Positions 1 through 64,000 of a stretch of 64,000 nucleotides of DNA are shown here, one piece after another; the first letter of the stretch is position 1; each line of letters starts with the position of its first letter. This stretch comes from Pseudomonadota bacterium (lineage in GTDB: Bacteria > Bdellovibrionota > FAC87 > UBA2466): positions 11,817 through 75,816 of the forward strand of contig JAYSWN010000068.1 in assembly GCA_043718025.1 (NCBI GenBank). The letters run 5' to 3'. A program made the position numbers and the translations under genes. The notes under the pieces are model-generated. The model was not told where the DNA came from. It made no database searches and worked only from the letters and a program-made list of their open reading frames with translations.

Positions 1-1
1 A

Positions 2-460
2 GTTCGCCTGGGCTACTCCGCTGACCGGTTTGAGGTGGGGTATGCGCAAGGTGATTTTCGCCATTCGATTCCTTCGGGTTTTATGGCCAAGTACCGATTC
101 GATGATCTCTACGTGCGAGCGGTGATGTTGTCCGAATACACCGACGCGGCCACTTTTGATCGCAACTCGCTTCGTCGCAAAGTTCAGGTGAGTAGCGCCG
201 GACGCTGGGCCCTGGGGCCGAAAATTACATTGGGTGGCCTGGCCGAGGTGACCTACCTTGATTCGGGCCTTTTTCGCTTTCGTTTAGAACAGGCGGTTGA
301 GCACATGGGCATGACTTTGGCCGTGCGCGAGCTGTTCATGAATCGTGGTGAGTTTATTGCCGAGGTGAGTTTGAAACGGCGCTTGGCCGATATCGCGGCC
401 CTCGGGGTTCAATATGCTTCGAATGGATCGTGGTATCTCGTAGGTAATATTGATTTTTAA
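2..460 (+). CDS. 5'-truncated ORF, C-terminal part of a probable outer-membrane beta-barrel protein
   Basis: The frame is open from the window edge (no stop between nt 2 and the listed GTG at 35). It has an alternating hydrophobic pattern and ends ...WYLVGNIDF with a terminal Phe, like an OMP beta-signal. Confidence 0.4.
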   Translation, partial: VRLGYSADRFEVGYAQGDFRHSIPSGFMAKYRFDDLYVRAVMLSEYTDAATFDRNSLRRKVQVSSAGRWALGPKITLGGLAEVTYLDSGLFRFRLEQAVEHMGMTLAVRELFMNRGEFIAEVSLKRRLADIAALGVQYASNGSWYLVGNIDF

Positions 461-582
461 CCGCAAACCGCCGATGGCAAATGGCACTCCGCAGAACTTT
501 TCCGACTTCTGGTCTATCTCATTGACATGAGGCATCAAAAACTGGTTCAAAAGGGGCCGGTTTGGAAAAGGTGGTCGCGGCA

Positions 583-1668
583 ATGAAGCTCTCTCGCATA
601 GCAGTTTTCCTTTTATTTATGGGGAATTACGCGTTTTCGTGCAGCACTATCGCCATTCCTAAGAGCCCCGAAAAATGGGTGCTTAAGAGTTACGACTGGC
701 ACCAGCCGCACGGTACGATTTTTATCAACCCCAAAGGCCTTAAAAAGAGGGGCTTTCATCTTAAAGACATTAAACGCCCTTCGTGGACCTCAAAGTTCGG
801 CAGCCTAACCTTTAATCAGCATGGTCGAGAGCTTCCTTTGGGTGGAATCAACGAGGCCGGTCTGGTCGTTGAGATCATGTGGCTCAACGAGAGCAAGTAT
901 GGAGCCGGCAAGTCTGGCGAGTACCTCAATGAAATGCAGTGGATTCAGTATCACCTTGATAGGTTTTCTACGGTGAAAGAAGTCACTAAGAGTGCTTTGG
1001 AAATTGGTATTTCAAGTCTCTACGCCAAGGTCCATTACCTGGTTTGTGATACCGATGGAGAGTGCGCAACAATCGATTTTTTAAGCGACGCTAAGCCGCC
1101 CGTTATTCGCACTGGTAGTGAGCTTCCCTACTGGGCCCTCACCAACGACAGCTATGACGCCAGTGTTGAGGGGGCAAAGAAATACCTGGTTTTCGGAGGT
1201 ACCAAGAAGGGGCCGGATGTTCTTTCTCAGGGCTCAATCGACCGTTTTGTAAAAGGGGCGTTGGGAAGCAGTCTTTATAAACCTGATACGACCACCCCAA
1301 CCCAAGATGTGATGGCCATATTAAAGAGTGTCGGACAGGGCGATTACACCAAGTACAACATTGCGTACGATCGAAAAGCTAATCGTGTCTATTTTCGCAC
1401 GCACACTCGCCCGTCAACGAAATGGGTGGACCTTTCTACGTTCAACTTTAAGTGTATTAAGGCTGTCGAAAATGGCCCCGATACGGGTGCGAAGTTGCTC
1501 AATATGAACCTCCTAAAGGAGGGCGACGTGAGCGCCGACTTTGAAGCCTACACCATGGCGGCAAATGTTAAACTCATCGAAGATGGGCTTAAAGAGGTGG
1601 CCGATCTTTTGCCCGACGGTGCCTTGAAAAAATTGGCCCTCTATCCCGACTCTCTTAAATGCGAGTAA
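583..1668 (+). CDS. Ntn-hydrolase, choloylglycine hydrolase / penicillin V acylase family (linear amide C-N hydrolase)
   Basis: Signal peptide MKLSRIAVFLLFMGNYAFS is followed directly by Cys (CSTIAIP), the N-terminal nucleophile position of this family. ATG 583 is preferred over GTG 562. Confidence 0.7.
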   Translation: MKLSRIAVFLLFMGNYAFSCSTIAIPKSPEKWVLKSYDWHQPHGTIFINPKGLKKRGFHLKDIKRPSWTSKFGSLTFNQHGRELPLGGINEAGLVVEIMWLNESKYGAGKSGEYLNEMQWIQYHLDRFSTVKEVTKSALEIGISSLYAKVHYLVCDTDGECATIDFLSDAKPPVIRTGSELPYWALTNDSYDASVEGAKKYLVFGGTKKGPDVLSQGSIDRFVKGALGSSLYKPDTTTPTQDVMAILKSVGQGDYTKYNIAYDRKANRVYFRTHTRPSTKWVDLSTFNFKCIKAVENGPDTGAKLLNMNLLKEGDVSADFEAYTMAANVKLIEDGLKEVADLLPDGALKKLALYPDSLKCE

Positions 1669-1696
1669 ACTGCTGAACCACTGGCTTAAGCTTAAC

Positions 1697-2899
1697 TCAG
1701 AGCTTTAAAAACTTAAGCGCCGTGCGGCTCCACGATGCTTCAAAACGCTCACGGGGCATGGTTGCGGCTTGCCGCAGCTTTCCGGTTTGTAAGATTTTGG
1801 CGTTTCGCGCCGGCATTTCATTCCATAATGCCGCGGCCCCTCCCGGCATCGCCTCCTCCATGCCAGCTAATGCCCGCGCATAACCCACATTTTTGGGCAG
1901 GCGCACCCAGCCGTCGACCAACGACTCGGCTACGTCGCCTTTCTCAGCGGAAGAGAGCAGTGGCGTGGCGGCGATGAATTTTCCCCAATCGTCTAAAAAC
2001 GGCGCAAAGGGCAAAAGAAATTTTTCTGATCGACGTAAGCTCCGGGGGCGGCGCAGGGCGAAATGGCGGTGGTTCTCATTGGCCATGTATGCCTTGTTGA
2101 GCTCGCCGGCCTCCCACAGTTCGCGGGGCAGGGGCCCGCTTTCTACGTGCCCCGCCTTGTAGGCGATTTTTTTTAACGGGTTATCGTCCGCCAGTTCCCA
2201 CTGGTCGAAGACCCGGTCGAGGTCGCCCAAATTATGGGCGATCACGGTGGCGGTTTGGTGAAGGCCAAGGCCGTCTTTTTTAGCCTTCATCTCTTCAAAG
2301 ACTTGAGCTTCGCGGTGAATTTCGGCGATGATCAGATCGCTTAAAGTATGCGCCAAGTCTTCTTCCCACTTCATGCACGAGACGTAAGCTGCGGCCGCGG
2401 TTGAAAACCATTCGCCCTGGTGTCCACTCAACAGCTCACCGGTGGAGGGCGAGATCACGTAGCGTGTCGATACCCGGCTAAAGTCCCAACCAAGGCTCTG
2501 GATCACCAGTTCGGCCATTTCGCGGCGGGCGGTGGCCGAAATCGGCGGCTGCCATAACTTAAAACGAATGTGCACGTCGACATCGGTGGGAACAAAAGTG
2601 GCCACCGTGCCGTGATGGCATTGCAAACAGAGCCGGAAATATTCGCCATGAGTCATCTCAGCATTGGTCAGGGTGGTGGGCTTGCGGCCCCATTCCCGCA
2701 GGGCCTCCAGGTGTGGCTCTTTTTCGGTGAACTTAGCCTCTTCCGTAAATAAGAAGGGGGCCGTATTACGAACTTGCTCCATGAGAATGCGAAAGGGAAT
2801 GCCGCGTCCGGTGAAGCCATCGTTGATGTGTTCTGACGGCGCGTCTTCCTCAGGGCTTGGAGCGGGGACCAAGGCTAAATTGGGCGGCAACATAGACAT
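1697..2899 (-). CDS. hypothetical protein (400 aa)
   Basis: Long ORF whose ATG overlaps the stop of the upstream gene by 1 nt (TAATG at 2897-2901). I recognise no nameable motif. Confidence 0.6.
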   Translation of the reverse strand: MSMLPPNLALVPAPSPEEDAPSEHINDGFTGRGIPFRILMEQVRNTAPFLFTEEAKFTEKEPHLEALREWGRKPTTLTNAEMTHGEYFRLCLQCHHGTVATFVPTDVDVHIRFKLWQPPISATARREMAELVIQSLGWDFSRVSTRYVISPSTGELLSGHQGEWFSTAAAAYVSCMKWEEDLAHTLSDLIIAEIHREAQVFEEMKAKKDGLGLHQTATVIAHNLGDLDRVFDQWELADDNPLKKIAYKAGHVESGPLPRELWEAGELNKAYMANENHRHFALRRPRSLRRSEKFLLPFAPFLDDWGKFIAATPLLSSAEKGDVAESLVDGWVRLPKNVGYARALAGMEEAMPGGAAALWNEMPARNAKILQTGKLRQAATMPRERFEASWSRTALKFLKL

Positions 2900-3174
2900 T
2901 ACAAAATCATCGTCAGCCCGGGGGCCGTGTGCAGGAGTTTAAAAATTTCGAGTACGTCGACAGCCTGATTGACCAGGGCTTCCACGGTAATGGCCACGTG
3001 TTTGCCACTTTCGGATTCGCGCACGGTAAGCACGCGGGCGCCGAGGGAGTGCTTTTTAATCAGCTCCACCACTGCACTTTCGGTCAAAACTCCGGATTGC
3101 CCTAAGACTTTGAACACAAAGGGGCCCGGAAAACTATGGTGCGATTGGATCAACTCAAGCGACGGTAACTTCAA
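2899..3174 (-). CDS. YbeD/DUF493-like small protein (5' end uncertain)
   Basis: The C-terminal ~85 aa (HHSFPGPFVFKVLG...VLTVRESESGKHVAITVEAL) resemble the YbeD family. The full 167-aa ORF would overlap the divergent asmA-like start, so internal TTG 3174 is used. Confidence 0.45.
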   Translation of the reverse strand: MKLPSLELIQSHHSFPGPFVFKVLGQSGVLTESAVVELIKKHSLGARVLTVRESESGKHVAITVEALVNQAVDVLEIFKLLHTAPGLTMIL

Positions 3175-3335
3175 AACTCCTCCCAGTTTAGTCCCACGGT
3201 CGGATTTACCACACCGCGGCACCGGTAGCTTAAGAAAAGTTCGGCCCAAAAAAAGGTTAACACCATCAACTGTTACCCGTACAATCCGCCAAATTATTTG
3301 AGCGTATTCATCACTTTCAGTTAGGGAGACAGCGT

Positions 3336-5732
3336 ATGCCGAAATGGGCAAAAACAGGGGCAAAGGTTTTCGGGGGATTGCTGGGGGTGTTGCTCGTGGC
3401 AATCATCGTCCTCCCTTTCGTCATTAACGTAGATAGCTACCGCCCCGAGATAATAAAAATCGCCAACGAAAATATTAACGGCAAACTAGATCTTGGAAAG
3501 CTTACGCTGTCACTCTGGGGTCAAATCCGCATTCAGGTCGACGGCTTCACGATTGCCGATAAAAAAGGGCAATCGGTGGTTTCGGCCAAAGACGTCTTTT
3601 TTCATGTGCCCTTTGCGCCATTGCTTTCGGGAAATCCGGTGCTCACCTTCAAAATGAAGTCGCCAGAAATTAGGGTGCTAAAAGATAAGGCGGGCAAGCT
3701 CAATGTGATGTCGCTCATGAAGCCTAGCTCCGTAAAAACAAAAGACGAGCCTTCTACGCCTTCGACCGAAAAAACCAAATTGCCGGCGATGGCCAGTCGC
3801 GCCGCGCTGGGCGTGGAGATGACTCAAGCCCAATTTTCGTACCGTGATGAGGCCACCAAATTGGTGTCGGAGATCAAAGATCTCAACCTGCGTATCCGAA
3901 GTATTTCGCTCACGAAACCATCTGACTTTGAAATATGGGCCTCTCTCGACACGCGAATGGGCAAAACTCTGGCGGTTCAAGGGCCTGCAAAAATTACGGG
4001 AACCCTGGTGCCTACGTTTGAGGGTGTTGATTTCAAAAGCGGTACGCTCAACGTGAAGGCTGATTTAGATGGCGTAGGAATTTCAATGCCGGGTCTGTTT
4101 GAAAAGAAAGCGGGCCTCGCCACCAATCTACTGCTCGAGGTTACGGTAAGTCCGACGGCGGCCAATTTAAAAAGCCTAAAAGCGGTCTTTTTTAATGTGG
4201 TGGTCAATGGCTCGGGGGCGGTGACTCAAATAGACAGCACTCCCGTGTTCGATCTCAAATTGGTGGCGGCTCAGTTTGAGCTTAAGCCATGGTCTGATCT
4301 TTTGCCGATGTTGAAAGAGTACGAGCTGGGAGGCGCAGCGGGCTTTAGTGCCGATCTCGGCGGCACCGCAAACTCTCCACAATACAAAGCCAGCGTGGAT
4401 TTCAAAAACTTCACCGCTAAAGCTCCAAATTTGAAGACGCAGCCGCATTTTGACGGCTCGATTCGGGTGGTTACGGATAAGCTCGAGAACGCGACGATCA
4501 CCATGAAAGCGCCGGGAAACGATCTTAAAATCGTTGCCTCCGTGCTCTCTTTTGCGGCGCCTAAAATCGCGGTGAACGTGACCTCGGTGGGTGGCTTAGA
4601 TTTGGATCAGCTCATTGAGTTTCCCAAAACTGCCGCCGCCAAAGAGGCCGCTCCGGCTGCCGGCAATTCGGGTTCGGGGACGGGGACGGGGGCCGATGCC
4701 AACGCCAACGCGTCTGATTTCGACGCCCTACTTGATCCGCTGCGCCAAAATGAATTGATGGCGAAGGCTACGTTAAATGCGCGCGCCTCGCTGCCTTTTG
4801 TAACGGCTAAGGGCGTTAAGATGAGTGCGATGAATGCGTTGATGACGCTCAATAATTTAAACCTCGCCTTAGACTCGTTCGCGATGAACGTCTTTGACGG
4901 TAAGTTATTTACCTCGATGGCGGTTGCGCTCAAGCCCAAGACTCCCACCTACCGTTTAAAGTTGGAGGTGACCGGTTTGGATATGCAAAAGGCGGTCGCG
5001 TCACAGCTTTCCTTGTTCAAGAATACCGTCATCGGAAAAGCGAACTTTAAAATGGAGGGCACGGGCGCCAGTTTTAATCCTGATCCGGCCAAAAAGAATT
5101 TAAAGGTTGCTGGAAACATGCGAATCGAAAACGCCACCTTCACGAGTATCGATATTGGCAGAATGGCCTCCGACGGTATCAATAAAGCTATCGGTGATCT
5201 TAGTAAGACGGTTCCGGGATTGGGTGGAAAAACGGTTCCCCAGCTGAAAACTGACACCGCCTATGAATCGGTGGGCAGTGATTTCACCATCGCCGGCGGC
5301 AAGTTTTCGGCGCCTAATTTTTCGGCCAAATCGAGAGCCAATAAGGGCATTGATTTTAATGGCGCCACTGAAGTGGGATTATTGGACTACTCGTTGCGGG
5401 CCAATTGGGAGATGGTCGATACCTACAACCTCACCAAGGCCCGTGACCTTTCGGTGGAATCCAATGGCATTCAGGTGAACCCGCTCTTGGCCGACGGAGC
5501 CAATCCAGTTCGCTTTCCGATAAAGGTTGGGGGAACCTGTTTCGCCCCCGAGATTAATTACGGTGCCGTGCCCGAAGCCCTGGCCAAAGTGGCGTTGAAT
5601 AATGTTTCTAAAGCGTTGGCGGCTAAGGCCAAAGCCGAGGTGCAAAAACAGGTGCAGCAAGAGATTCAGAAAGTGGCGCCTGGGGTTAGCAAAGAGGTGA
5701 ATCAAGCGATCAAGGGATTGTTTGGAAATTAG
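3336..5732 (+). CDS. AsmA-family outer-membrane biogenesis protein
   Basis: An N-terminal TM anchor (VFGGLLGVLLVAIIVLPFVI) is followed by a ~750-aa beta-rich periplasmic body and a low-complexity GSGTGTGADANANA linker. This is AsmA-like architecture. Confidence 0.7.
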   Translation: MPKWAKTGAKVFGGLLGVLLVAIIVLPFVINVDSYRPEIIKIANENINGKLDLGKLTLSLWGQIRIQVDGFTIADKKGQSVVSAKDVFFHVPFAPLLSGNPVLTFKMKSPEIRVLKDKAGKLNVMSLMKPSSVKTKDEPSTPSTEKTKLPAMASRAALGVEMTQAQFSYRDEATKLVSEIKDLNLRIRSISLTKPSDFEIWASLDTRMGKTLAVQGPAKITGTLVPTFEGVDFKSGTLNVKADLDGVGISMPGLFEKKAGLATNLLLEVTVSPTAANLKSLKAVFFNVVVNGSGAVTQIDSTPVFDLKLVAAQFELKPWSDLLPMLKEYELGGAAGFSADLGGTANSPQYKASVDFKNFTAKAPNLKTQPHFDGSIRVVTDKLENATITMKAPGNDLKIVASVLSFAAPKIAVNVTSVGGLDLDQLIEFPKTAAAKEAAPAAGNSGSGTGTGADANANASDFDALLDPLRQNELMAKATLNARASLPFVTAKGVKMSAMNALMTLNNLNLALDSFAMNVFDGKLFTSMAVALKPKTPTYRLKLEVTGLDMQKAVASQLSLFKNTVIGKANFKMEGTGASFNPDPAKKNLKVAGNMRIENATFTSIDIGRMASDGINKAIGDLSKTVPGLGGKTVPQLKTDTAYESVGSDFTIAGGKFSAPNFSAKSRANKGIDFNGATEVGLLDYSLRANWEMVDTYNLTKARDLSVESNGIQVNPLLADGANPVRFPIKVGGTCFAPEINYGAVPEALAKVALNNVSKALAAKAKAEVQKQVQQEIQKVAPGVSKEVNQAIKGLFGN

Positions 5733-5878
5733 TCTCGCGAAAAAGCGGCCGATTTCACAATGGCACCAAATATGGGCGTTTCTTGAATATTGTGCTCAAG
5801 TTTTCACAACCTGCCCACTAGCAAGACACGGTCGTTTGCGACACTGAATGGGAAGACTCTTATAAAGGGAGTGACCCC

Positions 5879-6922
5879 ATGCGTGGCTTAGTTGTAACTT
5901 TACTCGTTGCTCTCGCGGTTTTGCTTCAGGGCTGTGGAAAATCTGCGGCCCCTTCAACTACCGGCGGCACCACCAGCACCACCGGGGGCGGAACCCAGCA
6001 CCTTTATGAAGGCAACTGCGACCTGTTGGCCAGCCCCTTTGGCGGTGGTCTGGGTAGCTCGAATGATCCCTATCTGATTTGCACCGTGGCCCAGCTGCAC
6101 AAAATTACCGAACCCGGAAACGGTGCCTTTCACTATGTTCAGGTGAAAGACTTGGACTTAAGTGGAGCCGCGCTTTTTGCGATTGCCGATCTCACCGGTA
6201 GTTTCGACGGCAATGGCTACGTACTCAATCACCTGCAGGGGACAATGTTATTTGCGAATTCTTCAGGAGCGATTCGCAATGTGACGGTTACCGGAGCTTC
6301 TATAGTGGGCAGTTTTCAAGCCGGAGTTTTACTCGGCTGGAATCAAGCCGGTGGAGTGGTACAAAATTGTCACGTGACCGGGGCGCTGGTTACCTCTTAT
6401 AGCTCCGGCGGGTTGGTGGGCCGTAACGAAGGCACCATTACGCAGAGCTCGGCCAATGTCGCCCTTCAAGGCATCGATACACTGGGTGGCTTGGTGGGGT
6501 TGAACCGCGGTATCATCTCAAAGTCCCGCTCCGCCGGATCAGTGGTGGCTTCAAGTACGGCTTACGGAATCGTCGGTGGTTTGGTCGCGGATAACTTCTC
6601 TGGCACGATTTCCGACAGCTACTCCACGGCCTCGGCGCAGGGCAAGTCCAACGTCGGTGGATTTTTCGGACAAAACGAAGCCACCATCGTAAACGGTTTT
6701 TCTAGCGGGGCGGTGGCCGCAACCGGAGCCAATTTGGGCGGCTTTGGTGGCCTGAACACCGGCACGGTAACCAGCAGTTATTTTGATTCACAAACCTCTG
6801 GTACCGGAATTTCGAGCGGGGGCATGGCAAAGACCACTTTAGAAATGCAGAGCCAAGGCACCTACGTTGGTTGGGACTTTGCTACCGTGTGGAGCCTGAG
6901 CAGCTACCCTAGTCTGCGCTAG
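5879..6922 (+). CDS. lipoprotein with GLUG-motif repeats
   Basis: Lipobox LLQGC after the signal peptide. Repeated GGLVG-type motifs are present (SSGGLVGRNEG, LGGLVGLNRG, VGGLVADNFSG, VGGFFGQNEA, LGGFGGLNTG). Confidence 0.7.
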   Translation: MRGLVVTLLVALAVLLQGCGKSAAPSTTGGTTSTTGGGTQHLYEGNCDLLASPFGGGLGSSNDPYLICTVAQLHKITEPGNGAFHYVQVKDLDLSGAALFAIADLTGSFDGNGYVLNHLQGTMLFANSSGAIRNVTVTGASIVGSFQAGVLLGWNQAGGVVQNCHVTGALVTSYSSGGLVGRNEGTITQSSANVALQGIDTLGGLVGLNRGIISKSRSAGSVVASSTAYGIVGGLVADNFSGTISDSYSTASAQGKSNVGGFFGQNEATIVNGFSSGAVAATGANLGGFGGLNTGTVTSSYFDSQTSGTGISSGGMAKTTLEMQSQGTYVGWDFATVWSLSSYPSLR

Positions 6923-6923
6923 T

Positions 6924-7718
6924 TCACTGCACGGCAAACTGTTCCCAAGCCAAACGTAGTAGTAATAAGGTTACCGCCACCGCGAGCATTGGTCGCACGA
7001 TACGATGGCCGTAACGGCTTGCTTGATGGGCTCCAATCCAAGCTCCGATGCCAATTCCCACCGCCAGCGGCGCACCGATATTCCAATTTACGTAACCCTG
7101 ACTGCCGTAACTAATTAGCGCCGTAGTGGCCGACGCCAGATTGGCGAAACGGCCAATGGTGATGGCATTTAAGAGCGGCTGTTTCGCAACGAAGAATAAC
7201 GCGAGAAACATAAGGGTGCCGCCGCCGGGACCCCATAGGCCATCGTAAAAGCCGGCCAAAATGCCTGAAACAATTAAGGGCGGGCTAAAATAATCGAGCG
7301 TTCGCTTGCGTTCGGGCGACTCTACTTCCTGCGTTGGAAGGTGCTGCTCCAACCACAGGTCCTTTTTTAGAACGAGCCAAAGCAACAACGGGCTCGATCC
7401 CCACAAGATCCAAACAAACACCGTGCGCGGAAACCATTCGGCCATGCGGCTGCCGACCAATGAGCCAAACGCTACCCACACGGCAAATGAGACCCCACGA
7501 CGCCAATCGAAATGGCCCTTAGCTAAGTAGACTAAAAATGCGCATAGCGAAGCGGAAAGGCCAGCCATTTTGTTTGTGGCCACGGAGTGGATGCCGTGGC
7601 CTATTACCAGAATAAGGGCGGGAAGTGTGATCAGGCCCCCGCCGCCGGCAACCGCATCAATGGTTCCGGCCAAAAGACCAATCAGAAATAGACCCACGGT
7701 TTCAAGCGGCATGGTCAA
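6924..7718 (-). CDS. TSUP-family (TauE/SafE) anion exporter membrane protein
   Basis: Polytopic membrane protein with two halves, each carrying a Gly-rich motif (AVAGGGGLITLPAL; LWGPGGGTLMF). Confidence 0.8.
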   Translation of the reverse strand: MTMPLETVGLFLIGLLAGTIDAVAGGGGLITLPALILVIGHGIHSVATNKMAGLSASLCAFLVYLAKGHFDWRRGVSFAVWVAFGSLVGSRMAEWFPRTVFVWILWGSSPLLLWLVLKKDLWLEQHLPTQEVESPERKRTLDYFSPPLIVSGILAGFYDGLWGPGGGTLMFLALFFVAKQPLLNAITIGRFANLASATTALISYGSQGYVNWNIGAPLAVGIGIGAWIGAHQASRYGHRIVRPMLAVAVTLLLLRLAWEQFAVQ

Positions 7719-7808
7719 AGAATAATGACCTTTAGTCGACCTGGCGAGGACAGAGAGCAGCCCGAACGGAAACGTGAACAGGCTCGGGGGCTGTGGTAAG
7801 TACTCTTC

Positions 7809-8996
7809 ATGCCAATTGGACTACTAGAACACCTCAAACAAGAGATTCAGACGGTCAGAGAAAAAGGGCTCTATAAGTCCGAACGTGAGATCACCTCACC
7901 TCAGGCCACCGAAATTAAAACCGGCGGAAAAACCGTAATCAACCTTTGTGCCAATAACTACCTCGGCCTCTCCAGCCATCCGGCCATGGTGGCATCGGCC
8001 CAAAAAGCGTTAGATGAATGGGGCTTCGGGCTTTCCAGCGTCCGATTCATCTGCGGCACGCAGAGCGTTCATCGTGATTTAGAAAAACGCCTCAGCCAGT
8101 TCTTGGGAACCGAGGACACGATCCTTTATGGCTCGTGCTTTGACGCTAACGGTGGAATTTTTGAAGCCATCTTATCGGCGGAAGATGCGGTAATTAGCGA
8201 TGCGTTAAATCACGCCAGCATCATCGATGGCATTCGTCTATGTAAGGCGACGCGCTTTCGCTACGCCAATGGCGACATGGTCGATTTGGAAAAGCAGTTG
8301 AAAGACGCCCAAGGCGCTCGGTTTCGTCTCGTGGTTACCGATGGAGTGTTTTCGATGGACGGCACGCTGGCAAATTTGCCCGCCATTCGTGAACTTGCCG
8401 ACAAGTACAATGCCATGGTGATGGTGGATGATTCCCACGCCGTCGGCTTTTGCGGCCCGGGCGGAAGGGGCACGCCCGAGCATTTCGGGTTACACGCCAA
8501 ATTTGAAGTGCTTACCGGCACCTTGGGTAAGGCTCTGGGCGGTGCCTCGGGCGGATACGTTTCAGGAAAAAAAGAGGTCGTCGAGTGGTTGCGGCAACGG
8601 TCGCGTCCCTACCTTTTTTCGAACTCGCTGGCGCCGATGATTGCGGCCGCCTCGCTCACTGCGTTAGACTTAATCGAGAAAGAGGCGACGCTTCGCCAAT
8701 CGCTTTGGCAAAATACCGCCTATTTCCGCCAAAAGATGACGGCGCTCAAATTCAATATTGTTCCGGGAATTCATCCCATCGTGCCGGTCATGTTTGGCGA
8801 GGCCAAACTTGCCGCTACGATGGCCGAAGAGCTGTTAAAGTTAGGCATTTACGTGATCAGCTTTTCTTATCCGGTGGTGCCCGAAGGGCGAGCGCGGATT
8901 CGCACCCAGATCTCGGCGGCTCACACTCGTGCGGAGTTGGATCAGGTGATCGGTGCCTTTGAAACCGTCGGTAAAAAACTAGGTGTGATTTCATAA
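7809..8996 (+). CDS. kbl: glycine C-acetyltransferase (2-amino-3-ketobutyrate CoA ligase)
   Basis: Class II PLP enzyme motifs [23 protein letters not shown] and the PLP-Lys motif [10 protein letters not shown]. It lies immediately upstream of tdh, as in the classical kbl-tdh operon. Confidence 0.93.
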
Positions 8997-9008
8997 ACGG
9001 AGAACTCA

Positions 9009-10031
9009 ATGAAAGCGCTGGTCAAAGAAAAACGTGAGGCAGGCCTTTGGCTTAAAGACGTGCCGGTTCCGGAAATTGGGCACAACGACGTTTTGATCAA
9101 AATCAAAAAGACCGCGCTTTGCGGCACTGATTTGCACATTCACGACTGGGATCCGTGGGCGCAGAAAACCATTCCCGTTCCCATGGTGGTGGGCCACGAG
9201 TTTGTGGGGGTGATTGAAAAAGTGGGTAGTGCCGTTGGTGGGTGCAAAAAAGGAGATCGGGTCTCTGGCGAAGGCCATTTGACTTGCGGAAACTGTCGTA
9301 ATTGCCGTGCGGGTAAACGGCATCTATGCCGCAATACCGTTGGCGTCGGTGTGAATCGGGCCGGCTGTTTTGCCGAATATTTGGCGATCCCGGCTGAGAA
9401 TGCCTTTCCGGTGCCCGACTCGGTCAGTGATGATGTTGCGGCGATTTTTGATCCGCTCGGTAACGCTGTGCACACCGCCCTCTCCTTTGATCTGGTCGGC
9501 GAAGATGTGCTGATTACCGGCGCCGGCCCGATCGGGCTGATGGCCGTGGCGATTGCCCGCCAAGCTGGGGCCCGATTCATTGTGATTTCGGATGTGAATC
9601 CCTTTCGCCTGGAACTGGCGAAACAATTCGGGGTCACCCGAACCGTGAACGCGGCCAAAGAAAAAATGGCCGACGTCATGAAAGAGCTCGGCATGAAAGA
9701 GGGCTTCGACGTGGGGCTTGAGATGTCGGGTAACGCCCACGCGTTTCGGTCGTTGATTGAGAGCATGAACCACGGGGGAAAAGTCGCAAACCTTGGAATA
9801 TTCCCCGAGCCGGTATCTTTGGACTGGAGCCAAGTTATTTTTAAAGGGCTTATCCTCAAGGGCATCTACGGCCGTGAAATGTACGAGACCTGGTATAAAA
9901 TGACGGCGCTTTTAAGTTGTGGACTTAACGTTGAGCCAGTCATTACCCATAGATATAAGGCCGAAGATTTTACTCAAGCCTTCACCGCAGTAAAATCAGG
10001 GCAAGCCGGCAAAGTAGTTTTAGAGTGGTGA
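9009..10031 (+). CDS. tdh: L-threonine 3-dehydrogenase
   Basis: Zn-ADH motifs [12 protein letters not shown], the structural-Zn Cys cluster [15 protein letters not shown], and a Rossmann GAGPIGLM. It starts 12 nt after kbl. Confidence 0.93.
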
Positions 10032-10049
10032 GTAAAAAAGAGGGGTTGC

Positions 10050-10973
10050 ATGGCTGATATTACTCCGCGCAAAGGTTCGCCGACGCAGTTCGCCTTATTC
10101 CGAATCCTGACCGCTTTGGCGATTCTTATCGGGGCAATCACAGGCTCGGTCGACGCGCCCATCTGGCTTCGCGTCGTCACCGGTTCAATTGCAGGTCTAT
10201 TGCTATTGGGGTGGCGGCGGCGAATCATGGCGGGCATTCTCATTCCCCTACTTCTTGCCAACTTCTGGCTCTCACCGCAATTGCCCTGGAGTTTATTGGT
10301 TCTCAACGCTAGCGCGGGTCTCCTGCTGGTCGCCGTTGCCGAGGGGGAACCCTTTGCGGCGATGTCGAATCGAAGGGCCGAATGGGAAGTGCCGCCAGCT
10401 TGGATGTGGTTCGCGGAAATTCTTTTTTTTGGGGCCGGCTGGTATTGCGTCTATTTGGTTTATCAGGTGGGCAGCAGCGCCGTCCTTTTTCAGCACGGTC
10501 TAATCTATTGGGTTTTACTATTTAGCTTAGTCGCGATTGATGCGCGCTGGATTCATCCAAAGTTCACCGCCGAGCCTCCGGTCGTTTTTTTTGATGGGGT
10601 GTGCGGCTTATGCAGTAGTTTCGTCGATTGGCTCTTTGCCGAAGACGCTAATCAAATTTTTAGGGTGAGTGCATTGCAAAGCCAGTACGCCAATAAAAAT
10701 TTAGACGTAGAGTATCGAGCGGTTGAAAATGAAGACCCCACTTCCCTGATCCTTAAAGATGAAACCGGAGTTTATAATAAATCTACGGCGGTAATTAAGG
10801 TGGCGGCCCGTTTAGGTGGCATGATGCGTTGGGCGGTGGTATTTCAAGTGGTGCCTCGCTTCGTACGCGATGGAGCCTACGATTTTGTCGCAAAGAATCG
10901 CTATAAATGGTTTGGGAAAAAAGAGAGCTGTCGTTTGCCGACCCGATCAGAGCGTAAGCGTTTTTTGATGTGA
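10050..10973 (+). CDS. membrane protein fused to DCC-family (DUF393) thiol-disulfide oxidoreductase domain
   Basis: A ~170-aa multi-TM N-terminus is followed by VVFFDGVCGLCSSFVDW, the CxxC hallmark of the DCC1-like family. Confidence 0.65.
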   Translation: MADITPRKGSPTQFALFRILTALAILIGAITGSVDAPIWLRVVTGSIAGLLLLGWRRRIMAGILIPLLLANFWLSPQLPWSLLVLNASAGLLLVAVAEGEPFAAMSNRRAEWEVPPAWMWFAEILFFGAGWYCVYLVYQVGSSAVLFQHGLIYWVLLFSLVAIDARWIHPKFTAEPPVVFFDGVCGLCSSFVDWLFAEDANQIFRVSALQSQYANKNLDVEYRAVENEDPTSLILKDETGVYNKSTAVIKVAARLGGMMRWAVVFQVVPRFVRDGAYDFVAKNRYKWFGKKESCRLPTRSERKRFLM

Positions 10974-11885
10974 TCGCCTCCGCCAGTAAGGCAGCAATTC
11001 AAACTCAAATTCGTACCCTTTTCTAAAGCGAATTTTTACGCACGCTAAACCAATGTGCTCACGGGTAAGGGTTGCGTAGGGAAACGCGTAATCTGAACCG
11101 TAAGCCTTGTCGCCGAGAATGGGGCTGCCTAAATAGGAAAGCTGGGCGCGAATTTGGTGGGTTCGGCCGGTGTGAAGCTGAAGCGTGAGCTCGTAAAGCT
11201 TTTCGGCCGGAGCCATTGCTTCGGCCTCCATCGTTGGTGAAAGGTAGGCGAACTTATCGCAGGTGTGAGTGGTGAGTTCACACTTTAACCAGCCCGTTTT
11301 CTCTTCTGCGCCCAAGGTTTTTGGGGCCCGATCCGATGGCTCCATAAAATGAGTTTTGCGGCCCGACGAAATCGGTTTTTGCACCAACGCTTTATAAAAC
11401 TTATCTACCTTGTGCTCCGACAGCGCTTTGTTAAACCATTCTTGAAACCGGCCGGTTTTTGCAAATACCACCAGCCCGCCTACCGGGACGTCGATTCTCT
11501 GGGTGACCAAAAGGTTGAGATGCGTCGCCTCGCGCATTTGGTGCAAGACATTTTCAATGCGATTGTCGACGGAAGCAATGGTGGGGATTCCCGGCGGTTT
11601 ATCCACGAGGATAAACTCTTCGTGCTCGTGTACCACACACTCTTTCCAGTTGATCTCATCCACCGCAAATCTTTTGGGTTTTAAATGCACTCGCAGGTAT
11701 TCGCCCGTTTCGAGCGGGCGGTCTTCAAGAATTCTTTTCTTGTTTTGGTAAATTGCCCCAAAATGAAACACCATGGCGATCTGCGCGGGGGTTAGGCCAA
11801 AGTGTTGGCTTAAGACCTCGGTTACCGTTGTATTCTGGTTCGTGATGTGGTGACGGACTTGGTGCGGTGGATCAGAGCGTGTCAT
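10947..11885 (-). CDS. RluA-family pseudouridine synthase
   Basis: Catalytic-Asp motif region TQRIDVPVGGLVVFAK and TGRTHQIRAQLSYLGSPILGDKAYG. Confidence 0.85.
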   Translation of the reverse strand: MTRSDPPHQVRHHITNQNTTVTEVLSQHFGLTPAQIAMVFHFGAIYQNKKRILEDRPLETGEYLRVHLKPKRFAVDEINWKECVVHEHEEFILVDKPPGIPTIASVDNRIENVLHQMREATHLNLLVTQRIDVPVGGLVVFAKTGRFQEWFNKALSEHKVDKFYKALVQKPISSGRKTHFMEPSDRAPKTLGAEEKTGWLKCELTTHTCDKFAYLSPTMEAEAMAPAEKLYELTLQLHTGRTHQIRAQLSYLGSPILGDKAYGSDYAFPYATLTREHIGLACVKIRFRKGYEFEFELLPYWRRRSHQKTLTL

Positions 11886-13932
11886 TCTCGGTCAACTGAC
11901 TTTCTTCGGCTAACTCTCCGCCATCATGCAGAACTAGCGGTAGAATAACCATGGCGAGTCCGGCAAAACGGATCTGCCTTTGAATGGCGTAAGCCGTTTC
12001 ATTGTGTAGAATTTTATCGAACCAAGTTGGCTTTTCGAATACCAACTCGCCGGCAAAAAAGATCGCGTGGGGATACTGGCGCGACAACTCGACGCAGAGG
12101 TTCGAGGCCTCGTAAACCACGTCAGTTCCGCTTTTAAAAGCGTAGCGGGCTGGTAAGCCAAGCCGATTCGATATCGCGACGTAGCTCGAAAGTGACTCTT
12201 CGGTGCGGCGCTCGAGAGATTCCACTTCGCCGCGTTTAAAAAACTCAGAATTGATCACGCCCACCGACAGAAACACCACGTTGTGAAAGGTGTTCGGAAA
12301 AAACCTTAGCACGGCCAATAAACTACGCCGGCCCAAACGGCTATAACCGCCCACCAAAATGACGGCGGTGGGTTTTTTGGCATCAAAATCGGGAAGAGGC
12401 CTGTTCTTAATCTCGGCCAACTGCGGCGACGGCACTACCACTTTCATTATGCGTGATTCAATGTGCTTAATCCGCTGGGCAATAAATTTGTAATGATTGC
12501 GAATCATTACGCAGATGCCGATGCAGCATCCGGTAATGACCATGGTCAACCAACCGCCTTGGGCAAATTTATCGACGAGCATCACCAGTAAGATCGAAAA
12601 GCAGAGCAAAAATCCCAGCGAATGTACCGCAATATTCTTCTTCCAATCCAGATGCTCAAACCGAGTGGTGTAGGTGTGTTTGATCATCGATGCCAACGAG
12701 ATAGAAAAGGTGATGAAAACGTTGATCGAGTACATCACAACCAGGGTGCCGATATGCCCTTGGGTGGCGATTAGCAGTAAAATGGCGCCGGCACCCATAA
12801 GAAAAATACCATTGTGCATCGTGAGTCGGTCGGTGAGACTTGAGAACCGCCGCGGCAACCACGAGTCAACCGCCATATTGGCCATCACGCGGGGGCCGTC
12901 GATGAAGCCAGTTTGGGCTGCGATCATCAGCAAAATACTTTCGGACAGAATTAAAATATATACAAACCAGGCTCCCACTCGCCAGCCGCCAATTGTCCAA
13001 TTGCCGGCAAAGGCCGTGGCGAGAACTGCGTTCAGCGTCTTACCCTCAATCGGGCGTACATCGTAAAGCATGTAACAAAGTAACAAGCCGCCGGCCGTGA
13101 TCGAGAGAGAAATCGCCAGGTAAAGCATGGTACGTTTGGCCGTGGCCACTCGCGGCTCACGCAAGGCGCCAACGCCGTTGGATACCGCTTCGATGCCGGT
13201 GTAAGTGCCACCGCCCATCGAATAAGCGTGCAGAAACAGCACGATCATTCCCCACCAGCCTAGAGTGGATTTTCCGGCATTAAACCCCGTTTGTGTGCGT
13301 TCGAGCAACGGAGCGAAATCAGAAAAATGCAATACGATTCCACCCACGATTAAAATCACGTGAGTCACCAAAAACAGGATGAAAAAAGGTACCACCACCT
13401 TAATCGACTCTTTAAGCCCGCGCAGATTTAGCAGAGTGAGAAAAACCAGGGCCAACAGCTCAACGGGAACTTTATAAAGCTGATACTCAAGCGGCAGTAG
13501 ACTGAAGATTGCGTCACCACCTCCGGCGATCGAGACGGTGATCGTTAAGATGTAGTCGACGAATAGGGCGCAGCCTGACACCACGCCGGCGGAGCGGCCC
13601 AAGAGTTGCGTCGCCACCACGTAGCCACCGCCACCATGCGGAAAATGTTCGATCAATTTACTGTAGGCGAAAGAAATAACGGAAACCGTAATCCCAGTGG
13701 CGAGAACCAGGCCAAGCGCCAGGTAAGAGTGTTGACCCAGAGCACGAAACGCCTCTTCGGGGCCGTACGCGGAGGACGACAGGCCGTCCACGCCTAAGCC
13801 AACCCAAGCTAAAAAGGCGACCAAAGACATCTTATGCCCAAGTTCGGGATCATGCGGGTCGCGGGCCTTGCCTAAAATCCCGTGCCATATCTTATCGAAT
13901 AGTGACCGCGGCAGACGAATGATCGGCGACAT
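11872..13932 (-). CDS. APC-superfamily permease with ~230-aa cytoplasmic C-terminal extension
   Basis: About 12 TM helices with amino-acid/polyamine permease-like composition, then a soluble C-terminal domain. Confidence 0.75.
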   Translation of the reverse strand: MSPIIRLPRSLFDKIWHGILGKARDPHDPELGHKMSLVAFLAWVGLGVDGLSSSAYGPEEAFRALGQHSYLALGLVLATGITVSVISFAYSKLIEHFPHGGGGYVVATQLLGRSAGVVSGCALFVDYILTITVSIAGGGDAIFSLLPLEYQLYKVPVELLALVFLTLLNLRGLKESIKVVVPFFILFLVTHVILIVGGIVLHFSDFAPLLERTQTGFNAGKSTLGWWGMIVLFLHAYSMGGGTYTGIEAVSNGVGALREPRVATAKRTMLYLAISLSITAGGLLLCYMLYDVRPIEGKTLNAVLATAFAGNWTIGGWRVGAWFVYILILSESILLMIAAQTGFIDGPRVMANMAVDSWLPRRFSSLTDRLTMHNGIFLMGAGAILLLIATQGHIGTLVVMYSINVFITFSISLASMIKHTYTTRFEHLDWKKNIAVHSLGFLLCFSILLVMLVDKFAQGGWLTMVITGCCIGICVMIRNHYKFIAQRIKHIESRIMKVVVPSPQLAEIKNRPLPDFDAKKPTAVILVGGYSRLGRRSLLAVLRFFPNTFHNVVFLSVGVINSEFFKRGEVESLERRTEESLSSYVAISNRLGLPARYAFKSGTDVVYEASNLCVELSRQYPHAIFFAGELVFEKPTWFDKILHNETAYAIQRQIRFAGLAMVILPLVLHDGGELAEESQLTENDTL

Positions 13933-14049
13933 GCCGGCTTTGTTCTTTTTTCCTAAATCGAGGATGGTTGGCCCCTTGCTGCGCGGAGTTCAAAAATTAG
14001 TGATTGCCCATTATTCCGCCAGCTTGTGCAATTACCAACAAAAAAATGG

Positions 14050-15036
14050 TTAGCGTGATTTCAGCCACGTTTCGCCAAAATCGTGAACCACCTCGGCGGC
14101 CGGAAGCACTTTATGGATGGTGGCCACGCTTTTTCCGGCCTGCCAGAAATCTAGGTACCCCAGCCCTTTTAACGATGCTTTCTTCAATGTCCGAAAGGAA
14201 CGCAGGCTGTAATAAAGGCGAATCCAATGTTTGGTTCTCGGATGTTTGAGTAACCAGCGCGAAATTGGCCCAGCGGTAGTCCCAAATTTCTTTACCGATG
14301 CCGTGGCAATGACTGAAACCGGAACGCCGGTGAGCCGCTCCGTGAGTATGATGTCGGACTCTTTGGCGTCGATGATCGCCTTTTTGTAATCATCGTGGGC
14401 AGTGCACTCTAGGGTAGCAATAAAGCGCGTTCCCATTTGCACGGCCGAATAACCTTGATTTAACGCCTGCATAAATCCTTGGGCGTCTCCCACTCCGCCG
14501 GCGCTAATTAAGGGAACTTTTAAGGACGCCAGATCTTGGAATAGTTCTTCGGGAGATTTGATACCGGCGTGGCCGCCCGCCCGGCGGTTTACGCAGATCA
14601 ATCCGTCAACTCCGGCGGCCAAGGCTTTTTCAGCCCATTTGCGCTCGGTGACATCATGAAAGACCAAACCACCCATGGGTTTGACGCGGTCGACGATCCA
14701 CTTAGGATTGCCGAGCGCGGTGACGAAAAACCGACAGCCTTCTTCTAGTGCGATGTCTAGCCAGGCACGCATTCTATCGAGGTAAATCTTAGACGACGCT
14801 TCGGTGAGTATGTTGAAGCCGTAAGGTTTTGCGGTGAGGGAACGAATGTGTTTAAGCCCGGCTCGCAAATCGTATTTATAGACGTAAACCAGAGACAAAG
14901 GCTGCACGATTCCCAGGCCTCCCGCTTCGCTGACCGCGGCGACCAGCTCTGGGTTGCTGCACGGGTACATTGCGCCGCAGATAACCGGGTATTTAACGCC
15001 AACTTTTTTCACCCAAATTTCAGAAGGACTCTGCAT
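14050..15036 (-). CDS. NAD(P)H-dependent flavin oxidoreductase / nitronate monooxygenase family
   Basis: FMN TIM-barrel motifs YPVICGAM, AGGLGIV, RRAGGHAG, SAGGVGD. Confidence 0.8.
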   Translation of the reverse strand: MQSPSEIWVKKVGVKYPVICGAMYPCSNPELVAAVSEAGGLGIVQPLSLVYVYKYDLRAGLKHIRSLTAKPYGFNILTEASSKIYLDRMRAWLDIALEEGCRFFVTALGNPKWIVDRVKPMGGLVFHDVTERKWAEKALAAGVDGLICVNRRAGGHAGIKSPEELFQDLASLKVPLISAGGVGDAQGFMQALNQGYSAVQMGTRFIATLECTAHDDYKKAIIDAKESDIILTERLTGVPVSVIATASVKKFGTTAGPISRWLLKHPRTKHWIRLYYSLRSFRTLKKASLKGLGYLDFWQAGKSVATIHKVLPAAEVVHDFGETWLKSR

Positions 15037-15101
15037 GGGAGACGTTTAACAGGTGCCATACCTGTTTTCAAACTATGCCGTTTGCGCTTTAATCAAAATC
15101 C

Positions 15102-15722
15102 GTGACCCCTGACCTTGATTCCACACTGTTGTCTGCCCGTGATTTGGGCTATTGCACGGATGGCGGCCATTTTCTTTTTCAGAACCTGAATTTTTCCTTG
15201 GCGGCCGGGGAGATCTTGTGGGTGCGGGGGCCGTTGGGTTCGGGAAAATCGACGCTACTTCGTCTGCTCGGCGGCACGCAGGTGGCCAGCTCGGGTGACG
15301 TCGAAAGGCAAATGGAGCCCGAGGAAATTGGTTTTATTCCGCAGCTTCGTAATGCCGTGTTTCACTTGCCGCAAACTTTCTTGGGCATTTTAGAGGGGGA
15401 GGCCGGAGATCGGGAATCCGCCCTGAAACTAGAATCGCTCGGTCTACTGGACAAGAACGATTTTTCACTCAGTTGGAAAGCGGCGAGTCAGGCGATGCGG
15501 CAACGACTGCTTTTAACCATTGCACTAATGAAGCAACCGCGTTTGTTGATTCTTGACGACCCGTTCCACGATTCAGACGCTCAAGGTCAAGACCGTATCA
15601 GCTTGGCTCTGGTGGAGTTTTTGGAGGGTGACACCAGCTCAAGTCTCGTGTTGGTATCGGCCACCCCCCTTGATGACATCGCCAGTTTCGGCATTCCTAT
15701 TCGACAGATTTCTCTAGGCTAG
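15102..15722 (+). CDS. orphan ABC-type ATPase-like protein with degenerate motifs
   Basis: Walker A GPLGSGKST is intact. Walker B reads LLILDDP (D replaces the catalytic E). The signature LSGGQ is degenerate (AASQAMRQR). No permease gene is adjacent. Confidence 0.6.
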   Translation: MTPDLDSTLLSARDLGYCTDGGHFLFQNLNFSLAAGEILWVRGPLGSGKSTLLRLLGGTQVASSGDVERQMEPEEIGFIPQLRNAVFHLPQTFLGILEGEAGDRESALKLESLGLLDKNDFSLSWKAASQAMRQRLLLTIALMKQPRLLILDDPFHDSDAQGQDRISLALVEFLEGDTSSSLVLVSATPLDDIASFGIPIRQISLG

Positions 15723-15802
15723 GCAGTTTAGGCTGACACTCGCGGCAAAATTCGGTTAAAATTAGGGTTAGGTATAGACGCATCACAACATTGGAGTGGC
15801 TC

Positions 15803-16006
15803 ATGGAAATTACCTTTTACGATGTGAAAACCCGCGCCAAAGTACAAGTGCCGGTGTCCGCAGTGAAACGAATCAAGATTACCAAGACTAATAAAGATGG
15901 CACGCTGCAGATTCGGTATGCGGTAAAGGGTAGTTACGAAGGCCGTACCGTCACCAAGTTCGTGTCGAAGGTCGATTACGACTCCATTCAAGCGCCAGAA
16001 GAATAA
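15803..16006 (+). CDS. small basic hypothetical protein (67 aa)
   Basis: ATG 15803 is preceded by GGAG 7 nt upstream. The protein is Lys/Arg-rich (13 K/R versus 8 D/E) and is followed by a palindromic hairpin. Confidence 0.5.
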   Translation: MEITFYDVKTRAKVQVPVSAVKRIKITKTNKDGTLQIRYAVKGSYEGRTVTKFVSKVDYDSIQAPEE

Positions 16007-16040
16007 ATTTTTTAATACGAGTTTGTCTCTGGATCTATAA

Positions 16041-16060
16041 AAGGCGAGCTAGCTCGCCTT
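16041..16060. terminator. perfect 20-nt palindrome / hairpin between convergent genes
   Basis: AAGGCGAGCT|AGCTCGCCTT is exactly self-complementary and overlaps the last codons of the response-regulator gene. The flanking U-tracts are weak on both strands. Confidence 0.4.
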
Positions 16061-16705
16061 TCGTATTTCACGGTTAGGGTGCGGCCAAAGGCGTTTCCAT
16101 GAGAAACCCATGTTGGCTATGACTTGGATCTTTTGCGAGGCAATGGCTTCGTCCACGGATCGGGCATCTTTAGACTCAAATCCGGGCGGCACCAATATAT
16201 AGACCGTCATTCCTTGATAGCTCGATTGATAGACATCAACCGGTTTCCCGGCGGCATGTCCCGCTAACGCGGTCAGCGCTGAATCGCGCACGCGTAACTG
16301 AAATAGCAACGTCTTCAATGACGTAAAATCGAGCTGCATTAAGTGTTTGCTAAGACGACTAACCAGGTCATCTGACTTAAACGGTTTGGCAAGAAAATCG
16401 TCGCCGCCGAGACGGGATACTACCTGAGTTTTCTCGTGTGAAGGGTCACCGCTGACCAGTACTACTGGGATCTGGCACCAGTTTTCATTTTTTTTAAGTG
16501 CCTCAAGTGCGGCGAGGCCTCCCGTGCCGGGCATCGCAATGTCCAAAATAATCAGATGGGGTGACTCAGTGGCGACCTTGGTTAGGCAATCATCGCCAGA
16601 ATTCGCCACGATCACCTCGTACCCCTTCTTCTCTAGAAGGCGTCGCATCATGAACTGGATGCCAGCGTCGTCGTCAACGACCAAAATTTTCTTCGGACTA
16701 ACCAT
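16049..16705 (-). CDS. response regulator (REC domain plus ~90-aa uncharacterised C-terminal region)
   Basis: KILVVDDD...LIILDIAMPGTGG...VVLVSG...DDFLAKPF receiver motifs. It starts 4 nt after the upstream kinase stop. Confidence 0.85.
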   Translation of the reverse strand: MVSPKKILVVDDDAGIQFMMRRLLEKKGYEVIVANSGDDCLTKVATESPHLIILDIAMPGTGGLAALEALKKNENWCQIPVVLVSGDPSHEKTQVVSRLGGDDFLAKPFKSDDLVSRLSKHLMQLDFTSLKTLLFQLRVRDSALTALAGHAAGKPVDVYQSSYQGMTVYILVPPGFESKDARSVDEAIASQKIQVIANMGFSWKRLWPHPNREIRKAS

Positions 16706-16709
16706 TGAT

Positions 16710-18509
16710 CTAACTTTCCTTCTTCACAAACTCAGCCGCTTGGTTTCCCGTTCGTACAAATAGCGACACCGTTTTCAAAAGTGCTTTTCCAGAAAAGGGC
16801 TTTTGCAAAAGAACCATGGCTCCCGCTTCGCGTGCGTCCAACGCCATATCTTCAATCAAACCGCTCATGGCCAACATCGGGATTTCGGGAGCAATCGTGC
16901 GCAAGGCCCGCATGGTTGAAGCGCCATCCATCAACGGCATCATCATGTCGCATAGAACCAAATCAATCGGTGTTTTGCGTTCGGCCATGATCGCGACGGC
17001 GTCGGTGCCGTCCGCCGCGGTAACCACGTTATACCCCCAGTTTTTCAGCGTCTGCTCCGTCATTTGTCTCACCGACGGTTCGTCATCAACGATCAGAATG
17101 GTCTCACCGTTGCCCCGGGGCACGGGGAAGGGGTCTGCATTTTCTCGAAATTCAGGATTCTTAATCGCCGGAAACCACACCTTAAATTTTGTCCCTTTTT
17201 GTTTTTGGGTCATCACGCTTAAGAAGCCGCCGTGGGCGCGGACGATACCTAAAACGGTAGAGAGGCCGAGGCCCGTCCCTTTTCCAATGCCCTTCGTCGT
17301 GAAGAAAGGGTCAAAAATTTTGTCGATGATCTCCGGTGGAATGCCGCTGCCGGTGTCTTCGATCTGTAAAAGCACATGGGGTCCGCTGCTGGCTTCGGAG
17401 TTTTGGGCCGACTGAATATCGTCGACGATCACGTTGCTGACGTTGACCGAAAGGCTGCCTTGGGCTGGCATCGCATCCCGAGCGTTCAAACAAAGGTTCA
17501 TCAGCACTTGCGAGATTTGTATCTCTTCGCCAATTACGCCCCAAAGGTCGTGTGGGATTTGAACATTGATCTTGATGCCCTTGGGCAGGCTGTGCCGCAA
17601 GATTTCTTCGCTATCACGAATCACCCGAGCGAAGTCCACGTGATCTCTACCCGGTTTAAAACCACCTACGAATAATAATATCTGGCGCATGATGGCCTGC
17701 ACCCGCTCGGCATTTTTTCGGATCAGGCTGGCTAAATTTTTGGTGTCATTTCCTTCGGGGTCGTTCTCAATCATCTCGGCGCCAAAAAGAATCGGAAGCA
17801 GTGCGTTGTTCACGTCGTGCGCAATTCCACTGGCGAGGGTTCCCATGCTCTGCAGCCGCTCGGATCGCAATCGTGCGGATTCCCGTTGTTCTGAGACCGG
17901 TTCGACAACTGCCGAGTAGTTGGCGGTCTTACCCTCGCCAGTGCGGTATCCGTGAATAAGCCAGCGAGCCATCTCATTGGCCGTGCCGGTGGCGTCTTCA
18001 ATTTCGATTGACACATGTCCTTGGTTTTTCAGCTCATCCCACCACCGGCGCTTTTTTGCCGGGCTGGCGGCGAACAATAAATCAATTGAATCATGTTGGG
18101 CTAGAGCTTTTACCGGGTAGCCACTGCGGGCCAGGCCTTCGAAATTCGTCGATAAAATTTTTCCTTCGGCATCAAACTGAAAAAGGCCAATGTGGCGATT
18201 TAGAGACGGGGCGTCGGCTGTCTTTACTTTCGTAGAGGTATTCACGAGTTTAAGCGGCGTGGTTTTTGCGGTTTGTGATTGGGAAGCTAGATTTTCGGTG
18301 AGTCGTAAAGTAATCAAAACGAGGAGCGCGCTAACCAGGGTGGCAAGCCACGTAAATGGGATCAAAGCAGTCACGGCTGGTACCAGTCCAACGCAAACCG
18401 CCGCAACTGCAGAGCGGGGTATTCGGCGCAGCCGTTGCTGAATTGGCAAGTCGGAAGTGGGCGCTACCCTAAGTTGTGACTCCGCCAGATTTTTTTCGAT
18501 TTTTGCCAT
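16710..18509 (-). CDS. hybrid sensor histidine kinase (TM-PAS-HisKA-HATPase_c-REC)
   Basis: H-box SGIAHDVNNAL, N-box NLCLNARDAM, DTGSGIP, GTGLGLS, and a C-terminal REC (ILIVDDE...LVLCDMMMPLMDG). ATG 18509 (MAKIEKN) is chosen because the longer ORF to 18758 would overlap the divergent P450 start. Confidence 0.85.
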   Translation of the reverse strand: MAKIEKNLAESQLRVAPTSDLPIQQRLRRIPRSAVAAVCVGLVPAVTALIPFTWLATLVSALLVLITLRLTENLASQSQTAKTTPLKLVNTSTKVKTADAPSLNRHIGLFQFDAEGKILSTNFEGLARSGYPVKALAQHDSIDLLFAASPAKKRRWWDELKNQGHVSIEIEDATGTANEMARWLIHGYRTGEGKTANYSAVVEPVSEQRESARLRSERLQSMGTLASGIAHDVNNALLPILFGAEMIENDPEGNDTKNLASLIRKNAERVQAIMRQILLFVGGFKPGRDHVDFARVIRDSEEILRHSLPKGIKINVQIPHDLWGVIGEEIQISQVLMNLCLNARDAMPAQGSLSVNVSNVIVDDIQSAQNSEASSGPHVLLQIEDTGSGIPPEIIDKIFDPFFTTKGIGKGTGLGLSTVLGIVRAHGGFLSVMTQKQKGTKFKVWFPAIKNPEFRENADPFPVPRGNGETILIVDDEPSVRQMTEQTLKNWGYNVVTAADGTDAVAIMAERKTPIDLVLCDMMMPLMDGASTMRALRTIAPEIPMLAMSGLIEDMALDAREAGAMVLLQKPFSGKALLKTVSLFVRTGNQAAEFVKKES

Positions 18510-18575
18510 TTTATACCGGTACCTTTTCCTTTTCGGCTTAAGGCGTGATTTAATTTCGTTAAAAATGAGGTTCCG

Positions 18576-19820
18576 TTGAGTCTTCCCCATGGCCCGTCTC
18601 AAAGCCCGATCGAACAGACCTTTCATTGGTTCTCTAGGCCCTATGCCTTCTTGGACGAGTGCTCGGCTCAGTTTGGAGAAACCTTTTGCCTGAATTTTCA
18701 AGGCCTTGGCCCTCATGTGGTGACATCCGATCCGGAGTTCATTAGGGCAATTTTTCAAGGTGATGCGACCCAGTTTTTAGGCGGACAGGGAAAAGAGATG
18801 TTGCGTCCCTTTCTCGGAGAAAATTCAATACTTCTCACCGATGGCCCGCTGTACCAAAAGCACCGCAAGGGCATGTTGCCGCTTTTTCGGCCGCCCTGGC
18901 TCGAATTGTGGAGAGACTCACTCAATGAGGTGACCGCCGAATGGTTGAGGGCATGCCGCAAAGAAAACCTTGTCCACGAGTTTTGTCTCGAAATTTCGCT
19001 TCATTTAATAGTTCGTGCGATCTTCGGCAAGGCAAGTGCCGCCACCGCCATTTCAGAGGTGGTTTTAGCGTTCATGACCGGTGTGAATTTTAATGCGCAG
19101 GCCGCTCTCGATGAGGGCGGCGGGGGCAAGGCGATGGAACGACTCCATCGGAATTTGAATCGGCTGGACACGGTAGTCGCCGCCGAAATTGCGCGTCAGA
19201 AAAATAATCCAGACGAGGAGGCTTTGCTTTTTGGTTTAGTGAAAACCGCCGAGTCCGAGGCCTGGAATGAAAAAGAGATTCGCGATCAAGTGGTGACGTT
19301 ACTTATCGCTGGCCATGAGACCACGGCCACTACGCTTGCCTGGACTCTTTTCGAAATCGCCAAATCTCCGTCCACAAAAAAAAGAATGGAGGCCTCTTGC
19401 GACGTTGCTTTTTTCGATTCAGTGATCAAAGAAGGGATGCGACTTTGGCCGGTGATTCCGGTCGTGGCCAGAAAATTGGATTCGGTTTTTTCGTTCGGCG
19501 AATGGACGTTTGAAAAAGGGGTGCATTTGGTTCCGTGCGTTTATCTGGCGCACCGCAGGTCTAGCGCGTTCAAGAATCCAACGCAGTTTTTACCCGATCG
19601 GTTTTTAACGCTGGATCCTTCGCCGTTCGAGTATCTCCCTTTTGGTGGCGGAGTGCGGCGTTGCCTGGGAATGGGAATGGCGATGGAAGAGATGAACGCG
19701 GTGCTTCGCCAACTATTTCAACACTATCAGATTGAGTTCAGCGGAATGGAAAAGGTAAGGCCGGCACGACGCAGTGTGGCAATTATTCCGTCCGGTCCTT
19801 TTCGTCTGAAATTGCTATAA
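18576..19820 (+). CDS. cytochrome P450
   Basis: I-helix LLIAGHETTATT, ExxR (KEGMRLWP), and the heme-Cys motif FGGGVRRCLGMGMA. The TTG start has GAGG 5 nt upstream. Confidence 0.9.
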   Translation: MSLPHGPSQSPIEQTFHWFSRPYAFLDECSAQFGETFCLNFQGLGPHVVTSDPEFIRAIFQGDATQFLGGQGKEMLRPFLGENSILLTDGPLYQKHRKGMLPLFRPPWLELWRDSLNEVTAEWLRACRKENLVHEFCLEISLHLIVRAIFGKASAATAISEVVLAFMTGVNFNAQAALDEGGGGKAMERLHRNLNRLDTVVAAEIARQKNNPDEEALLFGLVKTAESEAWNEKEIRDQVVTLLIAGHETTATTLAWTLFEIAKSPSTKKRMEASCDVAFFDSVIKEGMRLWPVIPVVARKLDSVFSFGEWTFEKGVHLVPCVYLAHRRSSAFKNPTQFLPDRFLTLDPSPFEYLPFGGGVRRCLGMGMAMEEMNAVLRQLFQHYQIEFSGMEKVRPARRSVAIIPSGPFRLKLL

Positions 19821-20125
19821 TGACTGGTGTGAAATCAACCGCTACATACCAATTCAAAAGACCCGAGATCGAAGAGCGAACTCGGGCTACGATTCTAAAG
19901 GTCATGCAAAAGACCGTCGCTTTACGAAAGGCTGATTCGTTTGTTTCGGTACTGGGTTTCAATTCTCTGCGAATGGTTTCGCTTTCTCTCGCGTTAGAAG
20001 AGGAGTTTGGCAGTCAGCTTCTGCTGAACGACTGGATTGCTAGCGCTGACGATCCTCGTGATCTTACCGTGGGCTCCCTCTATGACTACGTGGAGAAAGC
20101 GCTCGCTGACGGCCTGAACGCATAA
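19820..20125 (+). CDS. stand-alone acyl/peptidyl carrier protein (PP-binding)
   Basis: 101 aa. VLGFNSLRMVSLSLALEEEFG matches the carrier-protein Ser motif, with N-S instead of D-S. The ATG overlaps the P450 stop (TAATG). Confidence 0.7.
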   Translation: MTGVKSTATYQFKRPEIEERTRATILKVMQKTVALRKADSFVSVLGFNSLRMVSLSLALEEEFGSQLLLNDWIASADDPRDLTVGSLYDYVEKALADGLNA

Positions 20126-20189
20126 TTCTGTTCAGATAGTAACCCCGCACTTTCTTTGCGCTTTGCCATTCCGGTAAAGGAGATCTGTC

Positions 20190-22010
20190 ATGTCTTTGAC
20201 GTGTGAAACCAAAGGGCCATACCTCCGGGTTTGGTTTGACACTCCCAATTCTGAAATTAATATTTTCGACCATCCTACCGCTGAAGCACTAACCAAAATT
20301 TTGGCAATCGTTGACCCTAGGATTCACAAAGCGGTTCTGTTTCTTTCCAGCAAACCGGCAAGTTACATCAACGGAGTTGGGCTGCTTTTGGCCAGCGCAA
20401 TTAAGAACGCCGACGAGGCGATTAAGTTAACCGCACCCACTCGCCAGGCCTATCTAGCGGTTAAAAATTGCATTGTTCCAACGGTGGCCGTGGTCAAGGG
20501 CAGCTGCTTTGGATGCGGAGTTGAATTCATTTCACATTGCACGTACCGGGTGGCCGTCGAATCATTAGAAACTACTTTCTACATGACAGAAATTCCTGAA
20601 TACATTTTTGTTCCTGCATTCGGAGGCACTCAGCTTCTTCCCCCCCTGGTGGGCTTAGAGAAAGCTACCGATCTGATTTTGTGGGGTGAAAAGTGGGACA
20701 CGCCTACCGCGAAGAGATTTGGTCTGCTCAATGAAACTGTCCCTCTGCTGAATTGGGAACGAAATTTAGAAAAACTTTTGCCAAAACTAATCGAAAAAAA
20801 AATGGAGAGAAAGAAAGCGCCGAAGAAGACGCACGAGTCTTTGTGGACCAAGACCGAAGGGCGCATTCTTTCGTTACCGCCTTCCTACCAAAAACCGTAT
20901 CATGACGCCTATCACCTACTCCAGATTGGCGCGGCGGCTGACGCTTTTAACGAACTCACTTCGCGACGAGAACTTAAGGCGTCGATGGAAAGCGTGATGC
21001 GAAACGAGAGCAAGATGGCGCTCTCATTTTTCTTTGTGCGACAGTCTGCTCGCCTGATTGCAGAAAAAGGGCGCCTCGATAACCAACGGGCAATTCTAAA
21101 TCTGCGATTGCCCAAGGCCGCTATGGCTTGGGGCAGGTCATTGGTAAACCAGGATCCCGAGAGCTTTAGCTTCAAACTTCAGAGTTACGTGCCCGGCCGG
21201 GCGGCTGGCGTTTTTCTTGAAACCGGAAACAGTGAGTCCATTCCCTTCTACGTAGGTAGCGCTCCTTTAAACCAAAGGCGAAACGAAGTTCCCCGCCACG
21301 GCGTTTACTGGCCCGGCTATCAGAGCCAATGCAAACTGGTCGAGATCCGCAACGTGGTTTCACCCTTGGCCCGGGCCGAGGTGGCGTTTTGTTTCCATAA
21401 AATGGGTTTTACGACGGTAGTTTCCCACGGCGAAGGGGGATTTTTTCTAGACGAGCTGTGGAAAAATACGGTTGGGGGGTTGGCGTCTCTTTGTGAGCAT
21501 TCGGTCTCTCCTGAGGAGGTCATCGAATCGCTGTGCGATTTTGGCTTCCTTGATTTTCCGGCAACTTGGGCCAAGCGCTTTGGAACATCGCTTACTTCAT
21601 CCATTTCAAGGGCGGCGGCCGGCAATCAGAGGAAGGATCCACAAACCGGAGACAAGGTGCGGGCTTGGGCGGAGCGTTTGCAAAAGTCTCCGCGGCAGGT
21701 CGCCAAGACGGGAACCAGCATTAACCCAATTGTCGTTAAAACCCTCGTGGCCTGGTGGATGAGTGTTGTGGTGAAAACGTTCTCGGATTCAAAGATCGCC
21801 CATTTGGCGTTTGCCGATGTGGCGGCCCGCGAAATGTTGGGTTTCCCCCTGTCGCACTTAAGTCTTTCGCGTTTTGCTACCAAGAAATGGCTTAGAAGCG
21901 AGGTGCTGGCTTCGCATGAAGTGCTAGGGCAATTGCCGCCGGAAGTGGCTGACCCTCTTCGCTATTACACTGATTTCGAAACGGTGCGATCGCCGCGTCA
22001 GAGATCGTGA
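20190..22010 (+). CDS. FadB/FadJ-like protein: crotonase (enoyl-CoA hydratase/isomerase) N-domain plus truncated 3-hydroxyacyl-CoA dehydrogenase-like C-part
   Basis: Crotonase motifs VVKGSCFGCGVEF and TEIPEYIFVPAFGGTQ are present with both catalytic Glu positions. KLVEIRN...GFTTVVSHGEGGFFLDELW aligns by eye with FadB PLVEVIRG...PGFFVNRVL. No GxGxxG NAD loop is recognisable. AAAGGAG SD. Confidence 0.75.
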   Translation: MSLTCETKGPYLRVWFDTPNSEINIFDHPTAEALTKILAIVDPRIHKAVLFLSSKPASYINGVGLLLASAIKNADEAIKLTAPTRQAYLAVKNCIVPTVAVVKGSCFGCGVEFISHCTYRVAVESLETTFYMTEIPEYIFVPAFGGTQLLPPLVGLEKATDLILWGEKWDTPTAKRFGLLNETVPLLNWERNLEKLLPKLIEKKMERKKAPKKTHESLWTKTEGRILSLPPSYQKPYHDAYHLLQIGAAADAFNELTSRRELKASMESVMRNESKMALSFFFVRQSARLIAEKGRLDNQRAILNLRLPKAAMAWGRSLVNQDPESFSFKLQSYVPGRAAGVFLETGNSESIPFYVGSAPLNQRRNEVPRHGVYWPGYQSQCKLVEIRNVVSPLARAEVAFCFHKMGFTTVVSHGEGGFFLDELWKNTVGGLASLCEHSVSPEEVIESLCDFGFLDFPATWAKRFGTSLTSSISRAAAGNQRKDPQTGDKVRAWAERLQKSPRQVAKTGTSINPIVVKTLVAWWMSVVVKTFSDSKIAHLAFADVAAREMLGFPLSHLSLSRFATKKWLRSEVLASHEVLGQLPPEVADPLRYYTDFETVRSPRQRS

Positions 22011-22067
22011 AGGTTTCTTAACTTTTGCCCGCCAAATACCGATAGGGAACATTAGAGGACCCTTATC

Positions 22068-25000
22068 GTGTTACAGCAAACCACCGATACTGCGCAGGAA
22101 ACTCTCCCTGCACTTGGCGAAAATCTTTCGCTGATGTGGGAGAGAATTTCCCGTTTCGCGCAATCTGATCCTAAAAGAGTCGCTTTGAGCCGTCTTTCGG
22201 CTCGCGGCGGTGAATTTACTGAAGACACTATCACCTACGGAAAATTGGAGCACGAAGCTCTCTCATTGGCGGTCTACTTTAAATCGCGCGGCTACTCCAA
22301 GGGGTCGTGTGTTCTTATGCTCGTTGAAGACCCCATTGATTTTGTCACCACACTTCTGGGGTTAACCCGGGCGGGTCTGGTGCCGGTTCCGCTTCCTCCC
22401 TTTCGCGGATTCGGGCGGATGCCGGCTTTTGAAGAGCGCTTGCAGGGAGTGGTGCGAGTCTGCCGGCCATGCCTCGTGGTTTCCGATGACACTCATTCGT
22501 GGAAAAAGAACAAAGACGAGATGGTGGCGCAGATTCCCTGCGAACACATCAGTCACGTTCGCGCTGAGTCTCTCATCCGCGAGAAACTTAAGGAAGATCG
22601 TGACCTTCCCTTGCCCACCAAAGACGACATCGCCTTTTTACAATTCACCTCGGGGAGTACCGGAGAACCCAAGGGCGTTGTCATCACTCACGAAAATTTA
22701 GCGGCCAATCTAACGGCGATGGGTCTGGCGACCGAATTTCGAGCCGATTCCGATCGTGTCGTGTCTTGGCTTCCTCTCCATCATGACATGGGCCTAGTGG
22801 GAGGCCTGTTATTCCCCCTTTATTGGAAAGTGCCCACCTACTTGATGTCACCTTTGAACTTCGTGGCTCAGCCATCGAGCTGGCTCTGGGCAATTCACCG
22901 CTATCACGCCACGATGACGGTGGGCCCTAACTTCGCCTATTCAGTGTTGGTAAAGCGGGCTCCGGACTGGGAACTAACTGGTCTCGACCTTTCTACATTG
23001 CGCTTGGCTTTCTGTGGCGCCGAACCCATCGATAGCAAAGTGATTACCCAGTTCAATCGGCGATTTTCTGCCTTCGGAGTCCGTTCCAGCGCCTTCTTTC
23101 CGGTATATGGAATGGCCGAAGCCACGCTCGCCGTAACTTTTCCTCCGTTGAATCAAGAAGCAGTTTATGAAAACGTGAATCGGGCTCACCTCATTGAGAA
23201 TGCCGAGGCCATCGTTTCTTTACAGGATTCTACCATTCCTTGCGTTTCTGTCGGCCAGCCTTTGCCAGGTCACAAGGTGAGCATTCGCAGTTTAGAGACT
23301 GATGAAGTGCTTGGAGATCGAAAGGTCGGTGAGATCGTCGTGTCCGGCCCCTCGATCAGTCGCGGCTATTTTGGTTTACCGCTGCGCTCTGGAGAATTGA
23401 AAACCGGCGACATTGGCTATCAGGCCAACGGAACTCTTTTTGTTATCGATCGCAAGAAAGATCTGATCATCATTGCCGGTCAGAACTATTATCCCTCAGA
23501 TTTGGAGCGTCATCTGGCGATGGTGGCTGGCATTCGCACGGGACGAGTCGCCACTTTCTCAGTCTCTAACGGTAGCGAGATTGAAGAGCTGGTAGTCGTA
23601 GCGGAACTCGGCCCTCATTCCTTCTCGCAACGCGATCAGATCCGACGCGAAATTGAAGGTAAAATTCATGAAACGTTTGGTCTTTCGGTCGCAAAAATAA
23701 TTTTCGTCATGCCTGGCCGTCTCCCCAAAACCACAAGCGGGAAGATTCGTCGGAAAGAGTGTGCCGAAATTTACGAACGCGGCGGATTCGCGAACCAATT
23801 TACCAAAGCACAAAGGGCATCACTGGCGGTTAAGAGCGGGCTTCGGCGTATCGTAATGCGACTCGTTCGCCTCAAAGCAGATGGCTGGAAACAGGTTTTC
23901 GACCAGGTCATGGAAGTCATCGAGTATTTTGTGCCGCCCGCGCTTCGCCAGGCCGATGCCGAGACCAAACGCCGCGCCAACTTGGTCGTCTTCTTTGCCT
24001 TTGCGGTTTCATTTTGGGCACCGGTATATGGCGCCGTATACGCTTTTGTATTGGAACTCCCGGTTGTTGGTTTCGCTATCTTGCTCGCCGGGGTCGGTGG
24101 CGCCGTGGTGCCGATATTGTTGCGCTTCACCGGGCGCATCAACCTTGCCGGTAATCTGTTAACCTTTCATTTGTTTTGGATCTTGTCTTACGCCGCGTGG
24201 TACAGCGGGGGACAAGGGTCGGCCCCTTTGATGTGGATGGTAGCGGTTCCCATGGTTGCCATTTGCATGTCCGGAACGAAGGCCGGAGTCCATTGGGGCG
24301 TAGCCGCCCTGGTCGAGCTTTTGGCCTTTTTTTGTTTCGATAAATTGGGCTGGGGAAGTCCACATGAATTGAGCGTGGATAAAGCGCGCTTTTTAAATAC
24401 TTCGGTACTATGCGGATTGCTCACTTTGATTACTACGCTGACGTTGCTCTATGAAGCGATGAAAAAAATGGCAATGCAAACGATCGAGGCCAACAATAAA
24501 GCGATCGCAAAGGGCCACGCTCGTTTGGGAGCCGTTTTAGATCACGCGCCAAACGGCATTGTTACCGTGGACCAGTTTGGCGCAATCGAAACCAGCAATC
24601 GGGCTGCGGAGCAAATGTTTGGTTTCACGAGCGGCGAGCTTAAAGGAAAACCTTTCAATTCTTTGTTGGTGCGGCTTTCTCTAGTTCATGGCGAAGAGAC
24701 AATCGAGGTGCCGGCTTTTCGCGATCTGTTCAAATCAGGCGGTAAACATTTTGAGGCGGTGGCCACCAACCGGGCCGGCAGCACCTTTGCGGTGGAATTC
24801 GGGGTGAGTGAGGCTGCGCTCGACCATTGGCGAATTTATACCATCATAATTGAAGATGTTACTGACCGTAAGCGTGCGGGTATGGAGTTGTTGAGGGCAA
24901 AAGAAATTGCGGAGGCCGCAAATATAGCAAAATCTACGTTTCTTGCGAATATGTCGCACGAGCTGCGCACGCCGATGCACGGTATCATCAGCTACGCCAC

Positions 25001-25646
25001 ATTCGGTCGGCGCGAATATCAAAAAGCATCTCCAGAAAAAATCTCGGGCTACTTTCAACACATTTTAGAAAGCGCCCACCGGTTGCTTAGTCTGCTGAAT
25101 AATCTATTAGATCTTTCAAAATTCGAAGCTAATAAAATGAGATTTCAGCTCATCAAGGCAGATTTGGCACGGGTAGTGGAAATGGTTCATGGAGAATTGG
25201 CCGGCTACGCTAAAGAAAAAAGCGTGGAAATTTTATTCGAAAGACCAGCCAAACCGATAGCCTGTGCGTTTGATGACGAAAAGATATCCCAAGTGGTCCG
25301 TAATCTGTTTTCGAACGCGATCAAATTTTCAAATCCGCAAACTGCGATTAAAATTGAAATTGGTTATACTGAACTGCCGCAGCGTGGAGTCTATTTTGCA
25401 ATCACAAATCAGGGTGTCGGAATTCCCGCCAACGAATTAGAACTTATTTTTGATAAGTTTGTACAAAGCAGTAAAACCCATTCTGGTTCCGGTGGTACGG
25501 GCTTAGGCCTGGCGATATGCCGCGAAATTTTGAATGGGCATAAAGGCAAAATATTTGCGTCGAATGACAATGATGGACGAACCCGATTCACATTCATTCT
25601 ACCTGCACAAGTTGAAGTCCTTGCAAAAAATCTGGAGGCAGCATGA
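22068..25646 (+). CDS. fusion protein: fatty acyl-AMP ligase (FAAL) - 6 TM helices - PAS - HisKA - HATPase_c sensor histidine kinase
   Basis: aa 1-575 carry FLQFTSGSTGEPKGVVITHENL, WLPLHHDMGL, GPNFAY, FCGAEP, YGMAEATL, TGDIGY, DRKKDLIIIAGQNYYPSDLE and KTTSGKIRR (FadD32-type adenylation motifs). aa ~637-796 form six hydrophobic helices. A PAS domain spans ~815-935. H-box MSHELRTP (His964, nt 24957-24959), N-box RNLFSNAIKFS, NQGVGIP, GGTGLGLAI. Confidence 0.85.
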   Translation: MLQQTTDTAQETLPALGENLSLMWERISRFAQSDPKRVALSRLSARGGEFTEDTITYGKLEHEALSLAVYFKSRGYSKGSCVLMLVEDPIDFVTTLLGLTRAGLVPVPLPPFRGFGRMPAFEERLQGVVRVCRPCLVVSDDTHSWKKNKDEMVAQIPCEHISHVRAESLIREKLKEDRDLPLPTKDDIAFLQFTSGSTGEPKGVVITHENLAANLTAMGLATEFRADSDRVVSWLPLHHDMGLVGGLLFPLYWKVPTYLMSPLNFVAQPSSWLWAIHRYHATMTVGPNFAYSVLVKRAPDWELTGLDLSTLRLAFCGAEPIDSKVITQFNRRFSAFGVRSSAFFPVYGMAEATLAVTFPPLNQEAVYENVNRAHLIENAEAIVSLQDSTIPCVSVGQPLPGHKVSIRSLETDEVLGDRKVGEIVVSGPSISRGYFGLPLRSGELKTGDIGYQANGTLFVIDRKKDLIIIAGQNYYPSDLERHLAMVAGIRTGRVATFSVSNGSEIEELVVVAELGPHSFSQRDQIRREIEGKIHETFGLSVAKIIFVMPGRLPKTTSGKIRRKECAEIYERGGFANQFTKAQRASLAVKSGLRRIVMRLVRLKADGWKQVFDQVMEVIEYFVPPALRQADAETKRRANLVVFFAFAVSFWAPVYGAVYAFVLELPVVGFAILLAGVGGAVVPILLRFTGRINLAGNLLTFHLFWILSYAAWYSGGQGSAPLMWMVAVPMVAICMSGTKAGVHWGVAALVELLAFFCFDKLGWGSPHELSVDKARFLNTSVLCGLLTLITTLTLLYEAMKKMAMQTIEANNKAIAKGHARLGAVLDHAPNGIVTVDQFGAIETSNRAAEQMFGFTSGELKGKPFNSLLVRLSLVHGEETIEVPAFRDLFKSGGKHFEAVATNRAGSTFAVEFGVSEAALDHWRIYTIIIEDVTDRKRAGMELLRAKEIAEAANIAKSTFLANMSHELRTPMHGIISYATFGRREYQKASPEKISGYFQHILESAHRLLSLLNNLLDLSKFEANKMRFQLIKADLARVVEMVHGELAGYAKEKSVEILFERPAKPIACAFDDEKISQVVRNLFSNAIKFSNPQTAIKIEIGYTELPQRGVYFAITNQGVGIPANELELIFDKFVQSSKTHSGSGGTGLGLAICREILNGHKGKIFASNDNDGRTRFTFILPAQVEVLAKNLEAA

Positions 25647-27232
25647 GCAATGAATTGCCGAAACTTGGAAGTGTCTTGGTCGTCGATGACGATCCCCGTA
25701 ACCTCGATATCATCTGCCATCTGCTGGAAGATCTGGTGAAGGAAGTGGTAACCGCAGCCGATGCTAAGGAAGCCATTCAAAAATTGGAAACTTTCGATGC
25801 GGACCTGGGACTGTTCGACATCATGATGCCTGGCATGAACGGTTACGAACTTTGTCAGTTGGCAAAAGAGAAATATCCGCACCTTAAAGTAGTATTAGTT
25901 TCGGCCAAGGCCTCTTTAGAAGAACGCATGGCCGGCTATGACGTGGGGGCGGACGACTACATTCCCAAACCTTTCGATCACGATGAGTTTATCGCCAAAG
26001 TACGGGTACTCATTAAACTGCAATTGGTTGAGAAGGAGCTGCGTCAATTCAACCAGGATTTAGAAACGCGGGTGCTGGAGCGTACCCAAGAAGTACAGAA
26101 CATGTACCAGCAGCTTCTCTTGTCATCGAAACTGGCTTCGTTAGGTGAGCTGTCGGCAAGTATCGCCCACGAAATTAACAATCCCCTTACCATTCTCAAA
26201 GGGAACGTTGATTACCTGCGCGAAGTGCTTGAAAAGAAAGGCTCTAAAGAACTGATTGCGGTTTTAGACCAACAAGACAAGGCGATTGTGCGGGTGGTGA
26301 ACATCATTCAGGGGCTTCGTCGCCATGCCCGCCACGATGACGCGGAAGTCGTTAGCTTTAATGTGCACAAATCAATTGAGGAGACTCTTTCGTTGATTCG
26401 TCCCTTGCTCAGTGGCGACAACGTCGCGTTGGTTACGAATTTATCCGCCGATTCACCCTACACCCGGGGGGTTCCGACGCGATTTCAACAAATTCTGATG
26501 AATTTGGCGACCAACGCCCGTGATGCCCTTAAAGGAGTCGCTGGAGCAACAATTGAAATTTCTACCCGCAGCGTAAAAGACAAATTAGAGATCGCGATCT
26601 CAGATAATGGCTGCGGCATTCCCGATCCAGTACGAAATAAGATCTTTGATCCGTTCTTCACGACCAAGGCAGTTGAACAAGGCACTGGTCTAGGTCTTTC
26701 GATTGTGGGTTCGATTATTTCTGAAATGAATGGCACGGTGCAGGTGAGTTCGTCGCCCAATCGGGGGACCACTTTCACGCTATATTTTCCCTGTCTTCGC
26801 TCGGAAGAGGTGCTGTTCCAAAAAGAGGCGGGGAGCGGGGCGGCCCCGGCCGAGATTCAGCTTAAAGGAAGAGTTTTGGTGGTGGAGGACGAAGAGGTGA
26901 TTGCCCACTTGGTCAGTCGCTATTTGCAGGACCTGGGGTTAGACGTCTCCACGGTACTTAATGGCGAAGACGGTTTAGAAAAATTGAAACACGAAACGTT
27001 CGATTTAGTTCTCACCGATATGCAGCTTCCCCATCTGAAAGGTAACGAGTTGGTGGCGGAAGCCAAGCGGCTGGGACGATGGGGTAAAACTCGGGTCGTG
27101 GCGGTTACCGGACAGGTCGATCCGGCGCTGGCGCCTAAGGATGGAAAAAGAGGGGTGGTTGGTTTTGACGGCCTGCTTTCCAAGCCGTTCTCGAAAGGCG
27201 ATGTTTATGCGATCGTTCGAGACCTTTTATAG
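25643..27232 (+). CDS. soluble hybrid relay kinase REC-HisKA-HATPase_c-REC
   Basis: The ATG overlaps the upstream stop (ATGA). REC1 is VLVVDDD...LGLFDIMMPGMNG...DDYIPKPF. H-box SIAHEINNPL, NLATNARDAL, DNGCGIP, GTGLGLS. REC2 is VLVVEDEE...LVLTDMQLP...LSKPF. There are no TM segments. Confidence 0.85.
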   Translation: MSNELPKLGSVLVVDDDPRNLDIICHLLEDLVKEVVTAADAKEAIQKLETFDADLGLFDIMMPGMNGYELCQLAKEKYPHLKVVLVSAKASLEERMAGYDVGADDYIPKPFDHDEFIAKVRVLIKLQLVEKELRQFNQDLETRVLERTQEVQNMYQQLLLSSKLASLGELSASIAHEINNPLTILKGNVDYLREVLEKKGSKELIAVLDQQDKAIVRVVNIIQGLRRHARHDDAEVVSFNVHKSIEETLSLIRPLLSGDNVALVTNLSADSPYTRGVPTRFQQILMNLATNARDALKGVAGATIEISTRSVKDKLEIAISDNGCGIPDPVRNKIFDPFFTTKAVEQGTGLGLSIVGSIISEMNGTVQVSSSPNRGTTFTLYFPCLRSEEVLFQKEAGSGAAPAEIQLKGRVLVVEDEEVIAHLVSRYLQDLGLDVSTVLNGEDGLEKLKHETFDLVLTDMQLPHLKGNELVAEAKRLGRWGKTRVVAVTGQVDPALAPKDGKRGVVGFDGLLSKPFSKGDVYAIVRDLL

Positions 27233-27959
27233 CTTTTCACAACCCTTACCCCCCCTACTCCAACTCGAGGAGGGCGAGGTTCAAGTGGTTCGTTTGAATA
27301 TTGAGGAGCTGCGTCCTTTTCTGCGCGAGCTTCATGGCATTTTGACGCCTGAAGAACTTAAGCGCGCCACGCTCTTTCGCTATCCCAAAGATGGCGATGG
27401 CTTCATTTTGGTGCGTGGAGCGCTGCGGTTGATCTTGGGCCGTTATGCGGGGGTACACCCGCAAGAGATAGAGTTTGATCACAACTCCCAAGGTAAACCG
27501 CGTCTGGTTAAGTCGCAAAACGACATGGGTCTGGAATTTAATGTCTCGTTTTCTGGTTCCATTGCCATTTACGCGTTTGCAAAGGGGATTTCCCTCGGAA
27601 TTGATGTAGAGCAGCGCGATTCAAAACTAGATTTTAAAAGCGTAAAAGATCGGTTTTTGGACAAGATCGATTTCAATTTTTTGGAAGGGTTGCCGGAACT
27701 GCTCAAACGGGATGGCTTCTTTGCGTTGTGGACCCTGCGCGAGGCGGCCGCCAAAGCGGAAGGGGAAGGTATTTTTTTCAAAGCGGTAAACCGCCCCCTC
27801 CCACTCGATCACTGGACGGCAGTTTCCTTTTTTCCGGGCGCTGGTTACTCCGCCACTTTAGTGATGGAGCAGAAAGCCGAAGGTGGCAGCCGCCACGTTA
27901 CTTTTTGGAGTTGGTCTAACACCGCCGTCGGCCTCTCGCACGGACCTGATCTTGAATAG
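27201..27959 (+). CDS. Sfp-type 4'-phosphopantetheinyl transferase
   Basis: Motifs SQGKPRL, SLGIDVE, WTLREAAAKAEGEG. ATG 27201/27207 with AAAGG upstream lies inside the 3' end of the preceding gene (~32-nt overlap). Confidence 0.8.
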   Translation: MFMRSFETFYSFSQPLPPLLQLEEGEVQVVRLNIEELRPFLRELHGILTPEELKRATLFRYPKDGDGFILVRGALRLILGRYAGVHPQEIEFDHNSQGKPRLVKSQNDMGLEFNVSFSGSIAIYAFAKGISLGIDVEQRDSKLDFKSVKDRFLDKIDFNFLEGLPELLKRDGFFALWTLREAAAKAEGEGIFFKAVNRPLPLDHWTAVSFFPGAGYSATLVMEQKAEGGSRHVTFWSWSNTAVGLSHGPDLE

Positions 27960-27968
27960 GAGTTTTCT

Positions 27969-29096
27969 ATGCCCGAGATGATTACCGAAAGACCCCGAAT
28001 TCTTCTGGTGGATGACGAGAAGGAGATCGCCCAAGTGATCTCTCGCCTTCTGGACATTCATGGTTTTGATGTCACTCTGGCCCACACCGCGCAAGAGGCG
28101 TTGGACAGTATGGAGACCCAACTTCCCGAGCTGGTGCTTTCCGATGTGGTGATGCCCGGCAAAGATGGTTATGCGCTCTGTGGAGAGATTCGTCGGCGCT
28201 ATGAAGATAAAGTGGTTCCCATCATCCTGATTACGGGTAAGGACTGGAGCGGTGAACGGGCTCGTGGCCTAGAAGCCGGCGCTGACGACCTCATTACCAA
28301 ACCCATTGATAAGAATGAACTGCTTAACCGAATTCATTCCCTCGTAAAAATGAAAACGTTGCACGATTCCGTGGAGTCGCAAGCGCACAAACTTGCCGCC
28401 AAGGGGGCCGAACTCGAGACTAAAGTTAATGTGCAAACCAATCAGTTGGGTCAGCTAAAACGGTTTTTCTCCCCGCAGATTGCCGATTTTGTGCTTTCGC
28501 ACGCTTCCGAAGCAGTTTTTCAATCGCGTCGAAAAGACGTAACCGTAGTTTTTTTGGATCTGCGTGGCTTTACCGCCTTCGCCGAAAAGGCGCTCCCGGA
28601 ACAAGTAATGGAGGTTCTCGGTGAGTATTATGCAACCGCTGGCGATATCGCCCTTAAATTCAATGGCTCGATCGGTCGTTTGGCCGGGGATGGCATGATG
28701 TTTTTCTTGAATGATCCGGTTGAGATTCCCAACCACGCGGTGCGAGCGGTGGAAATGGCTTTGGCCATGCGCGAAGCCATGATTCGCTTGCGCGGCCAAT
28801 GGGTTCCCAAAGGGTATGAGTTAGACTTTGGCATCGGCATGGCCACCGGCCGTGCCACTATCGGTGCCGTCGGCTTTGAGAAATATTGGGATTATACCGT
28901 CATCGGGTCGGTTACCAACTTGGCTTCCCGTCTTTGCGATGAAGCGAAATCGGGTCAAATTCTCGCTTCCGAGCGTTTTTTGGGCGATACCGCCAATGGT
29001 TTTCGCACCCAACCGTTGGGCGTCGTGCCGCTCAAAGGGTTTGGTAATCCGGTTAAGATCTTTAACATCTTGGCTAAAAAGACTGACGAAAAATGA
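27969..29096 (+). CDS. response regulator with class III adenylate/guanylate cyclase output domain
   Basis: REC is ILLVDDE...LVLSDVVMPGKDG...DDLITKPI. Cyclase motifs are VTVVFLDLRGFTAF, GRLAGDGMMFF, IGMATGRATIGAVG, YTVIGSVTNLASRL. It starts 9 nt after the PPTase gene. Confidence 0.85.
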   Translation: MPEMITERPRILLVDDEKEIAQVISRLLDIHGFDVTLAHTAQEALDSMETQLPELVLSDVVMPGKDGYALCGEIRRRYEDKVVPIILITGKDWSGERARGLEAGADDLITKPIDKNELLNRIHSLVKMKTLHDSVESQAHKLAAKGAELETKVNVQTNQLGQLKRFFSPQIADFVLSHASEAVFQSRRKDVTVVFLDLRGFTAFAEKALPEQVMEVLGEYYATAGDIALKFNGSIGRLAGDGMMFFLNDPVEIPNHAVRAVEMALAMREAMIRLRGQWVPKGYELDFGIGMATGRATIGAVGFEKYWDYTVIGSVTNLASRLCDEAKSGQILASERFLGDTANGFRTQPLGVVPLKGFGNPVKIFNILAKKTDEK

Positions 29097-29839
29097 AAGC
29101 CCAACGTAAATTGAAGTTAGCTCCGCCGCCCGCAATTGCGGGGCAAGAGATCGTTCCCTCTCCTGGCGAAGATCGATTCATTCTCGCGGCGGCGTTAGTG
29201 GTTTCGTTTTCTGGCGTGGCCTACGAACTTCTGCTCGCTACTTATGCCACCTACCTATGGGGAGGTAGTATTTTCCAGTACAGCCTGGTTTTTTCGTCAA
29301 TGATGCTTTCGATGGGGGTAGGCTCTTGGCTATCGGACCGCGGAAAGGCAAGCCCCGGCGTTCGCTTCGTCGTCATTGAATGCTTTTTGGCCGCGCTCGG
29401 GGTTGTTTGTTTGCCCTTGCTCTACACGGCATACTGGAAAGGCTTTGCCCCACTGTTTTTCACCTTCGGATTTAGCTTAGCTTTTGGCTTTTTAGTCGGG
29501 GTTGAAATCCCTTTATTAAACCGCTGGCTGGGGCGAGAGAAAAAAATCTCCGAATTATTGTCGGTCGACTTTGCCGGGGGCTTCTTAGGCGGAATCCTAT
29601 TCCCCCTTTTTTTAGTTCCTCATCTGGGCCTTTTTCGCGTGGCGGCATTGGTCGCGCTGCTCAATGCAATGGTGGCCCTTCTGGGATCCAGGCTAGCGAT
29701 AGTGCGCGCCGCAACTTCAATTCAAAAAAGCCATTGGCTTCAAGTCTTCGCCATTGCGGTCTGTCTTTTTGGGTTGGGATTTTTGTTTTGGGCCAATGAG
29801 ATCCAAAGTTGGATGCAGTACCGCTTCTTTGGTTTCTAA
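29093..29839 (+). CDS. polytopic membrane protein paralogous to the TM domain of membrane spermidine-synthase-like proteins
   Basis: ATGA overlap with the cyclase stop. About 7 TM. The N-terminal pattern SGVAYELLLATY...MMLSMGVGSW mirrors the N-terminus of the next ORF. Confidence 0.6.
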   Translation: MKAQRKLKLAPPPAIAGQEIVPSPGEDRFILAAALVVSFSGVAYELLLATYATYLWGGSIFQYSLVFSSMMLSMGVGSWLSDRGKASPGVRFVVIECFLAALGVVCLPLLYTAYWKGFAPLFFTFGFSLAFGFLVGVEIPLLNRWLGREKKISELLSVDFAGGFLGGILFPLFLVPHLGLFRVAALVALLNAMVALLGSRLAIVRAATSIQKSHWLQVFAIAVCLFGLGFLFWANEIQSWMQYRFFGF

Positions 29840-29850
29840 AAAGGAAATTA

Positions 29851-31434
29851 ATGCTCACGCCTTTGCAAATATATCTTCTCTGTGTCGCGGTCAGCGGTAG
29901 TGGCTTTGTCGCACAGACCCTCATTTCCGGATTTTGGTCCACGGTATTCAACGAGGATTCAGTCTACTACTCCGTAAATCTGGCTTTCTACTTCGGTGGC
30001 ATGGGGGTTGGCAGCTTGATTGCCGGCTGGTTCGGAAAGGCTACGGAAAAGCTGGTGTTAAAATTCGTTTTGGCACTTCTCGTTTTGGTTGCCCTCATGA
30101 TTCCATTGCTTCGGGTAGGCGTGAGCTGGCTCGGCAATCGGGAATTCCTCCCGCTGTTCTTAGTGATCGCAGCCGGAATCTTTGCCGGCGCAACTATTCC
30201 TTTGGTAATTCGACTTCGAAGTCGTGGCAATCAGACAAGCTTGGGTACCGTCTTTTTCTTAGATTACTGTTCGGCGTTTGTCTTTTCGTGCCTCTTTAAT
30301 CTTTTCCTCTTGATGCGTTTGGGCTATCTGCAGACCGCTTGGCTTTGCTTTTTTGCGGGGTCTACTCTTTGTCTACCTGCGGTTTACCAATTGGGAAAAA
30401 GGAAGGGAGTCTTGGCCTATGTGACCTCGTTCGTCGTGGTCGCACTGACCTCCTATCTCCTTTCGTCCCACGGTATGAATCCGGATCCCCAATCCCGGGC
30501 GGAATTTAAAGTGTTGGTTGATCGTCAGTCGCCGTATCAGAAAATTGTGATGACCGAAGAGATTGGCCACGGGTCTCTTTTTCCCGGCGCAATTCACCAG
30601 GTGATGTACTTAGATGGCATGGTGCAATTCTCGAGTCTCGATGAGACCAGCTATCACATTTGCTTAGCCAATATTCCAATCACCGCGGTTGAGTTCTTTG
30701 GGGGAAAACCTCGGCGCGCCCTTATCTTAGGCGGCGGCGATGGACTCGCCGCCCGAAATCTTTTGGCCTACCCCTCGGTTGAAGCGGTTAAACTGGTTGA
30801 GTTGGATCCGCTAATGATCAGTCTTGCTCAGCATGACCCCCATTTAGTTAAAATGAACGCCCGGTCATTCTACGATCCCCGTTTTTCGTACGTCGAGGGC
30901 GATGCCTTTCGGTGGATTAAGGAGAGCGAAGAGAAGTTTGACGTAATCCTTCTAGATTTTCCGCACCCGAAAAATTTATCGCTCGCACGTCTCTACTCAG
31001 CGGAATTCTATACTCAGTTAAAGAAACGATTGACCGCCGATGGTTTCATTTCGATTCAGTCGGGCCCAGCCTTTTCGCCGCAGGATACTGAGCGCAACAC
31101 GCTTAGCGAAATTTCATCCGCGATTTTGGAGACGGTGAGGAGGGCGGGATTGAAGGCAGAAATTTATTTGAGTCCGGCGGATCAAGAGGCCTTTGTGATA
31201 GCCACGGCTCGAAAGGATTTTGACATGAACCGTTTTGCTACGGCAATGAGCATGACCGGAGCTGATGGCCTGGGTTTTCTTTGCCAATTTATCCCGTCGT
31301 GGAAGCGGCCGCCGGCCAGCGTTAATACGCTAAATGATCTTTCGCTCGTGACTTACATGGACCGTTGGAATCGCGGTGGCGCCCGAAAAAATTACGACTT
31401 TAGGGGGTCGCGTTCCGTTTTCTTACCCCGTTAA
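29851..31434 (+). CDS. membrane-anchored spermidine synthase-like (SpeE-fold) protein
   Basis: AAGGAAA SD before ATG 29851. About 7 TM, then SpeE motifs ALILGGGDGLAARN, VELDP, VEGDAF, DVILLDFPHP. The canonical D(S/T)xDP box is altered. Confidence 0.72.
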   Translation: MLTPLQIYLLCVAVSGSGFVAQTLISGFWSTVFNEDSVYYSVNLAFYFGGMGVGSLIAGWFGKATEKLVLKFVLALLVLVALMIPLLRVGVSWLGNREFLPLFLVIAAGIFAGATIPLVIRLRSRGNQTSLGTVFFLDYCSAFVFSCLFNLFLLMRLGYLQTAWLCFFAGSTLCLPAVYQLGKRKGVLAYVTSFVVVALTSYLLSSHGMNPDPQSRAEFKVLVDRQSPYQKIVMTEEIGHGSLFPGAIHQVMYLDGMVQFSSLDETSYHICLANIPITAVEFFGGKPRRALILGGGDGLAARNLLAYPSVEAVKLVELDPLMISLAQHDPHLVKMNARSFYDPRFSYVEGDAFRWIKESEEKFDVILLDFPHPKNLSLARLYSAEFYTQLKKRLTADGFISIQSGPAFSPQDTERNTLSEISSAILETVRRAGLKAEIYLSPADQEAFVIATARKDFDMNRFATAMSMTGADGLGFLCQFIPSWKRPPASVNTLNDLSLVTYMDRWNRGGARKNYDFRGSRSVFLPR

Positions 31435-32426
31435 ATTTTTTCACATCGTAATCGCAGATTGATGGTCATATCGCTGTTTGGGTAGCGGAAGCTTGAGGTG
31501 ATTTTCCGTTTTTCAAAAGGGGAGAGTCGGAGCACGTTGGGGCTTGGTTTTTCAAGATCACCCATTCTAAAGAGTGTTTCGCACTTTTTCTCTACGGCCT
31601 CGTGGTTAATCACATCGTAATGCATTTCCAGCACCTGGGGTGCCCCTTCCAGCGTGAAGCGACAAAAGACACTTTCGGTCGAAGTCTTATTCTCGTTCGT
31701 GCAGCGAAATGAAGGGATCTTCGACTTCTCGCGAATGTCCAAATACAAGAAGGCAACGGTGGCTAAGCACCAGAGCAGGAAAACGCGAACTGCAGTGGTA
31801 CGCCCCTTTTCGCTCGGCCGGTGCCGAAGTATCCAGGGCTTAAGGGCAAGTCCAATTGCCAGCGAGAGAAGGCAAATGAACGCGGTAAAGAGAACTGAGT
31901 AGATCGGGCCTCTCATCCATTCCGCCCCGGGCATGCAGGTGCGGTGGATGCAATTCACATTTTGGTTTTCGGGAAAAAGCCAGGACACGAAGAAGATCCC
32001 GGCGTGTACCAACGCTTGTTTTGGCGCCGGCAGCCAACGTTGATCTTTGGTGACGAATAGGTAGGTAATGCCCACCGGCAAAATGTAAAAGTGATAGTGG
32101 CTCAGCAGGAATTCATCGGTCGGGTTGCCGGGCTGGTACATGAACTCAACCAACCCGAAGAGATTTCGGCCCGTAAAAATCCGCCAGAAGTTATCCGTGA
32201 TCCAAAATGTTTGGGTCGCTAGGGCTACCGAAATCCAGCCGAGTCCCCATCCCCAGTGGTCAAATACCAGTACGGCTCCTATCGACCCTAAACACAAATT
32301 ACAGAACCACCAGTACATCCCTTCGTCCCAGCCATAACGCGTAAAACTCAAGTAGGTATTTGCGGCGGCCCAGAGGAGAAAAAGGTAGCCGATAGTTTTA
32401 AAAAACTGGCGTTGGGTGAAAGGCAT
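31431..32426 (-). CDS. hypothetical polytopic membrane protein with Cys-containing soluble C-terminal domain
   Basis: Trp-rich TM helices. It is convergent with the preceding gene and overlaps it by 4 nt. Confidence 0.55.
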   Translation of the reverse strand: MPFTQRQFFKTIGYLFLLWAAANTYLSFTRYGWDEGMYWWFCNLCLGSIGAVLVFDHWGWGLGWISVALATQTFWITDNFWRIFTGRNLFGLVEFMYQPGNPTDEFLLSHYHFYILPVGITYLFVTKDQRWLPAPKQALVHAGIFFVSWLFPENQNVNCIHRTCMPGAEWMRGPIYSVLFTAFICLLSLAIGLALKPWILRHRPSEKGRTTAVRVFLLWCLATVAFLYLDIREKSKIPSFRCTNENKTSTESVFCRFTLEGAPQVLEMHYDVINHEAVEKKCETLFRMGDLEKPSPNVLRLSPFEKRKITSSFRYPNSDMTINLRLRCEKI

Positions 32427-32650
32427 CCTCTATTGTCCCACGACCTTCCCTTTTCCTCTGCTCTTCCATTAATATTCTATAAATACAATGATTTATCGAA
32501 AGAGTGAACGGGCGTATAAACTCTAGGCTGAATTTCTTTTTTGCTTTCAATGCTTAACGAAGCTGGCCCGCCGGGCCGTATAAACCTTGGTCATAAGTCG
32601 CAAAGGTGGCCGCTGATCATATGGCATCCGGTGTGCACTCTATTTGTCAC

Positions 32651-33574
32651 ATGAACCGACAAAATTACTTTTCAGTACGACATCTTTTCTCTGTGGCACT
32701 GTGGTCGTTTTTGGCGATCGGGGTAGTGATGTCGGGCGGTTGTAACCAGGGGAGCAGTCGCTCCACTTTGGGTGACGACAAAACCAAGGAAGATGTTTTC
32801 AAAGACTTTAATGACCTGGGCAATAATGGAAAAGGGAAGTCGCTCGGCGATATCGGGGCCGGTGGTGGTGTCGCGCAGCCTAAACCTGGCAGCAATTCTG
32901 ACGGCTCTTTCTCAGGATTAGACAAACAGGCGGTCAACAACGCCTACTCCGAAAACCAGCAAGTGGCCCCAACCGGCAAAATAGAGATTTTTACCGACGA
33001 GCTTAAGGCTCAAGCAAAAGAGATTTTGGCGCTCCAACGGCAAAAAAAGGACACGGCCGTAAAAAAACTTTTGTTCATGGCGGCAATGCTTAAGCGTTGC
33101 GGCGAAGTCGTGGCTAAATTCACCCCAATCGCGGGCCAGCCGTTGATGGGAAAGTGGAATGGACAAGGCGCTTGTAGTGTAAGTTTTGACGTGGCCGGAA
33201 ACGGAGCCGGCGGTAAATACGCGGTTACCGGAGGCAGCAAGGGCACTTTAACTGCCGACACTCAGGGAAAAGGCGCGATTCAGGCCGATCCTTTCTCAGG
33301 TAACGTGGTGGACTCGCCGCAATCCGGAACCGGGCAGGTGGTCTATCCAGGTTTCTTCAAAACCAAAGCTGGGACGTCTGACTGTGTGCTCGGCATCCGC
33401 TTGGCCGAACCAACCAGCCCCATTCCGGCTAACTACAAAGAAGGCATGACCGTGATGGGTGCCTGCCTTCGTAATACGGCTCTGTTTATCAGTCCGGTGT
33501 TCGACAGGATGTTCCAGGACATGAATCCTGCCGTCTCTGAACAGCTACAAAAGAAGTTCTTAAATATTGAGTAA
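32651..33574 (+). CDS. hypothetical lipoprotein
   Basis: ATG 32651 gives MNRQNYF...LAIGVVMSGGC with a lipobox-like SGGC. Confidence 0.5.
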   Translation: MNRQNYFSVRHLFSVALWSFLAIGVVMSGGCNQGSSRSTLGDDKTKEDVFKDFNDLGNNGKGKSLGDIGAGGGVAQPKPGSNSDGSFSGLDKQAVNNAYSENQQVAPTGKIEIFTDELKAQAKEILALQRQKKDTAVKKLLFMAAMLKRCGEVVAKFTPIAGQPLMGKWNGQGACSVSFDVAGNGAGGKYAVTGGSKGTLTADTQGKGAIQADPFSGNVVDSPQSGTGQVVYPGFFKTKAGTSDCVLGIRLAEPTSPIPANYKEGMTVMGACLRNTALFISPVFDRMFQDMNPAVSEQLQKKFLNIE

Positions 33575-33632
33575 GGTCACTCCCCATTTAAGTACCAAAT
33601 CAGCCCGCATCTCATTCCCAATGACGACTTCT

Positions 33633-34502
33633 CTACTCGAAGGTGCCAAAGGGAACCAAGTCATCCGCTACGATTTCGAAGGAATTTGCCTTAGGTTTGG
33701 CTTCCGTGGCGCCGGATTGATGCCGCTTGATCATCAACTCGAGGTAATTTCTCAGATCACTAATTGCCAACCCCGCCGGCGCGCGAAAGGGCGGGGCAAA
33801 TTCAAAACATTGGGGAATGATACGGCGCCCCTCTTTGCGAAGACGGCTATAAGTGGCAAGTGCGTTCTGAAAGGTGGTACCCGACTCACGCGAATACTCG
33901 GGCAAAAAGCGGAGAACGGCCGCATCACAACAATGCACGCGAACCCACACCTGGGTATTTTTCTTTCCGTTGCGCACGTTATCCAAATCAGTAAGTTCGA
34001 TGAAGTAGACCAGGCCTTCGTTTTTAGCGTTCACCGCGAGGTGCACCACTTGGACGGGAATAGCGCCGTCGCCGAAATCTAGTAAATAGCGCTGAATTTG
34101 GTCGCCGCCGATCGCAAAGGGCACGGCATCCCGTATCTCTTCGGGAAATAGGGTCTTGTATTGCAAAACGTATTGCGCTTTTTCCACTTTCCCGAGGGCA
34201 TTACGAACAAAATCCTTAAATTGCATACGAACCCGAACCGCCGGTTCGAGGCCCGAGCTTTCCTCGACCAAAATACGACCGGCCGTGGCAAGCGTAAAGC
34301 CACCGGTGGAGCGTTCGATTGATTTGGTTACCCCTTTTTCAACTAAGCGATTCAAATCACCAAGACTCGAAGCGGTAGGAGGCGTTTGCAGGTCTCTGCC
34401 CGAAACTTCATAGAAAACCAATTTATCAGAGATTTCATTCGCGGCTCTACCCTCGCGAAGCGGATCTAAAGTGTCAGCACACGTGGTTACCCCGGCTTTC
34501 AT
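33633..34502 (-). CDS. hypothetical protein (289 aa)
   Basis: ATG 34502 is preceded by AAGGGGGG 6 nt upstream. I can name no family. The antisense 171-aa ORF is judged spurious. Confidence 0.55.
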   Translation of the reverse strand: MKAGVTTCADTLDPLREGRAANEISDKLVFYEVSGRDLQTPPTASSLGDLNRLVEKGVTKSIERSTGGFTLATAGRILVEESSGLEPAVRVRMQFKDFVRNALGKVEKAQYVLQYKTLFPEEIRDAVPFAIGGDQIQRYLLDFGDGAIPVQVVHLAVNAKNEGLVYFIELTDLDNVRNGKKNTQVWVRVHCCDAAVLRFLPEYSRESGTTFQNALATYSRLRKEGRRIIPQCFEFAPPFRAPAGLAISDLRNYLELMIKRHQSGATEAKPKANSFEIVADDLVPFGTFE

Positions 34503-34664
34503 ATTGGCCCCCCTTAAGCCTAAAGGGTGCAAGCGAGGGTCCTAAAGTTCACCGATGAGTACTTTCTGTATACAGGGCAGAAGTGTAGATCTCGTCGTTT
34601 TTTGTCTTTTTCTTAGGCGGCCACTCGGCCGTGGGTGCTTCGTTTTCAAAGGCTGGCCAACAAA

Positions 34665-34692
34665 TAAAAAAAGCCTCCTCAATGAGGAAGCC
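34665..34692 (-). terminator. intrinsic terminator downstream of the ArsC/Spx-like gene
   Basis: Minus-strand RNA reads GGCUUCCUC-AUU-GAGGAGGC (8 bp including one G-U) followed by 7 U. Confidence 0.5.
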
Positions 34693-34718
34693 GTTTTAAA
34701 AAACATCTTAAAATTTAT

Positions 34719-35120
34719 TTACGGAAGAACGGTCTCTTGGAGAGCCGCTTCTTTAGTGGCCGCAACCACTTCCTGAGTTACGAAATCGAGAAGAGTCTTC
34801 TCTTCGTAACCTTGATAAGCCTTGTTCTCTTTAATAATGAGAGGGCGCTTAATCAAATTTGGATCTTTCAGCATCAAACGAATCGCTTCGTTCTTGGTTG
34901 TACGGCGTTTTCCTAAATGGTTTTCGCGGTAGGTCGTGCTGCGCTGATTAAGGCTGGCGTAAATGTTTTCCGCCTTGATCACCTTTTCGAGCAAACTGCG
35001 CGGGGGCGGTTCGTGAACGATGTCTTTCAGCTGGTAAGAAATTCCCTTCTTATTCAACAGCGAAATGGCTTTCTTGCACTGAGCACAACTTTTTTTCGCA
35101 TACAGAACAATGTCAGCCAC
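34719..35120 (-). CDS. ArsC/Spx-family (glutaredoxin-fold) protein
   Basis: GTG 35120 is preceded by GAGGAGG at 5-nt spacing. It has an N-terminal CAQC motif and NLIKRPLII near the C-terminus. About 133 aa, typical for the family. Confidence 0.72.
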   Translation of the reverse strand: MADIVLYAKKSCAQCKKAISLLNKKGISYQLKDIVHEPPPRSLLEKVIKAENIYASLNQRSTTYRENHLGKRRTTKNEAIRLMLKDPNLIKRPLIIKENKAYQGYEEKTLLDFVTQEVVAATKEAALQETVLP

Positions 35121-35401
35121 CGAAACCTCCTCAGCAATTAGACGAAGCTTGTAACACAGGCCCCCCACCGTCACAAGACTGAAGTTGGTTAATAGGATGG
35201 CGAATTCCTTGAAGTTGTTCACGCTGCTGTCTTTACTTACCGACGAGATCCTCCCGGTCCAGAATTCAATGGGAAAAAAAATCGATTTGGATTAAACCCG
35301 TTGCCTCAGCGCCGGGCCCCTAAAGCCAGGCCTGCAGCACCTAGAAACTCAAAAAATATCAGGACCTTGGTATCTGAGGTCATTAAGAGGTTACCGCCCG
35401 T

Positions 35402-36541
35402 ATGAACGTAGAGTTGCAAATTTTTACCATCGGCAATCAAGGTCAAGGCGTGGGGCGTGACCCAGAAGGAAATACCTACTACGTGTCGGGCGCGCTTCCC
35501 GGCGATCGCGTTGAAGTGGTGACAAATGAAGAGGGGCGTCACCGCGAAGGCACCGTGCATCACCTTATAGAGGCTTCGGCGGAGCGAGTGGCTTCGCCCT
35601 GCCGCTATTCGGATTCGTGCGGCGGTTGTGATTGGATGGGGTGGAAATATGAAGCACAAACGGCGGCGAAAGAGCGCTTGTTGCACCACTCACTTCAGCG
35701 TTTTGACCTTGTACCCAAAGTGAATCACCCGTTTATTCCGGCCGAATCCAACCTGCAATACCGGTCGCGTATTCAGCTTCGCGCTGAAAACGGTAAGCTT
35801 GGTTTTTTGAAACGCGGTTCCCATGAAGTGGTGGACATTGAATCTTGCGCGGTGGCGGTCGAGCCACTCAATAAAAAAATTGCCGAGCTTCGCGCTGAAC
35901 TAAGCGGTGCAAACGCCGACGTGGATGACGGTGGCGAGCCATCGGACCGCCAAAAGATAGAGCTGGGCGTATCCGATGACGGGCAAGTCTGGAGCGCCAT
36001 CAATCAACCGCACGCGGCCATGGGTTTTACCCAAGTGCATCCGGCACAAAATGAAAATCTGAAACAGATTGTAGCCAAAGCCGTCGCTAATTCCTTCGGG
36101 CAAAACGTACTTGAGCTCTTTTGCGGAGACGGCAACCTTACCTTTGCGGCCGTAGGCCCCACCAAACGCTGGCAAGGAGTCGAAGTGGATGCGGCGTCGG
36201 TCGGCCGTGCGAATCAAAAGGCGATGGAGCTAGGCTTTGAACCGCAGCGGCTTAAATTCGGTCGTGCTGATCTCTTCTCAATGGGGGCTGCCAAACGCTG
36301 GCGTGAGATTGGCTATGATACACTTGTCTTGGATCCGCCCCGCTCGGGCATGGGTAAAACTTTGACCCATTTTGTACACCCAAAACTCAATAATATTATC
36401 TATACCTCATGCTCATTACAAAGCTTCATCACCGATGTCGTTCCACTGAAAAACGATTTTGTTCTGGAAGAGGTCTGGGCCCTCGATATGTTTCCTCACA
36501 CCCGGCATTTCGAAATCGTCGCCCGCTTCTCGCGGCGCTAG
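35402..36541 (+). CDS. RlmD/TrmA-family RNA (uracil-5)-methyltransferase with TRAM domain and Fe-S Cys cluster
   Basis: An N-terminal TRAM-like segment GQGVGRD...GDRVEV, the Cys cluster CRYSDSCGGCDW, SAM motif LELFCGDGNL, VLDPPRSG, and the catalytic Cys region YTSCSL. Confidence 0.82.
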   Translation: MNVELQIFTIGNQGQGVGRDPEGNTYYVSGALPGDRVEVVTNEEGRHREGTVHHLIEASAERVASPCRYSDSCGGCDWMGWKYEAQTAAKERLLHHSLQRFDLVPKVNHPFIPAESNLQYRSRIQLRAENGKLGFLKRGSHEVVDIESCAVAVEPLNKKIAELRAELSGANADVDDGGEPSDRQKIELGVSDDGQVWSAINQPHAAMGFTQVHPAQNENLKQIVAKAVANSFGQNVLELFCGDGNLTFAAVGPTKRWQGVEVDAASVGRANQKAMELGFEPQRLKFGRADLFSMGAAKRWREIGYDTLVLDPPRSGMGKTLTHFVHPKLNNIIYTSCSLQSFITDVVPLKNDFVLEEVWALDMFPHTRHFEIVARFSRR

Positions 36542-37437
36542 TTTTTTTCGTTTTTCTTGCCGCCTCGGCCGGCGCGGCCGACAAAAGCCTATTTGCTACC
36601 CTGCGCGCTTCAGATCTTCGTAAAGGGCCTGAAGAGGCGGCCGCGGTGATAGGACGGGTGCCAAAGGGCACCGTCGTGAAATATTCAGGCAAGGCAAAGG
36701 GCGAATTCCTTGAAGTGGAAGTAGAGCTCACCCAGGGCAGCGTGCAGGGGTGGATCCCACTTTTTGCGGTGCCTCGTCGTGTTCGTGAAGACGCCGGGGT
36801 AAGCGACTCTCAGTCAAGTGGGCCAGACACTCGCCCCGAAATTCGCCGCACCGAAGAAGATCAACTGGAAGAGAGTTACCGTCCAATTCGCCGCGTAAAA
36901 ATCCCTTCTGACGAAGGCATTCTGATTCGCCGCGAACCCAGTTTCTTTTACGGGATTCAGGCCGGCGGGGGAGTGGCGCTGATGAGCGCGCCGGCGGTGA
37001 GTAGCAACTTCTTCATGGGGCCGGCGATCTATACCGGCGCTCACGTAGGCTACTTTCTTTCGCGCGTGGTACCGATTCGCTTCGAGGTGAACTATGCGCT
37101 GATGAGTGGAACCGAACCTACGGGCAAAATTAACCCGATTTCCATCGGTTTTATTCAGACCGGCGTTTCGATTTCGTATTACTTAGATCAATTTGAGCTT
37201 TACGGTGGTGCTTCATTTGGACTTGGGGTTAGCGTTAACGATATTGATCCCAAGATAAAAATTGCAACGCCGATGGATTTTTCAGGAGCCTTTTTCCACG
37301 CGGGAATTGGCTATCTGTTTCCCCTAGGCGACATCAGTAACTTAGCCATCCGCATTCGCTACGATTATGGCGGCAATCAGAGTTTCGTAGCCCCCCAGGC
37401 AGTCTCTGGCCTGATCTATCTAGAATTCCGGGGTTAG
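36409..37437 (+). CDS. SH3b-domain / outer-membrane beta-barrel-like protein (start uncertain)
   Basis: Signal-like RNRRPLLAALVFFVFLAASAGA, an SH3b-like ATLRASDLRKGP...GWIP, and a beta-strand-rich C-terminus ending YLEFRG. The only canonical start in frame (ATG 36409) overlaps the upstream gene by 133 nt. Confidence 0.55.
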   Translation: MLITKLHHRCRSTEKRFCSGRGLGPRYVSSHPAFRNRRPLLAALVFFVFLAASAGAADKSLFATLRASDLRKGPEEAAAVIGRVPKGTVVKYSGKAKGEFLEVEVELTQGSVQGWIPLFAVPRRVREDAGVSDSQSSGPDTRPEIRRTEEDQLEESYRPIRRVKIPSDEGILIRREPSFFYGIQAGGGVALMSAPAVSSNFFMGPAIYTGAHVGYFLSRVVPIRFEVNYALMSGTEPTGKINPISIGFIQTGVSISYYLDQFELYGGASFGLGVSVNDIDPKIKIATPMDFSGAFFHAGIGYLFPLGDISNLAIRIRYDYGGNQSFVAPQAVSGLIYLEFRG

Positions 37438-37928
37438 TGCTTCTCATCGCAAGGCTAGCCAGTCGCGTTTAACGACGCCGCAACCCCTTCACAATTGCAG
37501 CGCCACCGTTTGCCCTAACTATCAAAAGGTTTACGCCCAGGGGCGTATTCTGGAATTGTCTGATTAGTATGCAATCGAGCGGGATCCGGGTGTCCAAAAC
37601 TTAGGCGAAGATTTCCATTAAAAATCAAATGCTTATTGTTTTTCGGCGGGTTGTGTGTGAATCGACTACTCACTTAAATGGAGCCGGCGCCCCTTTTCGT
37701 CACGCCTTCAGTTCAAAAGGCCTTTGGCACACGCGATGCAATTACTTAGAACCAGGAACCCGACAATAGGACACGGTACAGAATAGAAACAAAAACTATA
37801 TACATAAATATCAACATCACGATTCAACTAGATTTCATCTTGTACGACAGCTTAGAACACGACCTGAACGCAACTAGATAGCAACTCGAAAACACAACAT
37901 TAGAAAAACTATTCTTGCCGAATTTAAA

Positions 37929-37958
37929 GGGACTGTAGCAATACAGTCCCTTTTTTTT
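37929..37958 (+). terminator. strong rho-independent terminator (possibly bidirectional)
   Basis: GGGACUGUA-GCAA-UACAGUCCC is a perfect 9-bp stem with a GNRA tetraloop, followed by 8 T on the + strand. On the - strand it lies directly after the peptidase stop but is followed only by UUUAAAUU. Confidence 0.75.
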
Positions 37959-40074
37959 ATTCTTTTTCTGAACTTAATTCTTTCTGTTCCTTTTTAACCA
38001 GGTGCGATTCAAAAAATCGCGTCATCGTTCGTGCCTGCTCTAAAATATTGCGCAGCTTAGTATTGCCGTGACCCTCGTCCGCAAAAATTTTCAGCTCTAC
38101 TTCCACCCCTTTTTCTTTAAGCGAGGCGGCAATCTGTTCGGATTCCCCAACGGGAACTCGCGGGTCATTCGCGCCGTGAAAAATGAGCAGCGGTGTCTTA
38201 ATCTGCTCGACATAAGTCATGGGCGAAATCGACTTTAAGAATTCTTCGTCGGTTAAAGGGCCATATTCCGCTTCGCGCAGGGCTCGGCGGTAGGGTTTGG
38301 TATTTTGTAGGAAAGTCACAAAATTGGAGATCCCCACCGACTCAGAGGCCGCCGCGAACAGCTGCGGTTCAACCTGGATCATTCTCAACACCATGAATCC
38401 TCCGTAACTTCCGCCGTACAAAGCCAACTTTCCGGTGGAGGTGTGGCGCTTTTCAAGTAGCCACTTGGCGGCAAAAACACCGTCCTGAACGCTGTCCATC
38501 CGTTTTTTGTAGTCGTCCGCCATCGTAAAATCGCGGCCGTATCCGGTGCTTCCGCGCACGTTGGGGGCAAGAATGCCAAAGCCATTTTGAAGAAAGTACT
38601 GAAACGTCTTGTTGAAGGTTGGCCGAAACTGCCCCTCGGGGCCTCCGTGAATGTAAACGATAAAGGGGATGTCGCGGACGGCACCCTGCGGTCGGTACAG
38701 AAAGGCTGGAATCTCTTTGCCGTCGAAAGAGGGGTACGATACGAGCTCCTCCTTCAGAAAACAATTTTGGTCGAGATTTCCATTGGTAGATTGAGTCCAC
38801 AAAATTGGTTTACCCGTCCCTTTGCTCTCCCATGCGTCCCAGGTGCGGCGTGAGTTTGAAAAGTTGTAGAAAATCGAATTGCCTTCGCCAAACCGGGCGG
38901 TGCCGATGACTCCGGTTTCTGTTTTAAGCTCTTGCCACTTGGACACGGTGGCGCCTTTGGCAGTAATATTCGCCCAACTGAAGGTGGCGTACCCGTCACG
39001 ATTAATTGAAATGCCGATTCGTTCGCGTTTGTCGTCAAGCACCAGTTTTTCAATCTCACTTTTTTCCTGGGCGATCTGTCGCCCGGGGTATTTTTCGCCC
39101 ATTCGATGAAGGAAAACTTCTCGTTTTCCGTTTGCCGCGTCGGAGATCAGAAAAAGTGATTTTGAATCAGCCGAAAAGCGCGGGTTTTCATTGTTTTGTG
39201 GGCCCGAATGTTGCGAGGGAATAGATATCTTTCTGTCGTCGATAGAAAACAATAGAATGTCAGAGTCGGTGGCGCTTTGGACCGCCTCTAGCGCGATCCA
39301 TTTTTCATCTGGCGAGATATCATTGATGCGGTTAGATCCCTTGAGTTCCATCAGCCGCGTTGCCTTTAACGACACCATATCGAAGCGATAGAGATCCATG
39401 TCGGTGCCATTTCGCTCATTCGAGGTGAATGCGAACCAGCGCCCTGACTTGGCCCACAAGAGTGTTTCAACCCGCTTTTTGGCGTTCATAATAAGCGGCG
39501 TTACGGTTTTCTTCGTGGGCTCGATCATCTGTATGTCGTACTGTTCACTGCCTCCGGCATGCGTGGCCACCAAAACCCGATTGCCGTCGGGGCTGGGTTC
39601 GAAATAGGCAATGCCGTCGGGAAAGAAGGTGATCTGCTCGGGCCAATGGTTCGGCGACCTCATGTAATAGAGCTGCGGGGTCTCTCTCAGGTCAGAAATA
39701 AAGAAGAGGCCACCTTTTTTAGAGGGGTATGGCTGCTGCACAGCGGTAATTTGCATATAGGTTTCAACTGGGGGGCGAGCCTGGCAAACACCCGCCGGAA
39801 GGCTACCGACTGGTTCTGGCGCCCCGGTTAAAGGTGCCGTTTCTTTTGGGCCGGCTGACGCGCTCGGTTGGGGAGCTTCTATGAACGACTCTTCGTCCTT
39901 TTTAGGTGCCAAGGGCCTTTTAATGGCGACGGGGGGCTTCTTTCCCTTGGCGGGGGAAGAGGGATTTTTTAGGTCGGCCGGGATCGGCACGAACCCTTTT
40001 TTATGCTTGGGCTTTTCAGCCAGTAGCGCCAGGGGTAGAAGCACCAGAATCAAAAAAGTGAAAAGAGTTCGCAT
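37957..40074 (-). CDS. S9-family serine peptidase (prolyl oligopeptidase / acylaminoacyl-peptidase type) with N-terminal beta-propeller
   Basis: ATG 40074 gives the signal peptide MRTLFTFLILVLLPLALLA. Nucleophile motif GGSYGGFM, and the C-terminal catalytic region HGANDPRV...EGHG. Confidence 0.85.
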   Translation of the reverse strand: MRTLFTFLILVLLPLALLAEKPKHKKGFVPIPADLKNPSSPAKGKKPPVAIKRPLAPKKDEESFIEAPQPSASAGPKETAPLTGAPEPVGSLPAGVCQARPPVETYMQITAVQQPYPSKKGGLFFISDLRETPQLYYMRSPNHWPEQITFFPDGIAYFEPSPDGNRVLVATHAGGSEQYDIQMIEPTKKTVTPLIMNAKKRVETLLWAKSGRWFAFTSNERNGTDMDLYRFDMVSLKATRLMELKGSNRINDISPDEKWIALEAVQSATDSDILLFSIDDRKISIPSQHSGPQNNENPRFSADSKSLFLISDAANGKREVFLHRMGEKYPGRQIAQEKSEIEKLVLDDKRERIGISINRDGYATFSWANITAKGATVSKWQELKTETGVIGTARFGEGNSIFYNFSNSRRTWDAWESKGTGKPILWTQSTNGNLDQNCFLKEELVSYPSFDGKEIPAFLYRPQGAVRDIPFIVYIHGGPEGQFRPTFNKTFQYFLQNGFGILAPNVRGSTGYGRDFTMADDYKKRMDSVQDGVFAAKWLLEKRHTSTGKLALYGGSYGGFMVLRMIQVEPQLFAAASESVGISNFVTFLQNTKPYRRALREAEYGPLTDEEFLKSISPMTYVEQIKTPLLIFHGANDPRVPVGESEQIAASLKEKGVEVELKIFADEGHGNTKLRNILEQARTMTRFFESHLVKKEQKELSSEKE

Positions 40075-40225
40075 AGATGTCGTCCTCAAAGCAGATGAAG
40101 AGTAGCCAAAAAAAAAATCGTACCTAAACTGTAAGTCTACCATTAGTGTGGCGAGCTTTTGGACGCCCGCCGAAGCTCATGTGGCTTAAAAAGAGGCTCA
40201 ACGAACGGAAGGTTTGAGAAGCGGT

Positions 40226-41188
40226 ATGGATAAAGATCTTTATGAAATTTTAGGCGTCAAACGGGACGCTAGCGAAAGCGATGTTAAAAACGCTTTTCGC
40301 AAACTTGCCAAGCAGCACCATCCCGATAAAAACCCCGGCGACAAGGCGGCCGAGACCAGATTTAAAGAGGCGAACTTGGCGTATGAGGTATTAAAAGATC
40401 CGACCAAACGAGCCCGCTATGATCAGGCTCGTATTTATGGGGGGGGCCCCGGCACGGGCGCCGGTGGTGGTCAGTGGAAGAGTTCGCCCGGTTTTAAGCC
40501 CGAAGACATGTTTCAAGACTTTGGTTTGGGTGACCTTTTTCAAGAGATTTTTGGCGGCGGTGGCGGCGGCGGCTTCAATGCTGGCCGCGGTGATATGGGG
40601 CGCGATTTTGGCGGCGGGTTTGGTGGTAGTGGACGGCGCGGTTTTGGAGCCCGGCGCGGATCCGATTTTGAAGCTCAATTGGAGATTAGTCTTCCCGACG
40701 CGGTGCGCGGCGCCGAAAAAACGGTAAACGTGAGCGGTGGAAAGCGGCTTACGGTTAAAATTCCCGAGGGAATCGACGAGGGCGCAAAGATTCGGCTCAG
40801 TGGTCAGGGGCAGCCGGGTGCCAACGGTGGCCCCGCCGGTGATCTCATTGTGCAGATCCAAATTGCGTCTCATTCGATTTTTCGACGCGAGGGCGACAAC
40901 TTAATTGCCCGACTTCCCATTTCATTCTCGGAAGCGGTTCTCGGTGGCGAGGTGGGGGTGCCCACGATCGACGGCCAAGTAACCATGCGAATTCCCGCCG
41001 GTGTCTCAAGCGGCCAAAAGCTAAAGTTGTCAGGTAAAGGGGTTAAAAACTCGCGCACGGGCCAAAAGGGCGATCAGCTTGTGGAGCTAATGATTCGCGT
41101 TCCATCCGTGAGCGATCCGCTTTACGTGGAAGCGGCGGAAAAGCTGCGCGGGAGTTCATTCGATCCGCGTGAGAATTTAATCAAATGA
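40226..41188 (+). CDS. cbpA: CbpA-like J-domain co-chaperone (no zinc finger)
   Basis: J-domain DLYEILGV...HHPDKNP, a Gly-rich linker, and DnaJ C-terminal domains without CxxCxGxG repeats. Confidence 0.8.
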
Positions 41189-41748
41189 GCAAGGCGTTTA
41201 CCAAAGAAGGAAACGAAGAGCCGGTCGATTTAGAAGATCAGACTGTTGAGACAGATCCTCTCCCCGCCGGCGCAAAGAACTATATTACACCGGCCGGGTT
41301 GAAGCGATTGGTCGATGAGCACAAGCATCTTTTAGATGTAGAGCGCCCTAAAGTGGTCGAAGTCGTGGCCTGGGCGGCCGGCAACGGAGATCGTTCTGAA
41401 AATGCCGACTACATTTACGGTAAGCGTCGTTTGCGGGAGATCGATCGTCGCGTGCGCTTTCTTGGCAAGCGTATTGAAGCGGCGGAGCCGATCGATCCCA
41501 TCCAGCAAAACAACGACTCAGTTCGTTTCGGCGCCACCGTTCGTGTCGCCGACGAAGACGGAGTGGAAAGAACTTACGCCATTGTGGGAATTGACGAGTC
41601 GAATCCCAAATTAGGTCACATCAGTTGGATCTCGCCCCTTGGTAAAGCTCTGCTCAAAACCAAGGTGGGAGATAGCATTACGGTAAGGATGCCCAAGGGA
41701 GAACAAGATCTCGAGATTAGGGCGATTGAATATAAGAGCCTGGTTTAA
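41185..41748 (+). CDS. greB: transcript cleavage factor GreB (with ~30-aa acidic N-terminal extension)
   Basis: [31 protein letters not shown] closely resembles E. coli Gre[36 protein letters not shown] overlap with the upstream gene. Confidence 0.82.
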
Positions 41749-41765
41749 GCCCTGCGACTAACGTC

Positions 41766-42692
41766 TTATTTATTGTAGCTGCCTTGGGTGAGATTTTGGC
41801 CGCGACTACGATTCAGTAGGGAATCTGCTTGCGGTGAAGCCAACTGGCGTTGTCCACGAAATAACAAACTCTTTCCATCCAAAAAGCCGCGCAGTGGTTT
41901 TAGGTATCGTTCAAAAAAGGAAAATAGGGCGTCGCCTTCTTCATGAATTAAGTTCTTCCCCTTGATTTTTTCAAAGGCGATGAATTTGGGGATGCTGTCG
42001 TGCGAATTACGCTCCGGATGTGGAAAAAGCTCGCTCAAAATTTTACCTTGAAAGATCTTTTGGGCGGGATCATCAATCACTACCGAATGAAAAACCACGT
42101 CGGTCTGAGGATTTGCTTTTAAGTAGCTCTCAATTAGCGTGCGGTACTCTCGGCAACTGGAACACCAGCTCGCCGAGAACAGAAACAAGTTAAATTTTTC
42201 TTCGTCCTGCTCTTCCATAAACGATTTAATAAATCGAAGTTGTTTGAAGTCGGCCAGAACATCCGGATTTTTGCCGCGAAGTAGGTCATTAATTTGGATT
42301 CGGTCGGGAATCGAAAGCGTATCGAGAGCGCTGCGGGTTAGACTGATTTTGTGGCTCACTATGCGCGGCGCCACGCGAACTCTTTCGCCCGTAGCCACCA
42401 CGGTTGATAGCAACAAGCTTCGTTTGCGCCAACTATCTCGTATGCCGTCCCATTGGCGATCAATTGCACTGAGATCATCGGCGGAGAGCAATTGGCTTGC
42501 CTCATTGGTTAGGCCACGAAAGGGAAGAATGTCATTTTGGGTTCGGCCTTCGCGAAAATCGATGCTGAAGGGCAGATAATAGAGGCGGTACATATACAAC
42601 AACTTGTTTACAGATTTGGGCGCCATTTCACTACGCGCGGGGGCGGCCAAAATCATCAAACTGAGAAATAGTATGTGGATGCCGTACTTCAT
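41766..42692 (-). CDS. secreted thioredoxin-fold protein
   Basis: Signal peptide MKYGIHILFLSLMILAAPARS. CxxC is present in FSASWCSSCREY. Confidence 0.55.
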   Translation of the reverse strand: MKYGIHILFLSLMILAAPARSEMAPKSVNKLLYMYRLYYLPFSIDFREGRTQNDILPFRGLTNEASQLLSADDLSAIDRQWDGIRDSWRKRSLLLSTVVATGERVRVAPRIVSHKISLTRSALDTLSIPDRIQINDLLRGKNPDVLADFKQLRFIKSFMEEQDEEKFNLFLFSASWCSSCREYRTLIESYLKANPQTDVVFHSVVIDDPAQKIFQGKILSELFPHPERNSHDSIPKFIAFEKIKGKNLIHEEGDALFSFFERYLKPLRGFLDGKSLLFRGQRQLASPQADSLLNRSRGQNLTQGSYNK

Positions 42693-42812
42693 TGGGTTGC
42701 TCTATGGATAAGGAGTGCAAGGTTAGTGCCTTGTTAAGTAATTGAAATTAAATGTGTATTCATTCTGTCCAGGGTTGGAAATCGTGCTTTTTTTGGTCGG
42801 ATGTAAGGGCAG

Positions 42813-44012
42813 ATGACAGATAGCAATTTATTTACCCGCTTTGCCTTAATTCCACTAAAACAGTTCCCGATGACCTCTCCCCTTCAGCACGCGCGTGGCT
42901 TTGGTTTGTATCTTCATTTTCCCTATTGTCGCCATCGCTGCTCGTATTGCGATTTTTTCTCCTCGGTGGAATACAGTGACGATTCATTCCAAACCTTCGG
43001 CGCAGCCATTTGTGCCGAGATCGATCGCGAAGCGGAGGCGCTTAAGCCAAATTTTTTGATGGGTGAAGTGACCTCAATTTTCTGGGGCGGGGGGACGCCG
43101 TCACTTTTCCCCTCGTCGGTTATGGAAGTGATTTCAAAAAAGCTCTCCCAACGATGGAAATTTAGCCCAGAGTTAGAATTTACGATCGAAGCTAATCCCG
43201 AAACGGTCACCCAAGAGAAAGCCGACGCCTGGCGCGCAATCGGAATTAACCGCGTGAGCCTCGGCGTGCAAAGCACTTCGCAAAAATACCTCGACCTCTT
43301 AGATCGCCGCGTATCGCTGGAGTCCATCCCCCGCGCCGTTCAGTTTCTCCGCCAAGCGGGTCTTCGGAACTTCAGCTGCGATTTGATTTTCGGTATTCCA
43401 GATCAGACCGAAACCGAAATTGAAGCCGATATCGTAGCGATTGCTGAATTAAATCCTCGCCACATTAGTAGTTACAATCTGACGCTCAAGCCCGGCCACC
43501 CCCTCTATAAAAAGCTGCCCGATAACGATCGCTCCGCTGCGCTTTACATTAAGGTGATCCAATCTTTAGTTGAGCGGGGGTATGCCCAATACGAAATTTC
43601 TAACTTTGCGACTCCCGGATTCGAAAGTCGGCACAATTTACTTTACTGGTCGGGCGGAGATTTTTTAGGTTTGGGCCCCTCCGCCTCAACGCGTTTTTTT
43701 AAAGGCGGACAATTTCATCACCGTAAGAATGTTTCTGATCTTAAAGCTTACTTCGATGGCAAAACGCCGCCCACTTTTGAGCCCACCAGCGGTCAGCAAG
43801 CCGTGCTCGAATCATTATTTCTAGAACTTCGCAAAAATGAAGGGGTAAACCTGCACGATTTTAAGAGTCGTTATGGTTATGCTCCGGATAAGGCTTCTAA
43901 ATTTGCCCTTTATCAACGCCAAGGGCTGCTGGTCGTAGACGGAGATTTTTTACGCCTTACCGATCGCGGAAGAATGCTGGCTGATTCAGTGACGCCGGGA
44001 TTATTGGATTAA
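42813..44012 (+). CDS. hemW: radical SAM heme chaperone HemW (oxygen-independent coproporphyrinogen oxidase-like)
   Basis: LYLHFPYCRHRCSYCDF CxxxCxxC motif, GGGTPS, and an HemN C-terminal-like region. The alternative ATG 42870 gives a family-typical N-terminus. Confidence 0.82.
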   Translation: MTDSNLFTRFALIPLKQFPMTSPLQHARGFGLYLHFPYCRHRCSYCDFFSSVEYSDDSFQTFGAAICAEIDREAEALKPNFLMGEVTSIFWGGGTPSLFPSSVMEVISKKLSQRWKFSPELEFTIEANPETVTQEKADAWRAIGINRVSLGVQSTSQKYLDLLDRRVSLESIPRAVQFLRQAGLRNFSCDLIFGIPDQTETEIEADIVAIAELNPRHISSYNLTLKPGHPLYKKLPDNDRSAALYIKVIQSLVERGYAQYEISNFATPGFESRHNLLYWSGGDFLGLGPSASTRFFKGGQFHHRKNVSDLKAYFDGKTPPTFEPTSGQQAVLESLFLELRKNEGVNLHDFKSRYGYAPDKASKFALYQRQGLLVVDGDFLRLTDRGRMLADSVTPGLLD

Positions 44013-44152
44013 AAGACCGGATCACCGCTAAGTTGTTTTATATGTTTAGTAATATGGCGGAAGAGGCGAAGAGACAGTCCTCTTGAGAACAGCTCACTGC
44101 GCCCCTTCCACATTATGCTTGCTTGAAATTCAAATCCGCGTCGTCGGGTCGA

Positions 44153-44620
44153 TTAAAACGGAACTTCGTCGTCGCTGATAGGGCTTTGGGCCTTCTGAAA
44201 GCCTGTATCGCTTGGTGTTTCAAAAACTCCGCCGCCCGCAGGGGGTTGGTATTCAGAGTTACCAGCTCCGGCTCCAGCACGGTCACCCGGTCCTCCTAAG
44301 AACTGAACGTTGGAGGCCACAATTTCGGTGGTGTAGCGTTTGCCACCCTCTTTGTCGGTCCACTCACGGGTCTGTAGCTTACCTTCCAAGAATGCCTGGC
44401 GCCCCTTGGATAGGTATTGGCCGCAAAGTTCGCCCAACTTTCCCCAAACGACAACGCGGTGCCATTCGGTGCGCTCTTGCTTCTGACCGGCTTTGTCCAA
44501 CCAGCTTTCGTTCGTTGCCATATTGAAATTGGCAACGGCACCGCCGTTAGTGGTGTACCGCACTTCAGGGTCGTTTCCTAAACGACCTAAGAGAAACACT
44601 TTATTCAAACCGCTAGCCAT
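44153..44620 (-). CDS. ssb: single-stranded DNA-binding protein
   Basis: OB-fold N-terminus [19 protein letters not shown]...[12 protein letters not shown], a Gly/Pro-rich tail and an acidic tip DDEVPF. GGAGG SD before ATG 44620. Confidence 0.93.
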
Positions 44621-44706
44621 GGAACCTCCAAAAAAACTGTACAATAATAAAACGACACTATCGCTTCATCGTTTTTTTTCCGTCAATCGAATAAGGAGAG
44701 CTTCCT

Positions 44707-45198
44707 TTGAAACTCGAAGACGACCTCGAAATCCGCCGCACCCCAATACTGACGGGCCACGCCGAGTGTCCCGTGATGAGCCGTTTCATCGCCCGCGCTA
44801 TCGATGCGTTGGTGATATCGGCCGTCTATTTGTTACTTTCGGTGATTGGCCGGCCCCTGGCCATTGTCACCGCCGCGCTTTATGCGGTGCTTCAAGATTC
44901 GTTTGGCGCAGGCCAGAGCATTGGCAAGCGGATAATCGGCTTGAGGGTGATCGATGACGCGACGGGTCTACCCTGTTCCTTTGCCGCATCCTTTTTTCGT
45001 AACGTGCCGTTCTTATTGTGGGTCGTTTTTGCCACCATTCCCACGCTTTGGGGGTTCTGGGTGTTATTGGCCTTGCCGCTAGTGGGGTTTGAAATTTACC
45101 TACTGTTCGTCTTGGACTCAGGCACTCGCTTGGGCGACGTGCTTGGTAATACCCGGGTGAGCGAACAAGTTGATCTGCCGTTGACGCCGCACGCCTAA
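44707..45198 (+). CDS. RDD-family membrane protein (start uncertain; alternative ATG 44776)
   Basis: RFIARAIDALVISAV... with an RDD-domain-like arrangement and 3 TM segments. Confidence 0.6.
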   Translation: MKLEDDLEIRRTPILTGHAECPVMSRFIARAIDALVISAVYLLLSVIGRPLAIVTAALYAVLQDSFGAGQSIGKRIIGLRVIDDATGLPCSFAASFFRNVPFLLWVVFATIPTLWGFWVLLALPLVGFEIYLLFVLDSGTRLGDVLGNTRVSEQVDLPLTPHA

Positions 45199-45378
45199 GC
45201 TTTTGCCCCATTTCTGTTCTGCGCCAGCTTCCCCATTTAGGCTATACTTAATGGCGAGGCCTTTCGGGCCGTTTTTCGGACGTTTTCAAACTCCTTTTTT
45301 TAAGCAATCCAAATCGATTTGAAAAATAGCGGATTTTTAGGTTCGCAATTTTTTTTGCACCTATGAGGGTTTTTTACT

Positions 45379-46467
45379 TTGGGAATTTTTGGTTCTTGGT
45401 TTGAAAAACGTCTGGTGGGTCTCGACATCGGCGTTTCCGGGATCAAAGCCGTAGAGCTTTCTGGTCGGGCCGATGCCCCCCGGCTTGCGGCCTACAACCG
45501 TATCCCTTTGCCGTGGGACGCGATTTCTCCCGAAGGCGAAATACGTAAGCGCGAGGCGGTGGTCAAGGCTTTGAAAAAGCTTTTTGAAAGCCGCAATTTC
45601 AGCTCTCGTTTCGTGGCGGTGGGCGCTTCAGGCAATGCCATCATCACGAAAAAAATTTCGGTTCCTAAGATGACCGAAGGCGAATTGAGAGACCAGCTTT
45701 ACTGGGAAGCCGAACAGTACATTCCGTTTCCGGTGAACGATGTAAATTTAGATTTTGCGATAATTGGTAATAGCCAGAACACCTCCCCGGAAGGGGCCGC
45801 CCTCATGGACGTGCTGCTGGTTGCCGCGAAAAAAGAGTACATCCAGTCGATGTCCGCGCTAATTCAGGAGGCCGGTCTGATTCCCAAAGTAATCGACAAC
45901 CAATCCTTTGCGCTCGGTAATTCTTTTGAATTCAATTACGGCGTGCTGATCAGCGAACACGCGGGAATGTCGACCAACGTCATTATTGATTTCGGAGCGG
46001 GCAGCACCAAACTCTCGATTGTGGAAGGGGATAAAACCACTTTTACCCGAGATCTTCCCCAAAGCGGAATTGGCTGCACCATGTTGCTTAGTGAGAGACT
46101 AGGAATTTCGATCGAAGATGCCGAGCGTTTAAAAATTCAGCAACCTGATCAAGAGGCGGTTGAAGCGGTCCTTAACGACTATAACCGCGGCATTGTCGAT
46201 GAAATTGGACGGACCATGGATTTTGCCATTTCTCATAACCACGAAGCCGGCATTCAAGGAATTTACATATGCGGCGGAGCTTCGCGAACCTTGGGATTGA
46301 TCGAATTATTGGCCGAATCCTTACCCGCGCCAGTTCGTCCGTTAAATCCGGTGCAAGGCATCTCGGGCACGGGCCGAAAAATGAGTGCGCAGGCGATACG
46401 TGAGCTTTCGTACCTTGGAGCGGTGGCCATCGGCTTAGCGTTGCGCATGCCGGGAGACGCACGATGA
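45379..46467 (+). CDS. pilM: type IV pilus assembly protein PilM
   Basis: Actin-like ATPase fold with N-terminal LVGLDIGVSGIKAVEL. First gene of a pilMNOPQ-ordered cluster. Confidence 0.88.
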   Translation: MGIFGSWFEKRLVGLDIGVSGIKAVELSGRADAPRLAAYNRIPLPWDAISPEGEIRKREAVVKALKKLFESRNFSSRFVAVGASGNAIITKKISVPKMTEGELRDQLYWEAEQYIPFPVNDVNLDFAIIGNSQNTSPEGAALMDVLLVAAKKEYIQSMSALIQEAGLIPKVIDNQSFALGNSFEFNYGVLISEHAGMSTNVIIDFGAGSTKLSIVEGDKTTFTRDLPQSGIGCTMLLSERLGISIEDAERLKIQQPDQEAVEAVLNDYNRGIVDEIGRTMDFAISHNHEAGIQGIYICGGASRTLGLIELLAESLPAPVRPLNPVQGISGTGRKMSAQAIRELSYLGAVAIGLALRMPGDAR

Positions 46468-47312
46468 TACGCATCGATTTAGGCACCGAAGACCTCGGCG
46501 GGAAAGGATCTAAGAATCCGTTAAAGAAACTGTTCGACCGTTTGCGCATGCGCAATGCCAAACCGCGAGCCAGTGCCGATCCTTTTGCTTCCAGCTCGGC
46601 CGGCTTGCTCACTAAGCTGTCCGGAGTCGGCACCTTATTGCTGGTCTTAGTTGCCTTAGCTGGCGCCGTCGTGCCGCACATCTTTTATGCGCAATACCGA
46701 GACTTCGTCGTAAAAAAGAATGAGGAGTCTAAGAAAGAGCTTGAGTCAACTCTGGCCGGCTTAACCAAAGAGATTTCGCGCCTGGTGCCGTTTCAAAAAG
46801 AACTAGAGAGCTATGAAGCCCAGAAAAAACTTTTACGCGAACGGCTCGATCTGATTCAGAACCTGCTGTCGTCTCGAGGCACCCCGGTAAATGTATTAGA
46901 TGCCGTTGGCCAAAGCCTCCCCGTCAAGGCGTGGTTGACCTCAATTGATTTCGACGCCAGGCCGGCGCGTCCGCTCATCACGTTAGTTGGTCAGGCAATC
47001 ACTAACGACGAAGTGGCTGACTATCTCGATAAACTGGGCGAGTCGGTTTACTTGAATGAAGTGGCGCTTGATTCACTTACCTTCACCAAGGGGAGTGGAA
47101 CCCTTTCCAGCAGCGACGTGAAGAGCTTTCAACTGTCGCTGTTCCCCAAAGGTTTGGCTTCGGCAACGCAGCGGGCGATCGCGAAAGTACCCACTCCGGC
47201 GCCCGTTTCGGTTCCGGTGGCGGAGACCGGGGCGGCGGTGGAAGGCGGTGCGGCGAAGGATGGCGGCACAGTGGTGAAAAAAACTAACTTGTTTAAGAGG
47301 AGAAAACAGTGA
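46464..47312 (+). CDS. pilN: type IV pilus assembly protein PilN
   Basis: ATGA overlap with pilM. Single TM, then coiled coil and a PilN-like periplasmic domain. Confidence 0.78.
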   Translation: MIRIDLGTEDLGGKGSKNPLKKLFDRLRMRNAKPRASADPFASSSAGLLTKLSGVGTLLLVLVALAGAVVPHIFYAQYRDFVVKKNEESKKELESTLAGLTKEISRLVPFQKELESYEAQKKLLRERLDLIQNLLSSRGTPVNVLDAVGQSLPVKAWLTSIDFDARPARPLITLVGQAITNDEVADYLDKLGESVYLNEVALDSLTFTKGSGTLSSSDVKSFQLSLFPKGLASATQRAIAKVPTPAPVSVPVAETGAAVEGGAAKDGGTVVKKTNLFKRRKQ

Positions 47313-47878
47313 AGGCCAAACTTCTCTTCTCACTCATGATCTTTTTGGGCGGCGTTGGATTTGCAGCCTACGAGTACTATGAATTCGTAAATACCGAAGT
47401 GGCCGAAATGGAAGTTGAGCAAGAGGCGATCAAGAAAAAGGTCATGGCAAAGCAGGCCGACTATAATCGCCTAAAGGGGTTCGCGCAGAATATTGAGACC
47501 GTAAAGCAAGAGCTTCGCGAATTGAATCTTCAACTCGAATCAGCGCTGGAGCATTTGCCCAAGACCTTTAACCTGTCGGCGTTGTTGCGCAAACTCACCA
47601 GTCTGGCGCAAAATTCAGGGGTTGAACTGGCGAGTTTTAAACCCGAAAAAAGTGAAACTCGGGGAGAAGGGCAGTTTTTCTCATCCATAAAAATTGATTT
47701 TGAACTTAAAGGCACCTTCGCTCAGAGCTTACTATTTTTTGACCAACTAACCAGGCTCAAGCGAATCGTAAACTTAGAAAATCTTAAGATCAGCTCTCGC
47801 GAAGTGGCTTCCAATAAAGGTTCAGTCACGGTGGCAGAGCTTTCCGGTAGCATGCGCACCTACCGTTTTACGGAGTGA
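47309..47878 (+). CDS. pilO: type IV pilus assembly protein PilO
   Basis: GTGA overlap with pilN. N-terminal TM, coiled coil, and the expected position in the cluster. Confidence 0.78.
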   Translation: MKAKLLFSLMIFLGGVGFAAYEYYEFVNTEVAEMEVEQEAIKKKVMAKQADYNRLKGFAQNIETVKQELRELNLQLESALEHLPKTFNLSALLRKLTSLAQNSGVELASFKPEKSETRGEGQFFSSIKIDFELKGTFAQSLLFFDQLTRLKRIVNLENLKISSREVASNKGSVTVAELSGSMRTYRFTE

Positions 47879-47882
47879 AACG

Positions 47883-48395
47883 TTGAGCATACCCAAAAAC
47901 AGTTTGGCCCTCGTAGTGCTTCTATTACTGATGGGTTCGCGCGTGTCGATGGCACTGAACGACACGTCTAACCGGAGCCAAATCTATTCTCCAATCGGAA
48001 AGCGCGACCCATTTAAGCAACCCTCCACTTCGGTGGGAAAAGAGGTACTGGCCTTAAATCCGCTGGAGCGGTTTACCGTCGAACAATTTCAGCTACGAGC
48101 AATTTTGAAGGGGATGGGAAAGTCGCGCGCCATGCTTGAAGACCCCGAGGGTCGCTCCTATATTATCAGTGAGGGTGACCGCATCGGCCGCGAGCGGGCC
48201 ACGGTGAGTAAGATTCTGGTCAATGAAATTATCGTGACGGAAAAGACGTTCAACTATTTGGGTAACGTTAGTCTATACGAAAAAATTCTCTCCCTTCCTC
48301 CCGATAAAGAGATTTCTCAGGCCGCTCCAGAACGTGCGGGCGCTAGTTCCGATACTGACGCCGGAGCTAGAAGTTCCGGTTCCAAAAAACCTTAA
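47883..48395 (+). CDS. pilP: type IV pilus assembly protein PilP
   Basis: Signal peptide, the conserved DPF motif (KRDPFKQP), and a beta-domain. Position is between pilO and pilQ. Confidence 0.7.
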   Translation: MSIPKNSLALVVLLLLMGSRVSMALNDTSNRSQIYSPIGKRDPFKQPSTSVGKEVLALNPLERFTVEQFQLRAILKGMGKSRAMLEDPEGRSYIISEGDRIGRERATVSKILVNEIIVTEKTFNYLGNVSLYEKILSLPPDKEISQAAPERAGASSDTDAGARSSGSKKP

Positions 48396-48413
48396 CGGGT
48401 TACGAGGTAGCTG

Positions 48414-50450
48414 ATGACTCTAAAAAAATCCCACCACCGTTGGTTGCCGCTGCTGGTCTTTCTATTTGCTCTTTCCACCTTTTTCTCCGGGCGGCAAGTG
48501 GCGACGGGAGAGCCCGCGGGCGACGAAGACGCTCTTGATCTTGAAGACATTATCAAGCCAAGTCCGCAAAGTCCGGCCACGGCCGTAAAAAATTCAGCCT
48601 CGGCTGACGATGAGTCTTTAAAAGATTTGGAGAAAATGATCGACGTTCAAGAGACCAGCGAAAGTCGAAAAGCCCCTGCGCAGGCCGCTCGCCAAGAACG
48701 TTCACGTCCGGTGGATGACGATTTTGACGACGGCGGCGGCAAAGACCGCGAACCAACTCAAGCCGAATTTCCCACGTCCGAGGAAGAGGGCGGAGCTCCT
48801 CCTACGCAAAGGGTTGCCACCGCCGGTGATCCCTACGTGCGAAACGTAATTAATAATCTAGAATTTCGCCAAGACGGGCAAAAGTCTCGCATCATCGTCA
48901 CTTCACGCTCGCCACTACGCTATCGAGAGGTCAAGAACCCCACGATGAAGCAAGTGATCTACTTCTTCGAAAATACCGAAACCCCCGAGCGATTGCAGAA
49001 GGCTTATGACACTTCCGAGTTCATCAGCCCCGTCGCCCTATTCACCTTGTTGCAAATGCCAAAAGAGACGCCGCCGAACTCCAAACTCATCGTTCAGATG
49101 CGTGAAGACGCTTCGCCCGCGGTAATCACCTCAGAACGTGGTCTCTACATCGAGTTCGGCGCCCCGGCCACTTCGGGGCCCGATGGCACCGGCATCCGTT
49201 TATTGTCGGCCAATAAAGAGCGTTCGGGCAGCGCCGAAGAAAATCTCTATTTGGGCACCCAAACGTATAGCGGGCGGGTGATCAATAAGTTGGAAATTAA
49301 GAATAGCGACATTCAGGACGTGCTGCGTCTCATCGCAAAGACGAGTGGCTACAACATCGTGGTTGGCGATGACGTTACCGGCAAAGTAGGGACAATGAGC
49401 CTGAATAACGTGCCTTGGGATCAAGCCTTTGCGTTAGTTTTGCAGTCAAAAAAGCTTGGCTACATAAAAAACGGCAATGTGATTCGGGTCGCTACCCTAA
49501 ACTCCCTAAAAACCGAAAAAGATGAAGCATTGGCCAGCGAAAATGCCCGTATTAAAGTTGAAACTCTGCGCACCGTGCTAATTCCAATCAGCTATGCCAA
49601 AGCGTCGGAACTGGCGCCACAGGGAAAAAGTTTTCTTACCGAGCGCGGTTCGATCGACTCGGATCCCCGCACCAACACGATCATCGTTAAAGACGTGGAT
49701 CGCGTGGTGACGCGCGTGCAGAAATTATTTGCGGCGTTAGACACTCAACCCCCTCGCGTAGCCATCTCGGCGAAAATTATCGAGATGAAGACCGAGTTCT
49801 CGCGTAGTTTTGGGTTCAATGCGTTGCGCGCGTCTACCGATTTCTCCGGCATTAATTTGTCGGCAAGTCAGAATCTGACGTCGTCGGGCTCCAACGTGTT
49901 CACGCTTCGCGCTCCGCAGTTTGCGAGTTTAGAAACGCAATTCCAAGTGGCCGAATCAGAAAGTAAGGCAAAGACTTTAGCAAATCCGTCGGTCAGCGTC
50001 GTGGCAAACCGGCAAGCGAGCATTTCCCAGAGTTTGTCATTCTTTGTGCAAGATAGCTCGGTGGCCGGTGGCGTCGTCATTCCCACGTCGCGTCAGGTCA
50101 CGACCAACCTTACTATGGATGCCACACCAATCGTCGCCGGCGACGGTTCAATTTTCTTAACGCTTAATCTCAAAAATGAAATTCCTAATTTATCCGGAGC
50201 CTCCACGACCATCGATTCAAGGACGGTGAACACTCAGGTGTTGCTTGAAAATGGAGATACCGCAGTGGTGGGCGGCGTCTTTACTAATAATTTAAATACG
50301 GGCCAAGACGGCATTCCGTTGTTGATGCGAATTCCCGTCTTGGGAAATCTCTTCTCGCGTCATACCCTCATCGATCGTCGCAACGAGATCTTTGTCTTCG
50401 TGACTGCTAAAATTACCAATGCTGAAGAATCTTTTAAACGTAACTTGTAA
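48414..50450 (+). CDS. pilQ: type IV pilus secretin PilQ
   Basis: AMIN-like N-region, N0/N1 (IQDVLRLIAKTSGYNIVV), and a secretin C-domain (DGIPLLMRIPVLGNLF...EIFVFVTAKI). Confidence 0.9.
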   Translation: MTLKKSHHRWLPLLVFLFALSTFFSGRQVATGEPAGDEDALDLEDIIKPSPQSPATAVKNSASADDESLKDLEKMIDVQETSESRKAPAQAARQERSRPVDDDFDDGGGKDREPTQAEFPTSEEEGGAPPTQRVATAGDPYVRNVINNLEFRQDGQKSRIIVTSRSPLRYREVKNPTMKQVIYFFENTETPERLQKAYDTSEFISPVALFTLLQMPKETPPNSKLIVQMREDASPAVITSERGLYIEFGAPATSGPDGTGIRLLSANKERSGSAEENLYLGTQTYSGRVINKLEIKNSDIQDVLRLIAKTSGYNIVVGDDVTGKVGTMSLNNVPWDQAFALVLQSKKLGYIKNGNVIRVATLNSLKTEKDEALASENARIKVETLRTVLIPISYAKASELAPQGKSFLTERGSIDSDPRTNTIIVKDVDRVVTRVQKLFAALDTQPPRVAISAKIIEMKTEFSRSFGFNALRASTDFSGINLSASQNLTSSGSNVFTLRAPQFASLETQFQVAESESKAKTLANPSVSVVANRQASISQSLSFFVQDSSVAGGVVIPTSRQVTTNLTMDATPIVAGDGSIFLTLNLKNEIPNLSGASTTIDSRTVNTQVLLENGDTAVVGGVFTNNLNTGQDGIPLLMRIPVLGNLFSRHTLIDRRNEIFVFVTAKITNAEESFKRNL

Positions 50451-50468
50451 TAATTATTGGGAGCCTTT

Positions 50469-50885
50469 ATGGAAACGCTAGGAATTGTTGTGGTGTGGTC
50501 GCTTGCTATGATCACGTCGCTGCTAGTTTTTCGCGCGGTGACGCATTTCAAACAATTTGCCAAAGAGATGCGCGCCGAGTTCTCCCGACTAGAAGGCCGC
50601 CTAGTTGAAATTGAAGGCCAATCCGAAAGTCTTCGCACCGATGCCGAAATTCAACTCCGCGCGTTGTCTAATATCGCGATGGAAGCCCGTACGGTTCTTG
50701 AAAGAGCTCGGGCGGTGACGCAAATCTCTCCCACCCTTGAAGGGGATCAGCTGCGTCGGCTCTTAGAGGCCAAAAAGCACGAAAATCTGGATCAAAAAAC
50801 CACGCCCGCGTCATCAGAAATGCAGCACGTTGTTAACACTCCTATTGAAGACAGAGCAACGACTGTGCGCGGTCTATTCTCCTAG
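50469..50885 (+). CDS. hypothetical single-pass membrane / coiled-coil protein
   Basis: GGGAG SD 7 nt before ATG 50469. N-terminal TM METLGIVVVWSLAMITSLLVF. Confidence 0.5.
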   Translation: METLGIVVVWSLAMITSLLVFRAVTHFKQFAKEMRAEFSRLEGRLVEIEGQSESLRTDAEIQLRALSNIAMEARTVLERARAVTQISPTLEGDQLRRLLEAKKHENLDQKTTPASSEMQHVVNTPIEDRATTVRGLFS

Positions 50886-50925
50886 CACCCCCCCCACCCG
50901 ATCCCTCCGAAGGCCTGAAAATCGT

Positions 50926-50947
50926 GGCTGAATCAGCCTTTTTTTTT
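50926..50947 (+). terminator. intrinsic terminator after the pil cluster
   Basis: GGCTG-AAT-CAGCC hairpin followed by 9 T. The stem is short. Confidence 0.5.
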
Positions 50948-51001
50948 CAACGCGCCCTTTTAACAAGTTTCGTCATTTTCCTTATCCCAGCCCTAAATAT
51001 C

Positions 51002-51030
51002 TTGACAGAGAGAGTCACTTTTCTAAGAAT
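51002..51030 (+). promoter_or_regulatory. sigma70-like promoter upstream of the phaR-like gene
   Basis: TTGACA (51002-51007), a 17-nt spacer, then AAGAAT (51025-51030). This implies a ~210-nt leader. Confidence 0.4.
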
Positions 51031-51245
51031 CGGGATTCAAATCGACCAGGCATTTGGCTGATGCCTGTGAAGTGGGTTGGGGGGAGTAGAAAAGCCGGGG
51101 TCTTAAAAAGCTCTAAAAACTTTTCTTTCCAAATGCCTTCTTCATTCTGTCTGTGTTCGGTTTAGCCTACGCTCCGGTTCGATTATGGGTTTCGATCCCG
51201 GAATTTAGGGCATTAGGGCAACGTTCAATTAGGTTGGGGGTAATT

Positions 51246-51662
51246 ATGGAGAAGGCAAAAATCATTAAGCGTTATCAAAACAGGAAGCTCTACGATACGG
51301 ATGCGAGCTGTTACGTTACGTTGGATGAAATAGCAGAAATGATTCAGCAGGGCGAAGAAGTGTCGGTGGTGGACAATCGTAATCAGAAAGACATCACGGC
51401 TGCAACTCTGACCCAGATCATTTTTGAGCGTCAGAAACGTTCGGAAAGCCCGGTCCCTCTGTCCACGCTTCGCCACATCATTCAGCAAGGCGATGGTTCC
51501 TTCAGTTCCTACTTGGCGAAAAGCGCCCACGGGGATCAGTTGGAAGTCATCCGCGCTCTGGAAAATCAGGTGAAAGACCTGGCTGGAAAGCTCGATGCGG
51601 TTGAACGGCGTCAGCCGGCAGGCGCAAAAGAAGTTGGCGCTACTAAGTCTGTGGAAATATAA
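51246..51662 (+). CDS. PhaR-like polyhydroxyalkanoate synthesis regulator (DNA-binding domain protein)
   Basis: IKRYQNRKLYDTDASCYVTLDEIAEMIQQGEEVSVVD...ITAATLTQIIFE matches the PHB/PHA accumulation regulator N-terminal domain. ATG 51246 is preferred over GTG 51153. Confidence 0.78.
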   Translation: MEKAKIIKRYQNRKLYDTDASCYVTLDEIAEMIQQGEEVSVVDNRNQKDITAATLTQIIFERQKRSESPVPLSTLRHIIQQGDGSFSSYLAKSAHGDQLEVIRALENQVKDLAGKLDAVERRQPAGAKEVGATKSVEI

Positions 51663-51952
51663 GATAATTTCAAGTTAAAAATTGCGATACTCTTTGGTTT
51701 GGGGCTTGGCCTGGTGAGGGGAATTTGCCATAATACTGGTACGGTTCCCCTGTGCGGTTGGTGAGTTTTAAAAGTATTCTCTAACCTACAAGTATCTTAA
51801 CCAGGGGCTCTTACTTGCTGCGGTGTGCATGCCTAAGAAATTGAGGAAGCCTAAAGTAGCAACAGAGCTTCCACCTAATTTAATTTAGGGTTAGGAATCT
51901 TCATTACCACGGCCATTACGGGGGAACCTTTTTTCCCTGCCCCAGCCAAAGG

Positions 51953-52513
51953 GTGTCAGTTTTTTTAGTCTCACTTTTTGCTGGCGGTTGTACCTCTATG
52001 GAAATCAGTGTTCATTCGCTTCGCTGGGTAGAACGTCTTGCTGAACAAGAAAGTGGTGTTCAGGCTGGAGAGCGATCCCAGGTTGATCTCTATCAGGTGC
52101 GCGAAGACGTTCTACAGCTCGAGAGCTCCCAATTTTTGAAAGAACTTCGTACGACGCTCGAGACCCTATCGACCCTGTTCAATCAGCAGATGGCCGCTGA
52201 CGAAACCAAGATTCAGCTTCAATCCTTATCCGAATCCCGCGATGGTTTTTACCTTTCCCGTCTAAATATCCGCATTCAGATTGAGTCAGCGCGGCCCGGG
52301 GTGATTCAGGTTCAGACTAAACGCATTGCGGTTGAGAACCCCATTCACCTTTCCACCGCAACTTTAGAAGCTAATTTTGGGGCTTTTGATGAGGTGACTT
52401 GGCTGTTTCTGGGAGAAAAAATTAACTCAGAGCAGGTGGCTCGCCATTTCTTAACTGAATTGGTCCAAAACACGATGCGGACCTCGCGTCCTTCAGCTCC
52501 TGCACAAAATTAG
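51953..52513 (+). CDS. hypothetical protein
   Basis: 186-aa ORF with a GTG start, or ATG 51998 as an alternative. I recognise no motif. Confidence 0.4.
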   Translation: MSVFLVSLFAGGCTSMEISVHSLRWVERLAEQESGVQAGERSQVDLYQVREDVLQLESSQFLKELRTTLETLSTLFNQQMAADETKIQLQSLSESRDGFYLSRLNIRIQIESARPGVIQVQTKRIAVENPIHLSTATLEANFGAFDEVTWLFLGEKINSEQVARHFLTELVQNTMRTSRPSAPAQN

Positions 52514-52563
52514 TGGGGGCTGCTTTCCAGAACCCATTTCTGGGTTCCTAACCCTAGTTCTGA

Positions 52564-53016
52564 CTAATAATTTTCTACTTCAATCAGCTCTTCATCTTCA
52601 CGAAGGCGGTAGACCAGAGCCGTTTCGATGGTCTTTGGCTTGAACGCCTTTTTTAATTCTTTGTAGATCAAATCCGGATCAAAATCTTTGCAGCTGTAGC
52701 AATCGAAGGTGAAAAACGGCTTAAAGATTCGCCGTTGAACGCCGCGTGGCTTTGGCTTTCCATCTTTTTGCCCGTGCGGGAAAGTGTGGATGGAAATGTG
52801 CGAGGTGGCGATAATCGTCGTGCCGGTGATGCCGATATCTGGGTGGTCTTCGGGGCGTACTTTGTAGACAATGGGCAATCCCATGCGCTGCATTCCAATT
52901 ACGTCTGGCAAACGTTTCAAGAAAGAATAAACCGCATCGAACGACATGAGCGCGCGCTTATCGCAATCAAATCCAGAACACATTAAGTGGGGCCAACCGC
53001 GGTAATCCTTTTCCAT
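52564..53016 (-). CDS. S-adenosylmethionine decarboxylase-like proenzyme (class 1, pyruvoyl type)
   Basis: TTIIATSHISIHTFPH matches the processing-site motif (E/T)SH(I/V)SIHT(W/F)P. AAGGAG lies upstream of ATG 53016. Confidence 0.7.
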   Translation of the reverse strand: MEKDYRGWPHLMCSGFDCDKRALMSFDAVYSFLKRLPDVIGMQRMGLPIVYKVRPEDHPDIGITGTTIIATSHISIHTFPHGQKDGKPKPRGVQRRIFKPFFTFDCYSCKDFDPDLIYKELKKAFKPKTIETALVYRLREDEELIEVENY

Positions 53017-53182
53017 CGTGCGCTGTTCTCCTTGAAATGAACAATTGCATGTACCGAACATTATTCAAAAGATCCAATTAAATCTTCGGCATTCCTCTCT
53101 CTCCGTGGCTGGAAATCCACGTCGGGAGTCCGATTTTTGGAGCAAGCAATGTATTTCCGCGCTTTCCCCAGGCTGACCAGTC

Positions 53183-53197
53183 GGCACGAGTCTCGCA
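53183..53197 (+). promoter_or_regulatory. sigma54-type -24/-12 element match upstream of the flp-like pilin
   Basis: cGGCACGagtcTCGCA versus the TGGCACG-N4-TTGCA consensus, with GG-N10-GC spacing. It lies only ~12 nt from ATG 53210, which is problematic for a leader or SD. Confidence 0.3.
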
Positions 53198-53209
53198 CTT
53201 GAGCATCGT

Positions 53210-53494
53210 ATGAAAAAAATTCAAAGCCAGGTCATTAAAAAAAACCGAAAGCTCAGGCGAAAAAGCAGTCGGGGGCAGGGGTTGATGGAGTACCTAATTC
53301 TCGTCTGCCTCATCGCCGTTGCCGCAATTACGGTGGTAAGTACGGTGGGCAAAAACCTAACCGAGCAGTACGCCAACATTTCAAATGCTCTTCAAAATAA
53401 GAAAGCCATCAAACTTACGCCCGTCGATAAGAAGGCCTACGAAGCTCGGGGGATGGATAGTTTCATGGAGGGGGCTCAGACCAGTGGGCAATAG
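53210..53494 (+). CDS. flp: Flp-family type IVb prepilin
   Basis: A basic leader ends in RG, then QGLMEYLILVCLIAVAAITVV. This is the Flp G/xxxxEY motif plus a hydrophobic helix. Confidence 0.68.
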   Translation: MKKIQSQVIKKNRKLRRKSSRGQGLMEYLILVCLIAVAAITVVSTVGKNLTEQYANISNALQNKKAIKLTPVDKKAYEARGMDSFMEGAQTSGQ

Positions 53495-53894
53495 GTCACG
53501 TCGCCGTGGGCAACGGGGACAAGTGTTCGTCGAGTTAATCTTCGCCTTGCCTTTCCTACTCTACCTTTCCGGTCTTGCCCTGGATCTGGTTCGTTGCGCC
53601 GAATACCACATGGTTTTTCATCACGTTGCCTGTTCGACGGTAAGACGCCAGTCCTTGGGAATAGCGGGCGGCGGCGAGAGGGAGGTACGCCTGGGGTTAG
53701 CCCGGTTTTTTGGTCCAGGCTTTCCCCGCGCTGGCCGATTCGAGGTTGAACATACTTGGAGCTCCTCAGGTCGCGGGCGGATGCGTACGGTGGGCCTGCA
53801 TTACCGTTACCCCCAATTCTTTCGGTTTCCACTGGGTGAACAAACTAAGCACCATATGGAGGTAAGCGCCCAGTGCTCTTTTCCTATTGGATAA
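53484..53894 (+). CDS. TadE-like pseudopilin
   Basis: GTG 53484 with GGAGGGGG upstream. RRGQRG/QVFVELIFALPFLLYL is the TadE-type N-terminal motif. Confidence 0.5.
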   Translation: MGNRSRRRGQRGQVFVELIFALPFLLYLSGLALDLVRCAEYHMVFHHVACSTVRRQSLGIAGGGEREVRLGLARFFGPGFPRAGRFEVEHTWSSSGRGRMRTVGLHYRYPQFFRFPLGEQTKHHMEVSAQCSFPIG

Positions 53895-54448
53895 CCCTGT
53901 TTTTGCCGGTATTTGCCTTTCCTCTGATTTCTCACCGTCACCACGCTGAAATTTTTGCGATTGAGCGCAATGGGATTGCCGCCGACAACGCGGGAATACG
54001 TTTGGGCGAGGGAGAAGTGGCGTGGCTTAACTACCTCGACGAGCAGAATGAAAAATTAAAAAAGTGGGAATTGGCTCACCATCCGGTTCACGCCTGTCAG
54101 TTAATTCCCGTAATCGGAGCGAAGTGCCGGGCCGCAGACCAGCTGTGGGAGGGCGCAATTCGTATCCAACACGCGCGGGTGGGGCTTGAGCTTCAGGCAC
54201 GCTGGCGGCGCGCCCACACTGCAGCGGCGCTTGAAATTGCCCGGGTTGGCGGGGTGGGGGTTTCTATTCAGCGCTTACCGTTTGCACCAGTACGGTCGAG
54301 TCAATGTCCGGTGTGCCGACTTTCAGTCAGCTGGGTCTTGGTCAAACCACCGCCCTCGGTGGTTTCTGTGCTCAACAATCAACTGCAGACGGTGAACGTC
54401 ATGATAACTCCTCGTCAAGGGCAGAGGTACGAATATGAGTTCCGCTAA
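53873..54448 (+). CDS. hypothetical membrane-anchored protein in the Tad-like operon
   Basis: N-terminal TM. It overlaps the neighbouring ORFs on both sides (22 nt and 14 nt). Confidence 0.42.
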   Translation: MLFSYWITLFLPVFAFPLISHRHHAEIFAIERNGIAADNAGIRLGEGEVAWLNYLDEQNEKLKKWELAHHPVHACQLIPVIGAKCRAADQLWEGAIRIQHARVGLELQARWRRAHTAAALEIARVGGVGVSIQRLPFAPVRSSQCPVCRLSVSWVLVKPPPSVVSVLNNQLQTVNVMITPRQGQRYEYEFR

Positions 54449-54617
54449 AAAACGTGAGCTCCAGGCGGGAGTCGTTTTTTGGGAGTTACTGGTGTGGACC
54501 GGTTTAATTGCGATGAGCGTATTTGGGTTCCAGACCAAGCTCTCTTCTTACTGGCGTGAAAAATTGAACGACCTGCAGAAATTAAGAATTCCGTACACGG
54601 GGAGGGCCCTAAAGTGA
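54435..54617 (+). CDS. small prepilin-like protein (60 aa)
   Basis: LQAG/VVFWELLVWTGLIAMSVF has Gly followed by Glu at +5 and a hydrophobic helix. GTGA overlap with cpaB. Confidence 0.4.
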   Translation: MSSAKKRELQAGVVFWELLVWTGLIAMSVFGFQTKLSSYWREKLNDLQKLRIPYTGRALK

Positions 54618-55318
54618 CGTCGCTTGCCTCGCTGATTCCCTACTTTTCTGGTTTGGTCAGAAACCGCCGCCTCGTTTGGGGGGCTGCGTTTACCCTGATT
54701 TTTGCCGGAGTCTTCTTTTCGCTAAGGGCTGAAAAAGAGCATGGGCTGTCGCGTCGTTTATTGATTGCCGATCGCGATGTTCCTGCCGGAAGTCCGGTCA
54801 CCTCATTTTTCTTTGGGATGATGAGGGAGGTTGTCAGCGGCGAACCAACTCCCTCTGACGCTGTGTCCGACCAAGAGCTGCACTTATTAAAGGGAACTTT
54901 GGTAAACTTGCCGATACGACGCGGGGAAATTTTGAGACGAAGTCATTTGAAGCTCGCCGATCCTCCTAAACGGATGTCTGAACAGATTCCCTTGGGAAGC
55001 CGAGCTTATCTTCTAGAAGTGCATTCAGGTATCACCTCGGTAAAACCTGGCGATAAGGTCGATGTTCTAGTGTCGTCCGCATCGTCGGCAAGGCTGACCG
55101 TCGTGGAAAATATAGTGGTACTTGAAGTTCATGGTGATCGTGATCTTACGCTGGCGGTAACGGTGGCCGAGATGGAGAATCTGGAATTGGCTCGTGGCCA
55201 AGGCACTTTTGGAGTAGTTCTGCGCAACCCAAAGGATTCGAGAAAAGGGAGCGGACGATTTCAAAGGGTGATACCGGGGAAACCATCGATACCAGTTTTT
55301 TACGAAGGGAGATTGTAA
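54614..55318 (+). CDS. cpaB: Flp pilus assembly protein CpaB/RcpC
   Basis: N-terminal TM, then a SAF-like LLIADRDVPAGSPVT and a beta-clip C-domain. Confidence 0.7.
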   Translation: MTSLASLIPYFSGLVRNRRLVWGAAFTLIFAGVFFSLRAEKEHGLSRRLLIADRDVPAGSPVTSFFFGMMREVVSGEPTPSDAVSDQELHLLKGTLVNLPIRRGEILRRSHLKLADPPKRMSEQIPLGSRAYLLEVHSGITSVKPGDKVDVLVSSASSARLTVVENIVVLEVHGDRDLTLAVTVAEMENLELARGQGTFGVVLRNPKDSRKGSGRFQRVIPGKPSIPVFYEGRL

Positions 55319-56571
55319 TGGCGAGGCAATTTATAGTGATGGTTCTTGCGGCGTTAATGACACTGCCTAGCCAGGCAAGCATTGTCCCTCGTGATCGGCC
55401 GCTTCGTTTGGGAGTGATTCGGTTCGAAGAGCGCGATGATCGGACCGGAAGCGAAAAAAGTGCGGCCGGTGATCGTCGATTGAGCCGGTGGCTAGAAAAC
55501 CTTCGCGACATCTCAATCGAAGCAGAAAGCCTGCCTCCCGTGCAAAAGGGGATAGCGGCGCTCTCGGCGGTGCCGTGCCATAGTATTCAGAGCACGCTTT
55601 CCCGATGTCAGGTGGCGATGGCGGTTTCAGCTGAACCCCATTCATGGAAGAGAGCTTGTACCGGCCTTTTGACCGCCGCCAACCGTCTGGCCGAACAGGG
55701 GGTGTGCGGTTCTGAAGTACAAAAGGCTTGGGTTTTAGAAAGCATTTTGGCCGGAACCGAGGAACAGTTCGTTCGCCAGAGCACTCTGATTCAAAAAGCC
55801 GTATTGCATCACCCTAGCGGGTTTCTCACATCACCGTTTGAGTGGGAGAAGGAGCCTCAGGGGTTTGAAGCGGCTAAGTTTTGGGGCGAGGTTAAAAAAA
55901 CTAAAGAAGGGTTAATTCGTGATTGCCGCGTGGACGTTAAAGACGCAGAGGCCTACGACGCTTTTTTTGTAAATGGCTTTGTCATGGAGCCCACTTCCCG
56001 CCTACAGCTGCACCGACAAGGAAAATGGATCATTCAAGCGAAAAAAGGCGAAACCGTTTTCAGGGGCATGGCGAGTTGTCGTTCGGCACAGGCTTTTCAG
56101 AATAGTTTGGACCTCAAGCAAGAGGATCGTCAGTGGTCGATTAAATCGCAGCTCTCGCAGGTGGTCGAAGCACGAAATTTAGATTCTTTGTTAGTGGTTC
56201 AGCCCGTTCGTGAACAAATTCGCCTTTTCTTATTTCAGAGCCAAGACTCCCGTCTTTTGGAAGTGCCGCTTGAAAAGCCAATACTACTCAAAGATTGGGA
56301 GGCCCAGCGCACCGAGCTTACTCTGCCGATTGCGCAGGAAAAATTGGTGGCTTTACTCAACATTGGATTGCTCGACGCGTCACTTGCGGAGGAGCCACCG
56401 CTGCCCAACTCGCTCAATACCCAGATTGGTGCAGCTAATAAGCAGTGGTACAATAATAGTACCTTCTGGTGGGTTACTGCGGGTCTTGCGGCTGGCGTGG
56501 CAACCATCTTTCTACTTACACAAAATGGCCAAGTCAGACCAAACCCATCAGTACGCATCGAATTACCCTAA
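55318..56571 (+). CDS. hypothetical secreted protein with C-terminal TM anchor
   Basis: TAATG overlap with cpaB. Signal peptide MARQFIVMVLAALMTLPSQAS. C-terminal TM FWWVTAGLAAGVATIFLL. It occupies the slot where a secretin is expected but is not secretin-like. Confidence 0.55.
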   Translation: MARQFIVMVLAALMTLPSQASIVPRDRPLRLGVIRFEERDDRTGSEKSAAGDRRLSRWLENLRDISIEAESLPPVQKGIAALSAVPCHSIQSTLSRCQVAMAVSAEPHSWKRACTGLLTAANRLAEQGVCGSEVQKAWVLESILAGTEEQFVRQSTLIQKAVLHHPSGFLTSPFEWEKEPQGFEAAKFWGEVKKTKEGLIRDCRVDVKDAEAYDAFFVNGFVMEPTSRLQLHRQGKWIIQAKKGETVFRGMASCRSAQAFQNSLDLKQEDRQWSIKSQLSQVVEARNLDSLLVVQPVREQIRLFLFQSQDSRLLEVPLEKPILLKDWEAQRTELTLPIAQEKLVALLNIGLLDASLAEEPPLPNSLNTQIGAANKQWYNNSTFWWVTAGLAAGVATIFLLTQNGQVRPNPSVRIELP

Positions 56572-56851
56572 AGCGACCACCTCTGCCCGCAGCGATAAGT
56601 TTCTGGTTGAATGGGTTAAAGGAATAAGCCACAAACATTTGTTTTTCGGCGTCTGGGCCTTGATCGTAATGCTGTTTGTTGGCTTGATGTCGGGTTACTA
56701 CCGACGGGTAACGAGAAGAAATTTTAGAAATGATGGTGGCGGTTTACCGCCAGTATTCACCAAGCGAAATCCAAATCCGTTGCCGGGCTCCCGATCGGGT
56801 GCTGCGGTCACCGTGAACTCGAAAGAAAAGGGCACTAAGACGGGCTCTTAG
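56525..56851 (+). CDS. possible small membrane protein (108 aa)
   Basis: ATG 56525 lies within the longer 213-aa ORF. One TM (LFFGVWALIVMLFVGLMSGY). No clear SD, and it overlaps the upstream gene by 47 nt. Confidence 0.3.
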   Translation: MAKSDQTHQYASNYPKATTSARSDKFLVEWVKGISHKHLFFGVWALIVMLFVGLMSGYYRRVTRRNFRNDGGGLPPVFTKRNPNPLPGSRSGAAVTVNSKEKGTKTGS

Positions 56852-56859
56852 CTAAGCAC

Positions 56860-57186
56860 TTAGTACTCTTCGTCTTCTTTATCCGTTACCACTTCGATGT
56901 CTTCGGTTTCATCCTCATCAGCTAAATCATCCACGCTTTCAAATTCCGACCCAGAATCTCCAGATTCGTCGTTTTGAATCATGGCCTGCGCTGGCTCTTG
57001 GCGTTCTTTCTTTTCGGGCTTGGCTACAATCTTCACCGGCGGCAAGCTGCCGTCGAATTCAACGTGGCATTTTGGGCAGGTAAGCTCTTTCTTATTGAAA
57101 TCGTAGAACTTTGCCGCGCATTTGGGGCAGGTTCGTTTAGTTCCTAAATTGTTTTCGGTGGCCACTTTTGCCGTATTTTTTTTCAT
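56860..57186 (-). CDS. FYDLN_acid-family zinc-ribbon protein (TIGR02300-like)
   Basis: CPKCAAKFYDFNKKELTCPKCHVEF followed by a strongly acidic tail. Confidence 0.8.
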   Translation of the reverse strand: MKKNTAKVATENNLGTKRTCPKCAAKFYDFNKKELTCPKCHVEFDGSLPPVKIVAKPEKKERQEPAQAMIQNDESGDSGSEFESVDDLADEDETEDIEVVTDKEDEEY

Positions 57187-57287
57187 GTGCTTTTTGGTCC
57201 TTCAATCAAGCGACACGCTTAAGAAAATCGACTTCATCTAACGACGTCCCGCACCATCGTCAAGCGCTACCCTGAATTATTATTCTA

Positions 57288-58220
57288 CTACGAAATTTTT
57301 CCTTCTTTAGGAAAATGGGTGAGCCTAACAAAGGCCTCAAAACGCTCTTGAAGCTTCTGCGGGGTACAGCTCATCAACGCGGCTGGACCAAAGTCTTGAA
57401 CCGTAAAGGAGGCGACTACGCAGCCCATCACAACCGCACGCCGCAACTCATCGGGGTTCGTCCAGTCTCCCGCGCGCGACGCAAGATATCCCATAAAGCC
57501 GCCGGCAAATGAATCGCCCGCACCGGTCGGATCTTTCACGTCATGCAAAGGCAGACCGGGAATTGAAAAGAATTCATTACGGTCAAATAAGAGTGCACCA
57601 TACTCACCACGTTTGATTACTAAACGTTGGGGGCCCCAGCTCATGATTGTTTTCGCTACTTCAACGATGGAATGGCTTTTTGCCAATAACCGCGCCTCGC
57701 CTTCGTTGATGATGACCAGGTTCACCTTTTTGATGGTGTTGATGAGCTCTTCACGTTGGCTCGCTATCCAGTAATTCATGGTATCGAGCGCAACCAGTTT
57801 CGGCGCCGAGGTCTGTTTCATAACCTTCTGCTGAATGACCGGAGATAGGTTACCCAAAAATACATACTGCGAATCACGAAAACTTTCAGGCAACTCGGGG
57901 TCAAACGTTTCAAGAACATTCAGGTGGGTGGCCAGTGTTTCCGCTTCGTGAAGCTCCGAACCGTACTTCCCCGACCAATGAAAGGTTTTTCCCGCTAAAC
58001 GAGTGACGCCCGCCAAATCAACCCGCCGTTTTTTCAGCTCTTCGAGGTGGCTTTCCGGAAAGTCCTCACCCACCACGCCTACCAATCGAACCGGCGAAAA
58101 TAGGCTGGAAGCCAAAGCAAAATAATTACCAGATCCGCCTAATATTTTGGGAGCCTTCCCAAAGGGCGTTTCAATGGTGTCAAAAGCGAGGGTGCCAACA
58201 ACAAGAAGCGACGACGGCAT
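57288..58220 (-). CDS. PfkB-family carbohydrate/nucleoside kinase
   Basis: N-terminal GTLAFD and a GGSGNY-like motif. C-terminal DPTGAGDSFAGGF (the PfkB signature 2 region). Confidence 0.82.
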   Translation of the reverse strand: MPSSLLVVGTLAFDTIETPFGKAPKILGGSGNYFALASSLFSPVRLVGVVGEDFPESHLEELKKRRVDLAGVTRLAGKTFHWSGKYGSELHEAETLATHLNVLETFDPELPESFRDSQYVFLGNLSPVIQQKVMKQTSAPKLVALDTMNYWIASQREELINTIKKVNLVIINEGEARLLAKSHSIVEVAKTIMSWGPQRLVIKRGEYGALLFDRNEFFSIPGLPLHDVKDPTGAGDSFAGGFMGYLASRAGDWTNPDELRRAVVMGCVVASFTVQDFGPAALMSCTPQKLQERFEAFVRLTHFPKEGKIS

Positions 58221-58225
58221 TGAAT

Positions 58226-59086
58226 TTACTCCAAAATGGTTTCAAGTGCGGCTAACCGTGATTTGGGCCACAACTCTTTGGGGGTCATTACCGCATGCTC
58301 CATCTCCCGCCAACACTTTCCACAGGGAGAGGGGGGGGCCTCGGCCAAACTGTTGATCAGGCGTTGCGAATTTCCCACGTTAGATTTTAATACCTTAATA
58401 ATGGCTTCCACCGAGACGTCGCCGCCGCCAGCATTCCAGCAATCGTAGTCAGTCGCCATGGCAATGGTGTGGTAGCAAAGGCGTGCCTCACGGGCAAGTC
58501 GGGCTTCGGGCAGGGCGGTCATCCCAATCACCACCGCTCGCCGACTGGCATCGCCCAGATTCCACGAACGGTACCAATGCGATTCCGCCCGAGTCGAGAA
58601 TTGCGGCCCTTCCATACAAACGTATGTGCCACCGGTATGAGTCTTTATGGAGAGCCCAGAAAGTTTTTTCACTAGATCTTGGCGAAGACCCGCACAAGAA
58701 GGGTCAGCAAAATGTGCGTGGCCAACCACCCCCTCGCCAAAAAAAGTGTTGGGACGCCCGCGAGTCAGATCTAAGTACTGATCGGGCAGCACAAATTCAC
58801 CCGGAATAATCTCTTCGCGCAAGCTTCCTACCGCGCTAATCGAAAACAGCACCTTAACGCCCAGTTTTTTCAGCGCGAAGATGTTGGCGCGAGAGTTTAG
58901 CTCGGACGGGGAAATTGTGTGTCCTTCCCCGTGCCTAGCGATGAAGAAAATGGTCGTGCCGTGCAATTCTGCTTTGTGAATAGGACTTGAAGGCGCACCG
59001 TAAGGAGTTTCAACGACAAGCCGCTCCGTGGGAACGCCAAGGTTGTACAACCCGCTGCCACCGATAACGCCTAAAATTTTTGACAT
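58226..59086 (-). CDS. mtnP: S-methyl-5'-thioadenosine phosphorylase
   Basis: LGVIGGSGLY, FIARHGEGH, GTYVCMEGPQFSTRAES, GMTALPEARLAREA. Confidence 0.88.
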   Translation of the reverse strand: MSKILGVIGGSGLYNLGVPTERLVVETPYGAPSSPIHKAELHGTTIFFIARHGEGHTISPSELNSRANIFALKKLGVKVLFSISAVGSLREEIIPGEFVLPDQYLDLTRGRPNTFFGEGVVGHAHFADPSCAGLRQDLVKKLSGLSIKTHTGGTYVCMEGPQFSTRAESHWYRSWNLGDASRRAVVIGMTALPEARLAREARLCYHTIAMATDYDCWNAGGGDVSVEAIIKVLKSNVGNSQRLINSLAEAPPSPCGKCWREMEHAVMTPKELWPKSRLAALETILE

Positions 59087-59091
59087 TTTCC

Positions 59092-60675
59092 TTACTCCGG
59101 AAGCGTCACTTGAACGAATAACGTACGGCCCTTGCGCTTCACTTCAAGGAAAAGCTTTCGAGACGAGCTCACCTGCTTTTTGTACATCGCTAGAGAATCC
59201 ACAACCTTACGGTTAATGCGCACAATCACATCACCGCTCTCAATGCCGGCCTGCTCGCCGATAGATCCAGGTTGCGTGTTCTCTACTATCATCCCATCTT
59301 TGGCAGGAGAAGGACTTACTAACAGTCCTAATTTATCCGGCTGACCGTCATTTCCATGTTCAGCCTTAGGGGCCGTAGCCTCGTCTGGCAGCTTTCCCAC
59401 TTTTACCGTCACAACGCGGGTCTTCTTGTCGGCGTAAGAGGTGATCTTAATTTTTACCGATTGACCTGGTTTATAGCCGCTAATGGTTTTTTGTAGCAGC
59501 GCTGGCTCTTTCACGGCCTTTCCATCGACTTCAAGCACCACGTCGCCTGCCTTAAGTCCTGCCTCGGAAGCCGGACTGCTCTCGATCACTTCGCGAATGC
59601 CCACCCCCTCTTTTACGCCTAATTCCTTAGCGAGATCGGGAGCCAGCGGCTCAATGTAAACGCCCAGCCAGCCGCGGATAATTTTACCGTCGGTGGCCAA
59701 TTTGTTGGCTACCTCGCGGGCCAGATTGGCAGGAATGGCAAAACCAATTCCCATGTAGCCGCCACTTCGAGTGTAGATGGCGGTGTTAATTCCCATTACG
59801 CGCCCTTCCAAATCACATAGAGGCCCGCCCGAATTACCTGGATTGATCGCGGCATCGGTTTGTATGAGGTCACCGCCGAAATCAACGCCGGTAACGCTTG
59901 AATTTCTCCCCCCTTTGGCGCTCACAATACCTACGGTAACGCTTTGACCCAATGCAAAGGGGCTACCAATGGCGATGGCCCAGTCACCCACTTCAACGGC
60001 ATCGGAGTCGGCCCATTCTGCGGCGGGGAGATCTTTTCCCCCGACCACTTGAAGTACCGCCAAGTCAGTTTTCGGGTCAGTGCCGATCACTTTGGCTTTC
60101 AGTTCTGTTTTGTCTCCATTTAAATTGATAAGAATTTCGGTGGCGCCATCGACGACGTGATTATTAGTCACAACGATGCCTTTTTTATCGATAATTACCC
60201 CCGAGCCCAAGGAGGTTTGCGGCCCTTGTTCCATAAAGGGAAACGGGTGTCCGAAACGTTCGAAAAAGTCTGAGAAGGGGTCTTTGCCCATCCCTTGCTC
60301 GCCCTCATCTCCTTCGGGAAATGGATTGCGCCGCTTACCCGGCCCTCGAGGGGCACGCTGCAGGCTTTCGCGCTTTGCGCCTTTAGTGGCCTTAATGTTT
60401 ACTACCGCCGGCCCCACCTTTTTTGCGACCATACGAAAACTCTCTGAAGTTTTCTTAAGTAGCCCCCCTTCAGGACCAAGCGGTTTCTCTTCAGCGGCTT
60501 TAACGGGATTATCTAATACGGCCTGGCTCGCCATTTTTGGCGACGACAGCTGATAAAGAAACTGCGCGCTAGCATAAATCAGCACACTGGTAATTGCGGC
60601 AACTACACCGACTACGATGTAGATAGTCCAGCGTGACTGTTTTTTTTCCGACTTACGTTCGAATTCGTCCATCAT
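59092..60675 (-). CDS. htrA: DegP/HtrA-family periplasmic serine protease with two PDZ domains
   Basis: N-terminal TM/signal, catalytic TNNHVV...D...GNSGGPL, and two PDZ-like segments. Confidence 0.9.
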   Translation of the reverse strand: MMDEFERKSEKKQSRWTIYIVVGVVAAITSVLIYASAQFLYQLSSPKMASQAVLDNPVKAAEEKPLGPEGGLLKKTSESFRMVAKKVGPAVVNIKATKGAKRESLQRAPRGPGKRRNPFPEGDEGEQGMGKDPFSDFFERFGHPFPFMEQGPQTSLGSGVIIDKKGIVVTNNHVVDGATEILINLNGDKTELKAKVIGTDPKTDLAVLQVVGGKDLPAAEWADSDAVEVGDWAIAIGSPFALGQSVTVGIVSAKGGRNSSVTGVDFGGDLIQTDAAINPGNSGGPLCDLEGRVMGINTAIYTRSGGYMGIGFAIPANLAREVANKLATDGKIIRGWLGVYIEPLAPDLAKELGVKEGVGIREVIESSPASEAGLKAGDVVLEVDGKAVKEPALLQKTISGYKPGQSVKIKITSYADKKTRVVTVKVGKLPDEATAPKAEHGNDGQPDKLGLLVSPSPAKDGMIVENTQPGSIGEQAGIESGDVIVRINRKVVDSLAMYKKQVSSSRKLFLEVKRKGRTLFVQVTLPE

Positions 60676-60694
60676 GTATCTTATTCCTCGTAAC

Positions 60695-63295
60695 TTATTT
60701 TGCTTTTCCTGAAGCTACCGCGAAACCAAGTTCCCCTTTTGGGGTCAGCGTTACCGAAATGATGTCTCCCGGCATAAACGCCCCTTCAAGTAATTTTTGA
60801 GAAAGGGGGTTTAAGACGACTTCGGTAATCAAACGTTTAAGCGGGCGGGCCCCGTAAACAGGGTCGTAGCCACGTACTCCTAGCCACTCTCTAGCTTTAG
60901 CGTCCACCACCATACTTAGGTTTTTAGCTTCGAGCAACTTCACTACCGATTGTAGTTGGATACCCACAATCAGGTTGATTTCGGCCTGAGTTAGGGGTTG
61001 GAACAAAATGATCTCATCGAGTCGATTGAGAAGTTCTGGCCGGAAATGGCTGCGCACTTCGGTCATCACTTTTTGACGGGTGACCTCGGTGATAGCCTCC
61101 CCGTCACCCAAAAACTGGCTGCCCAAGTTAGAGGTGAGGATAATGATCGTGTTCTTAAAATTTACTTTATTTCCTTGGCTGTCGGTAAGCACTCCATCGT
61201 CCAGCACCTGCAGAAGAATATTGAATACGTCTTTATGGGCTTTTTCTACTTCATCAAAAAGAACCACGGCGTAAGGACGGCGGCGTACCGCTTCGGTCAA
61301 GACTCCCCCCTCTTCGTAGCCGACGTAGCCCGGAGGGGCTCCGATGAGGCGCGATACCGAATGCTTTTCCATAAATTCGGTCATGTCGATTCGCACCATA
61401 TTGCTTTCGTCATCAAAGAGAAATTCGGCCAACGTTTTTGCCGTTTCTGTTTTTCCTACTCCGGTGGGGCCCAAAAACATGAATCCGCCGAGCGGTTTAT
61501 TGGGATCGCTGAGGCCGGCTTGGCTGCGGCGTACCGCATTGCAAATGGCGCGAATGGCCGGTTCTTGTCCGATTACCCGACGGCGCATCTCTTCTTCCAT
61601 ACGCAGCAATTTCTGCTTATCCGATTCGAGCATCTTGCTTACCGGAATTCCGGTCCATTTAGCCACCACCTCGGCGATGTCTTCTTCATCCACCTCTTCC
61701 TTCAACATACGATTCTCACTGGTGATTTGTGCCAACTGCTTTTGGGCTCCCTCTAACGAACGTTGGATATCATTCATTTTTCCATATTTGAGCTCGGCGG
61801 CTTTACCCAGATCTCCGCTGCGCTCCGCTTTCTCCGACTCAACTTTAAGCCTTTCCATCTGCTCTTTGAGCTGAGAAATTTGTGAAATCACGGCTTTTTC
61901 GGCATTCCAACGGTCCTTTAATCCACCTGACTCAGTTTTTAACTCGAGGATCTGCTTTTTTAGCAATTCCTGTCGGGAGGCACTGGCCGGATCGCTTTCG
62001 CGTTTGAGCCCCTCAAACTCTATGCCTAGCTGAACCAACTTCCGTTCAATAACGTCGATTTCAGTGGGGAGACTGTCGATCTCCATGCGCAGCTTAGCGG
62101 CGGCTTCGTCAATCAGATCGATGGCCTTATCCGGAAGCTGACGGTTGGTTATGTAACGATGGCTCAGTTTCGCGGCGGCAATCAATGCGGCGTCTTGAAT
62201 GCGAATGCCATGATGCAGTTCGTATTTTTCTTTTAGGCCGCGTAAAATTGAAACGGTGTCTTCCAGGGATGGCTCGCCAACGAACACCGGTTGAAAACGG
62301 CGCTCCAGCGCAGAGTCTTTTTCAATGTACTGCCGGTACTCATCAAGTGTGGTGGCGCCAACGCACCTTAGCTCGCCGCGCGCCAACGCGGGTTTGAGCA
62401 TATTGCCCGCATCCATGCTACCTTCGGCCTTTCCCGCGCCGACCACCGTGTGCAATTCATCGATAAACAGAACAATGGAGCCCTGAGAGCTGGTGATCTC
62501 TTTCAGCACGGCCTTCAAGCGTTCTTCAAACTCTCCGCGAAATTTGGCGCCGGCGATGAGTGATCCCAAATCTAGCGATAACAATCTTTTGTTCTTCAGG
62601 CTTTCGGGGACGTCCCCCGAAACCATGCGTTGCGCCAATCCCTCGGCGATGGCGGTTTTGCCCACTCCTGGTTCACCGATCACCACGGGATTATTTTTTG
62701 TGCGACGGGAGAGCACCTGAATCACCCGGCGAATTTCTTCGTCGCGGCCGATCACAGGGTCGAGGCGGCCATTGGCGGCGGCCTGAGTGAGGTCGCGGGT
62801 ATAGCGCTGCAAGGCGTTGTATTTTTCTTCAGGGTTTTGATCCGACACTCGTTGGTTTCCTCTTATTTTGCTTAAAGCCTCTAGAAAAACATTCTTACTC
62901 AGCTTATGGCGCCTAAATAATTCGGGCACAAACCCCTCGCGCTGGGCGAAAAAAGCCAAGAACAAATGTTCGGTGCTGATGAAATCATCTTTCAGAGCCT
63001 TGGCTTCTTCTTCTGCCTGCACCAACAGACGGTTGGTTTGCGCGTTCAAGTAAGGTTGAACGTTACCGTGAACCTGCGGTTTTTTATTTAAATCGCCTTC
63101 GACGTCGGCCAGAATTTTTCCTGACGAACCTGCACTCATCGATTCAAGGCACGGTGAAATTAACCCGTCCTTTTGCTTTAAAAGCGCGGCGAGTAAATGC
63201 TCCGGATCCACACTCTGGTGATTGCGTTTCACCGTCTGGCTCTGCGCGTCAACGACGGCTTCTTGAGCTTTCACCGTAAATTGGTTTAGATTCAT
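60695..63295 (-). CDS. clpB: ATP-dependent chaperone ClpB
   Basis: Clp N-domain, two AAA+ modules ([10 protein letters not shown]; GPTGVGKTE), a long middle coiled coil, and the sensor GARPLKR. Confidence 0.96.
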
Positions 63296-63328
63296 TAGTT
63301 ACCTCAATAGCTTAGCGATTGGGTCTAA

Positions 63329-63357
63329 GTATGGAGTGCTTTGGCTGAAAGTCAAAA
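63329..63357 (-). promoter_or_regulatory. candidate sigma32/sigma70-type promoter of clpB
   Basis: The minus strand reads TTTGACT-13 nt-CTCCATAC, compared with the sigma32 consensus CTTGAAA-N13-15-CCCCATNT. It also reads as TTGACT-16-CATACT. GAGG SD before the ATG. Confidence 0.35.
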
Positions 63358-64000
63358 ATCAGAGGGCGTGCAAGCGTTCTCCGAAGGGGAAGAGAACCTA
63401 CTGAAATCTTTAAGTTTTTGGGCTTTGATCGCCCGGTTTCGGGGGGCTTACTTTAGGGGGATTCTGACGCTATTTTTAGTCGATGCGGCGAACGTCGCGA
63501 TACCCCTGTGCCTAAAAAACGCGATCGATGCCATTAATATTTCGTATCGCGAAAGAGTTTACGTCCTTGGGGCGGCCATTCTGGCGCTCTATTGTGTTCA
63601 AGCGGTGGGGCGGTACCTGTGGCGCATTTTTTTGATCGGCGCCTCTCATCGCATCATCTCGATCTACCGAAAAAAATTCTTCGAGCACGTGCTTAACGTT
63701 CCCGCCCATTCCCTAAAAATGAGCAGCGGAGATCTCTTGTCGCGTGCCACACAAGACATTGAGTCGGTTCGCATGGCGCTTGGGCCGGGCGTGCTGGTAA
63801 TTGCCGATTGTGTGATTTTATTTTTCCTAATCCTCCCCGCAATGTGGGGAATCTCTCCTCGGTTAACGCTGGTGTCGCTGGCACTCATGCCCTTGGTGCC
63901 ACTACTCACTTTTTTTTGCGGAAGCCGAATCGATAAACTATTTGAAAAGTTACAAGACCAGACTTCGGTGATGACCGGTTTCATTCGCGAACGATTTACT
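63341..64000 (+). CDS. 3'-truncated ABC exporter (MsbA-like) transmembrane domain
   Basis: Not in the ORF track because it runs off the window. My translation is ...FRGAYFRGILTLFLVDAANVAIPLCLKNAID...SSGDLLSRATQDIESVRMALGPG..., which is type I ABC exporter TMD motifs. The start is TTG 63341 (GGAG upstream) or GTG 63368. Confidence 0.72.
   Translation, partial: MAESQKSEGVQAFSEGEENLLKSLSFWALIARFRGAYFRGILTLFLVDAANVAIPLCLKNAIDAINISYRERVYVLGAAILALYCVQAVGRYLWRIFLIGASHRIISIYRKKFFEHVLNVPAHSLKMSSGDLLSRATQDIESVRMALGPGVLVIADCVILFFLILPAMWGISPRLTLVSLALMPLVPLLTFFCGSRIDKLFEKLQDQTSVMTGFIRERFT

Follow-up and report, generated by a model that had tools for sequence, protein, structure and literature searches.

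A fatty-acyl tailoring module joined to a phosphorelay with a nucleotide cyclase in a Bdellovibrionota genome

A nine-gene block and its borders

The window, a 64,000-nucleotide stretch of a Bdellovibrionota genome, holds a co-directional block of nine plus-strand genes (positions 18576 to 31434), a number given by the ORF listing and the junction read-out and also by the gene list of the original prediction, which nevertheless spoke of ten. The genes, and the domains of the fourth, are as follows:

18576..19820, +, cytochrome P450 (414 aa, TTG start; Pfam p450, E 1.3e-50)
19820..20125, +, dedicated acyl carrier protein, ACP (101 aa; phosphopantetheine Ser49 in GFNSL)
20190..22010, +, FadJ/FadB-like hydratase (606 aa; Pfam ECH_1)
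22068..25646, +, FAAL-MASE6-PAS-histidine kinase fusion, FAAL-HK (1192 aa, GTG start; Pfam, NCBIfam)
22134..23792, +, FAAL domain of FAAL-HK (aa 23-575)
23958..24467, +, six-helix membrane domain of FAAL-HK, divergent MASE6 (aa 631-800)
24522..25610, +, PAS (aa 819-933), HisKA (His964) and HATPase_c (aa 1069-1181) of FAAL-HK (Pfam)
25643..27232, +, REC-HisKA-HATPase-REC hybrid kinase, REC-HK-REC (529 aa; Pfam)
27201..27959, +, Sfp/HetI-type 4'-phosphopantetheinyl transferase, PPTase (252 aa from the ATG at 27201; Pfam ACPS plus AASDHPPT_N)
27969..29096, +, response regulator-class III (IIIb-like) nucleotide cyclase, REC-cyclase (375 aa; Pfam)
29093..29839, +, polytopic membrane protein, TM protein (248 aa; NCBIfam PRK03612 N-terminal half, E 2.7e-42)
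29851..31434, +, membrane-anchored spermidine-synthase-like protein, SpeE-like (527 aa; Pfam Spermine_synth)

The junctions were all found exactly as predicted. The P450 and ACP genes overlap by 1 nt (TAATG), gaps of 64 and 57 nt separate ACP from hydratase and hydratase from FAAL-HK, FAAL-HK and REC-HK-REC share an ATGA, and the ATG of the PPTase at 27201 gives a 32-nt overlap with REC-HK-REC; a 9-nt gap leads to REC-cyclase, which overlaps the TM protein gene at another ATGA, and 11 nt then precede the SpeE-like gene. The block is bordered upstream by a divergent hybrid histidine kinase gene (minus strand, start at about 18509) and downstream by a convergent minus-strand gene ending at 31431. 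Promoter and terminator scans of the block gave no signals above those of shuffles; the spacing of the genes suggests a single transcript.

The conserved core comprises only six or seven of the nine genes, with the TM protein and the SpeE-like protein as accessories outside it; this pair has no counterpart in L001 and L013, the only two other loci with sequence beyond the relay. The TM protein, predicted to be translationally coupled to the cyclase through the ATGA, is a paralogue of the membrane half of the SpeE-like protein (BLASTP, 27% over 187 aa, E 1e-5). The latter matched NCBIfam PRK03612 (E 5.5e-89, below the cut-off) and has a GGGDG motif, but the "DCTDP" active-site stretch of Escherichia coli SpeE (3O4F) is replaced by DFPHP, with His372 on the second Asp.

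Catalytic equipment of the module and the relay

All domain calls made earlier from the sequence were retained in HMM (Pfam, NCBIfam), profile or fold tests. The P450, an orthologue of which is present in every module locus, carries the heme Cys363 (FGGGVRRCLG), the I-helix motif AGHETT and EXXR; among solved structures it comes closest to CYP175A1, CYP97 and P450 BM3 (E 1e-23 to 1e-19), and the locus has no gene for a redox partner. The ACP scored below the cut-off of Pfam PP-binding, but its identification was borne out by an eight-sequence family profile matching solved ACPs (E 1e-9, with Ser49 on the DSL serine), among them that of the BioI-ACP complex 3EJB. With identities of 49-62% and a strongly conserved C-terminal motif (LLLNDWI...DP..LTVGSL), it ranks with the best-conserved proteins of the module.

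The third gene product had been described as a crotonase with both catalytic Glu residues and likened to the RpfF synthase. The Glu pair was upheld (Glu112 and Glu134 of the N-terminal crotonase domain are invariant in 37 family members), whereas the likeness to RpfF gave way to that of a 606-aa homologue of the FadJ/FadB alpha subunit. While NCBIfam FadJ covered only the N terminus (E 1e-29), the AF2 model (pLDDT 91.3) gave full-length Foldseek matches to 6YSV, 1WDK, 7O1M and 6DV2 (E 1e-22, TM 0.6-0.68), in line with the fold of FadB/FadJ/HADHA. Compared with those enzymes, the hydratase is smaller by about 100 aa, has no thiolase partner, and in its C-terminal 3-hydroxyacyl dehydrogenase-like half lacks the NAD-binding glycine loop (GxGxxG) and has Tyr or Trp in place of the catalytic His; its substrate is likely acyl-ACP rather than acyl-CoA. 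Judging by these residues, the hydratase site is intact and the dehydrogenase half dead. A GNCFGCGVE loop holds two invariant Cys residues. A separate SDR, not present in the window, occurs in four of six loci outside the fused clade (three of the five module-only loci and the split-gene locus L013), and no release enzyme is evident in the locus.

FAAL-HK is encoded by one uninterrupted ORF of 1192 codons. Its ANL motifs TSGSTGEPKG (194-203), YGMAE (347-351), TGD (446-448) and DRKKD (461-465), as well as the catalytic Lys559, are invariant across the fused family. The best solved matches of the FAAL domain are bona fide FAALs (3PBK at 1.6e-77, 7R7E-G, 3KXW, FadD23 and FadD32), whereas CoA ligases scored only about 1e-31, and the alignment to solved FAALs covers the FAAL insertion region with a gap of just 2 residues; at the level of sequence, the ligase domain is confirmed as a true FAAL. 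Leaving aside the module's own stand-alone FAALs, it is most closely related to tri-domain proteins of the FAAL-ACP-PlsC(LPLAT) type. A long helix (aa 580-621) precedes the membrane domain, in which AF2 places helices at 631-661, 665-688, 691-712, 719-735, 737-759 and 770-824 (block pLDDT roughly 60-89, mostly about 75-89), and Pfam MASE6 was matched at E 4e-5 in the orthologue P0004 and above the cut-off in the relative P0180. Since the number of helices is even, both FAAL and kinase are expected on the cytoplasmic side. In the kinase, the G1-box Asp (Asp411 of HK853) is replaced by Asn1114 (TNQGVGIP), a substitution kept in all fused or split orthologues that have the kinase part, while MASE6-type relatives retain the Asp; the exchange may weaken the use of ATP or alter it, for instance in favor of GTP. 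The same Asp-to-Asn exchange in DxGxG is found in VanS-A/C and Bacillus anthracis BA2291, the input domains of which are unrelated to those of FAAL-HK, and is compatible with kinase activity (PMC10017428).

REC-HK-REC has Asp59, His176, a canonical G1 box (SDNGCG, Asp321) and Asp459, and the PPTase matched NCBIfam HetI (E 5e-34). In REC-cyclase, the receiver Asp59, the metal-binding Asp197 and Asp241, Asn317 and Arg321 are in place, and orthologue alignment found all catalytic residues present; the best solved match is the IIIb adenylyl cyclase CyaB of Pseudomonas aeruginosa (3R5G, 1.4e-31). Along with the catalytic domain of CyaB, Spirulina/Anabaena CyaC and Dictyostelium ACR, it has a IIIb-type domain in which the second specificity position is Thr and which an adjacent receiver, fed by a histidine kinase, would control. 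At the other specificity position, Lys gives way to Arg in the window (pair Arg237/Thr310) and in L001, compared with Lys/Thr in the L003 orthologue. Receiver-activated IIIb cyclases have a precedent in Spirulina CyaC (PMC3009899); the difference here is a separate REC-cyclase protein that follows a two-kinase cascade.

Recurrence of the fusion and of the gene order

Eight fused loci (40-79% identity) were found in Bdellovibrionota-like metagenome genomes, the assemblies other than the present one numbering at least seven, independent of each other and drawn from Logan, ENA, JGI and NCBI. The fusion is real and under selection: across these eight independent loci no FAAL motif has been lost, and the membrane domain is retained along with the kinase's H, N, F and G2 boxes. 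Among 1.84 billion representative proteins, searched without an index, full-length FAAL-HK proteins formed only one cluster, and a search of 5.8e9 proteins returned five full-length homologues; no cultured host of the fused form is known. The operon with FAAL-HK is rare yet conserved in predatory-type bacteria.

Wherever the contigs are long enough, the genes run P450, ACP, hydratase, FAAL-HK, REC-HK-REC, (PPTase), REC-cyclase. A REC-HK-REC orthologue lies directly 3' of FAAL-HK in L001, L002, L003, L007 and L013; the PPTase is found in three loci (67% identity in L003, 32% in L013, absent in L001), as is the cyclase (59% in L001, 77% in L003, absent in L013). Variation is seen at the hydratase/FAAL-HK junction, which carries insertions in several loci, and in L007, the closest relative, in which an acyltransferase-3-like gene (called by eye from the sequence) rather than the hydratase gene lies upstream of FAAL-HK. 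In the sister lineage represented by L013, FAAL and MASE6-PAS-HK are two abutting genes, the products of which are 53% and 56% identical to the stand-alone versions P0193 and P0194; in the manner of a Rosetta stone, these split forms argue that FAAL and kinase are physically and functionally coupled. A gene for a FadL-family outer-membrane channel adjoins the L013 cluster, on the opposite strand and in this one locus, which makes it weak evidence for the reading preferred below.

It is the recurrence of the fusion and its flanking order in independent assemblies, rather than the window alone, that marks the locus as more than a chance arrangement. That the fatty-acyl and phosphorelay genes form a functionally coupled unit, as originally proposed, is well supported by comparative sequence data, because homologues are co-localized down to 40% identity and HMM, profile and fold searches did not reassign the FAAL, ACP or crotonase calls. 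The P450/ACP/hydratase/FAAL module, with or without the SDR, also exists independently in Myxococcota and relatives, where all five module-only loci examined were devoid of signaling genes; Pyxidicoccus sp. MSG2 is a cultured module-only host. The primary role of the module is therefore a metabolic one, which the kinase might do no more than regulate or lie beside.

Known counterparts and a possible role

Cassettes that combine a FAAL, an ACP and an oxygenase, such as those of the JamA/JamB/JamC type, form one point of comparison, and P450 BioI is known to act on acyl-ACP. As in these, a FAAL would load a free acid onto a stand-alone ACP for modification of the chain by an oxygenase, and KS, C and TE domains are lacking. 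Those cassettes, however, feed PKS/NRPS or biotin synthesis and are unlinked to signaling proteins, whereas here the oxygenase, an E-class P450 (distant kin of CYP175, CYP97 and BM3), has a FadJ-like hydratase as its partner, and FAAL and kinase are one polypeptide. The searchable literature yielded no description of such a system.

The parallel drawn earlier with the rpf/DSF system stands only at the level of the parts list. In common with Xanthomonas rpf/DSF and Burkholderia RpfF/RpfR, the locus combines a fatty-acid ligase with a crotonase-fold enzyme that carries the catalytic Glu pair and probably uses acyl-ACP, and its polytopic membrane sensor kinase is accompanied by a second-messenger enzyme for the output, the likeness extending to fatty-acid binding by PAS domains and RpfR-RpfF contact (PMC6361424, PMC4542539, PMC9864630). 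In contrast, RpfF is a single-domain protein and the crotonase here a two-part one; RpfB is an acyl-CoA ligase and the ligase here an ACP-requiring FAAL; the sensor here is MASE6-like, without REC or HPt; and a class III cyclase takes the place of an HD-GYP or GGDEF-EAL enzyme. Private ACP, PPTase and P450 are added, and ligase and sensor are one polypeptide. With synthase type, ligase type, sensor architecture and output enzyme all differing, membership in the rpf/DSF systems was rejected on every feature tested.

Our preferred, though tentative, reading is that the locus is a conserved unit that processes and reports free long-chain fatty acids, with a cAMP-type output. The sequences show which domains are present, that their catalytic motifs are intact, that ligase and kinase are fused, that gene order is conserved and that the metabolic module exists independently; the substrate, product, direction of information flow, phosphotransfer partners and cyclized nucleotide in what follows are inferred. 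The cytoplasmic FAAL domain would be held at the inner membrane by the six-helix MASE6-type domain. Once the ACP is primed by the operon's Sfp-type PPTase, FAAL would adenylate a free fatty acid and load it onto this ACP, and the P450 and the hydratase would tailor the bound chain, most likely to a 2-enoyl or 3-hydroxy (beta-functionalized) acyl species. FAAL occupancy or turnover, and/or a membrane- or PAS-bound lipid, may set the kinase/phosphatase balance of PAS-HisKA-HATPase, from which phosphoryl groups would pass to the N-terminal receiver of REC-HK-REC; the canonical kinase of the latter would in turn phosphorylate the cyclase receiver and raise cAMP (less likely cGMP). Entry via FAAL requires a free carboxylate, and we therefore lean toward exogenous or membrane-derived fatty acids as the input (the second option of the original prediction), plausibly released by breakdown of prey or membrane lipids in these predatory lineages. 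Were FAAL a mere sensor, however, the tailoring enzymes would be unnecessary, which counts against this reading. So do the module-only loci, the Asn in the G1 box, the Arg at the cyclase's specificity position, the absence of the cyclase from L013 and of the PPTase from L001, and the acyltransferase-3-like gene at the hydratase's place in L007.

Two further readings seem unlikely. First, the module's product might be released and sensed by the MASE6/PAS part of FAAL-HK, the relay converting cell density or product level into cAMP in the manner of a DSF-like autoinducer circuit. Synthesis-type and sensing-type genes do share one conserved operon, and the hydratase has the Glu pair with which crotonase-fold DSF synthases carry out dehydration and thioester hydrolysis (PMC4542539), the latter a candidate for the missing release step; moreover, fatty-acid signals can be ligands of PAS domains, and RpfR is able to bind its synthase RpfF physically (PMC6361424), an arrangement of which the covalent fusion would be an extreme form. 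However, known fatty-acid autoinducers are made from FAS acyl-ACP without a ligase, FAAL entry implies a preexisting free acid, the locus shows no thioesterase, exporter or sign of secretion, the module is widespread on its own with no receptor beside it, and none of the rpf features was found.

Second, we think it improbable that the locus serves chiefly in regulated lipid tailoring or membrane remodeling, in which fatty acids would be recycled or modified on the private ACP for a specialized lipid. The kinase would then sense membrane state or another cue via MASE6/PAS, the fusion would place FAAL at the membrane or control it allosterically, and relay and cyclase would report membrane status rather than fatty-acid supply. 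Such a role would fit a module that stands alone in Myxococcota, with metabolism first, FAAL-ACP-PlsC(LPLAT) relatives that point to phospholipid acylation, MASE6-HisKA-HATPase-REC kinases that occur without FAAL (P0180, P0181), and variable accessories (SDR, acyltransferase-3-like and SpeE-like membrane proteins) typical of lipid-modification clusters. Yet the core has no conserved acyltransferase to pass acyl-ACP to a lipid, no DNA-binding regulator links the relay back to the operon, and the persistence of the fusion down to 40% identity, along with the existence of a split-gene form, hints at something beyond co-localization.

Finally, the notion that a lipid and a two-component operon are merely adjacent and the fusion an assembly or annotation artifact, to which spacing as the sole basis for a single transcript and the insertions upstream of FAAL-HK might lend some credit, is highly improbable and effectively refuted by the comparative data, namely the uninterrupted ORF in the window and at least seven other independent assemblies with invariant motifs in both halves at 40-79% identity.

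If, as we favor, free fatty acids are processed and reported by this unit, the operon probably turns fatty-acid availability into a second-messenger signal.

A ligase-kinase fusion and its operon

This locus combines a fatty acyl-AMP ligase (FAAL) with a carrier protein (ACP) and its PPTase, with two tailoring enzymes, and with three relay proteins; the genes have stayed together, and the FAAL and the first kinase of the relay form a single polypeptide. When the domain calls of the original prediction were rerun with Pfam and NCBIfam, the P450, the PPTase, the REC-HisKA-HATPase-REC protein, and the receiver protein with a class III cyclase were all recovered, and a single protein of 1192 aa (FAAL-HK; 22068-25646, plus strand) was found to begin with an AMP-binding enzyme and to continue into PAS, HisKA, and HATPase_c domains. 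The solved structure closest to the FAAL half was E. coli FAAL 3PBK (E = 1.6e-77); other solved relatives were the 7R7E-G set, the FAAL-type entry 3KXW, and mycobacterial FadD23/32/28 (E values of 1e-77 to 1e-50 overall), whereas CoA ligases reached about 1e-31, which puts FAALs ahead by >40 orders of magnitude in E-value. The top NCBIfam scores for this half likewise belonged to fatty acyl-AMP ligase subfamilies, and the FAAL insertion region (residues 350 to 390) could be aligned to 3PBK, the sole type aligned, with a gap of only 2 residues. Because solved FAALs outrank CoA ligases and because the ANL motifs TSGSTGEPKG, YGMAE, TGD, DRKKD, and PKTTSGK (the last containing Lys559, the catalytic lysine of motif A10) are invariant among five orthologues, the FAAL assignment stands. 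The same invariance in the fused family makes this half look like a working enzyme and not a decayed ligand-binding shell. The acyl group would presumably be handed to holo-ACP, not to CoA; the operon encodes an ACP of its own and an Sfp-type PPTase.

An AF2 model of the whole of FAAL-HK (pLDDT 72, pTM 0.48) was used for secondary structure and helix count only; as the kinase is dimeric and the model monomeric, inter-domain packing was left uninterpreted.

Segments of FAAL-HK in the AF2 model (amino acid positions)
23-570: FAAL
580-621: long helix
631 to ~800: six transmembrane helices, the last of which runs on into the PAS domain
830-930: PAS
932-1020: DHp
1029-1191: catalytic domain of the kinase

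Given six helices, the FAAL and kinase ends are both expected in the cytoplasm. By homology, the membrane domain is assigned as a divergent MASE6: the Pfam MASE6 model matched the orthologue P0004 with an E-value of 4e-5 and exceeded its cutoff in a related MASE6-HisKA-HATPase-REC kinase, P0180. A word-indexed profile search with the TM-PAS region, which missed known family members and returned distant MASE6 kinases only, was used for naming and not for counts.

Ten genes had been proposed for the operon, yet the ORF listing shows nine, all on the plus strand, between 18576 and 31434. The junctions were exactly as first described, with a 1-base TAATG overlap between P450 and ACP and gaps of 64, 57, 9, and 11 nt. 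The hydratase gene lies between the 64- and 57-nt gaps, each of which contains a Shine-Dalgarno-like sequence. At two further junctions (FAAL-HK/REC-HK-REC and cyclase/TM protein) the genes overlap at ATGA, and the ATG of the PPTase gene, at 27201, lies 32 nt within the preceding REC-HK-REC gene. On its 5' side the operon adjoins a gene for a divergent hybrid kinase, and at its 3' end a convergent gene.

Features flanking the operon
16049-18509, minus strand: hybrid histidine kinase-receiver (599 aa, ATG near 18509) and 218-aa response regulator, divergent from P450
31431-34532, 3' of the operon: three consecutive ORFs of 331, 322, and 299 aa, without a Pfam match at an E-value of 0.001

The first of these three ORFs encodes a polytopic membrane protein and is convergent with the SpeE-like gene that closes the operon. 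On the other side, the start of the divergent kinase gene is ~66 nt from that of P450, so the control region, which the two units must have in common, is very short; no conservation of this kinase/regulator pair beside the cluster was seen in the other loci compared. The GC content of the operon is uniform with that of the remainder of the window. Since a consensus scan of 16000-33000 for promoters and terminators, with counts no higher than in shuffled sequences, was uninformative on transcript structure, we infer co-transcription from gene spacing. Rfam and tRNA scans gave no match within the locus. In the window as a whole, no tRNA gene was found and the sole Rfam match was a 6S/SsrS RNA (51744-51928, plus strand; RF00013, 86.4 bits, full-length model match).

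Fused, split, and relay-free forms of the locus

Full-length FAAL-HK proteins are rare. A word index of 5.8 billion proteins yielded five, the window's own included. The count was taken from an HMM search without an index, in which 1.84 billion representatives at 50% identity yielded one full-length cluster. With genome and metagenome scans added, eight fused loci (the window, L001, L002 [=L010], L003 [=L004], L005, L006, L007, and L011; 40 to 79% identity) were collected from Logan, ENA, JGI, and NCBI assemblies, and their named hosts are metagenome-assembled genomes assigned to Bdellovibrionota or loosely labelled "Deltaproteobacteria" or "Pseudomonadota." The co-localization of FAAL-HK homologues that had been proposed as a check was found across genomes, with the gene order recurring where contigs reach. 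P450, ACP, and hydratase genes precede FAAL-HK wherever contigs reach, save for insertions and for L007; REC-HK-REC directly follows it in L001, L002, L003, and L007, and further downstream are found the REC-cyclase (L001 and L003) and the PPTase (L003). The junction between hydratase and FAAL-HK appears to be an insertion hotspot, with lineage-specific insertions: L001 has a kinase/regulator pair there, and the related loci L003 and L006 share a gene for a secreted protein of 277 aa. The closest relative is L007 (FAAL-HK 79% identical); its contig ends at the gene upstream of FAAL-HK (1-1506), which by eye looks like an acyltransferase-3/SGNH-type gene rather than a hydratase. The conserved 277-aa protein (L003, 1642-2475; L006, ~750-1590), absent from the window, has a signal peptide and a DAGAGE motif, from which, by eye, it may be methyltransferase-like, and it has no Pfam match.

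A split form was found in L013, on a 1.68-Mb contig with the order P450-ACP-hydratase-SDR-FAAL (612 aa)-MASE6-PAS-HK (575 aa)-REC-PAS-HK-REC-PPTase, in which FAAL and kinase are adjoining genes read in different frames. A mere long-read frameshift is made unlikely by two independent stand-alone proteins from the representative search, not necessarily of one genome: P0193, a MASE6-PAS-HK of 580 aa with its own Met, 53% identical to the L013 kinase, and P0194, a 605-aa FAAL 56% identical to the L013 FAAL. The split form is thus very probably real, and such a pattern of fusion and fission is classic evidence that FAAL and kinase work together. No cyclase is present in L013, so lineages differ in their final output. 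Directly after its PPTase gene, on the minus strand (18810-20075), lies a gene for a FadL/TodX-family outer-membrane channel (Pfam Toluene_X); such a channel would suit the import of long-chain fatty acids from outside the cell, albeit in a single locus and on the opposite strand.

Beyond the fused and split clade, the hydratase family has only about 50 members. All five such loci examined (L008, L012 from Pyxidicoccus sp. MSG2, L014, L015, and L016) carry the P450/ACP/hydratase module with a stand-alone FAAL and a variable SDR, and in none of them does the gene block include a dedicated relay; L012 does have a HAMP kinase, an MCP, and a sigma-54 response regulator within a few kilobases. Judging from these loci, the metabolic module is the older unit, to which the relay was added and, in one lineage, later fused.

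Tailoring proteins and the comparison with known systems

The second tailoring enzyme had been called a crotonase. That call is correct for an N-terminal crotonase site with both glutamates; the 606-aa protein (20190-22010, plus strand) is, over its full length, FadJ/FadB-like and no RpfF-type synthase. Crotonase matches are confined to its first ~200 residues, and an AlphaFold model built from 37 homologues (pLDDT 91.3) superposes full-length on alpha subunits of trifunctional beta-oxidation enzymes, namely FadJ 6YSV, FadB 1WDK, M. tuberculosis 7O1M, and human HADHA 6DV2 (E = 1e-22; TM, 0.6 to 0.68). In the 37-member alignment, the hydratase site is nearly frozen: Glu112 and Glu134 are invariant, as are, in 37/37 members, the two cysteines of GNCFGCGVE (residues 104 to 112; G-N/S-C-F-G-C-G-V-E), the motif that ends in the first catalytic Glu. 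Ordinary crotonases have a Gly-rich stretch at the corresponding loop; a redox or metal role of the cysteine pair is conceivable. In the dehydrogenase half, the GxGxxG loop is absent, the His position is occupied by Tyr (25/37) or Trp (7/37), and only Glu385 is retained. By its residues, the protein is hydratase-competent and dehydrogenase-dead, which may explain the separate SDR adjoining the hydratase in several other loci. FadB and FadJ, by contrast, have an active GxGxxG and His-Glu dehydrogenase and a thiolase partner; no thiolase gene was present at any locus examined.

The ACP scored below threshold in Pfam; its assignment is nevertheless confirmed by a profile of eight orthologues that matches solved E. 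coli-type ACPs at an E-value of 1e-9 and places Ser49 on the phosphopantetheine Ser36 of the DSL motif. The PPTase is of the Sfp/HetI type (Pfam and NCBIfam). Last in the operon is a pair (29093-31434) formed by a membrane-anchored SpeE-like protein and, before it, a 248-aa TM protein that is a paralogue of its membrane half. The SpeE-like protein has GGGDG, but where E. coli SpeE reads DCTDP it has DFPHP, and His372 occupies the position of the second, catalytic Asp of the D-x-x-D-P loop; its score against NCBIfam PRK03612 is 299 (cutoff, 472). An ordinary spermidine synthase is thus unlikely on residue grounds. Because no counterpart of the pair was found in L001 or L013, and because the other contigs, those of close relatives included, end before that point, its membership in the system is unsupported, and we treat it as an accessory, translationally coupled in the window genome only.

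The parallel drawn by the original prediction to the rpf/DSF system fails on synthase, ligase, sensor architecture, and output, leaving a likeness of parts only. RpfF is a single-domain crotonase of ~290 aa acting on FAS 3-hydroxyacyl-ACP, whereas the hydratase here shares only the generic Glu pair with it; RpfB is a fatty acyl-CoA ligase, whereas the ligase here groups with solved FAALs; RpfC is a TM-HK-REC-HPt hybrid, whereas the sensor here has a MASE6-like membrane domain and, in Pfam, neither a receiver nor an HPt domain; and the output of RpfG is HD-GYP, whereas that found here is a class III cyclase. Since every testable defining feature fails, the locus should not be filed under rpf/DSF. 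Its elements are borrowed from FAAL/ACP/oxygenase tailoring cassettes, from the FadB/FadJ fold, from multi-kinase phosphorelays, and from receiver-controlled class IIIb cyclases. The novelty lies in their combination, above all in the FAAL-MASE6-PAS-HK polypeptide. Literature searches that paired FAAL with histidine kinases or with Bdellovibrio, or that covered the four-enzyme combination or MASE6, gave no relevant description.

Relay, proposed mechanism, and implications

The kinase part of FAAL-HK retains His964 and intact N, F, and G2 boxes, and the G1-box Asp (Asp411 of HK853) is replaced by Asn1114 (25407-25409). Every fused or split orthologue with a kinase part has this Asn; distant MASE6 kinases retain Asp. 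The same residue occurs in VanS, with weak ATP binding, and in the GTP-dependent B. anthracis kinase BA2291 (PMC10017428). As both of these are active, the Asn is no ground for concluding that the kinase is dead; by analogy, FAAL-HK may use nucleotides unusually.

Downstream relay proteins
REC-HK-REC: N-terminal receiver with Asp59; kinase core with His176 and a canonical G1 Asp321; C-terminal receiver with Asp459
REC-cyclase: receiver with Asp59, helical linker, and class III catalytic domain

The cyclase domain is closest to P. aeruginosa CyaB (1.4e-31) and has the metal-binding Asp197 and Asp241, the transition-state residues Asn317 and Arg321, and the class IIIb Thr310. At the substrate-Lys position it has Arg237, with Arg in L001 and Lys in L003, and cAMP is the likeliest, though not certain, product. 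Receiver-activated IIIb cyclases are already known, as in CyaC (PMC3009899).

The finding is real, conserved, rare, and undescribed in the searchable literature; its mechanism we infer. The reading that we tentatively prefer is enzyme-coupled sensing, in which free fatty acids from prey or from membranes are both sensed and processed. The FAAL would take a free long-chain fatty acid and load it onto its private ACP. A free acid is the expected input, as a free carboxylate is what FAALs require and the direct product of de novo synthesis is already acyl-ACP. P450 and hydratase would then act near the thioester end of the ACP-bound chain, and kinase output would be set by FAAL occupancy or turnover or by lipid in the MASE6 or PAS domain. 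A self-made signal loop, to which the same activation, tailoring, and relay proteins could belong, seems unlikely to us. We give as little credence to the view that the locus is a lipid-tailoring pathway under regulation, with the fusion there for localization or control; the module does occur with a stand-alone FAAL, and here it is the ligase itself that is joined to a kinase. Mere adjacency of lipid and signaling genes, set beside eight fused loci with a recurring gene order, is very improbable. The conserved core of the loci includes neither a thioesterase nor an acyltransferase; for the onward fate of the acyl-ACP, crotonase-fold hydrolysis as in RpfF is one candidate (PMC4542539).

A more specific version, which we hold to be possible but rather improbable, has an active adenylating enzyme as the input of a two-component system. 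When an acyl-adenylate forms and is passed to the private ACP, the FAAL C-terminal subdomain undergoes a large rotation. This movement would pass mechanically through the ~40-residue helix to MASE6 and on to PAS/DHp, and the kinase, perhaps using ATP weakly or using GTP in keeping with its G1 Asn, would measure fatty-acid flux, not ligand concentration, and report it as cAMP, giving predatory bacteria a prey-lipid sensor.

Sensor kinases usually read ligands via binding domains, and no description of one with a working fatty-acid-activating enzyme as its input was found in the searchable literature. The uncharacterized but conserved four-gene module of P450, ACP, hydratase, and FAAL is present in cultured myxobacteria (Pyxidicoccus and Myxococcus spp.), so its product can be determined there; Pyxidicoccus sp. 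MSG2, P. trucidator, and Myxococcus sp. RHSTA-1-4 carry its relay-free form. If true, the proposed coupling would be a new route from metabolism to two-component signaling, would link fatty-acid metabolism to cAMP-type signaling via a receiver-controlled class III cyclase, and would offer a concrete candidate for lipid detection by predatory Bdellovibrionota or Myxococcota-type bacteria.

Follow-up and report, generated by a model that had tools for sequence, protein, structure and literature searches.

Can a fatty acyl-AMP ligase (FAAL) and a membrane-embedded sensor histidine kinase be parts of one genuine protein, and if so, what does one half do for the other? The usual view of histidine kinases is that ligands are recognised by dedicated sensor domains. 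The question was raised by a gene in a 64,000-nucleotide stretch of DNA (the window), for which a preliminary description had proposed a single polypeptide of this kind and had suggested that the activity of the kinase directly reports substrate binding or acyl-adenylate turnover. The reading frame proved to be free of stops over its whole length, and every motif quoted in that description was found at its place (Table 1). The frame starts with a GTG codon, 8 nt downstream of the sequence GAGGA, and specifies, in this order, the FAAL, a 75-residue spacer, six transmembrane (TM) helices, a PAS domain, HisKA and HATPase_c. Pfam assigned AMP-binding to residues 29-435 (E 5e-66), PAS_9 to 828-933, HisKA to 954-1021 (E 3.5e-17) and HATPase_c to 1069-1181 (E 1.6e-25); the AMP-binding C-domain was matched weakly at 465-570.

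Table 1. Positions of the fusion gene, its parts and the neighbouring genes, counted from the first nucleotide of the window.
Feature	Position (nt)	Strand	Details
Cytochrome P450 (conserved cassette, first gene)	18576..19820	+	Pfam p450 E 1e-50
Stand-alone ACP, 101 aa	19820..20125	+	LGFNSL attachment-serine motif; weak PP-binding and NCBIfam ACP matches
606-aa FadB/FadJ (trifunctional-enzyme alpha)-like hydratase	20190..22010	+	Pfam ECH_1
FAAL / MASE6-like / PAS / histidine-kinase fusion ORF	22068..25646	+	1192 aa, stop-free frame
FAAL catalytic region	22152..23792	+	N-domain aa 29-435, C-domain aa 436-575; motifs A3, A5, A7, A8, A10 (Lys559)
Fixed-length 75-residue spacer, Lys motif to RRA motif	23754..23978	+	aa 563-637
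Six TM helices, divergent MASE6-type sensor module	23976..24461	+	aa 637-798
Signalling helix continuous with TM6; PAS domain (cytoplasmic)	24462..24872	+	
HisKA and HATPase_c	24927..25610	+	N box, non-canonical G1, F box, G2
REC-HisKA-HATPase-REC hybrid kinase	25643..27232	+	Pfam; start overlaps FAAL-HK stop by 4 nt
Sfp/HetI-type 4'-phosphopantetheinyl transferase (PPTase)	27141..27959	+	Pfam ACPS, AASDHPPT_N; NCBIfam HetI
REC / class III nucleotide cyclase	27969..29096	+	Pfam Response_reg, Guanylate_cyc

A frameshift or an assembly join near nt 23800-24000 had been named as the main worry. This was answered by eight independent contigs, with GC contents of 49-64 % and protein identity as low as 40 %, which carry a single frame across the FAAL/kinase junction; the junctions of these fused loci, whose assemblies derive from different samples, can be aligned with each other. 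In three further contigs the same two halves are neighbouring genes, the stop codon of the first overlapping the start codon of the second (split form); the overlaps are clean, with no frameshifts. The two-gene arrangement is thus truly present at related loci, but with eight independent contigs in frame through the junction the notion that a frameshift, a chimeric assembly or a mis-called ORF had joined two genes was rejected as having practically no chance of being correct. The gene is a genuine, long-kept fusion, whose halves also occur as adjacent, translationally coupled genes. Because in three loci the kinase gene comes directly after that of the FAAL and its start overlaps the FAAL stop, the halves can be regarded as partners in the Rosetta stone sense. 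Neighbour-joining trees made for the ligase half and for the kinase half disagreed on the monophyly of the fused forms; these rough trees carry no support values, and a count of fusion and fission events is not claimed. The linked loci known number only 11 (8 fused and 3 split), every one metagenomic, and the hosts of the fusion clade are uncultured Bdellovibrionota, in which the pairing is conserved. The combination of a FAAL with a sensor kinase was absent both from the literature found by search and from the source annotation names, in agreement with the preliminary description, whose author was not aware of any characterised fusion of an adenylation enzyme to a histidine kinase. As no paper or source annotation was found, the pairing appears to be previously undescribed.

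The assignment of the N-terminal part to the FAAL type is borne out by sequence, fold and family-wide motif conservation, and the HMM match to AMP-binding marks the N-domain as adenylate-forming. The motifs FLQFTSGSTGEPKG (A3, P-loop), YGMAEATL, TGDIGY, DRKKD and TTSGKIRR are all present and are invariant in seven relatives, fused and stand-alone forms alike; Lys559, the catalytic residue, is encoded at nt 23742-23744. When the Protein Data Bank was searched with the ligase sequence, FAALs led the list (3pbk, 8e-78, versus 9e-21 for the FadD-1 CoA ligase). In a Foldseek search with the full-length model, which was dominated by the ligase and was uninformative on the TM module, the top 31 matches were all FAALs, and CoA ligases trailed them by 10 orders of magnitude or more. 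The TM-score of the ligase half to 3pbk and 7r7e was 0.86. FAAL families were also the best-scoring NCBIfam models, with scores below the curated cut-offs (384 bits versus 600 for PRK09192, the best FAAL model, and 255 versus 975 for FadD32); the ligase is FAAL-like and lies outside any named NCBIfam subfamily. FAALs have a specific insertion that blocks the CoA-thioester conformation. The A5-to-A6 spacing of 74 residues, the alignment of 407 residues to 382 Pfam profile positions and an extra strand-helix-strand at 367-398 in the AlphaFold model would fit such an insertion. The closest sequence relatives outside the fusion family are FAAL-ACP-PlsC acyltransferase fusions, with about 38 % identity. 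Motifs and fold together show the first half to be a fatty acyl-AMP ligase that is, by prediction, catalytically intact.

The six hydrophobic helices, previously placed at residues ~637-796, are backed by hydropathy, a positive-inside charge pattern and the AlphaFold model. All three agree with the earlier argument that an even number of helices puts both the ligase and the kinase in the cytoplasm, and the predicted topology is self-consistent. The module carries the signature SGGxGSxPLMWxVAVPMVAICM. Its identity was less obvious: against Pfam MASE6 (PF20966) the TM block of the fusion scored 12 bits (E 0.22), missing the cut-off of 27.4, and a direct Pfam scan gave MASE6 and MASE11 matches that were both below threshold. 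Among 64 sampled relatives, 21 matched MASE6 (best E 3e-9). Since such intermediate sequences bridge the TM block to recognised MASE6 proteins, it was assigned to the MASE6 type, of which it is, judged by this chain of homology, a divergent member. An exhaustive HMMER search with a profile of the module found 1,924 representative proteins, where it forms the sensory N-terminus of histidine kinases, of hybrid kinases and of some MCPs. Four proteins with an internal module (P0165, P0243, P0211 and P0250) were considered as further enzyme fusions and rejected as tandem kinase-kinase proteins. The MASE6-type domain thus looks like an autonomous, widespread N-terminal sensor, present in about 1,900 other proteins that have no ligase. 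In the relatives the module begins at residue 20-50, whereas in the fusion 617 residues of enzyme and spacer come first; because the module is almost always N-terminal elsewhere, the FAAL is best described as an N-terminal add-on. A literature search on MASE6 domains returned nothing relevant. In the AlphaFold model a helix (770-825) runs unbroken from TM6 towards the PAS domain, which scored 34 bits with PAS_9, above the cut-off. The kinase half is almost without periplasmic loops.

The phospho-acceptor was found where it had been predicted, His964 being encoded by CAC at nt 24957-24959 within the H box MSHELRTP, which includes an E-x-x-T phosphatase motif; 61 % of the HisKA columns are invariant across the family. 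The ATP-binding domain had been described as having intact N, G1 and G2 boxes. This holds for the N box (RNLFSNAIKFS) and for G2 (GGTGLGL), and an F box (FDKFVQ) is also present, but not for G1, which reads TNQGVGIP, an NxGxG with Asn1114 (nt 25407-25409) where the canonical DxGxG has Asp. Asn occupies this position in all five fusions compared, in the split partners P0121, P0122 and the L020 kinase, and in P0131, whereas Asp is found in 80 of 83 other MASE6-type kinases and in both neighbouring kinases. The FAAL-linked kinases form one clade, marked by this rare G1 Asn. The converse, that every kinase with Asn in G1 is linked to a ligase, was rejected, P0131 having no ligase nearby. The substitution could mean a weak kinase; it is rare, yet known from active kinases. 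VanS-A, VanS-C and ThkA, whose sensor types are unrelated to that of the fusion, share it, and in VanS it goes with millimolar ATP affinity.

The two halves are connected by a spacer that is constant in length and variable in sequence. It is exactly 75 residues long in six fused proteins, and its segment 576-636 is the least conserved part of the protein, with only 11 % of positions invariant. AlphaFold predicts one long linker helix at 580-621, with low pLDDT, and the MASE6 head motif IEYFVP lies inside the spacer at residues 618-623. The split forms break at the spacer. The full-length model has a pTM of 0.51, so that the inter-domain geometry is not predicted.

The genomic surroundings tell more about the likely role of the ligase. 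The conserved order is P450, ACP, hydratase, FAAL-HK and hybrid kinase, with the PPTase and the REC-cyclase present in some loci. A P450 gene precedes the ACP and the hydratase also in loci L003, L013, L002, L017, L020, L014 and L019. The ACP gene shares 1 nt with the P450 stop, and its LGFNSL motif is kept in L002, L003 and L017. The hydratase belongs to a small family (about 50 clusters) and has both catalytic Glu residues (E112 and E134); its dehydrogenase-like half lacks the GxGxxG NAD motif. Its AlphaFold model (pLDDT 91, pTM 0.91) gave full-length Foldseek matches to TFE-alpha, FadJ and FadB. Found directly 3' in every fused or split locus long enough to show it, the hybrid kinase is the likely phosphorelay partner of FAAL-HK. 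The PPTase, also present in L004 and L020, would activate the cluster ACP. The REC-cyclase belongs to the cluster in the sub-clade of the present gene, is kept in the fused loci L004 and L002 and was not seen in split loci; it is a candidate output of the relay, though not a universal one, because the split loci are without it. The tight gene spacing suggests an operon, whose membership rests on spacing and synteny; scans for promoters (11 sites versus 13.5 expected from shuffles) and terminators (28 versus 25.7 in shuffles) were no better than chance. The cassette of P450, ACP, hydratase and FAAL, sometimes including an SDR, also occurs without any kinase, for example in cultured Pyxidicoccus. 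A literature search on this cassette yielded nothing relevant.

We argue that the FAAL is probably above all a working biosynthetic enzyme and more than a mere input domain, because the same cassette occurs without a kinase, because the kinase owns sensor modules (the MASE6-type TM domain and PAS), and because the halves are separate polypeptides at three loci. The reading that we prefer, tentatively and at somewhat less than even chances, is that an active, membrane-tethered FAAL starts ACP-bound fatty-acid tailoring and is physically linked to a kinase that senses lipids. At the membrane's inner face the FAAL would adenylate a fatty acid and load it onto the cluster ACP, primed by the cluster PPTase; P450 and hydratase would then tailor the tethered acyl chain to an oxygenated or unsaturated product. 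The kinase half most likely would sense a membrane-partitioning lipid, the substrate or product of the cassette, within the bilayer, as proposed because it has almost no periplasmic loops. The signal may pass from TM6 through PAS to His964, on to the hybrid kinase's first REC and to the REC-cyclase, to be issued as a cyclic nucleotide. The 75-residue tether would keep synthase and sensor in one complex, and lipid activation and lipid sensing would thereby be coupled. The points counted against this mechanism are the variable, low-confidence spacer, the pTM of the full-length model, the lack of a ligase near P0131, the missing cyclase in split loci, the G1 Asn and the number and metagenomic origin of the loci.

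A worked-out form of the coupling suggested in the preliminary description, in which the FAAL is itself the sensory input, occupancy by fatty acid or acyl-adenylate and movement of its C-terminal subdomain being transmitted through the linker helix and TM1 so that the kinase reports cytoplasmic fatty acid, would account for a ligase C-domain joined to TM1 by a spacer of strict length, predicted to be one long helix. There is also a precedent for an adenylate-forming enzyme as a fatty-acid signal receptor, FadD1 with cis-2-decenoic acid (PMC12754631). It is rather unlikely, taking into account that the halves are separate polypeptides in the split loci, that conservation is lowest in the spacer sequence, which is modelled with low confidence, that the kinase already has two sensor modules, that the FAAL retains all catalytic residues along with ACP and PPTase partners as an enzyme would, and that the cassette occurs without a kinase.

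That the fusion is neutral or merely convenient was also considered unlikely. Here a stop would have been lost between coupled genes, bringing no more than 1:1 stoichiometry and anchoring of the ligase, with the kinase sensing something unrelated and regulating the cluster. The coexistence of split and fused forms, not cleanly parted in the trees, the variable spacer sequence and the normal absence of a ligase from MASE6 kinases would all suit such an origin. Against it stand the retention of the fusion in eight lineages at identities down to 40 %, the exact spacer length and the distinct clade of ligase-linked kinases with a G1 signature of its own; these suggest co-evolution rather than accident.

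Control might run in the opposite direction, the signalling state of the kinase gating the tethered ligase as its output, much as RpfC keeps RpfF in check when cell density is low. The DSF system (PMC9864630) offers the precedent of a sensor kinase binding and inhibiting the signal synthase, and the fixed tether length and the translational coupling of the split forms would be in line with it, but RpfC binds the synthase via a REC domain, which the fusion protein does not have. We regard this as distinctly unlikely. The same low probability is given to a bolder version, a new lipid-signal circuit of Bdellovibrionota in which one polypeptide would unite FAAL, as the first biosynthetic enzyme, with the kinase receiving the finished fatty-acid signal, so that synthesis and perception would gate each other directly, the G1 Asn would confer low ATP affinity or GTP preference, and the output would be a cyclic nucleotide and not transcription.

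Several known systems share parts of this arrangement. In the DSF system the sensor RpfC physically associates with the synthase RpfF, and the ligase RpfB handles the same fatty acid (PMC9864630). The Rpf cluster of Xanthomonas (RpfF, a crotonase synthase; RpfB, the fatty acyl-CoA ligase; RpfC, a multi-TM hybrid sensor kinase; RpfG, REC-HD-GYP) and the present one both bring together a crotonase-fold enzyme that works on acyl-ACP, an adenylate-forming fatty-acid ligase, a multi-TM kinase with phosphorelay and a second-messenger enzyme coupled to REC. The two clusters have no orthologous protein in common, however: the hydratase is FadB/FadJ-like and not RpfF, the ligase is of the FAAL type and comes with an ACP, a PPTase and a P450 of its own, the TM module resembles MASE6, neither REC nor HPt is present in the sensor, the output is a cyclase versus an HD-GYP phosphodiesterase, and it is the ligase, not the crotonase, that is bound to the sensor, and covalently. 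By analogy, the cluster resembles the Rpf system in its logic and is not a member of it. Stand-alone FAAL and ACP cassettes (the E. coli and Legionella FAALs, the olefin-synthase FAAL domain, FadD32/Pks13) have the same fold and motifs and adjoining carrier protein and tailoring enzymes; unlike the fusion protein, none is fused to a membrane sensor or kinase. JamA/JamC-type cassettes are likewise FAAL plus ACP loading cassettes. MASE6 sensor kinases have a six-TM block of the same broad family as that of the fusion. In CqsS and LuxN, multi-TM kinases whose lipid-like autoinducers are sensed within the membrane, synthase and receptor are separate proteins. Likened to the fusion by description only, they have at least six TM helices, with minimal loops, leading straight to a phosphorelay kinase, and a cognate signal from an adjacent acyl-dependent synthase. 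FadD1 of Pseudomonas aeruginosa, the receptor of cis-2-decenoic acid, is similar as an adenylate-forming fatty-acid ligase that doubles as a signalling component; it is a CoA ligase, reported to be a non-canonical transcriptional regulator, with no fusion to a kinase or membrane domain (PMC12754631).

A kinase tethered to a lipid-activating enzyme, found in nature both split and fused, would provide a ready system for the coupling of metabolism and signalling at the membrane. It would also suggest a first candidate class of ligands for the MASE6-type modules, which are present in about 1,900 representative proteins. As the fatty-acid tailoring cassette (FAAL, ACP, P450 and FadB-like hydratase) is also carried by cultured myxobacteria, it may be genetically tractable there.

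The single uninterrupted reading frame claimed in the preliminary description was recovered for FAAL-HK, the fusion of a fatty acyl-AMP ligase (FAAL) with a histidine kinase, and every motif quoted there was found where it had been placed. Its six-TM region, with ligase and kinase both cytoplasmic, was also borne out: hydropathy and the positive-inside pattern placed six TM helices within residues 637-798, and an AlphaFold model (mean pLDDT 82.4) contained the identical six. As the number of TM helices is even, both enzymatic parts should lie in the cytoplasm. TM6 is modeled as running on as a single helix (770-825) into the PAS domain; the overall pTM of 0.51 means that the model does not predict how the domains are arranged relative to one another.

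Coordinates of the FAAL-HK gene, its domains and key residues, and the adjoining genes
Feature	Position	Strand	Remarks
P450	18576-19820	+	upstream of FAAL-HK, tight spacing
ACP	19820-20125	+	upstream; 101 aa, conserved LGFNSL serine
Crotonase-family protein	20190-22010	+	upstream; 606 aa
FAAL-HK ORF	22068-25646	+	1192 aa, no internal stop; GTG start, GAGGA Shine-Dalgarno 8 nt upstream
AMP-binding	aa 29-435 of FAAL-HK		Pfam E 5e-66
AMP-binding C-terminal domain	aa 465-570 of FAAL-HK		Pfam, weak
Catalytic Lys559	23742-23744		FAAL-HK
PAS_9	aa 828-933 of FAAL-HK		Pfam
HisKA	aa 954-1021 of FAAL-HK		Pfam
His964	24957-24959		FAAL-HK, CAC codon
HATPase_c	aa 1069-1181 of FAAL-HK		Pfam
REC-HisKA-HATPase-REC hybrid kinase	25643-27232		downstream; start overlaps FAAL-HK stop by 4 nt
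Sfp/HetI-type PPTase	27141-27959		downstream
REC / class III cyclase	27969-29096		downstream

In a search of 5.8 billion proteins, four further full-length proteins were found to share the architecture (79, 68, 47 and 47 % identity), and additional examples came from scans of species-representative genomes and metagenome contigs. The named MAGs carrying the fusion belong to Bdellovibrionota or are loosely labelled 'Deltaproteobacteria' or 'Pseudomonadota', and no source annotation of the fused proteins gives a protein name for FAAL-HK. A frameshift or assembly join at the ligase-kinase junction was looked for, and eight independent contigs, with GC contents of 49-64 % and identities down to 40 %, keep both parts in one frame through the junction. 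The nearest unfused kinase, P0121 (6TM-PAS-HisKA-HATPase), is directly preceded by a separate gene for a 605-aa ligase, 41 % identical to the ligase half of FAAL-HK; there the ...GPPV-stop of the ligase overlaps the ATG of the kinase (gtATGAcg), an overlap of the translational-coupling kind rather than a frameshift. Given these contigs and the nature of this overlap, an artefactual origin is extremely improbable, and the fusion is real.

Two genes, ligase then kinase, were likewise found in the split loci L017 and L020, with overlaps of 4 and 7 nt. The existence of split forms makes the two halves partners in the Rosetta stone sense. Segment 576-636, between ligase and membrane module, is the least conserved part of FAAL-HK (11 % invariant, against 33-61 % for the ligase, the TM module and HisKA), and AlphaFold gives residues 580-621 as one low-confidence helix. 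In the six fused proteins where the Lys motif and the RRA motif before TM1 could both be located, the two lie exactly 75 residues apart in every case, and the split forms break the same spacer into a ligase tail of 42-43 residues and a kinase head of 27-29. At the split junction of L015 (2030-2140), ...HHIAYTGPPV is the end of the ligase tail and MTELGINSFIEYFIPDA the start of the kinase head; both resemble the lone IEYFVPP motif of the fused protein, which may point to a small duplication where fission or fusion took place.

The ligase half is, judging from its sequence and predicted fold, a FAAL. NCBIfam FAAL-type models scored about 385 bits and a typical CoA-ligase model about 170 bits, the curated cut-off being reached by none. 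The closest solved structures by sequence were the E. coli FAAL 3pbk (8e-78), the FAAL domain of an olefin synthase, a Legionella FAAL, FadD23 and FadD32, and the best 31 Foldseek matches of the model were all FAALs (TM-scores up to 0.87). Across the five fusions and the two closest stand-alone FAALs there is no variation in the adenylation motifs, the A10 lysine among them; the enzyme is intact and looks active.

The G1 box of the kinase, previously described as intact, reads NxGxG (TNQGVGIP, 25404-25427), Asn1114 (25407-25409) replacing the Asp of DxGxG. Asn occupies this position in all five full-length fusions, three split partners and P0131; Asp was present in 80 of 83 other MASE6-type kinases and in both neighbouring kinases of the window. 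The ligase-linked kinases cluster together in a rough NJ tree. No ligase was found near P0123, a kinase outside this clade. P0131 also lacks a nearby ligase, so the Asn clade is mostly, not always, ligase-linked. In a structural study of VanS the exchange is called 'rare, but not unprecedented'; in VanS Asn was tied to a millimolar ATP affinity, in ThkA it forms a hydrogen bond with adenine, and a GTP-preferring kinase with the same residue is cited (bioRxiv 10.1101/2022.12.12.520123). These precedents indicate that the FAAL-HK kinase is probably functional but unusual, and suggest weak ATP binding or a changed nucleotide preference.

When a profile of the TM block was run in an exhaustive HMMER search, it matched 1,924 representative proteins (610 below 1e-10), nearly all with the module starting at residue 20-50. 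HATPase_c was present in 54 of 64 sampled carriers and a receiver domain in 36, and three were MCPs. Pfam MASE6 was matched by 21 of the 64 (best E 3e-9); the TM block of FAAL-HK itself was below threshold for this family, on which no literature was found. The few internally placed modules were considered as further enzyme fusions and rejected, being tandem kinase-kinase proteins: P0165, P0243, P0211 and P0250 (1073-1224 aa) contain two complete histidine-kinase units with the MASE6-like module between them. Taking into account that the module is almost always N-terminal and that the internal cases are kinase-kinase proteins, the ancestral unit is a MASE6-like / PAS / HK sensor kinase. As a sensor type the TM module stands on its own, and only the small FAAL-HK clade has a FAAL added at the N-terminus.

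The gene cluster is conserved. On related contigs extending far enough, hydratase, ACP and P450 lie upstream and the hybrid kinase downstream of fused and split forms alike; the PPTase is found again in L004 and L020, the REC-cyclase in no loci other than L004 and L002, both fused. The 606-aa hydratase (model pLDDT 91, pTM 0.91) is structurally homologous over its entire length to the alpha subunits of beta-oxidation trifunctional enzymes (FadJ, FadB, TFE-alpha), with both hydratase glutamates kept and the GxGxxG motif absent from its dehydrogenase-like half; no more than about 50 clusters make up its family, each with a generic annotation. The cassette (FAAL, ACP, hydratase and P450, in many cases plus an SDR) exists without a dedicated kinase as well, beside the nearest stand-alone FAAL (L014) and in the cultured Pyxidicoccus sp. 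MSG2 (L019). Two other fusions, FAAL-P450 (P0008, 1083 aa, Polyangiaceae MAG) and SDR-hydratase (P0313, 755 aa), independently tie cassette enzymes together in the Rosetta-stone sense.

In the REC-cyclase, read by eye, we take FLDLRGFT to be a metal-binding motif and DYTVIGSVTNLASRL to be class IIIb-like; in GRLAGD an Arg presumably stands where the adenine-specifying Lys is expected, which leaves nucleotide specificity uncertain. On the 1.68-Mb contig of L020 a FadL/Toluene_X-type outer-membrane channel for hydrophobic compounds (18810-20075, minus strand) adjoins the PPTase and would fit uptake of exogenous fatty acid or lipid. In L002 an extra DUF4118-PAS-HK and a REC protein (7884-9769, minus) lie between hydratase and FAAL-HK on the opposite strand. 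Divergent from the P450 of the window are a HisKA-HATPase-REC hybrid kinase (682 aa) and a REC protein (218 aa; 16049-18758, minus), a pair not conserved in the other loci examined; the ORF calls overlap at 18576-18758, so one start codon is probably mis-set. The cyclase is followed by two consecutive spermidine-synthase-like membrane proteins (29093-31434). Against the PRK03612 model, the first protein (248 aa) aligns with no more than the N-terminal membrane part, the second (541 aa) with the full length, which looks like a partial tandem duplication; the arrangement is not common to other loci. Four ORFs of 171-331 aa (31431-34532) had no Pfam match.

In the mechanism envisaged, the FAAL would adenylate a fatty acid at the membrane and load the PPTase-primed ACP, and P450 and hydratase would then tailor the ACP-tethered chain. 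The MASE6-like module most likely senses a membrane-soluble lipid, substrate or product, because it has almost no extramembrane loops. The signal would pass from TM6 through PAS and His964 to the hybrid kinase and, in the sub-clade to which the locus in the window belongs, to the REC-cyclase, while the tether would hold synthase and sensor in one complex. Such a coupled synthase-sensor is our tentative reading, to which we give a little under an even chance. For its logic, the nearest parallel is the DSF/Rpf system: there a crotonase makes a fatty-acid signal on ACP, a ligase takes care of signal turnover, and the synthase is bound and held in check by the sensor kinase RpfC (PMC9864630). No protein of the FAAL-HK cluster is an Rpf orthologue. 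Influence could run from ligase to kinase or from kinase to ligase, or there could be co-localisation only. Direct read-out of the ligase by the kinase, as first proposed, seems unlikely; a neutral fusion is quite unlikely, and gating of the ligase by the kinase improbable.

The component domains of FAAL-HK are all well known. New are the way they are combined, their occurrence in both split and fused form, the tether of fixed length, the Asn that marks the G1 box of the clade, and the cassette linked to them. The preliminary description knew of no characterised fusion of this kind, and literature searches, together with the source annotations of relatives of FAAL-HK, brought up nothing on the FAAL-kinase fusion, the cassette or the function of MASE6. 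The ligase-kinase evidence comes from 11 metagenomic loci known from sequence. FAAL-HK would surprise and interest specialists in two-component systems and in lipid signalling, and is directly testable.
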